IMG/VR virus record: IMGVR_UViG_3300025327_000007
Length of the DNA stretch: 39,115 nucleotides
Source of the DNA: a virus
Strand: one strand, 5' to 3'
The notes under the pieces are model-generated. The model was given only the letters and a program-made list of their open reading frames with translations. It had not been told where the DNA came from and did not search any database. A program made the translations under genes and the position numbers. Below are positions 1 through 39,115 of the stretch, piece by piece. How positions within the stretch are numbered: the first letter of the stretch is position 1; each line of letters begins with the position of its first letter.

Positions 1-127
1 ACAGCCGCGCAGCAAGCTCCTGGCTACCGGGCACGTCGAGGAACCGCGCCCAAATGTCCCCGAACACAGTCAGCATCTCGGGTGCCGCCTGGATCATCTG
101 CGCAAGCTGTTCCTGACCCTGTTGCTG
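1..127. repeat. Terminal direct repeat, copy A (identical to 38989..39115)
   Basis: I compared both ends base by base. The string acagccgcgcagcaagctcctggc...ctgaccctgttgctg is present at both. Confidence 0.95.
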
Positions 128-1804
128 GCGGCTCTGGTACGCCTTGCCGATGTTCACCGTCACGCCGTACGCACCCTGCTTCAGGTCGTAGTGCTTCGCC
201 CCTTCCACGCCTTCCCGGGACTCGATTGGCATCCCCGTCGTACGGTCGATCGTGAACGGCTTCCCGAGCATGATCGGGCGCGGGCGTAGCTCAGCGTCGA
301 TCACCTGGGCAATCCGTCCCGGCCGGTCGTAGACCACAGGCATCGCATCGAGCAGGATCCGTGCAGCGAGCGGCATGCTGACCAGCTTCATGTTCTGGAT
401 GTAGCCGCTGGTGCTCGAGTCCGCCTGATTCTGAAGCAGCTCGATCGCCTTCCCCGACTGACGTCGCGCTTCGAACCGACCCAGCGCAGCGTCGGTGATG
501 TTCGTGGAGGACTGGATGTCGTTGTCCATCTGCTGCGCAAGCTGGAGCGCCATCCCCAGCTTCGACGTGTCCGCCTGGAGTCGCTGTGGCAACGATGGCG
601 CCGGTTGACCATCCAGCAGCGTCGGCCGAACCTCGAGGTAACTCCAGTTGTGCGTGTTGACCGTATCCCACTTGTGCTCGTGCCCAGCGAACTGACCCTC
701 CCAGCCCACCACCGGCGCCTTCGGCTCGAGCGCCGTGATCTCGATCGCGGTCGTTACCGCGTAGTTGTAGCCCCGGCATGCATCCATCGCGGGCCCCACG
801 AGACCCTGACGCCGACGTTCGCCGTCGAACGGCTGTAGCTCCTCGCCGATCGTCGGCACCAGCGGGATGTAGCGCTTCCCGGGCCAGACGTCGGTCTCGA
901 GCACCTCCGCCGCTGTCAGCTTGTGGATCAGGATCTTGGTCGCCTGCATGTCGCGTGAGGGACCGTCAGGCTGCACCAATCGACCGGCCGGAAGCTCGTC
1001 GTCGTAGCCAGAAGACCCATCGTCGAGCGTGACGTAGCGGCGCGTCTTGCTCTCCTTGCGGAAGTACTCGGCGACGAGCACGGCCTTGGTGTCTAGGTCT
1101 CCCGTCACCCATTCCGGCTCGGCCAGACGCAAGTCCTCGAACACCTGGTCGTCGCCATAATCGGTCTTCGCGTTCGGAAACTGTTCCTTGAAGTCGTCCA
1201 GCGGTACCCACGTCAAAACGAACGCGAACCGGCCATCGCTACGATCGGCACGCTGCGCCACGGGATCGAACAGCACCAGGGATTGGTCGAAGATCCGCTC
1301 GAAGATGAGCTTCTGGTCCAGCGGATCCTGCGTCTCCTCGTCCCACACGTTCCGGATCCGGAACGCTCCCGACCCGCATTGCAGCGCGCGATCCATCGCC
1401 CAGAACAGCACGTTCTCGGCGCCTTCGCCATCCGCTTCGATCGTGCGGATCAGATCCTGGCGGATCTCGGCACCCTCCTTGCTCGAGGTTTCGTTCTTCG
1501 GATGGATGTTGATGCCCAGCTGACTCGCGCGGAACTGGTTGCGTACAAGGTTGAGCGGCTGTCGGGTCTTGGGAATGCTCAGCATCGGGCGCTTGGGTTG
1601 CGTACCACCTGCACCCTCGCGGGCATCGCGCGCAGCAGCATCCCACTGGTACTCGCCGACCTGGAAGCGCAGAACTTCCTTCTCGCGGTCGCGTTGCTTG
1701 GCTTCAGCAGCCATCGCCTGCTTGAAGCGCTTCTTGGCCTCATCGAGGATCGCCTTGTCCGCCACCGACGGGCCCTCGCTCTCTACGCGCCGCGGCTTGG
1801 CCAC
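1..1804 (-). CDS. Portal protein (P22 gp1-like), N-terminal ~601 codons; the ORF runs off the left edge and continues at 38988->38564
   Basis: The frame is open from GTG 1804 (1 nt after the terL stop) to base 1. My translation gives ..EAKQRDREKEVLRFQVGEYQWD..MLSIPKTRQPLNLVRNQF..YIPLVPTIGEE.., which parallels P22-type portals. The frame is continuous through the repeat (ATG 97 = 39085). Total length is about 742 aa. Confidence 0.85.
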   Translation of the reverse strand, partial: MAKPRRVESEGPSVADKAILDEAKKRFKQAMAAEAKQRDREKEVLRFQVGEYQWDAAARDAREGAGGTQPKRPMLSIPKTRQPLNLVRNQFRASQLGINIHPKNETSSKEGAEIRQDLIRTIEADGEGAENVLFWAMDRALQCGSGAFRIRNVWDEETQDPLDQKLIFERIFDQSLVLFDPVAQRADRSDGRFAFVLTWVPLDDFKEQFPNAKTDYGDDQVFEDLRLAEPEWVTGDLDTKAVLVAEYFRKESKTRRYVTLDDGSSGYDDELPAGRLVQPDGPSRDMQATKILIHKLTAAEVLETDVWPGKRYIPLVPTIGEELQPFDGERRRQGLVGPAMDACRGYNYAVTTAIEITALEPKAPVVGWEGQFAGHEHKWDTVNTHNWSYLEVRPTLLDGQPAPSLPQRLQADTSKLGMALQLAQQMDNDIQSSTNITDAALGRFEARRQSGKAIELLQNQADSSTSGYIQNMKLVSMPLAARILLDAMPVVYDRPGRIAQVIDAELRPRPIMLGKPFTIDRTTGMPIESREGVEGAKHYDLKQGAYGVTVNIGKAYQSRQQQGQEQLAQMIQAAPEMLTVFGDIWARFLDVPGSQELAARL

Positions 1805-1805
1805 G

Positions 1806-4373
1806 CTACACCCCCATCCAGGACCCAGGCCGTTTCACGCGAGACGTCGGCCGCTGGACGACTCCCACCGGCGCAGCGAACGTGAGGCTCAAGGCATCCC
1901 CTTCGTCTGGAGAGTCTACACCCCGTCCCTTCATTTGCTCCTTGCTCTCGAGCCACACGCGCTGACGCGGGTCGGGTCGCACGCCGGGTCCGATCAAGTC
2001 GCTCTCGAGCTCCGCGCTCGTGTCGATCGCGCCCACGAGCAGCCACTCCTTCATCTGCTGCCACATGTAGTCGCGATAGTACCGGCACTTGCTGTCGGGG
2101 CTGTCGCTGCCGAAGTTGATCTCGCGCACCTGCTGAAACCCAAGCGCCCGGAGCCGCGCGCCTATCGGGCCCGCGATCCCCGCGCTGTCCAGAAACAGCG
2201 CCGCTACCGGATGCTCATCCCATGTGCGTGACAGCACGTCCGCCAACCGGTTGACGAGCACTGCCGGGTCGCGCGTGAACTCGCCCTTGATCCGGATCGG
2301 AGAGATCGACCGCGCATCGTTCCCGCGCCGGAACCGGATCACGTTGTCGTCACTGTTCCCACTCCACATCGGAACACCATGACGACGAACATAGATCGTT
2401 CGGTGCGGAGTCGAGACACACCACACAAAGCCGCGATACGGGACACGTTGTGTTGTCCGCTTGAGTACGGTCCGATCTGCATGCCAACGATTCCCTTGCC
2501 GACCATGTGATGGACGCTCACCCACGCGCCAAGTATCGTGCTGTCGCACCACACGGCGCCCTTCGATCAGCACAACCGATCCGGCTGGTGCCGCGGGCGA
2601 CAGCTTACCGGCACACCCCAACTTCGCAAGCACTTCCTGCAGATCATCCGCCAATGCTCGACTGGAGGTGTAGTAGCAACGTCCGGTTCCATCCGGATGC
2701 TGGCTCCCATCTCCACGCCGAAATGCGTCGAGAAAGGCCCGCATCACGATAGCGGAACCTTCCTTGATCCATTCGGGCATGCGCTTATTCGCAGCTCCAT
2801 GCCCGCAGTGCTCCAGTAACCAAGCCCCAATCCCCCGATGTTGGAAACGGATCGTGCCATGCGAACTCCACCGACTATGACGGAGGCCCATTCGAGAAAG
2901 TAGGCGTTCGATTTCTTTGCGCTTCTCCGCATGGCGTTGTGAAAGCTCTACGACGAGTGGGCGTTGCTGCTGACCTGGCCGCAGCTTCGCCGTATAGACG
3001 TTCCCCTCAGCAACGAACCAGCCCAAAAACGCCGCCCAGTCTTCGGCGGCAAAGGTGTGGCGCCAGACAACAGCGCCCCCGTGAGGCTGGCGTTTCTGAG
3101 ATTCGAAGGCGATCGTGGCTGGACTTGTCCCTTCCCAGCGATGCCACGCCCGCAGTTGATATGCCTTCGGGAGACGATCGTACCGCCGAATCTGGTAGCG
3201 CTTGCTCATGTAGTGCGAGCGCACGATGAAGTTGTGGTTGTCAGTTACGCAAAAGTTTACCTTGCTCGACTCGCGCAAGTTCATCGCCCCATCATGCCAG
3301 TAACGATGGATCGCCGTCATGCGCGCCCAAGTGGCTACGTCGCCATCCAAACTCAGCACTGCTTCCGATCCACGCAGGTCTGAAAAGAGTTTCCAGCCAT
3401 CGCTCGTGAGAATCTCGGTCTCGCAGTCGAAACAGCCGCCCCACGCAAGGTCACACCCGACCACCAGCGGCTCGTCCGGCATCACCGCCACCTGGCGCTT
3501 CTGAGCCTGGAGTACACGCTCGTGGTCGATGAACTGTGCGTCAGAGGCCCGCGGCGGAATGCCGCGGACCCGGACGCGGAAAAAGTCGGAGTCCTCTCCG
3601 AACTCCTGCTCCCACTCCGCGATCTGCGCCTTGTTCGTCAGCCGAGACTGACGCGAGTCGATGATCGTCGGGTGCCAACGCGCACGGTCGTGACCGAACA
3701 CCGCGGCGTGAAATCCGCCCATGCTGCGCGTCGGGTTGCCGAACCGGAAGATCATCGGCTGACCGTCCGTCAAGCCGCCCTCCGCGACCTCGTGAATCTT
3801 GTCCGAGATGGCCGAGTCCTCGTCGAAGATGTAGAAGCTCGTCGAGGTCGCTGCGTGCTGGCCGGCGAACGCTTCCGTGTTCTCCTCCTTGCACGACTGC
3901 GGCGCGCAGAACCAGGAGTCCTTGTGGTCCTTGTGGTACATGCGCTGGTCGCCGAGCACCCACCAGTGCGCAGTGATGCAGCGCGACGTCCACTCCTTGA
4001 TGGCGGACCAGGTCTTGGTCTGGAGCTGCGTGAACGTGTTCGCCGTGACGGTGCCGCGCGCTAACGGACGTGTACTCATGATCCAGTCCACAAGCCACGC
4101 GGCCATCGTGCTTTTGCCCACCCCATGACCTGACGCCACCGCACGCCGGATGGGCGCGACCGGCGTCAAGCCGTCAAACGCTGCGGCCGCGACCTCAGCG
4201 CCGACGCCCCGCAGAAACTCACGCTGCCAGATGTCGGGCCCGTCGTGCCCCTCAAGGGCCCCGGGCTCGCCCCACGGATACGCGAACAGCACGAACCCCA
4301 GCGGGTCCGCGAAGTAGCGCGCGACCTCGTCTGCAAGCTGATCGTCAGAGGTTGGACGGGCGGCCACGGGCAC
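1806..4373 (-). CDS. terL: Terminase large subunit, interrupted by a 360-aa intein
   Basis: 855-aa ORF with Walker A GHGVGKST and Walker B FYIFDED. The nuclease motif VVGCDLAWGG/SDDNVIRFRRG is split by the intein. The gene lies between terS and portal. Confidence 0.9.
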   Translation of the reverse strand: MPVAARPTSDDQLADEVARYFADPLGFVLFAYPWGEPGALEGHDGPDIWQREFLRGVGAEVAAAAFDGLTPVAPIRRAVASGHGVGKSTMAAWLVDWIMSTRPLARGTVTANTFTQLQTKTWSAIKEWTSRCITAHWWVLGDQRMYHKDHKDSWFCAPQSCKEENTEAFAGQHAATSTSFYIFDEDSAISDKIHEVAEGGLTDGQPMIFRFGNPTRSMGGFHAAVFGHDRARWHPTIIDSRQSRLTNKAQIAEWEQEFGEDSDFFRVRVRGIPPRASDAQFIDHERVLQAQKRQVAVMPDEPLVVGCDLAWGGCFDCETEILTSDGWKLFSDLRGSEAVLSLDGDVATWARMTAIHRYWHDGAMNLRESSKVNFCVTDNHNFIVRSHYMSKRYQIRRYDRLPKAYQLRAWHRWEGTSPATIAFESQKRQPHGGAVVWRHTFAAEDWAAFLGWFVAEGNVYTAKLRPGQQQRPLVVELSQRHAEKRKEIERLLSRMGLRHSRWSSHGTIRFQHRGIGAWLLEHCGHGAANKRMPEWIKEGSAIVMRAFLDAFRRGDGSQHPDGTGRCYYTSSRALADDLQEVLAKLGCAGKLSPAAPAGSVVLIEGRRVVRQHDTWRVGERPSHGRQGNRWHADRTVLKRTTQRVPYRGFVWCVSTPHRTIYVRRHGVPMWSGNSDDNVIRFRRGNDARSISPIRIKGEFTRDPAVLVNRLADVLSRTWDEHPVAALFLDSAGIAGPIGARLRALGFQQVREINFGSDSPDSKCRYYRDYMWQQMKEWLLVGAIDTSAELESDLIGPGVRPDPRQRVWLESKEQMKGRGVDSPDEGDALSLTFAAPVGVVQRPTSRVKRPGSWMGV
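2355..3434 (-). mobile_element. Intein with LAGLIDADG homing-endonuclease domain inside TerL (aa 314-673)
   Basis: It starts CFDCETEILTSDG and has two dodecapeptide motifs (LGWFVAEGNV, FLDAFRRGDGS). It ends ..VPMWSGN followed by a +1 Ser. Excision restores GCDLAWGG-SDDNVIRF. GC is locally lower. Confidence 0.8.
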
Positions 4374-4378
4374 GAGAT

Positions 4379-4867
4379 TTATTTGGGGGGGTACTTTGAC
4401 CGATCTTCGGCCACGCGGCGGCGGCCGGCTAGCAAGCGCTCCACCAGGCCCTCGCTCACGTCCACCTCAAGGCGCTCCCGAAGCAGGCCTAGGTGCTTGA
4501 AGAGCATCTCGAGCGCCCGCGGCTTGTCCCAGAGCTGCACCTCGACCACGGTCTCCTGCTTGCCGTCGCCCGCAGTCTCGTTGTGCTTGAGCGTCTTGAT
4601 CCTGCCCACCGCCGCCTTGAGATCCTTCGGCCAGTCTTTCACCGGCTTGAGCCGACTCTGATCGTCGTACAGCTCGCTGAGGTCCGAGTACGCCAGCCGG
4701 GCGGCCTCGCGCAGCGCCCGGTCGGGGTCGATCAGGTCAGCCAAGCGCTGAGCAGCCTTGCGCTTGACCTGAGGGGCACGCCCGCCGTGCATACCGCAGA
4801 CTACGCCGCCCTTGATCGCAGAGGCTTTGCACGGCCCGTGCTTTGACCGAGCGTGACAGCGAGGCAT
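4379..4867 (-). CDS. terS: Terminase small subunit (putative)
   Basis: Lies immediately upstream of terL. The C-terminal motif LWDKPRALEMLFKHLGLL is typical of small terminases. The N-terminus is a Cys/HGG zinc-type motif (CHARSKHGPC..CGMHGG). Confidence 0.65.
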   Translation of the reverse strand: MPRCHARSKHGPCKASAIKGGVVCGMHGGRAPQVKRKAAQRLADLIDPDRALREAARLAYSDLSELYDDQSRLKPVKDWPKDLKAAVGRIKTLKHNETAGDGKQETVVEVQLWDKPRALEMLFKHLGLLRERLEVDVSEGLVERLLAGRRRVAEDRSKYPPK

Positions 4868-4870
4868 GGG

Positions 4871-4969
4871 TCAAGCTATGTATAGGTCGGGTACAAGCGG
4901 ATTACGCCCGTGGCCACGCCAGGGCGACGCGCCAGTAAGCTTGCGCTTGCGCTCGATCCCGCGCCTCAT
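4871..4969 (-). CDS. 32-aa micro-ORF (MRRGIERKRKLTGASPWRGHGRNPLVPDLYIA)
   Basis: ATGA overlap with the stop of 4966..5166. It repeats the C-terminal peptide motif of 5163..5363. Confidence 0.3.
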   Translation of the reverse strand: MRRGIERKRKLTGASPWRGHGRNPLVPDLYIA

Positions 4970-5166
4970 GGACGAACCTCGCGCATCACCTCTCGCGCTC
5001 CGACCTCGAGCAGCGCGTCGCGGAGCATCGGGTCGCCGCTCGTCGCAACACGCTCCAGCAGCCTGGCGGTCGCAGCGTCCTCGCCCAGGTCGTGGATGCC
5101 GTGAGCCAGGACGGCAAGACGCTGGCGCGCCTCGTCTCGTGTCGCCGCGAGCGAAGGCGGGCTCAT
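4966..5166 (-). CDS. Hypothetical 66-aa protein
   Basis: Internal ATG at 5166 of tracked ORF 4966..5403, with ATGA overlap to the upstream gene. Upstream of this ATG the ORF looks like a non-coding frame. Confidence 0.5.
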   Translation of the reverse strand: MSPPSLAATRDEARQRLAVLAHGIHDLGEDAATARLLERVATSGDPMLRDALLEVGAREVMREVRP

Positions 5167-5363
5167 GATCCAACGGGGTCCGGGGCCAACGGCTTGCGCC
5201 CGTGCCCGCTCCACGGCTGCGCGCCGGTGAGCTGGCGCTGGTAGCGACGTCGGGCGTGCAGGCAGAACAAGCACCGCACGGATCCCCTGATCGGCTCGGC
5301 CTCGCCGCACGTCACGCACACGCCGCGGGCCTTGCGCGAGTGGTACCACTCCATGCGAGTCAT
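5163..5363 (-). CDS. Small zinc-ribbon protein (66 aa)
   Basis: Tracked ORF with CVTC...CLFC pairs. Coupled by ATGA at both ends. Confidence 0.6.
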   Translation of the reverse strand: MTRMEWYHSRKARGVCVTCGEAEPIRGSVRCLFCLHARRRYQRQLTGAQPWSGHGRKPLAPDPVGS

Positions 5364-5449
5364 CTCTCGTGCTCGTACAGCCAGACGAGGCCGAGGACCG
5401 CAACGCCCATCAGGGCCAGGCCGAGAGCGACAAGCGCGTGCGGGCTCAC
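5360..5449 (-). CDS. 29-aa single-TM micro-protein (VSPHALVALGLALMGVAVLGLVWLYEHER)
   Basis: GTGA overlap upstream and ATGA overlap downstream, with a hydrophobic core. Translated by hand. Confidence 0.35.
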   Translation of the reverse strand: MSPHALVALGLALMGVAVLGLVWLYEHER

Positions 5450-5604
5450 TTGTGCCGTCCTGTCTTCTTGCGCTTCTTCACCACGGACCCGGCGAACTCG
5501 ACCAGCTCCCCCAGCGTCATCCCGGTCTTCGTGGGCTGACCGGCTTGCTTCCGCGCCAACTCGCTGTACATGAAGCGCTGCTGCCTTCGGGTCATGGATG
5601 GCAT
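5446..5604 (-). CDS. Small basic protein, DUF3008-like (52 aa)
   Basis: Hand translation is MPSMTRRQQRFMYSELARKQAGQPTKTGMTLGELVEFAGSVVKKRKKTGRHK. The pattern resembles DUF3008 (KxQQRxM..a..G....M..eL.eFA). Confidence 0.45.
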   Translation of the reverse strand: MPSMTRRQQRFMYSELARKQAGQPTKTGMTLGELVEFAGSVVKKRKKTGRHK

Positions 5605-5612
5605 GACTCAGT

Positions 5613-6209
5613 CTACTCCGTGATCCCTACGCTGCGTAAGCACGCGAGCGCACGTGACCCGAGGTCGTTCGCCTGGCCGACCAGGTCGCCGCGCGGAGGC
5701 TGCCAGGCGGTCTGCGCAGCCGTCAGATCCCGCAGCGAGCGCGCAACGTCCTGCTCAGCTCGGCTGTGCGCGACCAGAGCTCGGTACGCAAGCGGCCCAC
5801 AGTCGCCCATGCGTGCGTGCGCGACCGACGACCAGAACGCCTCGGCAGGTGCCTGGAGTCGATAGTCCGCAGCGAACTCCACGCGCCCGCTGGGCCACAT
5901 CTGGATCATCGCATCGCTTGCTTGGTCGTCGTCGCTGCCGAGGACCGCGATCATCACGCGCTTGGTGCCGCCCGCGACGAATAGAATCGCAGGGGCTTTG
6001 CACGCGACCGGAGCGCCTGCGTGATCGGTGCAGCCTGACCAGTCCGGCAGGCTCACGCGCAGGTCGACGGGGATCGGTTCCGGAGCCGGCTCAATGCTCA
6101 GAACCGGCACAGGCGCCGTGGCGCGCGCGCCGGTCGGTATCAGCAGCACCGCGAGTACGGCGCCCACTACGACGCCCATGCCCACGATCAGGACCTCGTT
6201 GCGCTTCAT
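5613..6209 (-). CDS. Membrane-anchored hypothetical protein
   Basis: Tracked ORF 5613..6230. The likely start is MKRNEVLIVGMGVVVGAVLAVLLIP (N-terminal TM). Confidence 0.6.
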   Translation of the reverse strand: MKRNEVLIVGMGVVVGAVLAVLLIPTGARATAPVPVLSIEPAPEPIPVDLRVSLPDWSGCTDHAGAPVACKAPAILFVAGGTKRVMIAVLGSDDDQASDAMIQMWPSGRVEFAADYRLQAPAEAFWSSVAHARMGDCGPLAYRALVAHSRAEQDVARSLRDLTAAQTAWQPPRGDLVGQANDLGSRALACLRSVGITE

Positions 6210-6216
6210 CGCGACT

Positions 6217-6537
6217 CTACTTCTGCTCACGTGGCAACGCGTGCGCCCACTCGGTCACGTCCACGATCGCGTCCCTATTGATGGACACGGGCGTCACGAA
6301 CGGCTCGACCTCGATGAGCTCCCCCTCGCGCAACGCGTTGTGCCATCGCCCCGTGTCCGCGATCCAGGCCGCGTCCGTGAGCACGACCTCCTCCTCCGTC
6401 AAGATCGCCACGCGGCCCGTGTAGTAGTGAGTCACCGTGCGCACCATGACCGCCTGTCCGACACACAACGGAGATACCATGCCTTTTGCCTTCTTCATCA
6501 CCGTCTCCTTTTCATTTTTTTGCGTCTGCGTCGTCAT
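6217..6537 (-). CDS. Hypothetical protein (106 aa)
   Basis: Tracked ORF with coding-like composition (..VRTVTHYYTGRV..DAAWIADTGRWH..). ATGA-coupled to the repeat ORF. Confidence 0.65.
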   Translation of the reverse strand: MTTQTQKNEKETVMKKAKGMVSPLCVGQAVMVRTVTHYYTGRVAILTEEEVVLTDAAWIADTGRWHNALREGELIEVEPFVTPVSINRDAIVDVTEWAHALPREQK

Positions 6538-6785
6538 GAGCTCTGCCTCGACCGCAACCGGGACCTGGACCGGGACCAGGACCAGAACCAGGACCGGGAC
6601 CGGGACGCGGACCAGGACCAGGGCCGGGACCCGGACCAGGACCGGGACCGGGACCGGGACCGGGACCGGGACCGGGACCGGGACCAGGACCAGGGCCAGG
6701 ACCAGGTCCGGGACCGGGACCGGGACCAGGACCAGGACCAGGACCAGGACCAGGACCAGGACCGGACCCGTTGCGCCTGTGTCAT
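6534..6785 (-). CDS. Repeat ORF, 83 aa, (Ser-Trp/Ser-Arg)n in the ATG frame; coding status uncertain
   Basis: GGAGGA lies 5 nt upstream of ATG 6785, and the stop overlaps the next ATG (ATGA). The body is the hexanucleotide array. Confidence 0.35.
   Translation of the reverse strand: MTQAQRVRSWSWSWSWSWSWSRSRSRTWSWPWSWSRSRSRSRSRSRSRSWSGSRPWSWSASRSRSWFWSWSRSRSRLRSRQSS
6560..6769. repeat. Hexanucleotide microsatellite, 35 units of RGGACC (+) = GGTCCY (-)
   Basis: Counted unit by unit. Degenerate units extend to 6548. Confidence 0.95.
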
Positions 6786-6804
6786 GTCTATCCTCCCCGA
6801 CCTC

Positions 6805-6833
6805 AATATAGCTTGCGCTTGCACGTTTGTCAA
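6805..6833 (-). promoter_or_regulatory. Sigma70-type promoter P1 (TTGACA-17 nt-TATATT)
   Basis: Minus strand reads cgcTTGACAaacgtgcaagcgcaagcTATATTgaggtcgGGGAGGAtagacATG. Confidence 0.6.
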
Positions 6834-6940
6834 GCGACGAACGTCAGGATCGTCGGGTAGCCCTGGAGGTCGACGCCCGCGTACCGCTCTCGCAACATCT
6901 GCTCCACGTCGCGCTGCTGCTCTCGTCGGGGCCCGCCCAC
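6830..6940 (-). CDS. 36-aa micro-ORF (VGGPRREQQRDVEQMLRERYAGVDLQGYPTILTFVA)
   Basis: The GTG shares one base with the upstream TAG. The stop TGA sits inside the P1 -35 box. Evidence is weak. Confidence 0.2.
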   Translation of the reverse strand: MGGPRREQQRDVEQMLRERYAGVDLQGYPTILTFVA

Positions 6941-7512
6941 TACTTCAGTTCCTCGAACATGGCCGCGGCTTCGTCACGAGAGAATCCCGGGTCGTCACTC
7001 GATGGCAGCATCGCCGCCAGCGGTCGACCCAGCAACCTCACCCTCGGATCGCAGCGGACGCCTGCGACGTACATCTGGACAAACCGCTGGCGCCGCTTGT
7101 CCTCGCCATACGTGGTCTGGAACGCTGAGGCCCCACCTGCCGCCTGAAACGCTTCGGCCGCAGCCTTGCCGCACGTATCCAGCACCCACCGATACGTCCA
7201 CGTCGTCCCACCCTCGGGCGTGTACACGCCTGTGCTCAGGATCCGCTCGTAGGCGGTCACGGCCTCAGCCTCGAGCGTGGTCTCTCCGCGAAACCGACGC
7301 AACTCCTCGATCAGCTCGGCGACCGTCGGGAAGTACCGCCAACGGCCACCCGCCACGCTATCTCGCGTGAACGCCTCCCACTCATCGGATGGCACCTGCG
7401 GCACCAGAGCTTCAGCGTACACCTCGACCGTCGTGTCCCCGAGTGCTCGGCCCGTGGCTTCCGCGATGCGCACCAGGCCGCGCGCGAATTGACCCGGCGT
7501 CCACTCGCTCAT
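6940..7512 (-). CDS. Hypothetical protein (190 aa), replication-module neighbour
   Basis: Internal ATG (MSEWTPGQFARG..) of tracked ORF 6940..7689, with TGATG overlap to the DUF1376 gene. Confidence 0.6.
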   Translation of the reverse strand: MSEWTPGQFARGLVRIAEATGRALGDTTVEVYAEALVPQVPSDEWEAFTRDSVAGGRWRYFPTVAELIEELRRFRGETTLEAEAVTAYERILSTGVYTPEGGTTWTYRWVLDTCGKAAAEAFQAAGGASAFQTTYGEDKRRQRFVQMYVAGVRCDPRVRLLGRPLAAMLPSSDDPGFSRDEAAAMFEELK

Positions 7513-8339
7513 CACTTCCCTCCGTGGCGTTTGACGAAACGCGCCATGACCGCCATGTTCTGGTCGCCGACCGTGGGCTTTCCGACAGGCTTGGGGTTCT
7601 CTACGCTGCCATCCCAGCGTCCGTATGTCGCACTGAACCGCTGAGGGCTCGCGTATTCGGCATCCACCTGAGCCAGGTAGCTTCGCCACGCCGCGCGCAC
7701 CTCGGCCCAGCCATGCCGGGCCACTAGCGGCTTCAGCGCAGCCCCGATCCGGGCGCCAGGCGCGCTACCGCGGAACCGTGCGATCCAATCGTCGCAAGCC
7801 TCCCGCGTCCATGGGATCACCGTGACGACCGCTGCGGGCGCTAGCGGCGGCGCTGCGTCAGCAGCGCACCCCCCCCTCTCAGGGGGGGTAGGGGGGGGCG
7901 GAGACGGAGACGGAGACGGAGACGGAGACGGAGGCTGGTGCTGGGCTGGTGCCTCCGGCTGGTCGCCGGCTGGTGGTCCGGCTGGTGGTCCGGCTGGTGG
8001 TGGGCTGGTGAAACGACCGCCAGCGCGTACGGCTTGGAGCGCTCGTTTGCGTCCCTTTTCAGCTTGCGCTATAGGCCAGCTTGAGACCTCGTCGTGCGTG
8101 TCATTCCGCCAACCATCCGGCGTTCGGCGGAACCGAGCCAAAACTACGTCCCGGACTTTTCGCCATGCTTCTGGATCGCCGCTGATCTTCGCCAGGATAC
8201 GATCCTCGAGCGGCAACAGCCCCTCCCGGAGCCAGAGCTCGTCGAGCAGATTGCGGTACACGCCCTGCTCCTCTGCGGTCATGTCGGTGTAGGCGGTGCT
8301 CTTCCGCCAGCGGTCGATCCACCACCACGCAGCACGCAT
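7512..8339 (-). CDS. DUF1376-domain protein with low-complexity linker
   Basis: N-terminus MRAAWWWIDRWRKSTAYTDMTAEEQGVYRNLLDELW..DGWRN matches the DUF1376 pattern. The linker is PAGPPAGPPAG..SPSPSPSPSPPPPTPP. I prefer the start at 8339 (TGATG coupling) over 8381. Confidence 0.6.
   Translation of the reverse strand: MRAAWWWIDRWRKSTAYTDMTAEEQGVYRNLLDELWLREGLLPLEDRILAKISGDPEAWRKVRDVVLARFRRTPDGWRNDTHDEVSSWPIAQAEKGRKRALQAVRAGGRFTSPPPAGPPAGPPAGDQPEAPAQHQPPSPSPSPSPSPPPPTPPERGGCAADAAPPLAPAAVVTVIPWTREACDDWIARFRGSAPGARIGAALKPLVARHGWAEVRAAWRSYLAQVDAEYASPQRFSATYGRWDGSVENPKPVGKPTVGDQNMAVMARFVKRHGGK
7869..8010. repeat. Compound repeat block: C8-TCTCA-G7-TA-G8, (GGAGAC)5, (CCGGCTGGTGGT)3
   Basis: Read directly. 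It lies in the interdomain linker of the DUF1376 gene. Confidence 0.85.
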
Positions 8340-8578
8340 CAGAGCGCCGCCGTTCGGCGTTCTTGTTTTGCTTTTAGCCATGCGAGCCAGTGCAGAATCC
8401 GGGCCTGGTCACGCGGATCCAGCCGGCTCCACTCATGAGCGCAGCGGTCGTCGCCGAGGCCAAGCCGTTTGGCCTCGAGCGCGCAGGCAAACTTCAAGGC
8501 ACGCGACAAGCGCCCGTCGCCCTTTGGACCACCCGGGCCGCGACATTTGGATGTCTGTGGTATACTCTCGTTGCCCAC
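8339..8578 (-). CDS. Hypothetical protein (79 aa)
   Basis: GGAGG lies 8 nt upstream of GTG 8578. This is the first gene after the 8579-8676 gap. Confidence 0.5.
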   Translation of the reverse strand: MGNESIPQTSKCRGPGGPKGDGRLSRALKFACALEAKRLGLGDDRCAHEWSRLDPRDQARILHWLAWLKAKQERRTAAL

Positions 8579-8605
8579 GGAATCTACCTCCGTGACGCCG
8601 CAGTT

Positions 8606-8633
8606 CGCCCGGGGTCACTCACCTCCCCGGGCG
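8606..8633 (-). terminator. Perfect 9-bp GC hairpin (CGCCCGGGG-10 nt-CCCCGGGCG), possible terminator or 5'-UTR structure
   Basis: Inverted repeat read directly. It lies in the gap downstream of 8677..9141. There is no U tract. Confidence 0.3.
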
Positions 8634-8676
8634 TTGCTCTTTTGTGGCAGCGTCGCCCTCTATCGTATGCCCGCTG

Positions 8677-9141
8677 TCAAGCCTTGTTCTCTCGCAGGTG
8701 CGCCACGATCGCAGCCGGCGAGATGCCCGCCCGCTCGGCGTCAGCCAGGAGCTCGCGCGAGCGCCGGAACGCCTTGTCCAGCGGCAGGCCCTGGTCCGCC
8801 TGAAGCACGTGGAGCAACTCGAAGAAGTAGTCCCGCCCTCCGTCCGGCAGGCGTGGGACGACCTGGTCGATCGGCCGCTCGACCTGGGCGCGCTTGATCG
8901 CAGACCCCAGGAACTTCATGATCCCGTACCCGGTCGTCAAGAACACGGTCAGCACACCGAGCGGGAACGGCGTCTCGAGGCCCACGATGGGCCCGACCTG
9001 CTCGAGTGCAGTCGCGGCGCCATCCTGGCCTGAGAGCTTCAGCGCCGCGATCGCGAGACCGTAGACGACGCCCCCGAAAGGCACCAGCTTCCCGGCGCCC
9101 TTGAGGCCCAGGCCCTTCAACAGATTCAGTACCAGTTTCAT
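8677..9141 (-). CDS. Membrane protein, hypothetical (154 aa)
   Basis: Tracked ORF. The N-terminal half is hydrophobic (GGVVYGLAIAAL.., GVLTVFLTTGYGIM). Confidence 0.6.
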   Translation of the reverse strand: MKLVLNLLKGLGLKGAGKLVPFGGVVYGLAIAALKLSGQDGAATALEQVGPIVGLETPFPLGVLTVFLTTGYGIMKFLGSAIKRAQVERPIDQVVPRLPDGGRDYFFELLHVLQADQGLPLDKAFRRSRELLADAERAGISPAAIVAHLRENKA

Positions 9142-9150
9142 GTTCTCCTC

Positions 9151-9339
9151 CTACTGGTTCGGGTTTCCGCGTCCCGACGTGTCGCGCAGTGCGGCTTCGG
9201 CCTTTTCCAGTATCACCAAGAACTGCTCGAGGCTCGGGTCCGCGTCAAGTCGCTCCAATGCCGCGTCGACGTTGCGGAGTTTTTGCGCGAGGACCGCGCG
9301 CGCTTGGCGCAGTTGCGCCACCGTCTGACTAACTGGCAT
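9151..9339 (-). CDS. Hypothetical helical protein (62 aa)
   Basis: Tracked ORF with coding-like composition. Confidence 0.55.
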   Translation of the reverse strand: MPVSQTVAQLRQARAVLAQKLRNVDAALERLDADPSLEQFLVILEKAEAALRDTSGRGNPNQ

Positions 9340-9342
9340 CGC

Positions 9343-9675
9343 TCAGTCCTCCGATCCGTCCGGCTTCAGCCGGTGTACGTTTCCGACTCGACGCCCCCGG
9401 TCGGATGCATCGAACAGCTCGACCGTGTCCGCGTGTACCTGCCACGTCACCAGTGCGTCATCGAGCACGCCGCGCGCACCCATGAACGTCACCAGACGGC
9501 TCCGCAGCGTGGGCCACTCACCGCGGCTCAGCAAGATCGAGACTTGTACGCCGGCAACTGCTGGTCCTGCGGCGCGTAGGACAGTGACGGAGACCACCCA
9601 GCCATCGTACCCCGAGATGGCTGCCGCAGCCTGCGCCTCGGTGACTCCAGCGACGGTGATCGTGACGAGGCGCAT
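9343..9675 (-). CDS. Hypothetical protein (110 aa)
   Basis: Internal ATG (MRLVTITVAGV..) of tracked ORF 9343..10143, 2 nt after the fibre stop. Confidence 0.55.
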   Translation of the reverse strand: MRLVTITVAGVTEAQAAAAISGYDGWVVSVTVLRAAGPAVAGVQVSILLSRGEWPTLRSRLVTFMGARGVLDDALVTWQVHADTVELFDASDRGRRVGNVHRLKPDGSED

Positions 9676-9677
9676 GA

Positions 9678-11072
9678 CTACTCGATGTACACGACGCCCC
9701 AGTAAAGAACGGTCGTTGGATTCGTGACGAACGTCGGATAAACCAGCTTGATCTCGAAGTAGTCGCCCGCCACGACAGCAACCGACACGTCGGCACCGTA
9801 AGTTTGATAGGCGGTATTGTGCTGCGCCGTAGTCGTGATCGTCGTATCCGTCGTGTTGTTCAAGCGGAAGTAAACCGACGTGTTCTCGGTCGTCCCGAGT
9901 ACGCCTGCCACCAGGATGTTGATATCGACGCGCTTGACGGTGCCCGCTTTTTGGATTTGAACACGTAGAATGGCGGCGGTGGCTGTAGCACCAGCAGCAG
10001 GTAGCCCCCCGATGTAGAGAGTCGCTGCGTCGGCCGGGCTTGTGGAAGCGCAGGCAAACTGGAGGTGTCTTCCCGCGCCCAGCGTTGCACGTTGAGTAGC
10101 AGCGTCCGCATCGTCCAGCAGCGCACGCCCCGCAGCCGTACAAGCGATCTCTTCGACGTCGCCCGCGCCCGCCGTAGAACGGCCGAGTAGTTTGTCTGTG
10201 GCGCTGACGTTCTGAACCTTCGCATACGTGACCGCATCATTGTCGATCTGTGCAGTACCGACCGTTGTGAGCGTAGCAAGGGCGCCCAGGCCAAGCGTTG
10301 TACGTTGAGCAGCCGCGTCCGCGTCGTCGAGAATCGCCCGACCCGCTGCGGTACACGCAATCTCCTCAGTGTCGCCAGCGCCGGCCGTAGAGCGACCCAA
10401 CACCTTGTCCGTAGCGCTGATGTTCTGGATCTTTGCGTACGTCACAGCATCATTGTCGATTTGCGCTGTGCCAACGGTCGCTAGTGTAGCGAGCGCACCA
10501 AGCCCTAGTGTGGTCCGCTGGGCAGCGGCATCGGCATCGTCCAGCAGCGCTCGACCCGCTGCGGTGCAAGCAATTTCCTCTACATCCCCGGCTCCCGCAG
10601 TCGACCGGCCGAGCACCTTGTCGGTAGCGCTGACGTTCTGGACCTTCGCGTAGGTGACCGCGTCGTTGTCGATTTGCGCCGTCCCTACCGTTGCGAGAGT
10701 CGCTAGCGCCCCGAGCCCTAGCGTGGTCCGTTGCGCTGCGGCGTCGACGTCGTCGAGGATGGCGCGACCAGCCGCCGTGCAGGCGATCTCTTCCGGGTCT
10801 CCCGCGCCCACAGTGGACCGTCCGAGTACCTTGTCCGTGGCGGACACGTTCTGCATCTTGGCGTAGGTGATGGCGTTGTCCGGCACGTCGGCCTTGGCCT
10901 GCCCGGCTGTCGCCAGATCCCAGGCGACAGTAGCCGTATCCGTGACGACACGCTCGGCGGTCAACGATGCGTGAGCGCTGCCCACCAGATACTGTGCATC
11001 AGTCGGTGCGCCGCCTCCACCCACTGCTGCAGAGGGAATGCTCAGGCCGCGTTGGAGCGCACGTCCGCTCAT
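9678..11072 (-). CDS. Tail fibre protein with four 60-aa tandem repeats
   Basis: Start MSGRALQ.. with ATGA coupling. The repeat unit is TVGTAQIDNDAVTYAKVQNVSATDKVLGRSTAGAGDVEEIACTAAGRALLDDADAAAQRTTLGLGALATL. The C-terminal domain is beta-rich. Confidence 0.7.
   Translation of the reverse strand: MSGRALQRGLSIPSAAVGGGGAPTDAQYLVGSAHASLTAERVVTDTATVAWDLATAGQAKADVPDNAITYAKMQNVSATDKVLGRSTVGAGDPEEIACTAAGRAILDDVDAAAQRTTLGLGALATLATVGTAQIDNDAVTYAKVQNVSATDKVLGRSTAGAGDVEEIACTAAGRALLDDADAAAQRTTLGLGALATLATVGTAQIDNDAVTYAKIQNISATDKVLGRSTAGAGDTEEIACTAAGRAILDDADAAAQRTTLGLGALATLTTVGTAQIDNDAVTYAKVQNVSATDKLLGRSTAGAGDVEEIACTAAGRALLDDADAATQRATLGAGRHLQFACASTSPADAATLYIGGLPAAGATATAAILRVQIQKAGTVKRVDINILVAGVLGTTENTSVYFRLNNTTDTTITTTAQHNTAYQTYGADVSVAVVAGDYFEIKLVYPTFVTNPTTVLYWGVVYIE
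10075..10890. repeat. About 4 tandem copies of a 180-bp coding repeat
   Basis: The 180-nt periodicity is visible in both the DNA and the protein. Confidence 0.85.
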
Positions 11073-11455
11073 CCGAGAGGGTAGCCTCGTCCCGGATCGC
11101 TCGCCAGGTTCCAATCCGGGTTTCCGGTCGTGATCTCTGTCAGCACGAACGTTCCGCCCGCAGCACTCGATATGCCGTAGACCGGGCCGGCCCAGCCATC
11201 ATCGAAGTAGACGCCGCCCAGGCCATCATCCGCAGTGGAGCACGCCTTGAGCGCGATGTGATACGCCAGTTGATCCGGCACAGTTGAGCCGAGCGCAAGC
11301 TTGATAACAGTGGTGCCCGTGTTCTGGACGATCAAGCCCTTCCGCTTCGGGTTCGCAGCGACGATCAAGGCCGCGGTATCGGCGATGCTCGTCTGCGCTG
11401 GCGCCGTCGCAGCGATCTGCGGGCTGCCCTCGACTAGCGCACGGACCGTACTCAT
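11069..11455 (-). CDS. Hypothetical protein (128 aa), fibre-associated by position
   Basis: Tracked ORF. Confidence 0.6.
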   Translation of the reverse strand: MSTVRALVEGSPQIAATAPAQTSIADTAALIVAANPKRKGLIVQNTGTTVIKLALGSTVPDQLAYHIALKACSTADDGLGGVYFDDGWAGPVYGISSAAGGTFVLTEITTGNPDWNLASDPGRGYPLG

Positions 11456-11458
11456 GAC

Positions 11459-11671
11459 CTACTTCCGCCTCCCTGACGGCAACGACGCGCACGGGACGCA
11501 CTCCTGCCGACCGCCCGAGTAGGTGCGCCAAGTCGTCACACTGTTGCCGCAGCGTGGGCAGACGATTGTACGGGGCGGCTTCTGCGGACTGAGCCACCAA
11601 GTAGCCGCGCGCGTAAGCCAACGCCGAGGCGGATCGGTTACGCGCATCTTGAGTCGGCCCCAGCGCGTCAT
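11459..11671 (-). CDS. Zinc-ribbon protein (70 aa)
   Basis: MTRWGRLK..CPRC..CVPC.., with ATGA coupling. Confidence 0.5.
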   Translation of the reverse strand: MTRWGRLKMRVTDPPRRWLTRAATWWLSPQKPPRTIVCPRCGNSVTTWRTYSGGRQECVPCASLPSGRRK

Positions 11672-11856
11672 GCCTTGCCTGGATCTCCGAAAGCAAGCGT
11701 CCGTACCTGGAATCGCGTCTGGAACCGGCTCCGCGGCGGCAGTACACGACGACCACAACCGCGACAGATGATCCCACGCTCGATCTTGCCGTCCTCGAGC
11801 CCCTGGCACCACTCGCACGCGCTCTCGGTCCTCCAGGCCGGCTCTGGATTCTTCAC
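11668..11856 (-). CDS. Zinc-ribbon protein (62 aa)
   Basis: VKNPEPAWRTESACEWC..CRGC.., with GTGA coupling. Confidence 0.5.
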   Translation of the reverse strand: MKNPEPAWRTESACEWCQGLEDGKIERGIICRGCGRRVLPPRSRFQTRFQVRTLAFGDPGKA

Positions 11857-12122
11857 TTGCGCTTCCTCCAGTCTCCGTAGACGTGACCGACCACTACGCC
11901 GAGGGCCACGCTGAAAACGCCTGTCAGGAACAGTAGCACGACGACCGTCAGATCCGGACTCGTCGCGAGTGCCCAGCGGAAGGCGGCGGTGATGTGGTTC
12001 GCGGGCATGTCGTCGCGCAGCGTGAGGAACTCGATCAGCGCGACCCAGCCCGCCGCGAGCGGCAGCGTGCCAATCGTGAGGACGAGGGTGATGATCGGCT
12101 TCCAGCCACGACGCGCCATCAC
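11853..12122 (-). CDS. Multi-TM small membrane protein (holin-like)
   Basis: Tracked ORF with 2-3 hydrophobic helices and a basic C-terminus (DWRKRK). GAGGAGGAGGG lies upstream. Confidence 0.55.
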   Translation of the reverse strand: MMARRGWKPIITLVLTIGTLPLAAGWVALIEFLTLRDDMPANHITAAFRWALATSPDLTVVVLLFLTGVFSVALGVVVGHVYGDWRKRK

Positions 12123-12138
12123 CCTCCTCCTCGGAAAG

Positions 12139-12213
12139 TGGTAGCGGAGGCGGGAGTTGAACCCGCATCCTCTCGGTTATGAGCCGAGCGCGTTACCGTT
12201 TCGCTACCCCGCG
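12139..12213 (-). tRNA. tRNA-Met (anticodon CAT), 75 nt with encoded CCA
   Basis: Folded by hand. Acceptor CGCGGGG/CTCCGCT; D arm GCGA-AACGGTA-ACGC; anticodon arm CTCGG-CTCATAA-CCGAG; T arm GCGGG-TTCAACT-CCCGC; then A-CCA. Confidence 0.85.
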
Positions 12214-12216
12214 TCA

Positions 12217-13608
12217 TCAGAACCTCGCAGGCCGGCAGACGGCCACGTATCCGCCCTTGCGCACGCGGCCGTTCGCGAAAACGATGTCGAACTGCTCGCT
12301 GCGGTCGTTGCTGTCCTTGACGCCGACTTCGTCATCGGACCCGCCTCCGGGCGTCTCCATCTTGGTCGTGGCGCAGAGCCCGCGCAGGCGTAGGCGGCGC
12401 GCGACCTCGGCGGTGAACTCGGCTTCATCCGCCACTTGGTTCGTCCCGCGCTCCGCGATGATCTCGTCGAGCACCTCGTCCACGACGCCCTGGAAGCGCG
12501 ACGGGCCACACCACTCACGCCACTTCTCGACCATCCGGCAGCAGCCGTAAATGCCCTTCTCCTCGCTGCCTGGCGCGCTGCACTCGGGCATCGGCGCAAC
12601 CCCGCACGGAGTCGGGGCGGGCACGGGTGCGGCGCCACCACCGAACATGGGCAAGAGGCGGAACCACTCCGAATCCGAGAGAGTTCCTTTCCACGCGATC
12701 AGGTGCCCTCCGTTCGCCCGGCTGAGACGCTGCATCTCCAGCCAATCCTCGGGCGTGTGGGGTTCGTTGTCGGACTCGATCAGCAGCTCGCCCCTGACAG
12801 CCGGGCGCCAGCCGTGGCCGACGACGAAGTCGAGCGCGTACCGGCCGCTGTTGCTCCCGATCAGTTTCTCGAACGGCGAGAGCCCCGATTCTTCTAACGC
12901 ACCTTGGACCGCTCGATAGATCCCGCGGATCCACGCCTCCGAGCGCTCGCCCTTGAAGCTCTCGTTGCCGTCGAAGTACACCGCGGCGGGCGACTGGCAT
13001 GTCGCCTCGACCACTTGGCGGATCCAGTCCTTGTGCCTCTGCTCCGGCGCGCGCGCCGTGACCTCCAGCCCATCTCCCCACGGCGTCTTGTCGTGATCCA
13101 GCGCCCAATGGTCGATCAGGCCGATCAGCGCGTAGATCCCGCGGGCCTCGCACTCGCGCACCGTGCGCGCCAGCTCCGGTAGCAGCGCCTCTGGCGAGGG
13201 GCTGCGGAATGGTCCGGGGCGCAGCTCGGTGATGTTGATGCCGGCCGCAGCGTAGCGATCGAGCATCGCGGGGATCACCAGCGGCCAGCCCCAGGCGATG
13301 CCCTCGTCCACGTCGGGCGTGTCGGGGTCGTCGCAACAGACCGTCGCCCCGATTAGCGGCGGGAAGAACTCCGGGAACTCGTACCGCAGCTCCGGCATCG
13401 TCGGCTCGGGCGGAGGCGGTGGCGGCGGAGGCCCAGCGTCCGGAAAGCGCTCCGCGAACTCGGGACTGCGCAGCATGTCCTCGCGGAGCTGCGCCTCGTG
13501 CAGACCTGCCTGCATCCGCGCGTTGTGGTGAAGCAACCCTTCGGCATCTGGCTCACGAAGCAGGATCTCACGATAGGCTAGCGCCACGACGTGACGGAAG
13601 TCGCTCAT
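12217..13608 (-). CDS. DUF4214-like N-terminal domain + proline linker + clan GH-A-like glycoside hydrolase + Cys-rich C-terminal domain
   Basis: YREILLREPDAEGLLHH..SPEF matches the DUF4214 pattern and is followed by P8. The motifs YFDGNESF and LLIESDNEP are TIM-barrel-type. Confidence 0.55.
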   Translation of the reverse strand: MSDFRHVVALAYREILLREPDAEGLLHHNARMQAGLHEAQLREDMLRSPEFAERFPDAGPPPPPPPPEPTMPELRYEFPEFFPPLIGATVCCDDPDTPDVDEGIAWGWPLVIPAMLDRYAAAGINITELRPGPFRSPSPEALLPELARTVRECEARGIYALIGLIDHWALDHDKTPWGDGLEVTARAPEQRHKDWIRQVVEATCQSPAAVYFDGNESFKGERSEAWIRGIYRAVQGALEESGLSPFEKLIGSNSGRYALDFVVGHGWRPAVRGELLIESDNEPHTPEDWLEMQRLSRANGGHLIAWKGTLSDSEWFRLLPMFGGGAAPVPAPTPCGVAPMPECSAPGSEEKGIYGCCRMVEKWREWCGPSRFQGVVDEVLDEIIAERGTNQVADEAEFTAEVARRLRLRGLCATTKMETPGGGSDDEVGVKDSNDRSEQFDIVFANGRVRKGGYVAVCRPARF

Positions 13609-14003
13609 GTCACCCTCAACTGGAACTCAGGGCGGTTTCCCGCTCGGTTCATGAACTCGACGAAACCCGCCTCGCTCGCTGCGATCCCGGGCTGACCAGC
13701 AAACGTCGCGTACGACTCGCCTACGAGCACGCAGCCCTCGGAGTGTAGCTCCACGTTGCCCTTGTGGAACAGCAGCCGCGCGTGCCCAGGCACTTCGATC
13801 TCGTACGTGTCGTACTCGCCTCGGAGGTAGCGCGTCCGCACGCAGCGCCAGAGGCCAGCTGGGATCTTCACGAGCTGGCCCGGACCCGATGGCAGCGCGT
13901 AGGTCCTCTCCAGGGTCGTACAAAACGGAACGTCGTGATGAAGCAAGACACCGAACGCTCCTTGCGGCAATACGACAACTCGCACGAGGGTAAAGTCAGC
14001 CAC
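13605..14003 (-). CDS. DUF5675-like protein with YkuD-type H..S.GC motif (candidate cell-wall enzyme)
   Basis: VADFTLVRVVVLPQGAFGVLL..TLERTY..IPAGLW..LLFHKGNVELHSEGCVLVG. GTG 14003 overlaps the HNH stop. Confidence 0.6.
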   Translation of the reverse strand: MADFTLVRVVVLPQGAFGVLLHHDVPFCTTLERTYALPSGPGQLVKIPAGLWRCVRTRYLRGEYDTYEIEVPGHARLLFHKGNVELHSEGCVLVGESYATFAGQPGIAASEAGFVEFMNRAGNRPEFQLRVT

Positions 14004-14601
14004 GGGCACGGAACGCACGCGCTCTCGTCTTGCAGATTTCACGGTACTGCGAGTCCTCCCGATACCGTTGTCTGCGTCGCGCATTTTCTCTGGTGCGGAA
14101 CCAGACAGAATCTTGTCGCCGCCGATAGTCTGCTGTCTTCTTTGCAGAGCATCGCCGACAGTGACGCCTCCCTGACCTGGCAACGTCGAATTGGTGCCCG
14201 CGGAGGCATTCCGTTTTTCGCGCGTTTACCGCCGTCACGCCAACACCGCGCAGTACGTTTTGTCCCCTCGTCGTTACTTCAAGGTGGTTCGGGTTCACAC
14301 ACCGGCGCACGCGGCATAGGTGATCGAGGGTGAGTTCCGTGGGAACAGGACCAACCAAATGTTCGTAAGCGTACCTGTGGGCGGAGGTCTTTCGATCTAC
14401 AAGCGTGAAACCTCCATACCCATTGGACGTCGATCCCCCGAGCCAACCCCAACAGTCGCCATGGCGAAAACCGCCGACTTCCATCGGGATCACCTTGGAC
14501 CAAAACCTGTTCGGGAGACGATCGTCGCCAAGTCTGCAAGGCAGTACGCCGAACGCGCCCTCGGGACGGATCGCGACGCGCAGCAGACCGAAGTCCTCCA
14601 T
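13996..14601 (-). CDS. HNH (HNH_3-type) homing endonuclease fused to a 20-aa DUF5675-like leader
   Basis: RFWSKV..CWGWLGGSTSNGYGGF..AHRYAYEHLVGPVP..LDHLCRVRRCVNPNHLE, plus a C-terminal CLRGH..CRRC. GC is lower. Confidence 0.8.
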   Translation of the reverse strand: MEDFGLLRVAIRPEGAFGVLPCRLGDDRLPNRFWSKVIPMEVGGFRHGDCWGWLGGSTSNGYGGFTLVDRKTSAHRYAYEHLVGPVPTELTLDHLCRVRRCVNPNHLEVTTRGQNVLRGVGVTAVNARKTECLRGHQFDVARSGRRHCRRCSAKKTADYRRRQDSVWFRTRENARRRQRYREDSQYREICKTRARAFRARG

Positions 14602-14792
14602 CACCGAAACTCCGCACGCACGCCGTGCCGCGCCATGTGCTCCACCACAGCGTTGATGGCTCCCTGCTTGGTCGCGTACACCCGAACGAACGAGCACTTC
14701 CCGCACGCCCAGCGCAGGCCGCCGCCTGCAACTGGCACCAGAAACACGACCGCACCGCCTCCGGCTTCGCCAGCGACTACGTGCGCCGTCAC
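14601..14792 (-). CDS. Hypothetical protein (63 aa)
   Basis: GTGA-coupled start VTAHVVAGE.. inside tracked ORF 14601..14861. Confidence 0.45.
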   Translation of the reverse strand: MTAHVVAGEAGGGAVVFLVPVAGGGLRWACGKCSFVRVYATKQGAINAVVEHMARHGVRAEFR

Positions 14793-14905
14793 CAGTGCCT
14801 CGGTCGGATATAGCCCCAGCGATGCATCTGGCGCCGCTCCCACCAGCGACGTAGCCACCACCCGACGCCAGTGCCAGCGATGAACGCGAGGATCTCCTGG
14901 GTCAC
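14789..14905 (-). CDS. 38-aa TM micro-protein (VTQEILAFIAGTGVGWWLRRWWERRQMHRWGYIRPRHW)
   Basis: GTGA overlaps at both ends. Hydrophobic helix followed by a basic tail. Confidence 0.35.
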   Translation of the reverse strand: MTQEILAFIAGTGVGWWLRRWWERRQMHRWGYIRPRHW

Positions 14906-15246
14906 TCGCGCGGCCTCAGCGCCCGGATTTCGCCCGTGATCGAGCCGATCGCACGCATGACCTCGCCGTGACGGTCGCCCGCCTCACTGCGGATCGCGGC
15001 GACGTCCTCGCGCACAGCCACGAGCCCCGCCTCGACCACCGACACGCGGACCTCGATCCCGCCCGCCCGCTCTTCCAGGACACCGCACGACCGCTCGCGC
15101 CGCTCATGATCGTGGCCGCTCGCTTCCCCGTTTTTCGCTCGGGCCGCACGGATGAGTCGCACGAGCGGGATGCCACCCAGAGCCGTGACGGACACCAGCA
15201 GCGTCGCGGCGAGGAGCTGACCTTCGGTGATCCGGGACCAGTCCAT
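14902..15246 (-). CDS. N-terminal TM + coiled-coil protein (114 aa; spanin- or holin-like by shape)
   Basis: MDWSRITEGQLLAATLLVSVTALGGIPLV.. followed by a helical segment. TGATG coupling. Confidence 0.5.
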   Translation of the reverse strand: MDWSRITEGQLLAATLLVSVTALGGIPLVRLIRAARAKNGEASGHDHERRERSCGVLEERAGGIEVRVSVVEAGLVAVREDVAAIRSEAGDRHGEVMRAIGSITGEIRALRPRE

Positions 15247-15536
15247 CACCACACCTCGGGCGCGCACCCGCCCGCCTGATATCCGTGCAGGTACTGCTGC
15301 CCGAAGTCGAGCAGCACGAAGCGCCCCCCAGCCTGGTCGCACAGGAAGTACAGCACCATCCGCTTGTCCCGATAGAGGATGTTCCCGGTTGGTGCCTGCT
15401 GAATCGTCGTCGGGATCGGCTGGGTCGCCGGCTTCACCGGCTTCGCCGCGCCTAGGCCGCCGGCTCCAGCAATCCACCCGAGCAGCGCAGTCGCCGAGCA
15501 GAACAGGAGCAGCTCGATCAGGCGTACCCGATCCAT
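15246..15536 (-). CDS. Signal-anchor/secreted hypothetical protein (96 aa)
   Basis: Tracked ORF with N-terminus MDRVRLIELLLFCSATALLGWIAGAGG. Confidence 0.55.
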   Translation of the reverse strand: MDRVRLIELLLFCSATALLGWIAGAGGLGAAKPVKPATQPIPTTIQQAPTGNILYRDKRMVLYFLCDQAGGRFVLLDFGQQYLHGYQAGGCAPEVW

Positions 15537-17332
15537 TATTCCCTCGCGTACGTCAGCAGGTTCGGGCCCACGACCCCGGTCAGCGTGTCGGGCGTGGCGC
15601 TCGCCAGCACGCAGCGCATGACCTCGACCGGGTCACCCGTGGTGCGCTGCGCGCAGAGCGCAGCGACACCTGCGGCGTGAGGGGAGGCCATGCTCGTCCC
15701 GCTGAAAGTGATTGAGCCGCCCCCGCGTCGTGCTGCCTCGATGTCCATGCCAGGACCATAGAGGTCAGTGCAAGGACCGCCGTTGCTGAAATCGGCCCCG
15801 CGATCGTTTCGTGGGTCCATGGCGCCGAGAGTTAACGCCAGATCCACACGGGCCGGCGAGGATCCGCAGGCATCGGCGCCATCGTTACCAGCTGCGACCA
15901 CGACCGTGAGGCCATCCGCGATGGCAGCGCAGACCGCAGCGTCGAGAGCAGGCGCAGGCGAGCCGCCGAGCGACATGTTGAGCACGCCGTTCCAACCGCC
16001 AGCCTTCCGATTCGCCGCAGCCCATTGGATACCACGGACTACGTCGGAATCGGAACCGCTGCCTTGCTCGTTCAACATCCGCACCGAGTGCAGAGTGACA
16101 CGTTTCGCGATGCCGTACTGTGTACCACCCGTGATAGAAGCCACGTGCGTCCCATGGTTGTGACGGTCCTCGCAGCCACCAAAGGTGTGCGCAGTGAAGC
16201 ACTCCCCCAGACGTCCAGCGAATTCGGAATGCTGCGAGTCGATGCCCGTGTCTCCGATGTACGCATGGATGCCCTCTCCAGTCCCAACGGGAACGAAGAT
16301 GCCGTCAAGAGGCAAGTCGCGCTGATCCGAGCGATCGAGACCGGGCGTGACAGACACGGTCAAATGTGATACTGTCTGTCCATGCACGCTCGAAACTCCG
16401 GATCCTTCCGGCCTGGGCACAAGACGTGGAACAAAGGACTGCTGAGACCACGCAGCGAACTCGGCGTCCGCTTCCAGAAGTACATACGGCCAGTGAACAC
16501 GGGCTGCCATCTCTGGACTGGAGGCTTCGCGCACGGATATGGACGCTTCCGTTTCACCACGGACGAAAGCAGAAATGCCCATCGTGTGGCTTACGAGTTG
16601 TTCGTTGGCCCGATCCCGACGGGGATGCAAGTCCATCACATCTGTGGAACGCGTGCTTGCGTCAACCCCGATCATCTGCGACTGATGACCATCGGACAGC
16701 ACACCTCGCATCATTTCCGAGGCAAGCCGAAGCGTGGTCTGCGGTGTCGCAATGGACACGAACTCTCGGCCGCGAACCTGCGAGAGGTCTATCCTCCGAA
16801 TCGCCCTGGACCTTCCATGCAATGCCGTCTCTGCGAGCGAGATCGAGGACTGCGTTGGCGAAGCCGCCACCCCGAGACCTATCGGGCCGGATACACCAGA
16901 AGCAACTTGCGACGCCAGAACCAACACACCTGAGCGCGTACTCTTGCGCCCGTCTTGCTGGACGTACGCCACCTCCGGATCGAGCGCTACCTGCGAGGCG
17001 CCCGCCGCTGTCGTCACCGCGCTGAAACCGAGGCTCCCGAGCGTCTGCACCTGGCTCAGCACCGAGTACCGGGCGGCGACCGCCTGCACCTCAGCCTGGG
17101 TCCGCACCGACTGTGCCCCCACGCGCGGACGCAGCACGACGATGTATCTGCCCTCGATCGGCTCGGCCACGGAGATCACGCCGCGCAGCGCGGGAGGCGC
17201 GGAGCAGACATAGGGCGTCTCCGGCTGCGGCGTCGGGATCGGGAAGGGCGGGCTCGGGATGGGGATCGGGAAGCCACCTCCGCACGACACCAGCAGCAGG
17301 CACAGTACGATCGCGATAGCGTGTCGAATCAA
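15536..17332 (-). CDS. Subtilisin-like (S8) serine protease lipoprotein with I9-type propeptide and a ~200-aa insert
   Basis: Catalytic triad DTGID / HGTHVAS / GTSMASPH. GGAGG lies 6 nt upstream of TTG 17332, giving MIRHAIAIVLCLLLVSC (lipobox). The insert is the antisense of the HNH gene. Confidence 0.8.
   Translation of the reverse strand: MIRHAIAIVLCLLLVSCGGGFPIPIPSPPFPIPTPQPETPYVCSAPPALRGVISVAEPIEGRYIVVLRPRVGAQSVRTQAEVQAVAARYSVLSQVQTLGSLGFSAVTTAAGASQVALDPEVAYVQQDGRKSTRSGVLVLASQVASGVSGPIGLGVAASPTQSSISLAETALHGRSRAIRRIDLSQVRGREFVSIATPQTTLRLASEMMRGVLSDGHQSQMIGVDASTRSTDVMDLHPRRDRANEQLVSHTMGISAFVRGETEASISVREASSPEMAARVHWPYVLLEADAEFAAWSQQSFVPRLVPRPEGSGVSSVHGQTVSHLTVSVTPGLDRSDQRDLPLDGIFVPVGTGEGIHAYIGDTGIDSQHSEFAGRLGECFTAHTFGGCEDRHNHGTHVASITGGTQYGIAKRVTLHSVRMLNEQGSGSDSDVVRGIQWAAANRKAGGWNGVLNMSLGGSPAPALDAAVCAAIADGLTVVVAAGNDGADACGSSPARVDLALTLGAMDPRNDRGADFSNGGPCTDLYGPGMDIEAARRGGGSITFSGTSMASPHAAGVAALCAQRTTGDPVEVMRCVLASATPDTLTGVVGPNLLTYARE
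16382..16933 (+). CDS. HNH (HNH_3-type) homing endonuclease nested antisense in the protease ORF
   Basis: CHLWTGGFAHGYGRF..AHRVAYELFVGPIP..VHHICGTRACVNPDHL, plus CRNGH..CRLC. This is the only convincing plus-strand gene. Confidence 0.8.
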   Translation: MHARNSGSFRPGHKTWNKGLLRPRSELGVRFQKYIRPVNTGCHLWTGGFAHGYGRFRFTTDESRNAHRVAYELFVGPIPTGMQVHHICGTRACVNPDHLRLMTIGQHTSHHFRGKPKRGLRCRNGHELSAANLREVYPPNRPGPSMQCRLCERDRGLRWRSRHPETYRAGYTRSNLRRQNQHT

Positions 17333-17464
17333 GCCACACCTCCTTCCTGAAAAGCGCTCACCGAGCAACCCGCCGGCCTGGTAGACTCGCGCCAACCGCA
17401 CCACCAGAGGCGAGAGGACTCGACCCGACTGGACCATGCGCCAGCGGGCTGCTCGCTGAGCGCA

Positions 17465-17779
17465 TCACGGGCACCCAAGCCGGCAACCCGCCGGCCGACC
17501 GGCGGCCACACAGTGACCGTTGCGGGCCGCGGCGGGCAAGCTGAGCCACGCTACACAGTCCGCGCGCCGGTCGTCGGCGTCGTGGTCGCTCACGATCGAC
17601 ACCAGACACGGGCCCACAAGCGCGTTGAACGCCGCTTGTTCGGTCCCGAGCCCACGATCCGTGCGGACGCGCTGAACCGTCACCTGTTCGCGTGCGGTGG
17701 CGTTGTAGGTGTAGCTGGTCTGTGCGACCACGAGTGCGGCTACGAGGAACAGCAGTACGGCGAATGCGACCTTCTTCAC
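17465..17779 (-). CDS. Secreted small protein (104 aa)
   Basis: AGGAGGG lies 4 nt upstream of the GTG. Signal peptide MKKVAFAVLLFLVAALVVAQT. Confidence 0.6.
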   Translation of the reverse strand: MKKVAFAVLLFLVAALVVAQTSYTYNATAREQVTVQRVRTDRGLGTEQAAFNALVGPCLVSIVSDHDADDRRADCVAWLSLPAAARNGHCVAAGRPAGCRLGCP

Positions 17780-17789
17780 GAGCCCTCCT

Positions 17790-18641
17790 TTAGTTGGCGG
17801 AACAAAAGATCACCTTAAGCCATGCTGGACGATTGTCAAACGAATCCCCCGTGAACGTCGGCGCGGAGTTGGACCCCGCAGGCGTCCCCGCACTCAGAGC
17901 TTCGCTCGATCCGCTGAGCGTGTGCGCTGATGGCTGCGTGACGCTGTGGGTAAGCACAGCGCCTGGGCCAGCGGTCGTACCCGTGGCGATACCCGTGCTC
18001 TGGTTCGTAGCGGTCGCGTTCTGGTTCGTGGCTGTTGCGTTGTCGGTGACAGCCGTCGTGGCTGCCGCGGCGTTCGAGCGATCCATGAACGTCCCCGACC
18101 CATCTGTGGTGCCCTCAGCCATCCCATGCTGGTGAGCGTTCTGCGTGTGAGTGTGCGCGTCCTGCGTGTGCGTGTGCGAGACCACGTCGGTGTACGTGTG
18201 CGTGTGGCTCGCATGGTCGCCGACCGCAGTTCCGGCGTGCGCGCTCGTCGCGTAGGTGCCGGTTCCGTGAGCGTGCGTCCCGAGCGCTGAGCCGGTAAAC
18301 GTCGGCGCAGTCACTATCCCGGTCGGCGTGATGTTGTTACTGCCGCCGGTCGTGCCGACGTCTCCCGCACCGTTTGTGGTCCCGAGCAAGAACTTTCCGG
18401 CGAGGCTCGCGACCTCAGTAAAACCGGCAGGGCAGGACCCGCTCACGATCAAGATCACGGCACCTGACGGAAGCGCACCGCCTCCGCACGCAACCGTCGC
18501 GATCTCGCCGCCGACGCGCTTTAGACACTCGCCATCGTTGAGCGTCCCCAGCGATAGCACCGTGCCGGCCTGGTCGATGGCTACGCTGCCCTTGTAGACG
18601 GACTGACCTGACAGCAAACAAGCGACAAGCAGCGTTAGCAT
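17790..18641 (-). CDS. Phage tail-collar-type fibre protein with His-x-His repeats and a signal-like N-terminus
   Basis: MLTLLVACLLSG.. at the N-terminus. Collar-like motifs GAVILIVSGSCPAGF..GKFLLG. HxH-rich stretch HAHGTG..SHTHTYTDVVSHTHTQDAHTHTQNAHQH. Ends ..RPAWLKVIFCSAN. Confidence 0.65.
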   Translation of the reverse strand: MLTLLVACLLSGQSVYKGSVAIDQAGTVLSLGTLNDGECLKRVGGEIATVACGGGALPSGAVILIVSGSCPAGFTEVASLAGKFLLGTTNGAGDVGTTGGSNNITPTGIVTAPTFTGSALGTHAHGTGTYATSAHAGTAVGDHASHTHTYTDVVSHTHTQDAHTHTQNAHQHGMAEGTTDGSGTFMDRSNAAAATTAVTDNATATNQNATATNQSTGIATGTTAGPGAVLTHSVTQPSAHTLSGSSEALSAGTPAGSNSAPTFTGDSFDNRPAWLKVIFCSAN

Positions 18642-19705
18642 CACGGCCTCGCCGGCTGACCTGGCCCAATCAGATCTACGCTCACGTACGCCTCGAGCGT
18701 GGTCTGCACAAGAGACGAAACGGCGTTGAGCGTGAAGTCCGCAGCGTTCGCGGGCGTCGCGGTGTCGCACGCTACCGTCACCGTGAGCGTGCCGGTCGGA
18801 GTGTTGTCTGTCTCCTCTGGCGTGCCCAGGACGCATGTCTCCACAGTTGCGTCCGCTGTTAGCGAGAAAATCACGCGGCCCTGGCGTACCTGCGGCGTGG
18901 CGCCATCCGTCGCATAGATCGTGTACCAGAACACGCCGCCCGTACCGACCTCGGCGGCGACGGGGATCTGCATCACCTTCGTGGCCACTGATTCCGTGAG
19001 CGTGACGTTGTACTTGCGTGCGGTCCCCCAATTGGCGATGGCGTTGTAGCTCGTCGTGTTCTGGACTGCGGAGTGCGCGATGAAAGCCGGATCGGTACAG
19101 GCCGCAGTGCCGCAGGGGCCGTTGTTGAAGTCGAAATTGAAGTCGCCATCTTCGTGCAGGTGCAGACTGTTGGCGGTCGTGGTCACTGTGATCGTGGCCG
19201 CATCAGGAGTCTTGGCTGCGGTTGCGGAAAAGTAGCCTAGGGAACTCACGCCGAAGTAGCCGTTCGAGATGACTGAAAAGTTGTCCGACGTGAGGATGTT
19301 TGATACAGCGTTGTAGCTGAGGTTGGACTCATCGACCAACTGTCCACCTGTGCCAGCATAGGGCACTCTAGGTGTTGTGAGGCCCGCGATCGTGAGCAGA
19401 TTCGCCGCAGAATCGTATGTAAGCCCCGCATCGTCGGCCAACACGCCGCCGGCCCCCACGAACAGGACGCGGGTCGCAGTGCCACCCGTAACGGTCCCGC
19501 CGATCGACATACCCCCACCGCCGCCGCCACCAGGCAGCGGGATGATCTGCGGCAGATACGTCGTTCGCAGTGGAGCCAGGCTCGCAACGTACACGGGACG
19601 TCCGTCCTGGACGGAGCGATCCGGAATGCGCGAGCGGTCTGCCAGATCGGCGCCGAACGCAGGCGCCGAGAGGATCAACAGCAACAGCGAGAGCAGGCGT
19701 CGCAT
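18641..19705 (-). CDS. Fibre-like protein with signal peptide (354 aa)
   Basis: MRRLLSLLLLILSAPAFGADL at the N-terminus, then a G7 tract. Fibre-type repeats LTYDSAANLLTIAG..LSYNAVSNILT. Confidence 0.6.
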   Translation of the reverse strand: MRRLLSLLLLILSAPAFGADLADRSRIPDRSVQDGRPVYVASLAPLRTTYLPQIIPLPGGGGGGGMSIGGTVTGGTATRVLFVGAGGVLADDAGLTYDSAANLLTIAGLTTPRVPYAGTGGQLVDESNLSYNAVSNILTSDNFSVISNGYFGVSSLGYFSATAAKTPDAATITVTTTANSLHLHEDGDFNFDFNNGPCGTAACTDPAFIAHSAVQNTTSYNAIANWGTARKYNVTLTESVATKVMQIPVAAEVGTGGVFWYTIYATDGATPQVRQGRVIFSLTADATVETCVLGTPEETDNTPTGTLTVTVACDTATPANAADFTLNAVSSLVQTTLEAYVSVDLIGPGQPARP

Positions 19706-20091
19706 CAGCGGAAGTACGTCACGGTCAACGTGGCATCCGCAGCGCCCTGGCGGATCGCTCGGAATCGCCTCACGCTCGTTTGACCACAGACGACGAACTT
19801 CACGTTCGTGCTTGTCTCCCACAGCTCTCCCACGGTCGCGGATGGCACCAGCCCTTCCACGCTCACCCGGATGTTGTTGCTCTCGAGCGTGACCTGCGCG
19901 AACTTGACGTCGCCCATGCCGTCGGCGTAGGTGCCCGCGGTGAATGGGAGCGCTGTGGTGGAGATCGTGATCGCTTCGCGCGCGTACGCCTCGACTGGTC
20001 CAGTCACGCCAGGACACACCTGCGCTTGTACGGCTCCTGGCAACAGCACGAATCCGAGCAGCGCTACGATCGCCCGCCATGTCTTTCGCAC
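19705..20091 (-). CDS. Secreted beta-rich protein (128 aa)
   Basis: GGAGGG upstream of GTG 20091. Signal peptide VRKTWRAIVALLGFVLLPGAVQAQ. Confidence 0.6.
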   Translation of the reverse strand: MRKTWRAIVALLGFVLLPGAVQAQVCPGVTGPVEAYAREAITISTTALPFTAGTYADGMGDVKFAQVTLESNNIRVSVEGLVPSATVGELWETSTNVKFVVCGQTSVRRFRAIRQGAADATLTVTYFR

Positions 20092-20099
20092 GTTCCCTC

Positions 20100-20288
20100 C
20101 TACTTCCAAGCTCGTTCCGAGGCGCGTATCGTCTGGAGCGCTTCCAGCGCGTCGACCAGGCGACGGTTGAGTTTCTTCTGAAACTCCCTTTGGCACTGCT
20201 CGCAGAGGACGCCCGACGGTAGCCGCACCGGATGGTCGTCGCCATTCCGGCACAGAGGTTGATCAGGCACCGTCGACGCCTGGCTCAC
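20100..20288 (-). CDS. Small Cys-containing protein (62 aa)
   Basis: GTGA-coupled start VSQASTVPDQPLC..CEQC. Confidence 0.45.
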   Translation of the reverse strand: MSQASTVPDQPLCRNGDDHPVRLPSGVLCEQCQREFQKKLNRRLVDALEALQTIRASERAWK

Positions 20289-20944
20289 GAGAACCTCCGG
20301 GCAGAGTATACCGCTGTCAAGTCCTTTGCTGCACGCCTTTGCGAGGCTGTCGGGACCCCGATCTCGACCTCGATCCCATGCACCAGGCGCATGAGCATAC
20401 GGATCTTCTCGGTTCTTGCGTCGGTACGTTTGCTGCCCTTGGCGTCGAGTACATGCCGACGCCCGCTGTCGGCGTCCGTCCACGAGTAATCGGGTGTGTA
20501 GCTGGCAAACGTACGGCGCGACTCACGGACGCGTTGGGCCCGCGCCCACCACTCGTCCCCTACTTCGTGGCTGCGCTCAATCGCTACCAGGATCTCCTCA
20601 ACCTCGCGCGTCCCGTACAGATCGAGCCGGTACGTCTCGCGCGGCTGATCGTTGCAGCGGCGCAGGTCCCGGATCCGACCCGCACGCTCTTCCTGCGCGA
20701 GCCAGATCCCGATCGCCGCCTCGCTCTCGGACTGACGCAGTCGGCCCGTGTCGTCGCGCGTGGGATTCGCACGCCAGCGTCCGATCTGTACGCGATCCAT
20801 GCAGGACATACAACTCCAGACGCGGTATCGACCCGGGCGGCCGTCACGCAGCGGGTACGCCTTGATCAGGGGACGCTCGCGGTTACAACGTACGCAGAAG
20901 CCGGAGCGCTGGACCCTCACGCGACCGCACTCACGCGACCGCAT
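20285..20944 (-). CDS. Zinc finger + DUF1064-like (putative junction-resolving nuclease)
   Basis: CVRC..CMSC at the N-terminus. SESEAAIGIWL..AGRIRDL and YTPDYSW..HVLDAKGSKRTD resemble the DUF1064 pattern. Confidence 0.45.
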   Translation of the reverse strand: MRSRECGRVRVQRSGFCVRCNRERPLIKAYPLRDGRPGRYRVWSCMSCMDRVQIGRWRANPTRDDTGRLRQSESEAAIGIWLAQEERAGRIRDLRRCNDQPRETYRLDLYGTREVEEILVAIERSHEVGDEWWARAQRVRESRRTFASYTPDYSWTDADSGRRHVLDAKGSKRTDARTEKIRMLMRLVHGIEVEIGVPTASQRRAAKDLTAVYSARRFS

Positions 20945-21350
20945 CCACGGGAAACTCGATCCCACGCTGACGCCCCTCGCGCAGCACGCGCTCCAGGTAC
21001 GTGCTCATCTCCTCGGCGTTCAGATCCGCCAGGCTTGGAAGCTCCGTCCGCTCCTCGCCTGTGAGCCGTGCGAGCACGAGCTGAGGCGCCAGGAACGCAC
21101 GCTTGAGCTCGCGGTGCATCTCGTCGGGATCGTACCCGCACCACTCGGCCCACGCGGGCATGACCGCAGCAAAGTAGAGCGCGAGTTGCGGGTTGGTCTT
21201 GGGCTTCACGTACCTCCGCACCACGACCGTTACGCGTCGGCTCTTCCACTTCGCCAGCCGCCCGCGTGTGGCGTTGACCTGGTCGGGACGCACGTGACCG
21301 CGGTCGTCCACCGACCCGGTGAACACGATCGCCTCGGACTGCTCGCTCAT
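20931..21350 (-). CDS. NinB/Orf-like recombination mediator (tentative)
   Basis: VTVVVRRYVKPKTNPQLALYFAAV..WCGYDPDEMHRELK..EEMSTYLERVL parallels the lambda NinB layout. ATGA coupling. Confidence 0.4.
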   Translation of the reverse strand: MSEQSEAIVFTGSVDDRGHVRPDQVNATRGRLAKWKSRRVTVVVRRYVKPKTNPQLALYFAAVMPAWAEWCGYDPDEMHRELKRAFLAPQLVLARLTGEERTELPSLADLNAEEMSTYLERVLREGRQRGIEFPVDAVA

Positions 21351-21529
21351 GAGGGTTCGATCTCCCGGTAGCGGAACTGCGGAACGTCGATCGCGCGGGG
21401 TCGAGGGCGCCGATCGTCGCGCTCGAAGAGCTTGGCGCGACACGTCATACGCCGTGGCGGGCTCGGCGGCACGTACGCGACGACGAGGCTACCGTCCACG
21501 AACACGAACTCGGCGTTGGGCCCGGTCAT
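21347..21529 (-). CDS. Hypothetical protein (60 aa)
   Basis: ATGA overlaps at both ends. Starts MTGPNAEFVFVDGSLVV.. Confidence 0.4.
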   Translation of the reverse strand: MTGPNAEFVFVDGSLVVAYVPPSPPRRMTCRAKLFERDDRRPRPRAIDVPQFRYREIEPS

Positions 21530-22227
21530 GCCGCGACCTCGAAGCGCTTCAGCTTGTCCACCAAGCCACGGTCCCGGGCCCACGCCACGAACTCCGCGAT
21601 CCACCGCTCGAGTTTCTCGGCCATCTCGGCCTGGCGCCACATGCGGAACACGTGTATCTCCTCGAGACGTGGACCACCCTTGGCGATGCGCAGCTCGCCA
21701 TCGTCGCCCGAGTACAGGCCACCGATCTCGTGCAGCCGATACTCGACCGCCACAGCCCACGGCAACATGTCGAGATAGAATTGCCACTGAAGCGAGTCCC
21801 CGACCTCCACCGGATCCACGTACCCGAACTTGGTTTTGCCCTCGATCAGGATCAACCCGTGCACGGCGTCGACGCGCCCGGCGACCGTGATCGTATCGCC
21901 TCCGATGCGGTAGTCCTTCTCGCAGCGGCGCTCGAACACGCAGCCCTTCGGCCACTCCGCGAGGCACGGATCCACGATGGCCGCCGGCCACGGGATCTCG
22001 CGCTCGACGCCGTCGCTCCCGTGCGGCACGTACAGATACGAGCGATCCGCGATTCGCCAGCGGTCGGGGTCCTGGATGCATGCGTGGAGGGCGGTCCCCC
22101 ACTGTGCCTGCCAGCCGAGGGGCGCTCGCTCGCGGATCGACTTGATGAGCTGCGCCTCGGATGCCCACTCGGTCTCGACGACGCGCCGGAACTCATCGAC
22201 CCGCGACACGGACGCATAGAGGTTCAT
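21526..22227 (-). CDS. PD-(D/E)XK (Cas4/RecB-like) nuclease
   Basis: The GRVDAV..LILIEGKT motif and its position beside the AAA_24 ATPase. Confidence 0.6.
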   Translation of the reverse strand: MNLYASVSRVDEFRRVVETEWASEAQLIKSIRERAPLGWQAQWGTALHACIQDPDRWRIADRSYLYVPHGSDGVEREIPWPAAIVDPCLAEWPKGCVFERRCEKDYRIGGDTITVAGRVDAVHGLILIEGKTKFGYVDPVEVGDSLQWQFYLDMLPWAVAVEYRLHEIGGLYSGDDGELRIAKGGPRLEEIHVFRMWRQAEMAEKLERWIAEFVAWARDRGLVDKLKRFEVAA

Positions 22228-22231
22228 CGCC

Positions 22232-23239
22232 TCACTCGAACTGCTGCGGCTGGCGCCCCTTGGGCGCCGCCTTCGGTTTCTCCTGCTCCTGCTTCGATGC
22301 CGGCTGCGTCTCTTCGGCTTTCGCGCTCGACTTGAAGAACGCCCGCTTGGGCTGGTCGAACTCGAGCCCGAGCGCTTTCGCCCGCCGCCAAAGCAGCGTC
22401 TTAGCCTGGGCGCGCACAGCCTCGTGCGCGATGTCGCTCACCTTGGCGATCTGCCCCGTGAGCGCCACGGCCGTCGCGTCCAGGCCGTCGATGGCGGCGT
22501 GCCAGTCGGCCACCTGCTTCAGCACCGTGAGCTGCTCCTGGCTCAGCGCGTTGAGGTGATCCTTGAGCGGCTGCAGAATCTTGTCCGCCAGGAACGTCGT
22601 GGCTGTTGCGTAGTCGGGCACAACGATCTTGCCCCACGCGGGCGGGTTCTTGCCGATGTGCGCGTCGGTCGCGTTGAAGTCGAGCACGCGGCGCCCGTTC
22701 TCGAGCGAATAGTACGCCATCGCGTCGCTGACCTTGAAGACCTCGCCGGCCGAGCCGCCAACGATGTCCGGGTACACGGCCTTGTTGCCTTCCTTGTCCT
22801 TCTCGATCTTCGCGTGCGAGAGCAGGAGCACGTCCTTGCGCCGGCGCCGGATCGTCGAAAAGAACGTGATGAACCGCTGCTTCATGGCACCCCACCCGCG
22901 CTGATTCAGGCCGCTGAGCGGCGTACCGAGCTTCGCATCGCCTCCGATGATCTCGTTGCTGAGCATGTCGAGTCCCCGGCCGACCGTGTCGAGCGCGAGC
23001 GTCTCAGCCTCGTCGAGCCACGGATGCTTCAGCAGCTCCTCGAGGTCGGACCAGCGCTCCAGACGGACCACGCGCTGACGCCCGAGGCTGCGGTGAGCGC
23101 CGTCGTCGAAGTCGATCAGCAGCACTTTACGCCCCATGTTCGCCAGCGTCGACTTGCCGATCCCGGGGTCGGAGAACACGTGGATCACCACGTTCTCCAC
23201 CTTGATGGCGTCGTGTCCTTCGATCAGTTGTAGGCTCAC
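22232..23239 (-). CDS. AAA_24/Sak4-like RecA-fold ATPase
   Basis: GTGA-coupled start VSLQLIEG... The P-loop HVFSDPGIGKSTLA is followed by VLLIDFDDG. Confidence 0.65.
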   Translation of the reverse strand: MSLQLIEGHDAIKVENVVIHVFSDPGIGKSTLANMGRKVLLIDFDDGAHRSLGRQRVVRLERWSDLEELLKHPWLDEAETLALDTVGRGLDMLSNEIIGGDAKLGTPLSGLNQRGWGAMKQRFITFFSTIRRRRKDVLLLSHAKIEKDKEGNKAVYPDIVGGSAGEVFKVSDAMAYYSLENGRRVLDFNATDAHIGKNPPAWGKIVVPDYATATTFLADKILQPLKDHLNALSQEQLTVLKQVADWHAAIDGLDATAVALTGQIAKVSDIAHEAVRAQAKTLLWRRAKALGLEFDQPKRAFFKSSAKAEETQPASKQEQEKPKAAPKGRQPQQFE

Positions 23240-23346
23240 TTCTTCACCTCCCGCCGGCAGTCCCGGCACAGCTTCGTCGCGACGAGCCGACCAGACGGCG
23301 GCCCGATCCAGCGACGGCAACGCCAGCACCAGTAATACTGCGCCAT
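23236..23346 (-). CDS. 36-aa zinc-ribbon protein
   Basis: GAGGAGG upstream of ATG 23346. Sequence MAQYYWCWRC..CRDC. Confidence 0.5.
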   Translation of the reverse strand: MAQYYWCWRCRRWIGPPSGRLVATKLCRDCRREVKK

Positions 23347-23359
23347 GCTCGCCTCCTCC

Positions 23360-23653
23360 TCAGTACCGCTCGTCGGAGGCGTAGCGGCGCGCCTGGCCCT
23401 CGCGCATGTACTCGTCGAGCGCCTCGAGGAGCAGGTCGCGCTGAAGCGCCGGGCGGGCCGCCACAAACGCCGTGATGTCCCGGGGCCGGCCGTGACAGCC
23501 TTCGCGCGCGAGCAGCGTCGCGCGCGTGACGTAGGCGTCTCCGCCGTCCGGATCCAGCACCGCCGTCACCTCGACGACGTGATCCTGGGGATAGCGGGCC
23601 TGGCGGGGGGAGCAACCGTGACAGTCCAGCGAGGTCGCGAATAGGAAGCGCAT
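23360..23653 (-). CDS. First early-operon protein, hypothetical (97 aa)
   Basis: GGAGG lies 5 nt upstream of ATG 23653, about 12 nt into the predicted P2 transcript. Contains CHGC..CHG. Confidence 0.55.
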   Translation of the reverse strand: MRFLFATSLDCHGCSPRQARYPQDHVVEVTAVLDPDGGDAYVTRATLLAREGCHGRPRDITAFVAARPALQRDLLLEALDEYMREGQARRYASDERY

Positions 23654-23671
23654 GTCAACCTCCACGCCCCC

Positions 23672-23700
23672 AATATAGGCTACAAGCGCTAGCTTGTCAA
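23672..23700 (-). promoter_or_regulatory. Sigma70-type promoter P2 (TTGACA-17 nt-TATATT) with overlapping 16-bp palindrome
   Basis: Minus strand reads tacTTGACAAGCTAGCGCTTGTagccTATATTgggggcgtGGAGGttgacATG. The palindrome is ACAAGC-TAGC-GCTTGT. Confidence 0.6.
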
Positions 23701-23900
23701 GTACTTTTTGAGGAGAGGATTGGTCCGATACCGGCTCGGCTCGGACCTACACCGACAGGCGCTTCCCCGCGCTCAAAGCCAAGCCTGCTAGGCCGTTTCA
23801 CACTCGCACGGGTGAGGGGGGCTTGCTCCCGCCGCGGTTGCGCCCCGACCGGAACTGTTTGATGCGGCGCCGGATGAAACTCTTGCGCGAACTCTTGCGC

Positions 23901-24065
23901 TCATGCCGTTTTGCTCTTGGCAGCCTCGACCACCGCGGCACGGCGTGCGCGGATCTGACGTCCGCGGGCAAGACCGCCTAGGCGGGCGATCTCGGTCCGA
24001 CGCTCGGCGGTAAGCACAGCTCTCGAGCGACGCCCAAGGGCTACAGCAGCGGCAAGCTTCGTCAC
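23901..24065 (-). CDS. 54-aa basic protein (possible regulator), apparently leaderless
   Basis: The GTG lies 6 nt after the P3 -10. Sequence VTKLAAAVALGRRSRAVLTAERRTEIARLGGLARGRQIRARR... Confidence 0.4.
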   Translation of the reverse strand: MTKLAAAVALGRRSRAVLTAERRTEIARLGGLARGRQIRARRAAVVEAAKSKTA

Positions 24066-24071
24066 AACCCC

Positions 24072-24100
24072 AAGCTAGCGCATGTGGCGCCCGCTGTCAA
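24072..24100 (-). promoter_or_regulatory. Promoter P3 (TTGACA-17 nt-TAGCTT)
   Basis: Minus strand reads cggcTTGACAgcgggcgccacatgcgcTAGCTTggggttGTG. Confidence 0.45.
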
Positions 24101-24133
24101 GCCGTTTTCGAGGCTCCGACGCCCCTAGCTTCT

Positions 24134-24172
24134 CCCAGGAGCGCCCCAGGTGGCCCTGGGCGGCGTCCTGGG
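24134..24172 (-). terminator. Long GC-rich imperfect hairpin after the tailspike gene (putative terminator, no U tract)
   Basis: Outer stem CCCAGGA/TCCTGGG, inner stem CCCAGG/CCTGGG, tetraloop. It lies 19 nt past the stop at 24191. Confidence 0.35.
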
Positions 24173-24190
24173 GCTGGAAACGGCCTTGCG

Positions 24191-25507
24191 CTACCCGATG
24201 ACCTCGACGATCATGCCCTGTTGCCGGATGTCGTCGTTCGTCGTGGCCTCACCCGTGAACTTGATCGTCACAGCTCCCGACAGCGTCTCGGCTGGAGTCG
24301 CAACGGCTGGTGAGTACACGTCGGGCACACCTCCATAGCGCATCCACACCGTACCCTTCAGAACCTGCGTCGCGGCACCCGTACGGACGATGTACACCTC
24401 GGCATGCCAGAGGGCGGCATTGAACCCACCATTGAACAGCGAGATGTTCGTCGCGCCGAAGTACGCCTTGAGCTGCTTGTTGTTCGCGTTGCCTGCCGTG
24501 TCGCCCCACGTCAAGATGCGGATGAGTTTGCCGTTCGCATCGAGTGCGTTGGCGAGCAGCGAGTAGCTCATCAGGTCGTCTTCGCCAGCCCCAACGTTGC
24601 CGACCGTAGTCGTGTTGGTCGACACCCTGCCGGAGATGGTGGCGTCGGCGCTGGCGCTTGCACCGGGCCGGAAGGTCGCAGGAGCGTTGAACACTGGCGC
24701 GCTCGTGAAGGTCTTCACCCCCGAGCCAAGCGTCTGCGCCGCGAGCGACACGATGCCGGCGGCAGTCGCGGAGGCAGGCGTCAAGACCGACGTCGCAATC
24801 ACCAGCGACGTCGCGGAGTCCGCAACGCCCAAGATCCGTTGGTTCGCTGGTGCTGTGCTCGTGATCGCCCCGGGTGTCGCCGACACGTAGTACGTGCTGC
24901 CTGGCGTCAACCCAGCCAGTCCCGTCAAGCGCCCGCTCATGCGGATGCTGCCAGCCGCGGCCGATGCGATAGCGGAGGGCGCGAAACCGACAGCTTGTGG
25001 CAGCGTGCTCGAGTAGGTGTTGTCCGAGTCCGTCTTGTACCAGCGTCCAGCCGTGAGTCCGCCACTGCCATCGCTCACGTACACTGCATCACTCGCCGAC
25101 AGGGCTTCTCCTGCAGTACCCAACACGTCTAGGTCAGTGCTGATGTACGCAACCGCGCCCACGTTGTCCACCGTCCAATAGGCAGCGGTCGGCGGGTCGG
25201 TGTCCGTCGACGGCGCGAAGGTGAACTTGTAGGCAGTGGCACTCAGGAACACCGTCGCCTGCCCGGAAGAATCGCAGACGACGGGGTTCGCGTTGGGCGT
25301 GGCCAGCGTCGCATCGGTGTAGGTGTCGAGCTTCGTCGTGGTGCCAGACGCGTACGTGAACAGCTTCCCGCCGCTCACGATCGCTCCGTTGTTGTCCAGG
25401 CAGTAGAACTTCGGCGAGGGCATCACCGTTCCGGTCGCGCTCCATGCCTGGATCGAGAATGCGAGCAGCAAGACGCCGGCGAGGCTGAGCGTGCGCGTGC
25501 GGGTCAT
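24191..25507 (-). CDS. Tailspike/tail fibre with signal-like N-terminus
   Basis: FYCLDNNGAIVSGGKLFTYASGTTTKLDTYTD..NPVVCDSSGQATVFL is a common fibre N-domain pattern. This is the last gene of the structural operon. N-terminus MTRTRTLSLAGVLLLAFSIQAWSA. Confidence 0.7.
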   Translation of the reverse strand: MTRTRTLSLAGVLLLAFSIQAWSATGTVMPSPKFYCLDNNGAIVSGGKLFTYASGTTTKLDTYTDATLATPNANPVVCDSSGQATVFLSATAYKFTFAPSTDTDPPTAAYWTVDNVGAVAYISTDLDVLGTAGEALSASDAVYVSDGSGGLTAGRWYKTDSDNTYSSTLPQAVGFAPSAIASAAAGSIRMSGRLTGLAGLTPGSTYYVSATPGAITSTAPANQRILGVADSATSLVIATSVLTPASATAAGIVSLAAQTLGSGVKTFTSAPVFNAPATFRPGASASADATISGRVSTNTTTVGNVGAGEDDLMSYSLLANALDANGKLIRILTWGDTAGNANNKQLKAYFGATNISLFNGGFNAALWHAEVYIVRTGAATQVLKGTVWMRYGGVPDVYSPAVATPAETLSGAVTIKFTGEATTNDDIRQQGMIVEVIG

Positions 25508-27321
25508 CGCGTCCCTCGAACGATGCGATACGCCTCGGCCGCGCTAATGCCGAAGCGCCTGCTCAGCTTGTCCACGATGTATTCCTGCCGATGCCCGGCG
25601 CTTTTTAGCTCACGTAGCGCGATCTCGAGGAGTTCCTTGCGCGCGCCGGGCCCGGCTGTGGCCGGGACCGCGGGCAGGTGCGCGCCCACGGTGGTGTTTT
25701 CTGCGGGCATGGACCTACCTTTCGGACCGGCTTGCGCTCCTTTCGGGAGTGGAGGCCGGATCGGGTTGCGCGCGAAAGCGGGCGGCTCCGCGAGTACCTG
25801 GCGCATGGTCGGCGCCGCTGAGGGCGCAGCGGCTTGGGCGGCGGGTGCAGCACGCGCTCCAGCAATGGTGGCGATAGACGACCCTGAACGCTCACCCAAA
25901 ACAGCCAATACCTTGGGATTTTCTAGGGCCACCTCGCCTAGATCAGGACGGCCTATCGTTCGTCGATTCGATCCAACCAAAACCACTTTGTTGCCCCTGA
26001 GTCCATACCTATTGGCACGTTCGAGGGCTTCTTGAATGTTTTTTCCGGTTACCTCAACCACTGAAGTGCCGCCTTCAACCATAGCGCCAGTCGGTTTATC
26101 ATCGAGAAATTCACGACTGGCCTTGAGCGTTTCTCCCACTTTCACTTTGGATTTCCCGAGCACTCGAATGCCGTAGTGATCGTATTCGCCCTGCGAGAGA
26201 ACTCGTGAGATTGCGGCTGACGGTTCGATCGCTGGGATCGGACGTGCGGGCCCGCGCGCGAACGCGGGCGGCTCGGCGAGCGCCTGGCGCATAGAACCGG
26301 GCTTCGTAGCCGATGCCTTCTCGACCAGCTTGCCCAACGTCATTGTGGTTGCGGTTACTCCCTTCGCAGCCAGAGACGAAACGGGGATCCACGATCCATC
26401 TGCAGCTTGATACTCGAGCATGTCGGACTTGATGGGCTCGCGCGTATAGAGATCACCAGTGCTCTCCCTCCGGATGTGTGGGCCGACCTTGGTCCTGACG
26501 ACAACCGCCTGGCCATGCTCAGGAGCGAATTGGCGAACCCCCTCCGCTGTTTTCCCGAAATAGGCACGCCGTTCAATGGCGCCATCAGGCCACGCGCGCT
26601 GATCTGTTCCATAGCTTGGTCGATACGTTTTCAGCTTGCCGGCGCTTGCGATATCCTCAAGCCTTTCGGCGTTTGTTGCGTGGTAAACGTACCCCTTTTC
26701 GATCGCTGCAGGCGTTGCAGCCGCCTCCGGCGCCGCACGCGCAACGGTGGGCGCGGCTTTCGCCGCTCGCGCTGCCGCAGGCGCGGCCTTCGTACCACGA
26801 GCGATGCCAGCCGCGTTCTCGATCAGCGCGCGCTTCTTTCCGAACTTCCAAAGCGGGCCTGATCCTTTTTGCCCCATCCCGAGCATCGCGCCCGTCTTAG
26901 CGCCCTGCAGCAAACTCCCGCCTCCGATGATCGGCACCATTTCCAGAGCGGCGCCCATGGCGGCGCCCTTCGCCATCGGCCAAACCTTGCCGCCGAACTT
27001 CTGCGCGAGTTGGCTGAGTAGGCCCGTTCCGGCGACCGCACGCGCTGCGCCCCCGGCCACCGCACGCACACCGAGGCCCGCCAGCCCACCGGGGCCTGCG
27101 GCCAACAGCGACTGCCGCACCATCTCCGCGCCGCGCTCCGGATTGAGTAGGTCGCTTTCATCGAAAGGCGCCGGCTCTGCACTACGACCCGCACCGAGTC
27201 TCTGGTACAGGCGCGCACGGTCCTGCTCGCTCAACTGCTCGAACGCCGCGAGCACCTTCTCGCGCTCGTCTTCGCGCAGCTTCGCCCACGCGGGATGACT
27301 CTGAAGAGTCTCGAGCGGCAT
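25504..27321 (-). CDS. Ejection/internal virion protein, multidomain (605 aa)
   Basis: Position matches the P22 gp7/20/16 block. It has a Gly/Ala-rich TM-like segment and two lower-GC globular inserts. Confidence 0.6.
   Translation of the reverse strand: MPLETLQSHPAWAKLREDEREKVLAAFEQLSEQDRARLYQRLGAGRSAEPAPFDESDLLNPERGAEMVRQSLLAAGPGGLAGLGVRAVAGGAARAVAGTGLLSQLAQKFGGKVWPMAKGAAMGAALEMVPIIGGGSLLQGAKTGAMLGMGQKGSGPLWKFGKKRALIENAAGIARGTKAAPAAARAAKAAPTVARAAPEAAATPAAIEKGYVYHATNAERLEDIASAGKLKTYRPSYGTDQRAWPDGAIERRAYFGKTAEGVRQFAPEHGQAVVVRTKVGPHIRRESTGDLYTREPIKSDMLEYQAADGSWIPVSSLAAKGVTATTMTLGKLVEKASATKPGSMRQALAEPPAFARGPARPIPAIEPSAAISRVLSQGEYDHYGIRVLGKSKVKVGETLKASREFLDDKPTGAMVEGGTSVVEVTGKNIQEALERANRYGLRGNKVVLVGSNRRTIGRPDLGEVALENPKVLAVLGERSGSSIATIAGARAAPAAQAAAPSAAPTMRQVLAEPPAFARNPIRPPLPKGAQAGPKGRSMPAENTTVGAHLPAVPATAGPGARKELLEIALRELKSAGHRQEYIVDKLSRRFGISAAEAYRIVRGTR
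25768..25806. repeat. 39-bp direct repeat, copy 1 (encodes MRQVLAEPPAFAR)
   Basis: 35/39 identity to 26254..26292. The offset is 486 bp, which is in frame. Confidence 0.85.
26254..26292. repeat. 39-bp direct repeat, copy 2 (encodes MRQALAEPPAFAR)
   Basis: See copy 1. Confidence 0.85.
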
Positions 27322-28700
27322 CAGCGGCGCCCGGCTGCGTTAAAGATCGAGAGGATCTCGGACACCGGATCTGACTCTGGCTCATTCGCCACGCCCAGGT
27401 CGACTCCGGAGAGCGCCTTGTAGTCGCGCGCCGCAGACTTAAGCAGGCCCGAAACCGCCATGGTGTTGTGGTCAAGCGGCTTGTTAGGGTCGGTGGCGAA
27501 CTTGAGAATCCGCTGCATCTCACCCGGGCTGATCGCTGCACCAGACCGCTTGCGCAGCTCGGTGTCCGACAGCGAGGTCATGAGTTGGAGCGCCCGACGC
27601 ACCGACCCCGGAAGCGACATGACAGTGCCCCGGGCTTGCGCCCATCGCCCAGCAACCGGGCCCACCGCCGCCTGAACCTCTGGGTCCGCTAGCAAGTCGT
27701 TCAACTCTTTCGCGTCGGCTACGATCCCAGCCAGCGTGATGCCCTTGCCTTGCGCCGCAGCAGTCTCGAACACAGGCAGCCCGCGCTCCATCGCCTGGCG
27801 GCGCACTTCAGACTTCTTCGTCGGACCATAGCTGGAGAGCACAACGCCCTCGGGGCTCAACGTCATCTCCTCGTCACCGCCGGGTGGCTTCCCTCTCGCC
27901 GTACCGCGCGCTCGTGCGGCTGCCTCGGCCTCGATCCGCGAGAGCGGCTGTTCGGGCGCCGGCGCGCTTTCGCGCGTGAGCCCCGGCACGTCCTCGACGA
28001 TCTCAATCCGCTCGCCGCCCCCAGGCTGGCGCGTCTTGATCTCACGCGTCTTTGGTTTCCTCGCCTCCAGTTCCTTCCGGAACCGCTCGGACTGTCCCTG
28101 TAGGTGCTGCAGTAGCGGCTTCAGCTTCGATGGGTCCTCCTTCACGGTGGCCTCGAGGCGCTCCATCTGCTGCGGGAAGTGCTGGCGGAAGTACTTGGAC
28201 ACCAGCTCCATGCCGACGTCTTGCAACGGCGTCTCCAGCAGGCTCTCTGCGATGCGCGCACCCTTCGCCAGCACGTACGCGGTGCTCTCGTCAGCCTGAA
28301 GCCGCGAGGACTCGAGCTCCTGGTAGATCTTCCGCGCTCCGAGTTGCGCGTCGGGAGGCAGTGAGCTCACCGCTGCATTGATGTCGAAGTCCTCTTGGCC
28401 ATACCCACCGAGAGCGCCACTGACAGCCTCCTCCCTCTGCTCTCCTCGTTCCAGGGCAGCCATCTGGCGCTCACGGAAGGCGGTGGCAGCCTCACGCTCG
28501 GTGCTCTCCGCACGCAGCCGCGGAGCATCCGCGATAGCTCCACCGATGCCGGACGCCGCTCGAGCGATCGCGTCTCCCCAGATCTCTCCGCTGCGTGCGG
28601 CGCCCGCAGCACGCGCTTGGCCCGCAGCCAGGATCAGATCGGCGATGCGGTTCCGGGGCCGGTAGTAGTCGGCTGGCGCGTACGGGATCGCGGCTGGCAT
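27321..28700 (-). CDS. Ejection/internal virion protein (459 aa)
   Basis: Tracked ORF; helical and charged. Assigned by position. Confidence 0.55.
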   Translation of the reverse strand: MPAAIPYAPADYYRPRNRIADLILAAGQARAAGAARSGEIWGDAIARAASGIGGAIADAPRLRAESTEREAATAFRERQMAALERGEQREEAVSGALGGYGQEDFDINAAVSSLPPDAQLGARKIYQELESSRLQADESTAYVLAKGARIAESLLETPLQDVGMELVSKYFRQHFPQQMERLEATVKEDPSKLKPLLQHLQGQSERFRKELEARKPKTREIKTRQPGGGERIEIVEDVPGLTRESAPAPEQPLSRIEAEAAARARGTARGKPPGGDEEMTLSPEGVVLSSYGPTKKSEVRRQAMERGLPVFETAAAQGKGITLAGIVADAKELNDLLADPEVQAAVGPVAGRWAQARGTVMSLPGSVRRALQLMTSLSDTELRKRSGAAISPGEMQRILKFATDPNKPLDHNTMAVSGLLKSAARDYKALSGVDLGVANEPESDPVSEILSIFNAAGRR

Positions 28701-28706
28701 GCTGCG

Positions 28707-29342
28707 TTATCCGGCTCCGGCTCCTAGAATCGCAGCCTCGCGTTGCGCACGGAGCTGCTGCTCGAGCGCCCACTGATCGTAGGTGCGCGCCCAGTCCAGC
28801 TCCGCGCCACGCAGGCCCGCAGCACTGCGTGCGTTCCATTCCGCGAGCAACGGCGCGTACTCGTCGCGGCTGCCCTGATAGAGACGGTCGAACGCGGAGA
28901 GAGCGCGGTTGAATACGTCTCCGTAGTGCTGAGTCGCGAAGCGGTCGCCCCACGCCACGATGTCCTTGAGCGTGCCCCCCGTACGCAGCGTACCCCTGCC
29001 GGATGCAGACGCCTCGAGCGCCCGGCGGCCTTCCTCGGCTCCGAACTTGTAACCAGGCTCCTCCAGCGCCTCCGCTGCCGAGGGCGCCCGGAACACCGGA
29101 GCCCGGAAGCGCGGGACGCCAGGCACGTTGTACCGGAAGCTCATCGGGCCCGAGAACGGCGAGAAGCCGAGGTCTTCACCTCCGCCCTCACCTCCGACTT
29201 CAACTTCGCCTGTGGGCTGCTTCGGGAATTCTAGCGGCCCTGGAGACTCCGGAGGCGGCGGTGGCGGCCCTGGCTCAGGTTGGCATGGCGAGCCGTCTGG
29301 TGTGTACCCGTCCGGGCCGCACGGTTCCCTTGAGGCGATCAT
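28707..29342 (-). CDS. Internal virion protein, Pro-rich N-terminus (211 aa)
   Basis: Tracked ORF with ATGA coupling. Confidence 0.55.
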   Translation of the reverse strand: MIASREPCGPDGYTPDGSPCQPEPGPPPPPPESPGPLEFPKQPTGEVEVGGEGGGEDLGFSPFSGPMSFRYNVPGVPRFRAPVFRAPSAAEALEEPGYKFGAEEGRRALEASASGRGTLRTGGTLKDIVAWGDRFATQHYGDVFNRALSAFDRLYQGSRDEYAPLLAEWNARSAAGLRGAELDWARTYDQWALEQQLRAQREAAILGAGAG

Positions 29343-29536
29343 GTCGAAACCTCACGTTTCGAAACGTAGTCACGCAGCGTGCGCCGTACAGTATGCGCCA
29401 CTGCTTGGATCCGCCGCGGGCTGTACCGGCAGCGGTCGCAGATCCACTTCCGGCACCTCCCACACCACCGAGCAGTAGCTTTCGGCGTGCGGTCGCCGTC
29501 GACAGCGAAGCACACGTCGCAGGGCTGGTCAGGCAC
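29339..29536 (-). CDS. Zinc-ribbon protein (65 aa) inside the structural operon
   Basis: VPDQPCDVC..CGRC..CDRC. The GTG lies 8 nt inside the upstream gene. Confidence 0.45.
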   Translation of the reverse strand: MPDQPCDVCFAVDGDRTPKATARWCGRCRKWICDRCRYSPRRIQAVAHTVRRTLRDYVSKREVST

Positions 29537-29999
29537 CGTAGTTGCTCCAGTCCTGCCAGTTCCGGATGCTGAAGCGCGGCCCGACCAACGCAGGCGTCTC
29601 AGGCTCCGAGCGCAGTGTCGGAACCGAACCGGCGATGGCGCCCAACGTGAGCCGGCGTTTGACTGACTCCGTCGCACCAGGCGTCCAACCTGCCGGCATC
29701 TCGGTAGGCGTCACGCGCGCCGTGCTGGGCCTGCCACCGTACCGGGAGATGATGCGCTCAGCCGCTTCGCGATACGGCCTGCGCCGCTCCTGCTCCGCGT
29801 CCCACTGCGCTTTCAGCGCTGCTTGCTGCTCGTCATACCGCCGTTTGTCCTCCGCCGCTTGCTCGCGTTCGAACCTGAGGGCCTCCTCCGCCGCCCGTGC
29901 TTGCTGCGTACTCGCTCGGTTCGACGCACGCGACGACAGACCGCCACCGAGGAGCCCGCCCGCCGCCGTGATGGCTGCGGCTGCTACTGCGTCCGGCAT
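29529..29999 (-). CDS. Internal virion protein (156 aa)
   Basis: Tracked ORF. Gly/Ala hydrophobic N-terminus followed by a charged helix. Confidence 0.55.
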   Translation of the reverse strand: MPDAVAAAAITAAGGLLGGGLSSRASNRASTQQARAAEEALRFEREQAAEDKRRYDEQQAALKAQWDAEQERRRPYREAAERIISRYGGRPSTARVTPTEMPAGWTPGATESVKRRLTLGAIAGSVPTLRSEPETPALVGPRFSIRNWQDWSNYGA

Positions 30000-30400
30000 T
30001 CTGATCCTTCGCTTTCTGGCTGAAGCCTCTGTGGCTGGAGTGGCAGCACGTAGAAGTCCGCCGGCAGCTTCTGCCCTCCAATCCGAGCCAAGATGTCCCG
30101 CATGTGGTCGTCAGCCGCGGCACCAAACGCCCAGCCATTCGCCCACCGGTTTGCGGCTGCGACCATGATCCGCATCAGTCGCCTTGCGGTCCCAGCGTTC
30201 CCACGATGGTCATCGGCCATCCACAAGCCCTCGAAGCACGGTACCCGAAGAACGCCGCAACACGCAACGATGCGTGCATCGTTCTCGACCACCACCATGT
30301 CCATTTCGCCCGGTCGCACGTACCGCCAGAGGGGAGGCAGCTGCGCGATCTTCAGTCGGTCCCATTCGTACGTCGGGAGAATGCGCTCTTGCTGACTCAT
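29984..30400 (-). CDS. GNAT-like acetyltransferase (tentative, 138 aa)
   Basis: ATGA-coupled start MSQQERIL... The stretch VVVENDARIVACCGVL..LWMADDHRGNAGTARRLM resembles GNAT motif A. Confidence 0.4.
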   Translation of the reverse strand: MSQQERILPTYEWDRLKIAQLPPLWRYVRPGEMDMVVVENDARIVACCGVLRVPCFEGLWMADDHRGNAGTARRLMRIMVAAANRWANGWAFGAAADDHMRDILARIGGQKLPADFYVLPLQPQRLQPESEGSECRTQ

Positions 30401-30873
30401 GCCGCCAACCGCTCCAGGGTCATGTGCAGATCGTACTTCATCGGCGTAGCTCCCACCGATGCGTACGTCGTCGAGAACGAGATGGGCGAGCTCTGATCCA
30501 CGTGGATCAGCATGCTCCCGGCGCTCACCGTCGTCAAGCTGTTCCCGGTCATCGCCGACCCGGCGAGCGACAGCGACGCCCCCCGGTTGGTCCACAGGAA
30601 CGTCACGATCAGACTGCTCGACACGGTTGCCGCCTGGACGACCTGCGCGTAGTACGCCAGCCGGTAGATCCCTGCCGGCACGCTCGTCACGTCGAATGGA
30701 GTCGTACCGATGGACGCGCTCTGATCCAGCAAGCTCTTGCTCGTGAGTACCCGCGCAGCCTGCACGATCTCCTGGGTCTGGTTGGTGAAGTACTTGATCC
30801 AGGTCTCGGTGATGAACCCGAGCCTGCTCACGAGCGCATCGGCCACCGGCATCGGAACGGGAAGAAGTGGCAT
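30397..30873 (-). CDS. Tail needle/fibre-like beta-rich protein (158 aa)
   Basis: Tracked ORF. It lies after the gp10-like gene, as P22 gp26 does. Confidence 0.5.
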   Translation of the reverse strand: MPLLPVPMPVADALVSRLGFITETWIKYFTNQTQEIVQAARVLTSKSLLDQSASIGTTPFDVTSVPAGIYRLAYYAQVVQAATVSSSLIVTFLWTNRGASLSLAGSAMTGNSLTTVSAGSMLIHVDQSSPISFSTTYASVGATPMKYDLHMTLERLAA

Positions 30874-32343
30874 TTATGCCGCCCTCCCGATTCCAGGGTT
30901 GGCGCGCTCGAACCCGGGCAAGTAGGCGTTGGTCAGGCGCCAAGGAATCGGGTCGGTGACGGAAACCTCAAACACCCGGCGCCGCGCAGCTCCACAACGG
31001 AGCCACCGCACTCGAGTCTCGTACTCGCCGAGTTTTCCGGCCGAGCGCACGACCTCGAATCCCCACGTCTTGCCGTTGTCGTTGCTCATCCGCAGCATCA
31101 CCTGCGGGTTGGATCCCTGGCCAGTACCCGTCACGCCGAGACCGGACTCGAGGTCAAGCTCGAACGCCGGATAGTACAGCAACCGATTCTCGCTCACGAG
31201 TGCTGGAGATCTACGCACGCGCCGAATGGGCCGATCTCCCGCGTCCACCCCAAACGACGGTCCCATGCGATAGACGGCTCCCGACGTGCGGTCAAGCATG
31301 CGGTGTTCGCCGAACGCAAACGCATGAAACGCAGATCGCCACGCGTCGAACCTCGACATTTCCGCGATCCACGTCCCTCGCTCGTGCCACGCTACACTCG
31401 CCGGCAGCGCCGCATCGTGTACCCATGTCGCGTTCGCCGTACCCAGGGAGAGCAAGTAAAACGTGTGGCCCCTGTCCTCGTAGCTGTCGCCGATGCCGTC
31501 ATCGAGACTGGCGTACCCGTTCAACGTATTCGCGAGCGCCACAGTACTGACGATCTCGACTGCGAGTCCCGGAGTCCGTACAACCACGCCCTGACCGTTG
31601 GCTGTAGCGGCCACCCACACGAGTGTGGCTCCCACGATCTCGGCTGAGAACGGAGCCGCTATCCCGTACGGCATCAATCCCGACGGATGGAACACGAACG
31701 GAATCGGAGACTCGCCGGCGTTGTACCAGGCTTCTCCGGTCTGCGCGCCCATCAAGTACAAATACCCGTTCGCCGCACGGATCGCGCGAAGCGGATCGGC
31801 TGCCTTGCTACGCCGAATGAACTGCGTCGGATCCCAAGTCGCGAAGTCGAGCAGGTCGGAAATGCGCACCGTCGACGTCGCATCGTCGAGGACGAGCCCG
31901 TAACCGTCGAGCGTGTCGCCCATCGTCGCAAGCCCCGCTAGCGCCGCAACAGCCGCAAACGTGTTCGTGCTGAGAATGAACGTGTACGCGTTACGGCCGC
32001 TCGTGATGAGCAACTCACCCACGGTGTTGAGTGAGATGGTGGCGGGGTTCCCGTCGATCGCAACCGTCCCGCGGTTGGTGATCGCCCCGTTTTCGGCGAT
32101 CTCGTTAAACCGCGTACCCTGCACGGCGAACTCCCGCTGGGTCTGCGGATCGAAGATGTGCGCTCGGCCAGGAGAGCCCTGGTCAGTCGCGATCAACTCC
32201 ACACCGGGAGTCGGATTGCACGACCAACGCGCAGTCGCCCCGGGGCTCTCAGCGCGCTCAAGGTACCAATTCATGAGCCGCTGTTGGTCGAGGTTGGGAG
32301 CCTGTGCCACATTCGACGGGCCCAGGAAACTCGGGAACTCCAT
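30874..32343 (-). CDS. Tail hub protein, P22 gp10 (Phage_stabilise) / tail tubular B-like (489 aa)
   Basis: Start MEFPSFLG..QQRLMNWYLE. Size and position match gp10. C-terminus ..NDNGKTWG..LGEYETRVRWLRCG. Confidence 0.65.
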   Translation of the reverse strand: MEFPSFLGPSNVAQAPNLDQQRLMNWYLERAESPGATARWSCNPTPGVELIATDQGSPGRAHIFDPQTQREFAVQGTRFNEIAENGAITNRGTVAIDGNPATISLNTVGELLITSGRNAYTFILSTNTFAAVAALAGLATMGDTLDGYGLVLDDATSTVRISDLLDFATWDPTQFIRRSKAADPLRAIRAANGYLYLMGAQTGEAWYNAGESPIPFVFHPSGLMPYGIAAPFSAEIVGATLVWVAATANGQGVVVRTPGLAVEIVSTVALANTLNGYASLDDGIGDSYEDRGHTFYLLSLGTANATWVHDAALPASVAWHERGTWIAEMSRFDAWRSAFHAFAFGEHRMLDRTSGAVYRMGPSFGVDAGDRPIRRVRRSPALVSENRLLYYPAFELDLESGLGVTGTGQGSNPQVMLRMSNDNGKTWGFEVVRSAGKLGEYETRVRWLRCGAARRRVFEVSVTDPIPWRLTNAYLPGFERANPGIGRAA

Positions 32344-33077
32344 CAGCCTTGGTCCGTGTAGATCGACCATCGGCTGTGACCGACGCCGATCAGCGCCGCA
32401 GGGTCGAGCTTCAACTCTGCCGGCCGAGCGTTGGCGCGCTTGACCACTCCCATGCTCTCGGCTGCAGCCTTGGCGAGGCCAGCGGACACCTGGCTCTCAA
32501 ACGGAGCCGCGAGCTCGACAGCCAGGTTGGTGCGCAGCATCCGCTCATAACCGGGCGGCAAGCTGAACGCGCTCGTCAGCGCAGCTTGCCTGGCAACCGC
32601 AGTCGGCGAGTACAGGGCAAACTGGAGCGTCGTCCCCGTCGGAATCGGCAACAACTCGAGCGTACCGCGCGCGGTGCTGAACGTCGGGTTATACCACCAC
32701 GCTTGAGGCATGGTGTTTTCCAGCGCCTTGTTCGGCCACTCCCGATATGCAGCGTCAGTCAGTTGGAGGAGAGGTGTCTCGAGGTCCGGAGTCGGCGCCG
32801 TGTCGATGAGCCGGACATCGTCCAGGAACACAGGGCGCACGATGTCCACATCGCCCCCTGCGCCCACCGTGTAGCTCCCGTCACTCGGCGTGATCGCTTT
32901 GACGGTGCGGGTGCTGAAGTAGATGGCACGGTTGTCAGCCGCCCACTGATCCAGAAGGCCGTTGAGTAGCTCGAGTGCCAGGTCGCCGTCGGCTGCAGAC
33001 ATCACCTCGCCCGACGCGAGGACGCCTAGCGCCTGTAGCGCCCCACGGCAGATGTCGGCGACAGTGCTGACGGCCAC
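32343..33077 (-). CDS. Head-tail adaptor (P22 gp4 / T7 gp11-like)
   Basis: N-terminus VADICRGALQALGVLASGEVMSAADGDLALELLNGLLDQW resembles the podovirus adaptor N-terminal pattern. Confidence 0.5.
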   Translation of the reverse strand: MAVSTVADICRGALQALGVLASGEVMSAADGDLALELLNGLLDQWAADNRAIYFSTRTVKAITPSDGSYTVGAGGDVDIVRPVFLDDVRLIDTAPTPDLETPLLQLTDAAYREWPNKALENTMPQAWWYNPTFSTARGTLELLPIPTGTTLQFALYSPTAVARQAALTSAFSLPPGYERMLRTNLAVELAAPFESQVSAGLAKAAAESMGVVKRANARPAELKLDPAALIGVGHSRWSIYTDQG

Positions 33078-33083
33078 ATGAGC

Positions 33084-33602
33084 CTACGACTGCTTAGCCT
33101 TCCGCTTTGTCTTCGGCTGCTCCGGGATCTCGGGCAGATGCTCGAACGCTTCCTCGTCCGCTGCTCGCGCCTCGGCGCGCGCCGTCTCGCTCAGGCGCTT
33201 GTCCTCGTACAGCCTGTGCGCGGCGGCCACCGAGAGGCTGTCTTCGTCGCGAGTGGCGCGCTTCAGTGCGTCCTCCACGCTGTCAGACCAGCCTTCGGCG
33301 AGTGCCCGACGGTGCTCCTGCTCGCTCGCCACGGTGAAGTAGTTGCGTCGCGAGAACGCTTCGTCCTCAGGGTCGATCACCAGTAGCTTCCCGACCGGAA
33401 CGCCCTCGGCGTTCAGGTGTCGCGACGCCCGGTACAGCATGCGCGGGTACGGGTGGTTCTTCGGGTCGTACCCGGGGATTCGGTTCCGCGTCTCCCAACC
33501 CCGCATCTCCTGAGCGTACGGACTCAGATCCGGATAGCGGAACGACGGGATCTGATCCGGCGCCGGATCGTTGGCTGGGTTGAGGTCGAACACCCTGTCC
33601 AT
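33084..33602 (-). CDS. Hypothetical structural-module protein (172 aa)
   Basis: Tracked ORF. Contains a YPRMLY motif and a charged C-terminus. Confidence 0.55.
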   Translation of the reverse strand: MDRVFDLNPANDPAPDQIPSFRYPDLSPYAQEMRGWETRNRIPGYDPKNHPYPRMLYRASRHLNAEGVPVGKLLVIDPEDEAFSRRNYFTVASEQEHRRALAEGWSDSVEDALKRATRDEDSLSVAAAHRLYEDKRLSETARAEARAADEEAFEHLPEIPEQPKTKRKAKQS

Positions 33603-33611
33603 GAGTCCTCC

Positions 33612-34073
33612 CTACGTGGATGCTGTGGGCGCCTGCGTGATCGTCTCGACACCCAGGGCGCCCACCGTGTACGTCGTCTCTTGCTTCGTCCACCTCCGCA
33701 GGGTCGTGGATGCCCCGGGCCCCACAGCATCGCCCTGCGCAAACCACACAGCGCCCGTGAGCACGTTGATCCACGGAGACACCAACAGCTCGGTCGGCGG
33801 CAGTCCTGCCGGATCGCGCGAGTAGAGCTGGTCCGGCTGCGCGATCCAAGCCGTTGCGCCGTTCGGGTGCAGCTCGGCTCCAGTTCCGTCCTGGCCACGG
33901 CGGAGCCGGACAGGGTTCGCCAGTGGGTTGCCGATCACCGCTACCGACTCACGGTCGATGTACAGCCGCGTGCCGTCCGACAGGCCGGCGACGCTGGCGA
34001 CATAGGCTTCGCCATCCTCCCGCCCGAGCGGGGAAATCAGCGTCGTGCTCGACAGCGTGACGAGGTTGCCCAT
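33612..34073 (-). CDS. Hypothetical structural-module protein (153 aa)
   Basis: Tracked ORF. Confidence 0.55.
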   Translation of the reverse strand: MGNLVTLSSTTLISPLGREDGEAYVASVAGLSDGTRLYIDRESVAVIGNPLANPVRLRRGQDGTGAELHPNGATAWIAQPDQLYSRDPAGLPPTELLVSPWINVLTGAVWFAQGDAVGPGASTTLRRWTKQETTYTVGALGVETITQAPTAST

Positions 34074-34262
34074 CTACTTCTCGCCCTCCGCCTTCTCGCC
34101 TTCGTATACGACCGTATCACCCGTTGCGGCTTTGACCAGCCGCAGTTTCGCATGCCGGCCGATGATGGCCGCCTCTTGCTTGGCGTTCAACACGACGACC
34201 GTTCCGAGCCGAGTGTCCAACACCTTGGGATACTCGACGTCGGACGCCTGAGCCTTGCCCAT
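34074..34262 (-). CDS. Hypothetical protein (62 aa)
   Basis: Tracked ORF. Confidence 0.5.
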   Translation of the reverse strand: MGKAQASDVEYPKVLDTRLGTVVVLNAKQEAAIIGRHAKLRLVKAATGDTVVYEGEKAEGEK

Positions 34263-34265
34263 CAG

Positions 34266-35075
34266 TTACCGCCGGGCATAGCAGAGTGTGTACTCGTACG
34301 AATCCGCTCCGGACTGCGACGTCGCCCACTTCACCAGCTTGAAGTTCCCGCCTGGCGGGACAACGACAGGAGGAAAGTGGACGTTCAGCCCGACGACAGC
34401 GGTACCCGCCATCGTGACCCCGCCCGTGGGTGGACCGTACCCGGTGTTGCCGAAGCCGAAGAAGTACTGGTCCTCGACCACAGACACCGTGGACCGCAGA
34501 CGCTGATGATCGAGCCTCTTCTCGGTCGCTGCGGCGGTTGCCACAACCGCACCGAAGCTCACGATGGAGTCGCCGTCAGCCGCGCCACCGACAAGCGTAT
34601 TGACGACGGTTGCCACGGTCCCACCCGACGTCTTGACGGTAGACCCGTTGTTGTCAGCCCACAAGGTGAAGTCGGTTGTGCTTGATCCGGCGCCGATCGC
34701 CGTCATGCGGATCCGAACGAAGTCGGGATAGAGCCGTTTGGTCGTGCTCGCGTTGAAGACGTGCAGCAGCGGCTTGGTCGAGAGATCCGCTTGCACCGGA
34801 GCCGCATGGCCCGCGATCCCCGTCCCGTCCGTCACGTTGTAGGTGCAGTAGTACGATCCCTCGTCGGCGTAGGCGTACATCTTGCCCGCGCCCAGGGGGA
34901 GGGTGTAGGCCTCCCCATAGGAGCCGGTACGCGTGGGAGTGGCTGCTGCGGAGCCGTCCGCCGTGAACGTCGGCAGGGTCCGCGCCACAGCCGCGAGAAG
35001 GATGCCGCTCGACAGCGCAGCCAGCGTCAGCGCGAAGACGAGCGAGCGCCGGAGTCGGGTGATGAAGTTGCTCAT
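34266..35075 (-). CDS. Hypothetical protein with N-terminal signal anchor (269 aa)
   Basis: Internal ATG MSNFITRLRRSLVFALTLAALSSGILLAAV.. of tracked ORF 34266..35162. Confidence 0.5.
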   Translation of the reverse strand: MSNFITRLRRSLVFALTLAALSSGILLAAVARTLPTFTADGSAAATPTRTGSYGEAYTLPLGAGKMYAYADEGSYYCTYNVTDGTGIAGHAAPVQADLSTKPLLHVFNASTTKRLYPDFVRIRMTAIGAGSSTTDFTLWADNNGSTVKTSGGTVATVVNTLVGGAADGDSIVSFGAVVATAAATEKRLDHQRLRSTVSVVEDQYFFGFGNTGYGPPTGGVTMAGTAVVGLNVHFPPVVVPPGGNFKLVKWATSQSGADSYEYTLCYARR

Positions 35076-35083
35076 GGCCACCC

Positions 35084-35728
35084 TCACGCGATGCCCGCGA
35101 CCAAGTTGGTCACGGTGCCCGTCCATGCGGGCTGTGTGTACGCGAGCCACACGGCGTTGCACGCGATGAAGCGCACAGCCACCGGGCCCCCGCTGTTGAA
35201 CGTGAGCACGTCGTAGCTCGCGCCCTCGCCCCCGACACCACCGGTGAACGTCACGACGTGCGCCGCCGTGCCGTTGCCCACGATCACCAGCTCGTCACCG
35301 TCCATGTCGGTCGTGGGGATCGGGACCGTCAGGTTGATGACGCCCGTCCCGTTCAGGATCACGACATGGTCGGACCCAGCCGGGGTGTGGACCACCGTCG
35401 AGTTGTCGGCGGTGATCGACTCGATGATCCGAGGCCGGCCCGCAGTGATGTTGCCGACCGGGACGCCCGTACCGGGCTCGTCCCAATCGTCCGCCTGAGT
35501 GCCCACGACGACACCCGCAGTGACCACGTGCGCCGAGGTCAGCGAGCCTTCCCGGCCACGCAGCACCGGGATCGTGGTCGCCGTGCCGTTGTACGACTGC
35601 GCCACCTGCAGGAATTCCTGGTCGATGCGGAGCAGACGTCCCGTGGCGAAACCGGTCGCGGAAGCTACGACGATGGACGTGTCATCCACGCCCACCGCAC
35701 TCGAGAGAGTCGTTCTCGTCAGCGCCAT
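35084..35728 (-). CDS. Capsid-associated protein (decoration?), 214 aa
   Basis: Tracked ORF lying directly after the coat gene. Confidence 0.5.
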   Translation of the reverse strand: MALTRTTLSSAVGVDDTSIVVASATGFATGRLLRIDQEFLQVAQSYNGTATTIPVLRGREGSLTSAHVVTAGVVVGTQADDWDEPGTGVPVGNITAGRPRIIESITADNSTVVHTPAGSDHVVILNGTGVINLTVPIPTTDMDGDELVIVGNGTAAHVVTFTGGVGGEGASYDVLTFNSGGPVAVRFIACNAVWLAYTQPAWTGTVTNLVAGIA

Positions 35729-35737
35729 GGCTCCCTC

Positions 35738-36955
35738 CTACCCTTGCGCGCGAACAGCGAAACGAGCGTCGAGCGTCGCAGCGCCCACGATCGTGTCGAT
35801 GCGCGTGATGTTCTGGTCGGTGCGGACGTCCCACTGCTCAGCCATACGAAGCGCCACTCCTCGAGCGGGAGAACTGATCCGCTCGACGTTGGCGCCACCG
35901 TTCGGCTTGACCAGGTCCGCGGTCACGAACGCGAACGCCGCGGGATGGAATACCATCGACGTCGGAGACACGGTCGCGGCGAACGTTCCGCCCGCAGCCA
36001 TGTTCCAGTAGGTGAGCACCGCGTTGTTGGCCGGGCTGTTGCTCACGTTCTGGTACGCGCCCGACGTGACGATCGACGGCGTGATGCTGAGAGTGGCATC
36101 GCCCGCGGTGTCCGATACGTTCGCGGTGAGCGCGAAGCGCTGTAGCCGTCCGGTGGACTTCTTGCTCAGCGGGTTGACCGAGAACACCCCTCCCAGAGTG
36201 AAGGTGTCTCCCTTGACTCCGGAGAAGCTGGACCAGCCATCGGTGATCAGGCTCGAGCCGGTCTGGTTCGCGCCGTTCACCAAGGGCGTACTTGCGCCGG
36301 TAGCGGCTCCGCTCGTGAACGTGGCCACGTTCTGGTCTTCGTAAAACGTGAGTCCGAGCCCCTTACCCATGAACCCTTCACGGAAGGCTTCGGACGACTC
36401 CTCACGCGGGTTGAACATGGCCGCCACGGTGTCCGCGATCTGGATCGCGGCTTCCGGATCCAGCACCGCATTGCGACCCTGCTTGGTCACGGCGAGGTCC
36501 GTCAGCAGGCGCCCAGCCGTGAGGTACGTCAGCCGGGTCGTGGGTGTCGTGCCCAGCGTGCCGACGGCGTTGTACACGTCCTTGTAGACCGTCGAGAACG
36601 CCAGCGCGTCGATGACGGACGCCAGGGCGTTGCCCGCGGCCTTCGTCTCCTCCATCGCCGTGTTCAGCTCAGTCGTCTCCTGCCACGTGGACCAACCCAT
36701 GTCCACGTGCTTCTGGTTGGTCAGGGTGATCGGCACCGATCGGTTCTGGATGTTCTGCACGTCCAGCGCCTGACCGTCCGACACCATGAACAGCGGGGGC
36801 AGCCGATAGTTGACGGTGTTGCCAACCTTCGCGCCCTCGACCTTGTACTCGCTCGACGCGATGCGCTTCACGTGCGCGATGAACGTCAGCGAGTTCTCGT
36901 ACCCCCGCCCGACCTCCTTGAGGTACCAGAGCGGATCCTGAAAGGTGTTCGCCAT
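35738..36955 (-). CDS. Major capsid protein (P22 coat-like / HK97 fold)
   Basis: 405 aa, immediately after the scaffold gene, with composition typical of coat proteins. Confidence 0.75.
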   Translation of the reverse strand: MANTFQDPLWYLKEVGRGYENSLTFIAHVKRIASSEYKVEGAKVGNTVNYRLPPLFMVSDGQALDVQNIQNRSVPITLTNQKHVDMGWSTWQETTELNTAMEETKAAGNALASVIDALAFSTVYKDVYNAVGTLGTTPTTRLTYLTAGRLLTDLAVTKQGRNAVLDPEAAIQIADTVAAMFNPREESSEAFREGFMGKGLGLTFYEDQNVATFTSGAATGASTPLVNGANQTGSSLITDGWSSFSGVKGDTFTLGGVFSVNPLSKKSTGRLQRFALTANVSDTAGDATLSITPSIVTSGAYQNVSNSPANNAVLTYWNMAAGGTFAATVSPTSMVFHPAAFAFVTADLVKPNGGANVERISSPARGVALRMAEQWDVRTDQNITRIDTIVGAATLDARFAVRAQG

Positions 36956-36989
36956 GTCCCACCACGGGGCCCGTCGTCAGGCCCGGAAT

Positions 36990-38111
36990 CTATGCCGAGC
37001 GCCGTCTCCTGCGTTCCAGCGCGTTGTAGTACGAGGCATGTTCCTCATACGAAGACGCGCGGGGATCGGGCTCCGCATCGACTACCGCCGTCGTTCCCGC
37101 GACTGGCCGCGCGGGACGCGGTGCTTGACTCGAGAGCTTGGGCGCCGGATTGCCAGCAGTGGCGGCGTCCTCCAACTTGCTCTCGATCTTCCCCATCTCC
37201 CTCTCAAACTCACGAGGGCGCAGCGTGGAGAGGCGCTGGATTACGTCCGGATGCGCCGACAGAAAGCGCATCAGCCGAGGCGCATCGGCTGAGCGTAGAC
37301 ACTCGTCTGCAAGTGCATTCGCCGCGTTCGGGGTGCGGCCATCCGCCAACGCGAAGACGGACGGCTCGAGGTCCTGCAACTCGGGCACCAGCTCCTCCAG
37401 AAAAGCGGCGCCTCCGGCTTCCGACATCTGCTTGTCGAAGCTTTCGAAATGCTTCTGCATCTCGCTCTGGAAGCTTCGCTGACGATCTCGGACAGAGCGT
37501 TCGGCCTCGGCTTTGTCGAGTGCCTTCCGCACCGCCCAATCGGTGTGGTCCTTCAGGAACGTCTGAAAGTCCTTGCCCGCAGCGTCGTACGCTTCGACCG
37601 TGGGCTCATCGTCGGCATCGTCCGCCGCCGGCGGCGGCGTGTCCTTGAGCGGCTCTCGAGTGGCAGTCCTCAGTCGCTCGATCTCAGCATCACGCTCGCG
37701 GAGCTGGCGCTTGAGCTCGGCTGCCTCGCGCGTGGCTTGCAGCACTCGCTCGCGGGCATCGCGCTTGCGCTTCTCGATCGCGACCGCCTTCTCGTCTTCG
37801 GACTCCGGCTTCGCAGTCGCCCCGCCGGGCGCCGCAGCCTTACCTTCAACCGCATCGGCCGCATCCTGGTCCTCACCCTCGTCGGCCTTGACGGGCTTCG
37901 TCTTGCGCGCCTCGGCTGCTGCCTTCCCGCCCAACTGACCCAGCTTCGCGGCAGCCGCAGCAGCTTCGTCCTTCGCGGATGGCGCCTCGAGAGCGGTACG
38001 CACCTGATCTTCGGTGAGCCGGTTGCTGTCGGCAGTCCAGCCGTCGTGCTCGACAGTCACGTAGCTGGTGTTCCCGGTAGGCGCGTTGCCGACGCCCTCG
38101 GTGGAGGTCAT
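36990..38111 (-). CDS. Scaffolding protein
   Basis: 373 aa, highly charged and helical (A/E/K/R-rich). It lies between portal and coat. Confidence 0.7.
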   Translation of the reverse strand: MTSTEGVGNAPTGNTSYVTVEHDGWTADSNRLTEDQVRTALEAPSAKDEAAAAAAKLGQLGGKAAAEARKTKPVKADEGEDQDAADAVEGKAAAPGGATAKPESEDEKAVAIEKRKRDARERVLQATREAAELKRQLRERDAEIERLRTATREPLKDTPPPAADDADDEPTVEAYDAAGKDFQTFLKDHTDWAVRKALDKAEAERSVRDRQRSFQSEMQKHFESFDKQMSEAGGAAFLEELVPELQDLEPSVFALADGRTPNAANALADECLRSADAPRLMRFLSAHPDVIQRLSTLRPREFEREMGKIESKLEDAATAGNPAPKLSSQAPRPARPVAGTTAVVDAEPDPRASSYEEHASYYNALERRRRRSA

Positions 38112-38119
38112 CAGCGGAA

Positions 38120-38149
38120 AGTATCGACCCCCCGCCAGGCGCTTGTCAA
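38120..38149 (-). promoter_or_regulatory. Promoter P4 (TTGACA-18 nt-GATACT), only 8 nt upstream of the scaffold ATG
   Basis: Minus strand reads ggcTTGACAagcgcctggcggggggtcGATACTttccgctgATG. Confidence 0.45.
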
Positions 38150-38172
38150 GCCCCCAATGGGTGTCACCCGCC

Positions 38173-38427
38173 TCACCTGCCCAAGAGCAACCACTTCAGC
38201 CGCCGTGCGAGCCCAACCCGCTCGAATGCCGCAGCCCACAGCTCCAGCCTCTGTACCCGCTGCCGCCACGCTTGCCCTTCCAGCGCCTGGCACTCGAGCG
38301 CCTTGGTCAGGTCCTCGATCGCGCGAGCGTGACCCTCGAGAGCTTCGGTGTGGTCGAGGATAGCCTGACGCTGCTCGCGGTCCGATTCCGCGAACTCCAA
38401 TACCCGCGCTCTCGATATACCGGTCAA
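38173..38427 (-). CDS. Hypothetical helical protein (84 aa)
   Basis: Tracked ORF. Its TTG start overlaps the upstream TGA. Confidence 0.5.
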   Translation of the reverse strand: MTGISRARVLEFAESDREQRQAILDHTEALEGHARAIEDLTKALECQALEGQAWRQRVQRLELWAAAFERVGLARRLKWLLLGR

Positions 38428-38567
38428 GCCCCTTCGTCACTCTCGCCCGAAACCTGGTTCCGTTCCTGCCACCAAGCAAGGATGACAAACGCCAGCAGCG
38501 TCGCCCACAGGCCGTGAACTACGCCGTAGGCGAGCCCGATCGCAACCAGCATCGTTCTCCAGTTCAT
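38424..38567 (-). CDS. 47-aa membrane micro-protein (MNWRTMLVAIGLAYGVVHGLWATLLAFVILAWWQERNQVSGESDEGA)
   Basis: ATGA overlap with the portal stop. Two hydrophobic segments. Translated by hand. Confidence 0.4.
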   Translation of the reverse strand: MNWRTMLVAIGLAYGVVHGLWATLLAFVILAWWQERNQVSGESDEGA

Positions 38568-39115
38568 GCGGTATCTTCCCCCTCTCCGCGCGAGTTGGCG
38601 TTTGATTCGGACTGCGTCTGACTCGCCGAGAGTACAGTCTCTACGCGCGCCAGTCCGACCTCATGCCGCCGTTGCCGCTCGCTGTCCGTGAGATCCATCT
38701 GCTTCAGCATGAGCGCCGTTTGCGCCTCGAGCCGTTCGAGGATCAGCTTCATGGCGTTGTTCTGCTCGGCGACCGCTTGGCGGCTCGCGTTGTCCATCTC
38801 CGCTTTCTTCATCGTCGCCTGTTGCTCTGCCATCTTCGTCTCGATCGCCTGCGTGGCCTTCGCAAGCATGCCCTGGAGCTGACGCAGCTCGGCGTCCTTG
38901 GCTTGCAGTTGCGCAGTGAGCTGTTCGGGGCTCGGCGCCTCGCCCGCCTTCGCCGTCAACCCTGGCCGCTGCGTCTCGATCACCTTCAACAGCCGCGCAG
39001 CAAGCTCCTGGCTACCGGGCACGTCGAGGAACCGCGCCCAAATGTCCCCGAACACAGTCAGCATCTCGGGTGCCGCCTGGATCATCTGCGCAAGCTGTTC
39101 CTGACCCTGTTGCTG
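38564..39115 (-). CDS. Portal protein, C-terminal part (long helical/coiled-coil tail)
   Basis: Tracked ORF 38564..39085 is the in-frame continuation of 1..1804. It has a Q/A/E-rich helical C-terminus like the P22 portal barrel. Confidence 0.8.
   Translation of the reverse strand, partial: QQQGQEQLAQMIQAAPEMLTVFGDIWARFLDVPGSQELAARLLKVIETQRPGLTAKAGEAPSPEQLTAQLQAKDAELRQLQGMLAKATQAIETKMAEQQATMKKAEMDNASRQAVAEQNNAMKLILERLEAQTALMLKQMDLTDSERQRRHEVGLARVETVLSASQTQSESNANSRGEGEDTA
38989..39115. repeat. Terminal direct repeat, copy B (identical to 1..127)
   Basis: Same 127-bp string as the window start. This fits a circular assembly overlap or terminal redundancy. Confidence 0.95.

Follow-up and report, generated by a model that had tools for sequence, protein, structure and literature searches.

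An HNH endonuclease gene was found lodged inside a DUF5675 gene of a tailed phage, fused in frame to the first 20 codons of the gene that it interrupts and followed by a complete DUF5675 gene with a replaced 5′ end. This arrangement probably arose by one-sided homing, in which homology-based repair with co-conversion would have closed the right end, the left end being joined illegitimately at the break. The DNA analysed, hereafter the window, is the whole of record IMGVR_UViG_3300025327_000007 (39,115 nt), and all features of the HNH locus (HNH, DUF5675 and both neighbours) lie on its minus strand. Upstream, a called 86-aa gene of unassigned function (14601..14861; counterpart in contig L010 at 2575..2835) is 80% identical in nucleotides (blastn) to the upstream gene of HNH-less relatives, and its TGA stop (14603..14601) overlaps the leader ATG as TGATG. 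The overlap at 14601, which had been described as a native coupling kept by the first copy of the DUF5675 5′ end, is thus present. The chimeric leader-HNH ORF (13996..14601) encodes 201 aa and is found in public data, except for one substitution, as protein P0001. Its first 60 nt (14542..14601) are the leader, or copy 1, corresponding to DUF5675 codons 1-20 as judged from identity to relatives and a DUF5675 HMM. Then come the intact DUF5675 gene (13605..14003; 132 aa, GTG start; Pfam PF18925) and the conserved right-hand neighbour, a 463-aa gene (12217..13608) that is 89% identical in nucleotides to its counterpart in L001 and L002, shows a weak Pfam match to DUF4214 and overlaps the DUF5675 end with its start as ATGA. 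Elsewhere in the window, the large terminase gene (1806..4373) carries an intein-like insert.

The leader, MEDFGLLRVAIRPEGAFGVL, shares 12 of 20 residues (35/60 nt) with the DUF5675 N-terminus, VADFTLVRVVVLPQGAFGVL, reproducing the count of an earlier sequence-only reading, according to which the HNH ORF opens with a diverged copy of that N-terminus. The similarity was upheld at profile level, where an HMM of 120 DUF5675 proteins matched the leader with its positions 5-24 (14.7 bits, E = 1e−6 for this single comparison), and the repeat is judged not to be a product of chance. In relatives with an uninterrupted gene, the DUF5675 N-terminus reads MEDFGLLR(V/I)AIRPEGAFGVL, and the leader is identical to it in 20/20 residues (P0123) or 19/20 (P0122). 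At the nucleotide level, 55/60 positions (92%) are shared with L001, the codon differences being five synonymous and none non-synonymous, and the GGAG-N8-TGATG context upstream of the leader is identical in the HNH-less contigs L001, L002 and L005. Furthermore, the leader appeared in none of 119 HNH homologues, and the match to the phrog_826 profile (HNH endonuclease; E = 4e−39) spans aa 27-178 of the ORF, that is, it excludes the leader. A conserved independent HNH domain is therefore ruled out, since the leader is the native DUF5675 N-terminus in relatives and is absent from the HNH homologues.

The uninterrupted DUF5675 gene was found between the same neighbours in eight contigs from related phages (L001-L008). 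The breakpoints were read from blastn and codon tables because MAFFT placed the 5′ ends of the relatives on copy 2 without splitting them. The window has an insert of 628 nt (14540..13913; HNH body plus replacement DUF5675 5′ end) vs. 30 nt (codons 21-30) in the HNH-less relatives, flanked by two blastn blocks against L001 (14848..14541, matching 889..1193, and 13912..12209, matching 1224..2933). On the left, homology breaks off abruptly behind codon 20 (...CTGC|), the identity being 25-27/30 right up to this junction, while the right junction is best read as a homologous crossover near codon 30. Copy 2 (codons 1-20) and codons 21-30, lying together at 13914..14003 in the codon alignment with L001, show the profile of a co-conversion tract, with 51/90 identical nucleotides (57%) compared to 53/60 (88%) for codons 31-50. 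Mismatches with L001 accounted for 39 of the first 90 nt (43%) vs. 36 of the remaining 309 nt (12%) (Fisher, P = 2.8e−10). Moreover, residues 1-30 matched the closest relatives in 18/30 positions, no better than distant family members (the top match among 119 being 19/30), in contrast to 91-92 identical residues out of 102 for aa 31-132. The GC3, counted from codons, was 0.57 for codons 1-30 vs. 0.80 for codons 31-50, and the right breakpoint falls where the value changes, at about codon 30; the GC3 of the entire HNH ORF was 0.62. Copy 2 and codons 21-30 are thus taken to be foreign. The comparison with uninterrupted relatives that the sequence-only reading had proposed as a check therefore gave a native copy 1, a foreign HNH body plus 30 codons, and 88% identity from codon 31. 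The 57% to 88% switch supports its claim that an endonuclease cassette came in together with a co-converted piece of the target gene of a donor, and the relatives and the complete 132-aa DUF5675 gene bear out a chimera followed by an intact target. Its description of a low-GC second copy with high GC3 resuming downstream also held, except for the extent, as the tract ends at about codon 30, 10 codons past the repeat and not 30.

The presence of the HNH gene varied among collinear contigs with alike flanks, being found in L009, L010 and L091 but not in L001-L008. The HNH-carrying contigs are nearly identical to each other: L010 is 99.98% identical to the window over 9566 nt, L009 is 99.5% identical, and L091 carries the same HNH and DUF5675 pair. 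An assembly artefact can be excluded because the arrangement recurs in these three other public contigs. The possibility that the HNH-less relatives are deletion derivatives generated by recombination between the repeats was also rejected, as their codons 21-30 match copy 2 in only 13/30 nt. Among about 155 IMG/VR and metagenome loci scanned with HNH and DUF5675 HMMs, HNH appeared beside DUF5675 only in the lineage of the window. The closest HNH homologues (47-60% identical) neighbour other genes; no DUF5675 gene adjoined HNH in 80 viral loci with HNH relatives or was seen in the neighbourhoods of homologues P0039, P0006 and P0005. A single-protein scan of viral contigs found no close DUF5675 relatives, and the donor allele was not found in the databases searched.

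Regarding the endonuclease itself, the HNH_3 (PF13392) match at aa 74-116 (14254..14382), the His-Me finger catalytic core, had an E-value of 7e−11 and 42 bits against a cut-off of 24.8 bits. All 13 invariant residues defined from an alignment of 40 family members are kept (C50, W53, Y62, R76, H94, C96, C101, P104, H106, R118, H136, C148 and C151), and the catalytic His (DH94LC), the N/H106 of NPxHL and the zinc-binding Cys expected of a family member are all present. No in-frame ATG, GTG or TTG occurs between the leader ATG and codon 37. In homologues P0025 and P0039, 8-17 residues stand ahead of the motif FGDDRLPxRFW, so that PCRLGDDRLPNRFW would be HNH-derived and the HNH start removed by the junction; as the left junction lies inside the HNH 5′ end, no own HNH start exists upstream of the conserved N-terminal motif. 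A Shine-Dalgarno-like sequence, AAGGTGATC, complementary to the 16S 3′ end, is located 3 nt before the ATG at codon 40, and a shorter leaderless HNH is therefore possible, additionally or instead. Rather than having an independent start between host genes, as free-standing endonucleases do, the ORF begins with 20 host codons, being thus free-standing-like in behaviour and structurally a fusion. An intron or intein reading was rejected: no Rfam family was detected in 13400..17600 at the gathering threshold or at E ≤ 1, the HNH ORF had no Hint/intein match in Pfam, and the HNH stop codon followed by a restart of the host gene means that there is no extein continuity. Around both HNH genes of the window no promoter-like site was found, and terminator-like sites numbered 1 vs. 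2.0 expected by chance.

The DUF5675 gene was said to begin four codons before the HNH stop; its GTG actually lies 5 nt before the first base of that stop, and the start (VADF) overlaps the HNH end by 8 nt, GTGGCTGA. No Shine-Dalgarno sequence was found within 10 nt of this GTG (14003), and an alternative in-frame GTG at 14042, 12 nt after GGGAGG, is used by public gene callers for P0121 (145 aa). The product matched PF18925 with an E-value of 1e−13 (51.5 bits vs. a cut-off of 26.7) and keeps the family-invariant residues E32, G50, H80, G90 and C91. It is probably a C82/YkuD-like peptidoglycan peptidase or lysin. Its AF2 model had a pLDDT of 95.6, and the fold matches in BFVD were other viral DUF5675 proteins and an ‘L,D-carboxypeptidase/transpeptidase’ (E = 3.6e−4, TM 0.75). 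Nothing significant was returned from the PDB by Foldseek, where the top TM-score was 0.44 (LdtMt2), or by sequence search. The H80...SEGC91 motif is one that we take to resemble YkuD. The C82-like label for the domain comes from a 2026 preprint, so that hints at a peptidase came only from this preprint and BFVD.

A similar organization was found in two other contigs (L251 and L076), where an unrelated HNH gene has a native 5′ remnant on one side and, on the other, a downstream gene whose 5′ end is recoded. The pattern appeared three times in about 90 loci of a small screen, with breakpoints at codons 17-23 in the three 5′-end cases (window, L251 and L076). In L251 and L076 the remnant is unfused and the HNH has its own start, so the fusion is not generally required. 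Furthermore, the window harbours a second HNH_3 gene (16382..16933, plus strand; 183 aa), identified by Pfam HNH_3 (E = 1.6e−16) and phrog_826 and 33% identical to the first (blastp). It lies antisense and in frame within the ORF of an S8 protease (subtilase; 17437..15536, minus strand), at the propeptide/mature junction. Compared with P0242 of the HNH-less contig L244, this ORF has an in-frame insert of 197 codons (16343..16933, minus strand), which begins with TCA, the complement of the second HNH stop codon, and matched none of 119 S8 homologues. Next to it, a tract of the S8 catalytic domain (aa 366-580; 15698..16342, minus strand) has a nucleotide identity to L244 of only about 0.6, vs. 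0.87-1.0 upstream and 0.85-0.93 in the last 50 codons, and is closest to other S8 proteins (63-65%), not to P0242. The second HNH gene also shows one abrupt junction and an adjoining foreign tract, and is regarded as a parallel instance of such an invasion. However, an open antisense frame through it has a chance expectation of about 15% at this G+C content, so no selection is claimed for it.

Under one-sided homing, the donor phage would have borne the HNH gene directly upstream of its own DUF5675 allele, and the enzyme would have cleaved the allele lacking the HNH close to codon 20/21, where the conserved GAFGVL is encoded. At the right end, homologous copying from the donor would have taken in the HNH gene and co-converted codons up to about 30. 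At the left end, with no matching homology, joining would have been illegitimate, inside the HNH 5′ end, with a chance of 1/3 of being in frame. Survival of the in-frame product is proposed to depend on the DUF5675 start, at which translation of the HNH would now begin to give a fusion with a 20-aa leader; translation of DUF5675 itself would begin at the new GTG, coupled to termination at the HNH stop. Having been recoded (58% nucleotide identity to copy 1), copy 2 should protect the HNH-carrying allele from the enzyme and should also block deletion of the HNH gene by recombination between the repeats.

The fusion could instead be an accident of ORF calling, with the leader an untranslated or irrelevant remnant and the HNH made from the internal ATG at codon 40 or the GTG at codon 37. 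This is rather unlikely, even though AAGGTGATC precedes codon 40 by 3 nt, the prior for an in-frame joining is 1/3, and the remnants in L251 and L076 are unfused next to HNH genes with their own start. The motif GDDRLPxRFWxKV (aa 25-37) is intact and in frame upstream of codon 40, nearly all members of the 40-sequence alignment begin before the position of the RFW motif, and the alignment to the PHROG HNH profile begins at aa 27. Moreover, the 39 codons ahead of codon 40 are free of stops, and the leader retains a canonical GGAG-N8-ATG together with the coupling to the upstream gene. Tandem duplication in situ, in which the first 20 codons were doubled around an inserted HNH gene and copy 2 then mutated, would account for two collinear copies that are both bona fide DUF5675 N-termini. 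It is effectively refuted by the divergence of copy 2 and the next ten codons (43% vs. 12% for the remainder of the gene, P = 2.8e−10) and by the GC3 of this tract, which is like that of the HNH and unlike that of the host gene; in addition, codons 21-30 are foreign though unduplicated, and it is the non-essential copy 1 that is still identical to the relatives. Such an origin is thus highly improbable.

Ordinary phage mosaicism, that is, illegitimate or homeologous recombination independent of the nuclease, with an HNH that is possibly inactive or otherwise employed, was given a small share of the probability, lower than that of an internal start. HNH cleavage is a prediction from sequence, neither the donor nor other HNH-DUF5675 pairs were found in the approximately 155 DUF5675 loci, and the slot is plastic in recombination, as a non-homologous gene, Hydrolase_2 (PF07486), occupies it in relatives L244, L246 and L247. 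Against this, the combination of a native remnant, an HNH gene and a recoded target end is shared by three or four HNH_3 genes that are independent and differ in their targets; the foreign tract adjoins the HNH gene in both cassettes of the window; no catalytic or zinc-binding residue has been lost; and presence/absence polymorphism in syntenic relatives is a hallmark of homing genes. Finally, many phage HNH proteins assist terminases (PMC11855218), and the gene might belong to packaging or encode an HNH domain that naturally has this N-terminal extension. The odds of this are close to nil, as it is refuted by the HNH-less relatives: the gene is missing from close relatives, the large terminase gene is about 10 kb distant, and no other family member has the leader.

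One-sided homing can be compared with several known systems. Free-standing endonucleases of the T4 type (SegF, SegG, SegB and MobE) show intronless homing, co-conversion and marker exclusion (PMC2988022, PMC2790892, PMC2330249), and co-conversion from their cleavage sites has been described (PMC2988022). Like them, the nuclease gene of the window lies outside any intron or intein, varies in presence among syntenic relatives and adjoins its presumed target, which has a tract of donor sequence. In contrast, it is not intergenic but lies within the target ORF, 20 codons from its beginning. It is fused to these 20 codons, its own start being lost; the target has been made complete again with a duplicated and recoded 5′ end, and one of the junctions is non-homologous. 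One-sided illegitimate repair of double-strand breaks was described for homing of the T4 td intron with limited exon homology, and has been proposed in a review as a route of mobile elements to ectopic sites (PMC2988022). The presumed break in the window would likewise have one homologous and one non-homologous side, although the td case is an experimental plasmid/phage system with an intron, as opposed to a natural free-standing HNH in a presumably productive translational fusion. In Aeromonas phage Aeh1, mobE splits nrdA (PMC2988022, PMC10448857), also with an HNH homing gene in a coding region without intron or intein and with host function retained. However, the Aeh1 host protein consists of two reassembling polypeptides, while duplication of the 5′ end keeps that of the window whole, and the 20 codons left over join the nuclease. 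Paquin et al. (1994) reportedly described an Allomyces atp6 hybrid gene with a mitochondrial endonuclease gene fused in frame. Fusions of rps3 with LAGLIDADG endonucleases are attributed to Sethuraman et al. 2009 in PMC12308204, and partial duplication of the adjacent exon occurs at some fungal mitochondrial introns, in one case ascribed to homing-associated gene conversion (PMC12308204). These fungal fusions also have an endonuclease ORF in a coding region and in frame with part of the host gene, with gene ends that are duplicated or displaced, but they are organellar, involve LAGLIDADG or GIY-YIG enzymes and mostly the 3′ end of the host gene, unlike a phage HNH_3 at the 5′ end that would now use the ribosome-binding site of its target and the coupling to the upstream gene. 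The ‘hidden’ out-of-frame HNH within a methylase ORF of phage ShiLan (PMC11855218) is closest to the second HNH gene of the window, not to the leader-HNH arrangement; both are embedded in a stop-free host ORF, with no detectable splicing element, but ShiLan has it on the same strand in another frame, and the window on the opposite strand, codon-aligned in antisense at the propeptide/mature junction.

Taken together, and only tentatively, phage HNH_3 homing genes might enter coding genes by a general, undescribed route that is free of introns and inteins. They may land about 20 codons into the downstream target, bringing with them a recoded, putatively cleavage-immune 5′ end for it. In the fullest form, that of the window, the ribosome-binding site and start of the target may have been captured as a leader fusion, giving one translationally coupled unit. 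A second route may be the antisense stop-free insert at a protease propeptide junction, which maturation of the protease could remove. Counting the intein-like insert of the terminase, three different solutions may thus coexist in one 39-kb genome.

To our knowledge, the only ways in which homing endonuclease genes endure in essential coding regions are introns or inteins, intergenic sites or, rarely, gene splitting. The leader-HNH locus, whose two breakpoints could be placed by comparison with naturally occurring uninvaded alleles, would add another way, in which the invader supplies a recoded spare 5′ end, keeping the host gene whole, and uses the orphaned host start. The predicted cleavage site lies at codons 20/21 of the uninvaded allele and the predicted determinant of immunity is the recoded copy. 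The locus would also provide natural evidence that one-sided illegitimate repair carries endonuclease genes to new sites in phages. For annotation, short ‘N-terminal extensions’ of phage HNH proteins and tiny upstream ORFs can be relics of invaded genes, and the pattern of remnant, HNH and recoded 5′ end is open to systematic search.

The HNH ORF (14601..13996, minus strand) encodes 201 aa, of which aa 74-116 form a Pfam HNH_3 domain, and it is followed by the DUF5675 gene (132 aa), running from a GTG at 14003 to 13605 on the same strand, which carries nearly all genes of the window. The window is a segment of a tailed-phage genome, whose PHROG matches include a major head protein, a scaffold protein, a head-closure protein, a Sak4-like annealing protein and a large terminase. 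At TGATG, the HNH start codon shares bases with the stop of the 86-aa gene upstream of it, and the HNH stop overlaps the DUF5675 GTG in GTGGCTGA; hence, the DUF5675 start, placed four codons before the HNH stop by the sequence-only reading, needs a small correction. An alternative GTG at 14042, behind GGGAGG, was chosen by gene callers for the protein P0121. Moreover, a tRNA-Met (CAT) gene appears at 12139..12213 (minus strand), directly downstream of a 463-aa gene.

The first 20 residues of the HNH protein (the leader, 14542..14601, minus strand) and of the DUF5675 protein have 12/20 aa and 35/60 nt in common. This likeness, already noticed from the sequence alone, held at profile level, as positions 5-24 of an HMM of 120 DUF5675 proteins aligned to the leader with 14.7 bits (E 1e-6, single comparison). 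Furthermore, the closest public DUF5675 relatives, the uninterrupted proteins P0122 and P0123 (83% identity overall), begin with MEDFGLLR(I/V)AIRPEGAFGVL, then LHKGLPF..., and therefore the leader agrees at 20/20 residues with an uninterrupted DUF5675 N-terminus. The leader is not a conserved N-terminal domain of HNH enzymes, being absent from the homologues P0002-P0120 and from a 40-sequence alignment, and the PHROG HNH profile spans only aa 27-178 of the window protein, without the leader. Judging from these comparisons, the repeat is real.

The uninterrupted DUF5675 gene was found in eight HNH-less contigs (L001-L008) with the same upstream and downstream genes, which allowed the breakpoints to be mapped as had been proposed. 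Using blastn, positions 14848..14541 of the window matched 889..1193 of L001, and 13912..12209 matched 1224..2933, and thus 628 nt in the window (14540..13913) stand opposite 30 nt in the relatives (codons 21-30). The left junction is abrupt (after ...CTGC), with 25-27/30 identity to the relatives maintained up to it, and the right junction is a crossover within homologous sequence near codon 30. The first copy is identical to L001 at 55/60 nt, with five differences that are all synonymous. The second copy and the next ten codons (13914..14003, minus strand) are identical at 51/90 nt, compared to 53/60 nt for codons 31-50, which supports the earlier proposal of an endonuclease cassette arriving with a co-converted piece of the donor's target gene. 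Mismatches amounted to 39/90 in the first 90 nt of DUF5675 versus 36/309 elsewhere (Fisher p = 2.8e-10). At the protein level, residues 31-132 were identical to P0122 and P0123 at 91-92/102 positions and residues 1-30 at 18/30, with distant family members being no worse in the latter (best 19/30). GC3 was 0.57 in codons 1-30, 0.80 in codons 31-50 and 0.62 in the HNH ORF; the lower GC of the second copy thus stood, while the tract, thought to reach roughly 30 codons beyond it, proved shorter. The same arrangement appeared in three other assemblies, L010 (99.98%), L009 (99.5%) and L091 (same HNH and DUF5675 pair). The leader fusion is carried by a single near-clonal lineage.

Different origins were weighed for this arrangement. 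An intron was rejected, as no Rfam intron matched in 13400..17600, and so was an intein in the HNH ORF, given that no intein signature is present and that a stop and restart separate HNH from DUF5675. A duplication in situ was discarded because the diverged copy is the functional one, about four times more diverged than the rest of the gene, and because the non-duplicated codons 21-30 are likewise foreign. Nor are the HNH-less alleles deletion derivatives of the invaded one, since their codons 21-30 resemble those adjoining the second copy at only 13/30 nt. The preferred reading, an invasion with co-conversion that left the leader fusion, is considered probable, with less confidence attached to the specific cleavage site and to coupled translation.

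One junction is homologous and comes with a co-converted foreign tract, and the other, where the retained host codons end, is abrupt and non-homologous; this combination is consistent with one-sided repair after an endonuclease cut. The donor phage would have carried HNH immediately upstream of its own DUF5675 allele, expected to start VADFTLVRVVVLPQGAFGVLLHHDVPFCTT, and its enzyme would break the uninvaded allele at about codon 20/21. From the right end, donor sequence would then be copied through the donor DUF5675 5′ end and HNH, and the left end would be joined illegitimately. The recoded second copy should resist cutting and, with 58% identity to the first, should be too diverged for a recombination deleting HNH. 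For T4, it is established that co-conversion proceeds from the sites cut by free-standing endonucleases and that one-sided repair can be illegitimate when homology is limited (PMC2988022). No donor of HNH and the foreign 5′ end was found in the DUF5675 and HNH loci searched.

All 13 columns invariant across 40 HNH family members are intact in the window protein. In the homologues P0025 and P0039, the motif FGDDRLPxRFW is preceded by 8-17 additional residues, and therefore the window PCRLGDDRLPNRFW is HNH-derived; the left junction accordingly lies inside the 5′ end of HNH itself, whose start was removed. After the leader ATG, no in-frame start codon was found before codon 37 of the HNH ORF, and thus the conserved N-terminal HNH motif can be translated only from the DUF5675 start. 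The TGATG overlap attributed to the first copy is present, and the GGAG-N8-ATG context is the same in the HNH-less relatives. The main rival to the fused protein is a shorter HNH product from the ATG at codon 40, for which the Shine-Dalgarno-like AAGGTGATC before that codon leaves room. Regarding DUF5675, no ribosome-binding site was found within 10 nt of its GTG, and its translation is therefore probably coupled to that of the HNH ORF.

The DUF5675 fold, predicted with high confidence (pLDDT 95.6), gave nothing significant in a PDB search (best TM-score 0.44, an L,D-transpeptidase), and its BFVD matches were other viral DUF5675 proteins and one annotated L,D-carboxypeptidase/transpeptidase. 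A 2026 preprint counts the domain among candidate lysins and calls it C82-like. Moreover, in three relatives a 133-aa PF07486 Hydrolase_2 cell-wall hydrolase replaces DUF5675 between the same two neighbours (L244 6741..7142, L246 5299..5700 and L247 4864..5265, against 14601..13605 in the window), a non-orthologous swap that hints at DUF5675 being a lysin-type enzyme. Taking the fold matches, the C82-like class and the shared slot together, DUF5675 is likely a putative peptidoglycan peptidase.

About 110 HNH_3 hits in the retrieved loci were screened for peptide repeats flanking HNH, using mismatched loci as the null (99th percentile 55.6, maximum 64). The window lineage scored 67, and the other loci to stand out were L251 with 66 and L076 with 90. 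At L251 (ENA ERZ27257269 k141_1001781, 2235..3359), a 23-codon remnant (MQLVSRERIDAYRARRPGTLLSC and a stop), whose ATG overlaps the stop of the upstream gene, comes first, then a spacer of 195 nt, the HNH_3 gene P0005 (2501..2980) and a downstream gene beginning MASRERIDAYRERRRATLLT... The remnant, which is not fused to HNH, and the start of the intact gene have SRERIDAYR(A/E)RR..TLL in common (14/18 aa), with 20/27 nt identical and codon differences silent at the amino-acid level. At L076 (IMGVR_UViG_3300015203_000006, 2784..3625), MVDTGGAQRHPADTERL appears on either side of HNH (2848..3375), identical at 17/17 aa and 37/51 nt, and the uninterrupted relatives L253 and L254 begin MVDTGGAQRHPGDTERLMAYWAEG..., the same peptide. 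In the second copy, 8 nt are inserted precisely at codon 17/18, and its first 17 codons are thereby not in the reading frame of the remaining gene (TAATG restart). Just upstream lies another HNH gene (2077..2634). Among the three cases, the remnant is fused in frame to HNH only in the window. In these three unrelated targets the breakpoints all fall at codons 17-23, which suggests that the invasions follow a regular mode.

As for known systems, Allomyces atp6 is presumably a related fungal case. Intronless homing with co-conversion, mobE gene-splitting and one-sided illegitimate repair are known (PMC2988022, PMC2790892, PMC10448857), and PMC12308204, which cites Sethuraman 2009 for endonucleases fused in frame to host genes in fungal mitochondria, also describes some introns with a partial duplication of exon sequence. 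In the literature searched, no paper combined 'partial duplication' with phage homing terms and no phage case of a 5′-end duplication with leader fusion was found.

The window has a second HNH_3 gene, at 16382..16933 on the plus strand and with 33% identity to the first; it is embedded in antisense orientation in a 633-codon subtilase (S8) ORF (17437..15536, minus strand). The S8 protease of HNH-less relatives (P0242; L244-L248) has 434 aa. Compared to P0242 and L244, identity is 86% in the propeptide part (aa 1-169), only ~60% at the nt level in the catalytic core (aa 366-580; 16342..15698, roughly 650 nt) and again 85-93% over the last 50 codons. When the parts are taken separately, the core is nearest to other S8 proteins, not to P0242. 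A 197-codon insert stands in frame exactly at the propeptide/mature junction, between RKSTR and GLDR, versus RKSTRAVPWGLDR in the relative; it matched none of the S8 proteins compared and begins with TCA, the complement of the second HNH's stop. In this cassette, too, one junction is abrupt and a foreign tract is present. The protease is read in the codon-aligned antisense frame, and the second HNH lacks TTA, CTA and TCA codons; at this GC content ~15% of such genes would be stop-free in that frame by chance, so survivorship suffices as an explanation. Among published cases, the nearest analogue is the hidden HNH of ShiLan, lying out of frame on the same strand, whereas the second window HNH is antisense (PMC11855218). 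The first 35 codons of the S8 ORF (17332..17437, minus strand) are probably untranslated: public gene calls begin at codon 36 (P0241, 598 aa), giving a lipoprotein-type signal ending LLLVSCGGG, and nt identity to the relative is 0.6 over aa 21-45. Finally, the large terminase ORF (1806..4373, 855 aa) contains a 360-aa insert (aa 314-673; 2355..3434, minus strand) with a LAGLIDADG_3 domain (E 7.6e-9), beginning CFDCETEIL and ending MWSGN before S. This insert resembles an intein carrying a homing endonuclease, and if so, it would be the third selfish nuclease in this 39-kb genome.

Follow-up and report, generated by a model that had tools for sequence, protein, structure and literature searches.

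The window, by which we mean the whole stretch of 39,115 nucleotides of viral DNA that was analysed (IMG/VR record IMGVR_UViG_3300025327_000007), carries on its minus strand a continuous open reading frame (ORF) for a subtilase and, on its plus strand and entirely within that ORF, a gene for an HNH endonuclease. Both ORFs lie where a preliminary description of this DNA had placed them. The features of the locus are as follows.

15536–17332, minus strand: protease ORF, continuous, 598 amino acids including the I9-like propeptide, the insert and the S8 domain (coordinates include the stop codon)
17339–17343, minus strand: ribosome-binding site GGAGG, 6 nt ahead of TTG 17332, read from the sequence
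17282–17332, minus strand: signal peptide, residues 1–17, with lipobox L-V-S-C (LLLVSC), from the translation
16934–17200, minus strand: I9-type propeptide, residues ~45–133, ending in ..VAYVQQDGRKSTR (Pfam, AF2, alignment with the insert-free homologue P0002)
16355–16933, no strand assigned: inserted cassette, 573–579 nt, low-coordinate end uncertain by about 6–12 nt
16365–16373, plus strand: TGTGATACT, extended −10-like element, 8 nt 5′ of the HNH ATG
16382–16933, plus strand: HNH_3 (His-Me finger) endonuclease gene, 183 amino acids (Pfam, alignment, AF2)
16301–16345, minus strand: start of the catalytic domain, PGLDRSDQRDLPLDG, the most conserved protease motif adjoining the insertion
15700–16354, minus strand: foreign catalytic core, residues ~329–540, about 650 nt, adjoining the cassette
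15536–15699, minus strand: C-terminal ~55 codons, P0002-like again (93% amino-acid identity)

The minus-strand frame is open from 15536 to 17437, with TTG 17332 as its most plausible start, and its translation and Pfam matches identify a lipoprotein-type I9/S8 subtilase. The catalytic domain belongs to Peptidase_S8 (PF00082, E 7e-33) and retains the Asp/His/Ser triad and the oxyanion Asn: D361, the H393/H396 region, N483 and S547 fall in invariant columns of a 50-sequence alignment. The propeptide matches Inhibitor_I9 (PF05922) at E 0.0095 and 17 bits, under the cut-off of 21.2; the same family is present in homologues of the protease, and the AF2 model of the propeptide has a β-α-β fold with a C-terminal strand at residues 121–131 and a pLDDT >90. 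The closest homologue, P0002, comes from the same sampling project and environment, lacks the insert and has a propeptide 92% identical to that of the window protein. The lipoprotein signal and lipobox are conserved both in P0002 and in P0360, a more distant protease described below. In S8/I9 subtilases the linker between propeptide and catalytic domain is short, about 10–20 residues. Here it spans ~200 residues owing to the insert, and this is the anomaly of the locus: two confidently modelled domains are separated by an unstructured segment. The identical 598-residue protein has been called in >17 metagenome contigs.

The nested ORF is 552 nt long, and its end coincides with one end of the insert. 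A profile search, which could have overturned its reading as an HNH nuclease, returned a full-length HNH_3 protein (PF13392, 60.1 bits against a cut-off of 24.8, E 1.6e-16). In an alignment of 30 sequences the protein agrees with its family at all 10 invariant columns, those of the C-terminal zinc ribbon (C..H...C..C) among them, and it retains the motif H..C....C.NP.HL...H/N, whose final residue, usually Asn, is His in both nested HNH genes known to us. An N-terminal NUMOD3-like motif was recognised by eye. The AF2 model, assessed for the ββα-metal fold, has a pLDDT of 83, and its top PDB matches, I-PpoI and I-HmuI, are weak (E 6e-3 to 1e-2, TM about 0.3); a sequence search of the PDB gave no match. 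Homologues of this protein number in the hundreds and occur as ordinary free-standing genes. The window HNH itself does not occur in a set of 15 billion predicted proteins, and both nested genes are uncalled in every contig examined. The phage also has a second HNH_3 gene, which is conventionally placed.

Nearly all of the about 800 homologous proteases are about 400 residues long and do not have the extra segment. Alignment with them sets the insert at 16355 (or 16361) to 16933, or 191–193 codons, so the segment reported earlier at 16345–16960 is real but was drawn too wide. The empty site for which the preliminary description proposed to search related contigs was found in a close allele from the same environment: P0002, with flanks 92–93% identical, reads cleanly through the junction GRKSTR/AVPWGLDR (the slash marks the point of insertion), and this places the insert, as described, where the I9 propeptide ends and the catalytic domain begins. 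At the DNA level, the window and the insert-free sequences L001–L005 have flanks of 87–93% identity and differ by presence or absence at one site, the L001-type insert-free allele spanning GRKSTRAVPWGLDRIDARDLPLDG. Insert-bearing and insert-free alleles are found in one environment. The insert had been assigned to a part of the linker that is removed on maturation. Comparison with the mature aqualysin chain instead puts it ~3 residues beyond the point where the propeptide is probably cleaved off, and it would probably stay on the N-terminus of the mature enzyme and need trimming, instead of departing with the propeptide.

The cassette consists of a 21–27-nt leader followed by the HNH ORF through its stop codon. 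The two genes are in exact register because 16382 − 15536 = 846 = 3 × 282, and none of the 13 Leu and nine Ser codons of the HNH gene is TTA, CTA or TCA; therefore the protease remains a single 598-residue ORF. Both of these earlier observations held when recounted. The remaining two antisense frames of the HNH gene contain 6 and 2 stops. In the protease frame, the HNH start codon ATG is read as His and its TGA as the Ser codon TCA, and the insert as a whole becomes a peptide of 191–193 residues, including EFVSIATPQTTLR, with no predicted fold (AF2 pLDDT 21–40 over residues 135–344). Because (i) neither a group I intron nor any other Rfam family was matched at E up to 1 on either strand of 16100–17200, (ii) no intein or Hint family was matched in a Pfam search at E up to 0.1, the nuclease being encoded on the opposite strand, and (iii) only 21–27 nt of the insert lie outside the ORF, the insert is neither an intron nor an intein.

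The window allele is a chimera, as the cassette lies at one edge of a ~1.2 kb foreign block that also replaced the catalytic core. The core has 50–77% DNA identity to L001, compared to 85–93% in the flanks, and a lower GC3. A search for its donor found no relative with >65% identity, and the DNA of the region matched none of 50,697 phage records. That endonuclease genes border exchanged segments and that flanking sequence is co-converted is a published pattern (PMC10448857, PMC2988022), which the position of the HNH gene at the chimera boundary matches. The foreign tract is, however, one-sided (~650 nt abutting the cassette) and its donor unsampled, and ordinary recombination could give the same tract. 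Invasion by a mobile gene, as originally proposed, is supported by these data, but that account omitted the foreign catalytic core, which arrived together with or next to the insert. The about 17 insert-bearing contigs of the window type show zero differences across the gene, and given this identity the insertion could be recent. The phages are mosaic in general, with a breakpoint at 17463.

The antisense-encoded insert peptide was compared exhaustively, by phmmer, with 1.84 billion representatives. It matched only the window protein, P0360 (encoded at locus L032) and a spurious ORF antisense to an unrelated HNH gene; an HNH-free protease carrying the ~200-residue segment, which would have refuted the reading as an insertion, was not among the matches. 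P0360 is a diverged S8 protease with a core 54% identical to that of the window protein, and its nearest relatives are insert-free. Its open ORF of 623 amino acids (S8 E 3.5e-38) has an intact signal peptide, propeptide and catalytic motifs, and the HNH_3 gene nested in it scores 37.6 bits (E 1.7e-9). Orientation and register are equal to those of the window, and the junction is equal within one codon at the ATG side, the stop-side junctions being about 7–10 codons apart. The two HNH proteins are mutual closest relatives (54%; all others are at most 48% identical, over half the length), whereas the protease cores are closer to insert-free proteases (64–68%) than to each other (54%), which argues for site-specific mobility. 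When IMG/VR, JGI metagenomes and GTDB genomes were searched for more of this HNH lineage, using both the single protein and a two-sequence alignment as queries, only the same allele was returned. Two insert-bearing lineages are thus known, the second of which is ascertainment-biased, having been found through its open ORF.

Several further candidates were discarded. The spurious phmmer match, P0361 of locus L033, is no protease but a 171-residue ORF antisense to an unrelated HNH_3 gene, whose neighbourhood is of the defence type. P0078 (581 residues) owes its length to a C-terminal extension and has no insert; P0121 and P0122 are the same protein with differing start calls; and P0243 (279 residues, the best match to the core), considered as half of a gene split by an upstream HNH, has among the called genes ahead of it nothing but small ones without annotation.

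In the motif at the start of the catalytic domain, PGLDRSDQRDLPLDG, both insert-bearing alleles deviate at positions where insert-free homologues vary little or not at all (W to P in the window; G to N, D to S, L to R and P to Q in L032). The region encoding this motif is a candidate recognition or cleavage target of the HNH enzyme.

Upstream of the HNH gene, TGTGATACT, 8 nt and the ATG span 16365–16384. The same spacing had been noted at the scaffold gene, where GATACT, 8 nt and ATG are preceded by a perfect TTGACA, and the likeness stands: the pattern of a −10 hexamer, 8 nt and ATG occurs twice, against 0.22 expected. The L032 equivalent is TGTGGTACT-N8-ATG, so TGTGRTACT-N8-ATG is common to both cases. 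This spacing predicts a leaderless HNH mRNA. A scan of 15300–17600 for two-hexamer σ70 consensus promoters and intrinsic terminators found none. The 7-nt inverted repeat previously described as bracketing the −10 element is present in the window but not conserved in L032, and is therefore probably due to chance.

The two HNH genes differ at 0.35, 0.39 and 0.60 of first, second and third codon positions, respectively, and their products are 52% identical compared to 31% for the antisense peptides. At the level of sequence, this pattern shows purifying selection on the HNH frame and none on the antisense peptide. Whether the absence of antisense stops also reflects selection is a separate matter. 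In this phage's genes, 14.5% of 193-codon windows have an open in-register antisense frame, compared to 0.6% and 3% for the other two antisense registers, and from these figures a random antisense insertion would keep the host ORF open ~2% of the time. Codon usage gives an open-frame chance of 0.15–0.19 for the window HNH and 0.03–0.04 for that of L032, and in an ad hoc panel of GC-rich HNH_3 genes 4 of 14 had an open in-register antisense frame. The joint chance for both nested genes is about 0.2–8%, depending on the model. Because open antisense frames are common in GC-rich DNA (about 4–30% per gene), the evidence for selection on read-through of the protease frame is suggestive only. Junction indels were set aside as a test of frame preservation, as they may be ordinary variation in coding length that is older than the insertion.

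These findings show that the insertion is real, that an empty site exists, that the allele is chimeric and that the arrangement recurs in a divergent protease. We propose that the insert is a compact, free-standing homing cassette that lies reversed in a lipoprotein subtilase gene, at the I9/S8 joint, and is read through by its host, a reading to which we assign a probability of roughly 0.6. The HNH gene would have an antisense promoter of its own and give a leaderless mRNA, and its product would nick or cut those protease alleles of co-infecting phages that lack the insert, within or close to the conserved stretch encoding WGLDRxDQRDLPLDG, whereupon repair would copy in the cassette along with flanking sequence. 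The protease, for its part, would be exported and folded despite a disordered linker of ~190 residues, its two domains being separate folding units and their joint flexible and autocatalytically cut. If the protease itself trims the junk peptide, the insertion would therefore cost little. The antisense, stop-free, in-frame layout would then serve this element as an intron or intein serves others. We extend this proposal with more reserve, at somewhat less than even odds: antisense, in-register, stop-free nesting in a processed linker may be a splicing-free lifestyle in which selection excludes TTA, CTA and TCA, and such elements, missed by databases, may be widespread in GC-rich phages.

The alternative that we take most seriously, while considering it unlikely, is that the insertion is real but the protease dead, a dispensable gene having been disrupted and the 598-residue ORF being a read-through pseudogene that gene callers favour for its length. 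A single open in-register antisense frame is not a rare event per gene, as the 14.5% of windows and the 4 of 14 HNH_3 genes show, and the L033 locus carries a spurious one over an unrelated HNH gene; furthermore, the second example came to light via its open ORF, and the gene holds no polymorphisms by which constraint could be tested. Yet the right register and a length divisible by three are needed as well, which brings the overall chance to the ~2% given above, and neither HNH gene has antisense stops, with 60% of third positions differing between the two. Both insert-bearing proteases retain signal peptide, propeptide and all catalytic motifs, the window protease deviates at conserved columns no more often than its insert-free phage relatives, dN/dS in the flanks is 0.14–0.21 relative to the insert-free allele, and among the homologues found none of the HNH lineage resides in a broken protease gene.

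That the gene does not home at all, but encodes a domesticated phage nuclease (involved, for example, in packaging or host DNA degradation) carried here incidentally by a single recombination with the foreign core, we regard as improbable. The edge position of the cassette in a larger exchanged block, the mosaicism of these phages with its breakpoint at 17463 and the conventionally placed second HNH_3 gene are all compatible with it, and cleavage by the HNH protein is a prediction. Against this reading speak the recurrence of junction, orientation and register in a 54%-identical protease with insert-free nearest relatives, the coexistence of both alleles in one environment, the minimal cassette typical of a selfish element and the deviations of both insert-bearing alleles in the invariant motif beside the insertion. 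Far less probable still is a genuine protease domain of ~190 residues with the opposite-strand HNH-like ORF as a by-product or overprinted gene. In-frame translation of the segment and the presence of a related one in a second protease speak for it, but the data contradict it: the HNH protein has hundreds of free-standing homologues, the codon-position substitutions fit its frame and not that of the protease, it is conserved better than the antisense peptide (52% versus 31%), and the segment has no predicted fold and is missing from nearly all homologues.

If, as we propose, the protease is active, the locus would show how much unstructured sequence a zymogen joint can absorb and would offer a natural example of an antisense frame selected solely for the absence of stops. 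It would also expose a blind spot of annotation: annotation programs retain the long ORF of the host at the expense of the gene nested in it, and such elements would therefore be systematically missing from protein databases. Furthermore, the case is one more indication that the borders of exchanged phage genome segments are marked by nuclease genes.

The closest parallels are the free-standing homing endonucleases of T-even phages (seg and mob), which spread by ‘intronless homing’ (reviewed in PMC2988022; for the boundary pattern see PMC10448857). Like the cassette described here, they stand alone with their own expression signals, are present or absent between close relatives, lie in or beside a conserved gene and are linked to a co-converted flanking tract. 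The seg and mob genes, however, occupy positions between host genes and usually share their strand, whereas the window HNH is embedded antisense in a coding sequence and does not interrupt the ORF of its host. In Aeromonas phage Aeh1, according to the accounts of Friedrich et al. 2007 given in PMC2988022 and PMC10448857, mobE interrupts nrdA to give a ribonucleotide reductase of the ‘genes-in-pieces’ kind, which is likewise an HNH gene inside a coding gene, without intron or intein, where the host protein tolerates interruption. As described there, nrdA is divided into two parts that are translated separately and whose products reassemble; the window protease is a single ORF read backwards through the element, and an Aeh1-type split would deprive its catalytic half of a start signal and signal peptide. 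We found no precedent for an antisense, read-through endonuclease insertion in the literature searched, though one may exist.

I-HmuI, a group I intron-encoded HNH enzyme of the SPO1/SP82 DNA polymerase gene, belongs to the same nuclease superfamily, is among the best structural matches and is also carried by an element that interrupts a phage gene, but the window element has no ribozyme, only 21–27 nt outside its ORF and the opposite orientation. The ‘shadow’ antisense ORFs of GC-rich genomes are likewise open in exact register, as TTA, CTA and TCA are rare at high GC; unlike them, the antisense stretch of the window is joined in frame at both ends to the halves of a conserved gene. With inteins that contain a homing-endonuclease domain, the insert shares its in-frame position, its translation with the host and, in the proposed model, its post-translational removal. 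In an intein, however, the nuclease is part of the host polypeptide and accompanied by a Hint domain, while here it is on the other strand with no such domain, and its peptide would be removed by the host protease's own proteolysis without religation. To our knowledge, homing genes are thought to persist in essential or conserved genes in three ways only: in self-splicing introns, in inteins and, rarely, in workable split genes. The window case suggests a fourth, which dispenses with splicing machinery by placing the element backwards and in frame in a region that the host protein can spare, and the second, distant example suggests that this is a previously undescribed way for selfish genes to live inside coding sequence.

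The window is a tailed-phage genome of ~39 kb and 65% GC, in which PHROGs identified a major head protein, a scaffold protein, a terminase and a head-closure protein, and in which nearly all genes lie on the minus strand. The features that concern us here are:

15536..17437, minus strand: open reading frame of the protease
16382..16933, plus strand: nested HNH gene, 183 aa, matching HNH_3 at 1.6e-16 (Pfam)
13999..14706, minus strand: second HNH_3 gene (Pfam, 9e-11), conventionally oriented and flanked by an 86-aa gene and a DUF5675 gene
38107..38149, minus strand: elements upstream of the scaffold gene (TTGACA, 18-nt spacer, GATACT, 8 nt, ATG), lacking a Shine-Dalgarno sequence
L032 2003..1380, strand opposite the protease: HNH_3 gene of 207 aa in a second insert-bearing locus

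The protease most plausibly starts at TTG 17332, 6 nt downstream of a GGAGG. The resulting 598-aa product consists of a lipoprotein signal (LLLVSC), an I9-like propeptide ending ..VAYVQQDGRKSTR, ~190 residues that have no counterpart in other proteases, and an S8 catalytic domain beginning ..VTPGLDRSDQRDLPLDG (Pfam scores of 7e-33 for S8 and 0.0095, below the cut-off, for I9). The HNH and protease frames share codon boundaries (16382-15536 = 846), and the protease frame is stop-free across the HNH gene because the latter contains no TTA, CTA or TCA codons. The preliminary description, which placed an HNH gene antisense and in exact codon register within an uninterrupted subtilase ORF, was right in all details checked. 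Elsewhere on the minus strand, a 478-aa ORF (9678..11114) contains a 213-nt tandem repeat (10090..10870; 3.7 copies, 75% identity), which probably encodes a domain repeated in a tail or fibre protein. Upstream of the protease region on the same strand, 17790..18641 codes for a repetitive Thr/His/Ala-rich protein (..HTHTYTDVVSHTHTQDAHTHTQNAHQH..) that matched nothing in Pfam or PHROGs and may be a fibre or receptor-binding protein.

Sequence comparison identifies the antisense segment as an insertion into the protease gene for which an empty site exists. A search of 5.8 billion proteins found 804 protease homologues, the best 120 of which are 348-440 aa long; the exceptions are the cluster of the query itself and one protein extended at its C-terminus. 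The closest, P0002 (434 aa), is present on five contigs, which come from the sampling project that also yielded the insert-bearing allele, and gives a clean empty junction: ..GRKSTRA-VPWGLDR.. in P0002 and ..GRKSTRS[insert]VSVTPGLDR.. in the window. At the DNA level the insert measures 573-579 nt. As one edge is exactly TCA, the reverse complement of the HNH stop codon, and the other lies 21-27 nt past the HNH start codon, the element is barely more than an ORF with a short leader. It is too small to hold a ribozyme; no Rfam family matched at the insert, and no intein or Hint domain was detected with Pfam.

The same arrangement occurs a second time, independently. A phmmer search of 1.84 billion representative proteins with the 193-aa antisense peptide returned three matches: the query's own protein, P0360 (623 aa, E 1.5e-6, matching at the same relative position) and P0361. 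The segment thus did not emerge as a conserved protease domain, the finding that would have told against an insertion: P0360 itself bears an HNH gene and P0361 is spurious. P0360, the protease of L032, is a lipoprotein-signal/I9-like/S8 protein with a ~200-aa insert at the same joint and all catalytic motifs intact. Its HNH gene is likewise in exact codon register, the TGA reads as a Ser codon after the propeptide as in the window, and the ATG-side junctions agree to within one codon. The two nucleases are 54% identical, the L032 protein being by far the closest relative of the window's HNH, while the protease cores, also 54% identical, are each nearer (64-68%) to insert-free proteases. This pattern is consistent with an element that moves between divergent protease genes and enters them at one specific site. 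A possible target is the motif WGLDRxDQRDLPLDG, which adjoins the insertion and is mostly invariant or nearly invariant across 50 aligned homologues. The window deviates from it by W to P, and L032 by G to N, D to S, L to R and P to Q, which would fit either immunity of the carrier's target site or a loosening of constraint following insertion. P0361, rejected as a further insert-bearing case, is a database 'protein' of 126 aa that represents the antisense reading of an unrelated HNH_3 gene (L033 4866..5429, among methyltransferase, SNase and Schlafen-like genes) and exemplifies how shadow ORFs get into protein collections.

The nested gene is intact. Its product keeps all invariant family residues, including a C-terminal zinc ribbon, and its identification as an HNH nuclease stands; the AlphaFold2 model (pLDDT 83) has the homing endonucleases I-PpoI and I-HmuI as best structural matches, with weak E-values. 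Gene callers retained the longer protease ORF, and a collection of 15 billion predicted proteins does not contain the exact HNH sequence. Between the window and L032, codon positions 1, 2 and 3 of the HNH genes differ by 0.35, 0.39 and 0.60, and in this comparison the HNH proteins are 52% identical versus 31% for the antisense peptides, which shows that constraint acts on the HNH frame and that the protease-frame peptide is a passenger. The ATG is preceded by TGTGATACT plus 8 nt in the window and by TGTGGTACT plus 8 nt in L032. As this element is common to both and resembles that of the scaffold gene, the nested gene probably has an extended -10 promoter giving a leaderless mRNA. The scaffold elements themselves suggest a strong promoter and a leaderless late mRNA, and inform on the host's translation habits. 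The second HNH_3 gene (31% identity to the nested one, same architecture) is called in some contigs (201 aa) and is an unannotated ~580-nt gap in others (L006, L009). In the GenBank records of Gordonia phage Ribeye (L036, 15038..15514) and Clavibacter phage CN1A (L043, 8777..9127), tblastn matches to the HNH protein lie largely in unannotated DNA and may be decayed or missed endonuclease genes; in Ribeye, they would stand between the genes for the capsid protease and the major capsid protein.

The insert-bearing allele is chimeric. Compared to P0002 and its locus L001, protein identity is 92% and DNA identity 85-93% over the propeptide part, and the final 58 residues are 93% identical, whereas the 212-residue catalytic core adjoining the insert shows only ~50-77% DNA identity, has no relative above 65% identity anywhere searched, and has a third-position GC of 0.6-0.7 versus 0.88. 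The core and the insert thus form a foreign block of ~1.2 kb (~15700..16933), one end of which is the HNH gene. Such a block fits the product of co-conversion in endonuclease-driven repair, and agrees with published cases of nuclease genes located where exchanged segments end (PMC2988022, PMC10448857). The chimera could also have arisen by ordinary recombination, as these phages are mosaic and have a further breakpoint at 17463. This sharp module boundary (loci L008, L019, L020 and L002) is situated a short way upstream of the protease gene. In some contigs the insert-bearing protease of the window type is joined to L002-type tail genes, among them one for an SO2946-like_C protein, so this allele circulates in at least two phage backbones. 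L019, otherwise 100% identical, carries at 13300..13507 an L001-like patch of ~200 nt that differs by 41 substitutions and one 6-nt indel; the patch, ~500 nt away from the second HNH gene, may be another nuclease-associated conversion tract.

How the protease could tolerate the insert is suggested by its position. In the AlphaFold2 model, the propeptide (residues 45-133) and the catalytic domain (345-598) are folded with pLDDT above 90, and residues 135-344 are unstructured (pLDDT 21-40). The propeptide of subtilases can work in trans and their mature N-terminus is flexible, so the joint is plausibly permissive. The insert does lie at this joint, as the preliminary description held, but its removal together with the propeptide looks unlikely. 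The mature aqualysin-1 chain (4dzt) begins 7 residues ahead of a conserved Trp; by that yardstick, the usual cut in P0002 would fall near the junction of GRK with STRAVPW, and the insert would start ~3 residues later. The junk peptide would therefore most likely remain attached N-terminally to the catalytic domain once autoprocessing had occurred, and the enzyme itself would have to trim it.

The argument is weakest on whether the open frame was selected. Of this phage's codons, 1.0% are TTA, CTA or TCA, and an in-register antisense frame is open in 14.5% of 193-codon windows (0.6% and 3% in the other registers), so a random antisense insertion is expected to leave the host ORF open ~2% of the time. 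For L032, which is ascertainment-biased as it was discovered via its open ORF, codon usage gives 3-4%; among 14 GC-rich HNH_3 genes assembled ad hoc, 4 have an open frame. The joint chance for both genes is between 0.2% and 8%, with synonymous sites largely randomised. A working protease is favored by (i) the retention of signal peptide, propeptide and every catalytic motif in both insert-bearing genes, (ii) 17 deviations at conserved columns versus 15-27 in insert-free phage relatives, and (iii) a dN/dS of 0.14-0.21 in the flanks relative to the insert-free allele. Furthermore, a frame break would deprive the catalytic half of its start and export signals, and no broken protease gene was seen among the members of the nested HNH lineage found. 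Against this, the gene is identical in all ~17 window-type contigs, and the insertion could be recent. We rate the chance that the protease works through the insert as a little better than even.

The presence of a homing-type HNH gene lying backwards and in frame in a subtilase gene is real, and the empty site and the second, divergent occurrence uphold the preliminary reading as a whole. We found no description of this antisense in-frame nested layout in the literature searched. The element belongs to the known kind of free-standing homing endonuclease genes, but resides in coding sequence in a different way from introns, inteins and split genes.

Follow-up and report, generated by a model that had tools for sequence, protein, structure and literature searches.

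A swappable gene block adjoining the lysis genes of an uncultured phage encodes tail-fiber-like proteins and a protease with export signals

Gene block and predicted leaders

We analyzed a 39,115-nucleotide stretch of DNA (the window) from a 39-kb uncultured phage, whose coat protein is 30-35% identical to that of the PBR31/P26218/VvAW1-like P22-coat podoviruses. Five consecutive genes, gA to gE, are located on the minus strand between positions 15536 and 20091. They lie 3.6-8 kb downstream of a sigma-70-like promoter (23672..23700, minus strand; TTGACA-17-TATATT, 11/12 matches), the only such site within 11500-26000, in the one-directional gene array that it heads. This swappable block adjoins the lysis genes and encodes tail-fiber-like proteins and a protease with export signals. 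The expected location of its products is therefore outside the cytoplasm, the compartment in which virus particles are built.

The first gene, gA (19705..20091), encodes a predicted exported small beta protein of 128 aa. It starts at GTG 20091, 5 nt downstream of AGGAGG, and its leader, MRKTWRAIVALLGFVLLPGAVQA before Q (residues 1-23, nt 20023-20091), precedes a mature start Q-V-C-P-G and two conserved Cys. The start of gB (18641..19705; 354 aa), ATG 19705, overlaps the gA stop in TGATG. This fiber-like protein consists of a leader (MRRLLSLLLLILSAPAFG before A, residues 1-18), a conserved docking-like segment with poly-Gly (19-65), a fiber repeat (66-155), and a beta-sandwich tip domain with four Cys (156-354; pLDDT >90 in the AF2 model). 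Its model gave Foldseek matches to viral tail fibers and tailspikes; YadA-like adhesin heads were also among the matches. The same TGATG overlap couples gC (17790..18641; 283 aa), starting at ATG 18641, to gB. gC is a collar/HxH (Gp10_C-related) protein with leader MLTLLVACLLSG before Q, an HxH-rich stretch (nt ~18123-18275), and invariant Cys70 and Cys280; it has no direct Pfam match itself, and the more distant of its >1000 homologues carry PF21939 (Gp10_C). The small Cys-rich protein gD (17465..17779; 104 aa) starts at GTG 17779 behind AGGAGG and has a leader of 19 residues, MKKVAFAVLLFLVAALVVA before Q, with a mature start Q-T-S-Y. PADLOC, PHROGs, and Pfam gave no match for gA to gD. The labels fiber-like, collar/HxH, and subtilase, given in a preliminary description of this DNA, hold for the gB model and folds, for the HxH repeats and Gp10_C homologues of gC, and for the Peptidase_S8 match of gE.

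That description had also listed the five genes as all coding for exported proteins, and the start sites, leaders, and conservation across homologues bear this out at the sequence level. Each of the five starts is supported either by an AGGAGG ribosome-binding site or by a TGATG stop/start overlap, and no better upstream start codon removes any leader. The leaders of gA, gB, and gD are classical Sec leaders and that of gE is a lipoprotein leader; the gC leader alone is atypical and weak (residues 1-12, no K/R in the n-region). These calls rest on an n/h-region heuristic and on conservation across homologues. In a crude n/h-region test, 13/45 window proteins have a hydrophobic N-terminus, and 7 of the 13 genes are consecutive (gA to gE and two downstream membrane proteins; P ~0.001 by shuffling). 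The hydrophobic start earlier reported for 34266-35075 is likewise present.

Leaders, cysteine pairs, and fiber-type domains

We then looked into the conservation of the leaders, which are kept as a property while their sequences drift, over hundreds of diverged homologues (50%-identity clusters for gB). Leaders were found in 6/6 gA homologues, in 121/150 gB cluster representatives (the top 150 of 660), and in 74/120 gC homologues. All six gA homologues combine a divergent h-region with a conserved AxA↓Q(V/T)CPG site and two Cys, and a gA-like gene of another contig (L011) has no leader. Conserved cysteine pairs co-vary with the leader in the gB and gC families: both Cys70 and Cys280 are present in 64/74 leader-bearing gC homologues and neither in 38/46 leaderless ones, and gB-family members with canonical virion-fiber N-termini (MADQKISALTA...) lack all four Cys. 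By sequence, the two families occur in two forms, leaderless virion versions and leader-bearing versions. The tracking of the leader by Cys pairs that are absent from leaderless virion versions suggests that the domains fold outside the cytoplasm, in an oxidizing compartment; Cys counts are 2, 4, or 4 in the exported proteins of the window versus 0 in its coat, portal, and ejection proteins. We infer that the products of gA to gE are exported and form disulfides. The core inference of the preliminary description, that fiber-type proteins carry genuine export signals, an unexpected feature in parts of a virion, is strongly supported by leaders maintained over hundreds of diverged homologues, conserved AxA↓Q sites, and Cys pairs that follow the leader.

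The gC protein shares HxH repeats and collar-like ends with T4 gp10/gp12-type tips (Gp10_C, HxH metal-binding collar fibers), and the gB tip domain also ends canonical leaderless podovirus fibers with MADxKISALTA N-termini. Unlike in these fibers, a signal peptide in gB and gC replaces the virion-docking N-terminus of leaderless relatives, and cysteine pairs are added. Profile comparison revealed no homology of gB or gC to the window's own virion fiber candidates, which leaves the idea of a plain decoy made from the phage's own receptor-binding protein unsupported.

It could be argued that nothing is exported and that the hydrophobic N-termini are start-site artifacts or uncleaved tethers for assembly at the membrane. 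The gC leader is short and uncharged, and internal Met66 (gB) and Met30 (tailspike, see below) would yield canonical leaderless fiber N-termini. However, these internal Met lack the strong ribosome-binding sites or coupling of the chosen starts, the positively charged n-regions predict a topology in which the N-terminus stays inside and the domain comes to lie outside, conservation extends to the AxA↓Q sites, Cys pairs follow the leader, and leaders persist over hundreds of 50%-identity clusters. We regard this explanation as extremely improbable; membrane tethering for cytoplasmic assembly, raised in the preliminary description, is itself disfavored by the n-region charges and the Cys co-variation.

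A mosaic block and a tailspike with a leader

A sibling phage retains gA, the gB N-terminus, and gE, while distal gB, gC, and gD are swapped, which is an arms-race signature. Similar leader-bearing clusters were found in ~8 other uncultured phage contigs, and the module is a mosaic that recurs widely. In L014, L015, L016, L017, and L022, clusters with gA-, gB-, gC-, or gD-like members have holin or endolysin genes as neighbors, and the cluster is 0-2 genes from putative holin or endolysin genes in 6/8 surveyed loci. Leader-bearing relatives of gD adjoin gC-like or gB-like genes in L015 (1e-4) and in the sibling (L026/L027, 37% identity). Canonical tail-fiber slots are occupied in two contigs: three leader-bearing proteins (965, 161, and 290 aa) come after the ejection proteins in L022, and in L011 the coat and adaptor genes flank five leader-bearing genes.

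The tailspike orthologue (24191..25507, minus strand; 438 aa), for which a signal-like start had been reported, does begin with a 23-aa Sec-type leader (nt 25439-25507). Its start has ATGA coupling to a gp16-like gene and a GAGG ribosome-binding site. Behind the leader lies a particle-binding ("head-binding") domain (residues 36-114, nt 25166-25402), which matches the tailspike head-binding domains of PDB entries 9vyg and 7eeq at ~1e-7. The gene takes the position of P22 gp9, immediately following the gene for the gp16-like ejection protein, and the window has in common with PBR31/P26218/VvAW1-like podoviruses the synteny of adaptor, acetyltransferase, three ejection proteins, and tailspike, with the same N-terminal particle-binding domain in the latter. 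The PBR31 and P26218 orthologues are leaderless and begin directly at this domain, whereas the window tailspike has 23 extra residues, which form a classical leader, and two Cys in the domain. The tailspike is the real paradox, having kept its particle-binding domain and gained a leader relative to its cultured relatives.

The tailspike bears on an alternative in which the exported proteins are true virion fibers or spikes that mature in the periplasm as disulfide-stabilized trimers and dock onto cytoplasm-built particles only when holin action opens the inner membrane at lysis. An in-virion-type domain behind a leader absent from cultured orthologues fits this alternative better than the envelope-acting module that we favor below. 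The L022 and L011 arrangements also argue for it, as do the conserved N-terminus and swapped tip of gB, an evolution typical of receptor-binding fibers, and the fact that tailless heads accept P22 tailspikes in vitro. Nevertheless, no precedent is known in tailed phages, docking after lysis would be inefficient, and a leaderless DUF5907 fiber in the window (9678-11072) could serve the virion. Moreover, gB and gC lack the docking N-termini, and their companions in the cluster include a lipoprotein protease of cellular type and very small proteins rich in Cys. We consider virion maturation in the periplasm unlikely, yet the main rival of the module proposed below.

The protease, the lysis genes, and a proposed function

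The last gene, gE (15536..17332, minus strand), encodes a 598-aa lipoprotein subtilase. Its true start is TTG 17332 (with AGGAGG) within a 633-aa open reading frame, and the JGI gene call yields the same product (P0271). The leader, MIRHAIAIVLCLLLVS before C (nt 17282-17332), has the lipobox L-V-S-C. Behind it come a Pro-rich linker, an I9-like propeptide (Inhibitor_I9 below cutoff), and a ~190-aa insert (nt ~16361-16930) ahead of the S8 catalytic domain (nt 15599-16258; Peptidase_S8, 6e-33), which has an intact D361/H393/S547 triad. The protein is 55-76% identical to aqualysin/proteinase-K-type lipoprotein subtilases and has lipobox, I9 propeptide, triad, and oxyanion Asn in common with them; unlike them, it is phage-borne, with a long Pro-rich linker and the in-frame insert. 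Related cellular lipoprotein subtilases sit on contigs up to 804 kb, from which type gE was captured; this origin clearly sets it apart from the parts of a virion. The insert is the antisense of an HNH_3 homing endonuclease gene (16382..16933, plus strand; Pfam HNH_3, 1.6e-16; phrog_826, 3e-40) between propeptide and catalytic domain. No intron model matches at this insertion, the ~400-aa homologues all have the lipobox Cys and no insert, the sibling protease (P0272) is without the HNH insertion, and DNA homology to the sibling ends exactly at 16934.

Through overlaps of start and stop codons, translation of gE is coupled to that of two small membrane proteins, each with a TM segment at its N-terminus (15246-15536, 96 aa; 14902-15246, 114 aa, TM plus coiled coil; both minus strand). 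They are presumably lysis proteins of holin or spanin type, and their homologues adjoin a Hydrolase_2 endolysin in the sibling (L026). A DUF5675 protein (13605..14042, minus strand; Pfam, 2.4e-13), in the slot where the sibling has Hydrolase_2, is presumably the endolysin of this cassette, with a putative enzymatic role. No canonical lipoprotein o-spanin gene, embedded or overlapped, was seen by eye in 14600-15540.

This coupling, the endolysin-type gene that follows, the o-spanin search, and the proximity of 6/8 clusters to lysis genes argue for a lysis accessory, in which exported needle-like HxH trimers and the tethered protease take the place of spanins, working from the inside against outer-membrane tethers or outer layers. 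Adjacency is weak evidence, however, as tail-fiber genes are common neighbors of lysis cassettes in any case. Like spanins (Rz/Rz1, u-spanin), the module would be envelope-located, with a lipoprotein component in a lysis cassette, but gE is a 598-aa enzyme and not a short Pro-rich o-spanin, and gA to gD lack the coiled-coil i-spanin layout. For a leader-bearing esterase adjoining the PBR31 lysis genes, the authors propose an aid to lysis (PMC10975493); PBR31 has, however, a putative spanin besides its leader-bearing fiber-like gp35. Fiber-tip binding domains and cassette swapping would not be expected of a generic lysis device, and we hold a lysis accessory to be rather improbable.

We propose, tentatively and at somewhat less than an even chance, that gA to gE form a non-virion, envelope-acting module derived from receptor-binding fiber tips, serving exclusion or receptor masking and helping at lysis. 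The preliminary description had offered an exported envelope-acting module as one option; it is the best-supported reading, whichever of exclusion, masking, degradation, or lysis may apply. The scheme that we infer for complex formation, ligand, timing, and function is the following. gA, gB, gD, and probably gC would undergo Sec translocation and cleavage by signal peptidase I, often exposing an N-terminal Gln, while gE would be lipidated at Cys17 and membrane-tethered via its Pro-rich linker; the domains would fold with disulfides outside the cytoplasm. The translationally coupled gA, gB, and gC probably make one fiber-like complex. Its base (gA and the gB N-terminus) would be conserved, and the binding domains at its distal end (gB tip, gC) would be exchangeable. 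The complex would bind, and the protease cleave, envelope components of the infected cell, so that cell and debris would no longer be a target, giving superinfection exclusion and untrapped progeny; the protease may also weaken the envelope for the lysis cassette. We counted for this module the verified starts and leaders, the nonrandom run of hydrophobic N-termini, leader conservation, Cys tracking, the missing virion-docking N-termini, the cellular gE, the lysis coupling, the swapped distal genes of the sibling, the recurrence of leader-bearing clusters beside holin or endolysin genes, and the precedents given below; against it, the weak gC leader, the lack of homology to the window's own virion fiber candidates, the conservation of gC and the gB tip across phages of widely differing GC (see below), the tail-fiber slots in L011 and L022, the tailspike leader, and the leaderless gA-like gene of L011. 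A further point against it is that a Sec leader reaches only the periplasm in a diderm host, and receptors are usually on the outer surface.

Phages do encode exported exclusion or lysis proteins beside receptor-binding or lysis genes. T5 Llp, phi80/N15 Cor, TP-J34 Ltp, T4 Spackle (Sp) and RI, and P22 SieA resemble gA to gE in having Sec or lipoprotein signals, acting on the envelope, and being encoded beside receptor-binding, ejection, or lysis genes. In contrast to gA to gE, they are small single proteins without fiber architecture and none is a multigene mosaic module; PADLOC, PHROGs, and Pfam revealed no sequence relation to gA to gD. Sec-type leaders, sometimes with Gln at +1, also occur in PBR31 gp35 and gp40, P26218 gp24, and five Q-rule genes of P. 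gingivalis Nixviridae, located between tailspike and holin or near lysis genes, but these are single genes, versus a five-gene block here, without sequence similarity to gA to gD. Published discussion among them covers PBR31 gp40 and the P. gingivalis genes, a set of five reported to have leaders with Gln at +1 and to be unexplained (PMC10367356).

As to whom the block benefits, its products might be host-benefit morons, adhesins and a protease that alter the surface of the infected or lysogenized cell and have nothing to do with phage entry or exit. The adhesin-head matches of gB and the cellular origin of the protease would agree with this, and Bdellovibrio has cellular exported fiber adhesins with phage-fiber architecture. 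We judge it very unlikely: no integrase or repressor was found in the window, every gene is on the same strand, behind a single promoter, in a lytic-type layout, and members of the gB and gC families are all but missing from 185,579 species-representative genomes. gB and gC also matched none of 50,697 GenBank phages. Between phages of 41 to 65% GC, identities amount to 40-58% for gC and the gB tip, which suggests a conserved target and not a variable receptor.

Start sites and leader sequences of gA to gE

We looked into the start sites of the five consecutive minus-strand genes gA (19705-20091), gB (18641-19705), gC (17790-18641), gD (17465-17779) and gE (15536-17332), the last of which encodes a lipoprotein subtilase. 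The starts used in the preliminary description turned out to be the best supported in each case: GTG 20091 (gA), GTG 17779 (gD) and TTG 17332 (gE) are preceded by AGGAGG at optimal spacing, and ATG 19705 (gB) and ATG 18641 (gC) lie in a TGATG that overlaps the upstream stop. Since gE starts at TTG 17332, its 633-aa ORF shortens to 598 aa, and an independent JGI gene call predicts the same product. Choosing starts further upstream would abolish the leaders (predicted N-terminal export signals), but none of these has a ribosome-binding site and all overlap the upstream gene heavily. No adequate ribosome-binding site was found for the internal starts that may still give leaderless isoforms (Met66 of gB and Met30 of the 438-aa tailspike orthologue encoded at 24191-25507 on the minus strand).

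Inspection and a scripted heuristic revealed in gA, gB, gD and the tailspike orthologue a positive n-region, an uninterrupted h-region of 8 to 15 residues and small amino acids at positions -3 and -1, the three features by which we recognized Sec/signal peptidase I leaders. Those of gA, gB and gD are of textbook form, with K/R in the n-region, a hydrophobic core and small -3/-1 residues. The leader of gC is made of 12 uncharged hydrophobic residues ending in SG↓Q and agrees with the h-region and -1/-3 rules only, without a charged n-region. For lipoproteins, we looked for [LVI][ASTVI][GAS]C closing a short hydrophobic leader; gE has L14-V15-S16-C17 (LVS↓C) after MIRHAIAIVLCLL, and this Cys does not vary among the 8 homologues aligned. 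Tat export was rejected on inspection, as the RR of gB is not part of an S/T-R-R-x-F-L-K motif and the gB h-region is not mildly hydrophobic. A hydrophobic N terminus was found in 13/45 proteins of the window, 7 of which are consecutive (gA to gE and two membrane proteins; P of ∼0.001 by shuffling, with a crude heuristic). Judged from sequence, gA, gB, gD and gE are very probably exported, and we consider the export of gC likely with less confidence.

Leader conservation and fiber-tip relationships

Comparison with relatives supported the proposal that the genes encode exported proteins, as the leaders are kept in homologues. They persist there as a physicochemical property, and sequence conservation is confined to the mature part. 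Leader-bearing clusters also recur in a sibling phage and in unrelated phage contigs. The six gA homologues all carry leaders, with differing h-regions that lead to AxA↓Q and then to (V/T)CPGVTG and a further Cys, both of them conserved. An exhaustive HMMER search with gB yielded 660 clusters at 50% identity, with leaders in 121 of the 150 best representatives; the others of these 150 are mostly fragments or have an N-terminal extension before the leader. Among more than 1,000 scored homologues of gC, leaders were found in 74 of the best 120. Cys70 and Cys280 are both present in 64/74 of these leader-bearing proteins and both absent in 38/46 of the leaderless ones. Members of the gB family with a canonical virion-fiber N terminus (MADQKISALTA...) have none of the four tip-domain cysteines. 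Within the window, the exported proteins contain 2, 4, 4, and 2 cysteines, and the coat, portal and three large ejection proteins contain 0. Gln follows a candidate cleavage site in ∼50% of the gB and gC homologues that bear a leader versus 3/99 protease homologues, in 6/6 gA homologues and at the predicted sites of gA, gC and gD.

Leader conservation, cysteine co-variation and the N-in orientation predicted from the charged n-regions together suggest that the leader-bearing domains fold outside the cytoplasm. They disfavor start-site artefacts and oppose the idea, raised in the preliminary description, that the leaders serve as membrane tethers for cytoplasmic assembly. The co-variation of the cysteine pairs also lends indirect support to the translocation and cleavage of the leader-bearing proteins.

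We then analyzed the domains that follow the leaders. The fiber-like character ascribed to gB was confirmed by its structural model, in which a beta-rich fiber segment precedes a confidently modeled C-terminal beta-sandwich (residues ∼155 to 354, pLDDT >90) with matches to tail-fiber folds. With Foldseek, the model retrieved phage tail-fiber, tailspike and T4 gp9-type domains from the PDB, all with low TM scores, and 100 matches from BFVD at E ≤ 1e-3, including annotated tail fibers, Mtd-N proteins and YadA-like heads. gC has HxH repeats and collar-like ends, and its monomer model was too poor to be of use (pLDDT of 54). It had no Pfam match at E ≤ 0.01 (PF21939 and PF07484 included), and its subfamily profile had no PDB sequence match. 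PF21939 (Gp10_C) is carried by distant leaderless homologues, which gC matches at 1e-33 to 1e-57, and gC may belong with the Gp10_C/tail-collar HxH fiber tips by transitive homology only. gA and gD are small proteins, beta and Cys-rich, without a family match in Pfam, PHROGs or NCBIfam. No T9SS C-terminal sorting domain or other NCBIfam family was found in gA to gD, and our search for defense or exclusion families (PADLOC, PHROGs) gave no match for these four proteins and only a generic subtilase model for gE. The relation of gA to a 128-aa gene upstream of the leaderless fiber was also evaluated, and the comparison did not support paralogy.

Fibers of tailed phages are textbook cytoplasmic assemblies. 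The gB and gC families appear to be two large fiber-tip-derived families that have switched compartment, gaining signal peptides and disulfide cysteines. Neither gB nor gC had a match in 50,697 GenBank phage records searched by megablast and tblastn, with a low-complexity filter that may mask part of gC, and two scans of 185,579 species-representative genomes gave essentially no matches for the two families.

Genome setting, mosaicism and the gE protease

The window is the complete, circularly permuted genome (∼39.1 kb, 65% GC) of a podovirus, with one tRNA-Met and every gene on the minus strand. It encodes a P22-type coat, scaffold, portal (which wraps the window ends), adaptor, an Hc3/gp10-like protein and three ejection-type proteins; no integrase was found in it. 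The same phage occurs in many metagenome assemblies of groundwater or sediment type, and its nearest cultured relatives are Xanthomonas phage PBR31, Rhodoferax phage P26218 and VvAW1-like Vibrio phages, with coat identities of 30 to 35%. As to the host, the two scans of species-representative genomes yielded nothing beyond a Pyrinomonadaceae MAG contig of 1.7 kb and a weak match in Hyphomicrobiaceae. The frequency of +1 Gln in the leader-bearing proteins recalls the Bacteroidetes Q-rule, and five unexplained leader-bearing Q-rule genes are described in phages of P. gingivalis (PMC10367356). Despite the frequent +1 Gln, a Bacteroidota host is disfavored by the strong AGGAGG sites and the 65% GC.

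A strong sigma-70-like promoter, the only near-consensus one within 11500-26000 (TTGACA-17-TATATT, 23700-23672, minus strand), lies in a gene-free stretch of ∼490 nt (23666-24190) where the structural genes end and the early genes begin; given this position, the entire one-directional array probably starts from it. The gA to gE block lies 3.6 to 8 kb downstream of this promoter, after the Sak4 and NinB recombination genes and directly before a lysis-type cassette. We inspected this cassette for a spanin pair, which would combine an i-spanin (N-terminal TM segment and periplasmic coiled coil) with a short lipoprotein o-spanin: 14902-15246 encodes a TM segment and a coiled-coil-like region, and by eye no short lipobox ORF was seen near it.

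We next compared the block between phages. In the sibling phage (L026/L027), from the same sample series, the DNA is 94% identical through gA and the first ∼265 nt of gB, beyond which almost no similarity is seen up to a point shortly before the protease gene, two short gB-derived matches excepted. The sibling interval encodes a gB of 514 aa whose distal part differs, an 83-aa protein, a diverged leader-bearing gD and a leader-bearing protein of 748 aa that has 14 Cys and an SO2946-like_C domain. In another relative (L028), gA, a variant of gB and a protein resembling gD are encoded just upstream of the small terminase gene, with one 91-aa gene between. Unrelated phage contigs of 41 to 65% GC (L011, L014, L015, L016, L017, L018 and L022) harbor 2 to 7 consecutive leader-bearing genes, including gA-, gB-, gC- or gD-like members. 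Counting the window, the cluster is no more than 2 genes away from putative holin/endolysin genes in 6/8 loci and sits in the canonical tail-fiber slot in 2/8. Pattern scans of IMG/VR and JGI metagenomes added few further loci. The fiber-tip-derived families form swappable modules in many uncultured phages.

gE is an aqualysin-type subtilase (PF00082 at 6.4e-33; cutoff of 21.8 bits), with the D361, H393, S547 triad and the oxyanion N483 invariant in the homologue alignment. Inhibitor_I9 (PF05922) scored 17.2 bits, under its cutoff of 21.2, and the same region aligns with homologues that carry PF05922. The homologues have ∼400 aa, are also lipoproteins and in many cases are encoded on large cellular contigs. 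Between propeptide and catalytic domain, gE contains an in-frame insert of ∼190 aa, which is the antisense of an HNH_3 homing endonuclease gene (16382-16933, plus strand; 1.6e-16) marked by a GC dip to 0.60. The sibling protease (P0272) has no insert, and the DNA homology to the sibling breaks exactly at 16934; no group I or II intron was matched in Rfam around the insert. The protease frame is open through the insert as the codon-complement frame, and the chance of encountering no stop over 184 codons is ∼0.11. Given its position at the propeptide junction, the insert may simply be discarded with the propeptide.

L016, which also has a gB-like gene, encodes next to its lysis genes (11240-11881) a protein that bears a leader and a trypsin-like "ALHC" motif, so that modules of this kind may repeatedly be accompanied by an exported protease. 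The first 20 residues encoded by a second HNH_3 gene of the window (13996-14601, minus strand; 9e-11) nearly repeat (60% identity) the N terminus of the DUF5675 protein encoded by the overlapped downstream gene (13605-14042, minus strand). A Hydrolase_2 endolysin occupies this position in the sibling phage, and the 13605-14601 region looks like an endonuclease-associated replacement of the endolysin.

Possible roles of the exported proteins

The preliminary description had raised an exported envelope-acting module as one possibility, and we favor the reading that gA to gE form such a module outside the virion. We do so because gB and gC have lost the virion-docking N termini of their leaderless relatives, because the block holds a captured cellular lipoprotein protease and is translationally contiguous with the lysis genes, and because siblings have swapped cassettes, as would suit an arms-race role, for example in exclusion or the masking of receptors. 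In addition, all leader-bearing phage proteins characterized near receptor-binding or lysis genes are, to our knowledge, non-virion (Llp, Cor, Ltp, Sp, RI and spanins). Other observations weigh against it: gC and the gB tip are strongly conserved across phages, Sec in a diderm host delivers to the periplasm only, and neither gB nor gC is homologous to the fibers of the phage itself. BLAST all-against-all and hhalign comparisons with the DUF5907 fiber (9678-11072) and the tailspike orthologue (24191-25507) were negative, which argues against decoy copies of these fibers.

The chief rival explanation is that virion fibers mature in the periplasm. It is supported by the tailspike orthologue, which occupies the P22 gp9 slot and has a classical 23-residue Sec-type leader, starting at a GAGG site with ATGA coupling, followed by an intact particle-binding (head-binding) domain; its orthologues in the cultured phages PBR31 and P26218 begin directly with this domain, without a leader. 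Residues 36 to 114 match 9vyg and 7eeq at 1.6e-7 to 7.5e-7, as well as the tailspikes of 27 GenBank phages, and two Cys (36 and 78) lie inside the domain. No tailspike-type particle-binding domain was detected in gB or gC. In a wider form of this explanation, which we consider unlikely, some tailed phages would route receptor-binding proteins via Sec, and assembly would be split over two compartments. Tailspikes and fibers, among them the tailspike orthologue and perhaps gB and gC, would acquire disulfides as they fold in the periplasm, where they might already act on nascent surface polymers, and would join DNA-filled particles only at lysis.

Should the proteins act outside the virion, as we favor, they would constitute a widespread new class of phage tools acting on the envelope of the infected cell, and receptor-binding proteins of high stability could be drawn from them. 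Their presence in the virion would instead mean that a phage can be assembled across two compartments. In both cases, the "tail fiber" label given by annotation pipelines would mislead host-range predictions.

The sole obvious leaderless receptor-binding candidate is the 464-aa DUF5907-repeat fiber (9678-11072, minus strand), encoded far from the structural block, after tRNA-Met, with a Cys every 71 residues (98, 169, 240 and 311). Next to the lysis genes, 12217-13608 (minus strand) encodes a 463-aa protein that begins in a DUF4214-like manner and contains a poly-Pro linker and 11 Cys; its homologue in L016 (12287-13324) is a lipoprotein with a Pro/Thr-rich linker. Among the head-to-tail genes, 34266-35075 (minus strand) encodes a 269-aa protein with 2 Cys and a long hydrophobic N terminus (signal or anchor) and is flanked by two paralogous small protein genes (35084-35728 and 33612-34073); the syntenic position in L011 holds five leader-bearing genes.

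Our literature search for signal peptides on tail fibers and tailspikes found no description of leader-bearing fiber families. The closest statements are those on the five P. gingivalis phage genes mentioned above and, in PMC10975493, on an esterase that bears a leader and is encoded near the lysis genes of PBR31; the searched passages of the PBR31 paper discuss neither PBR31 gp35 nor P26218 gp24. Both proteins bear leaders and are encoded between tailspike and holin: gp35 (L030, 8127-8936), annotated as a "putative structural protein," is fiber-like, and gp24 (L031, 7718-8227) has an AQA↓Q site. They offer a direct experimental entry point in cultured relatives.
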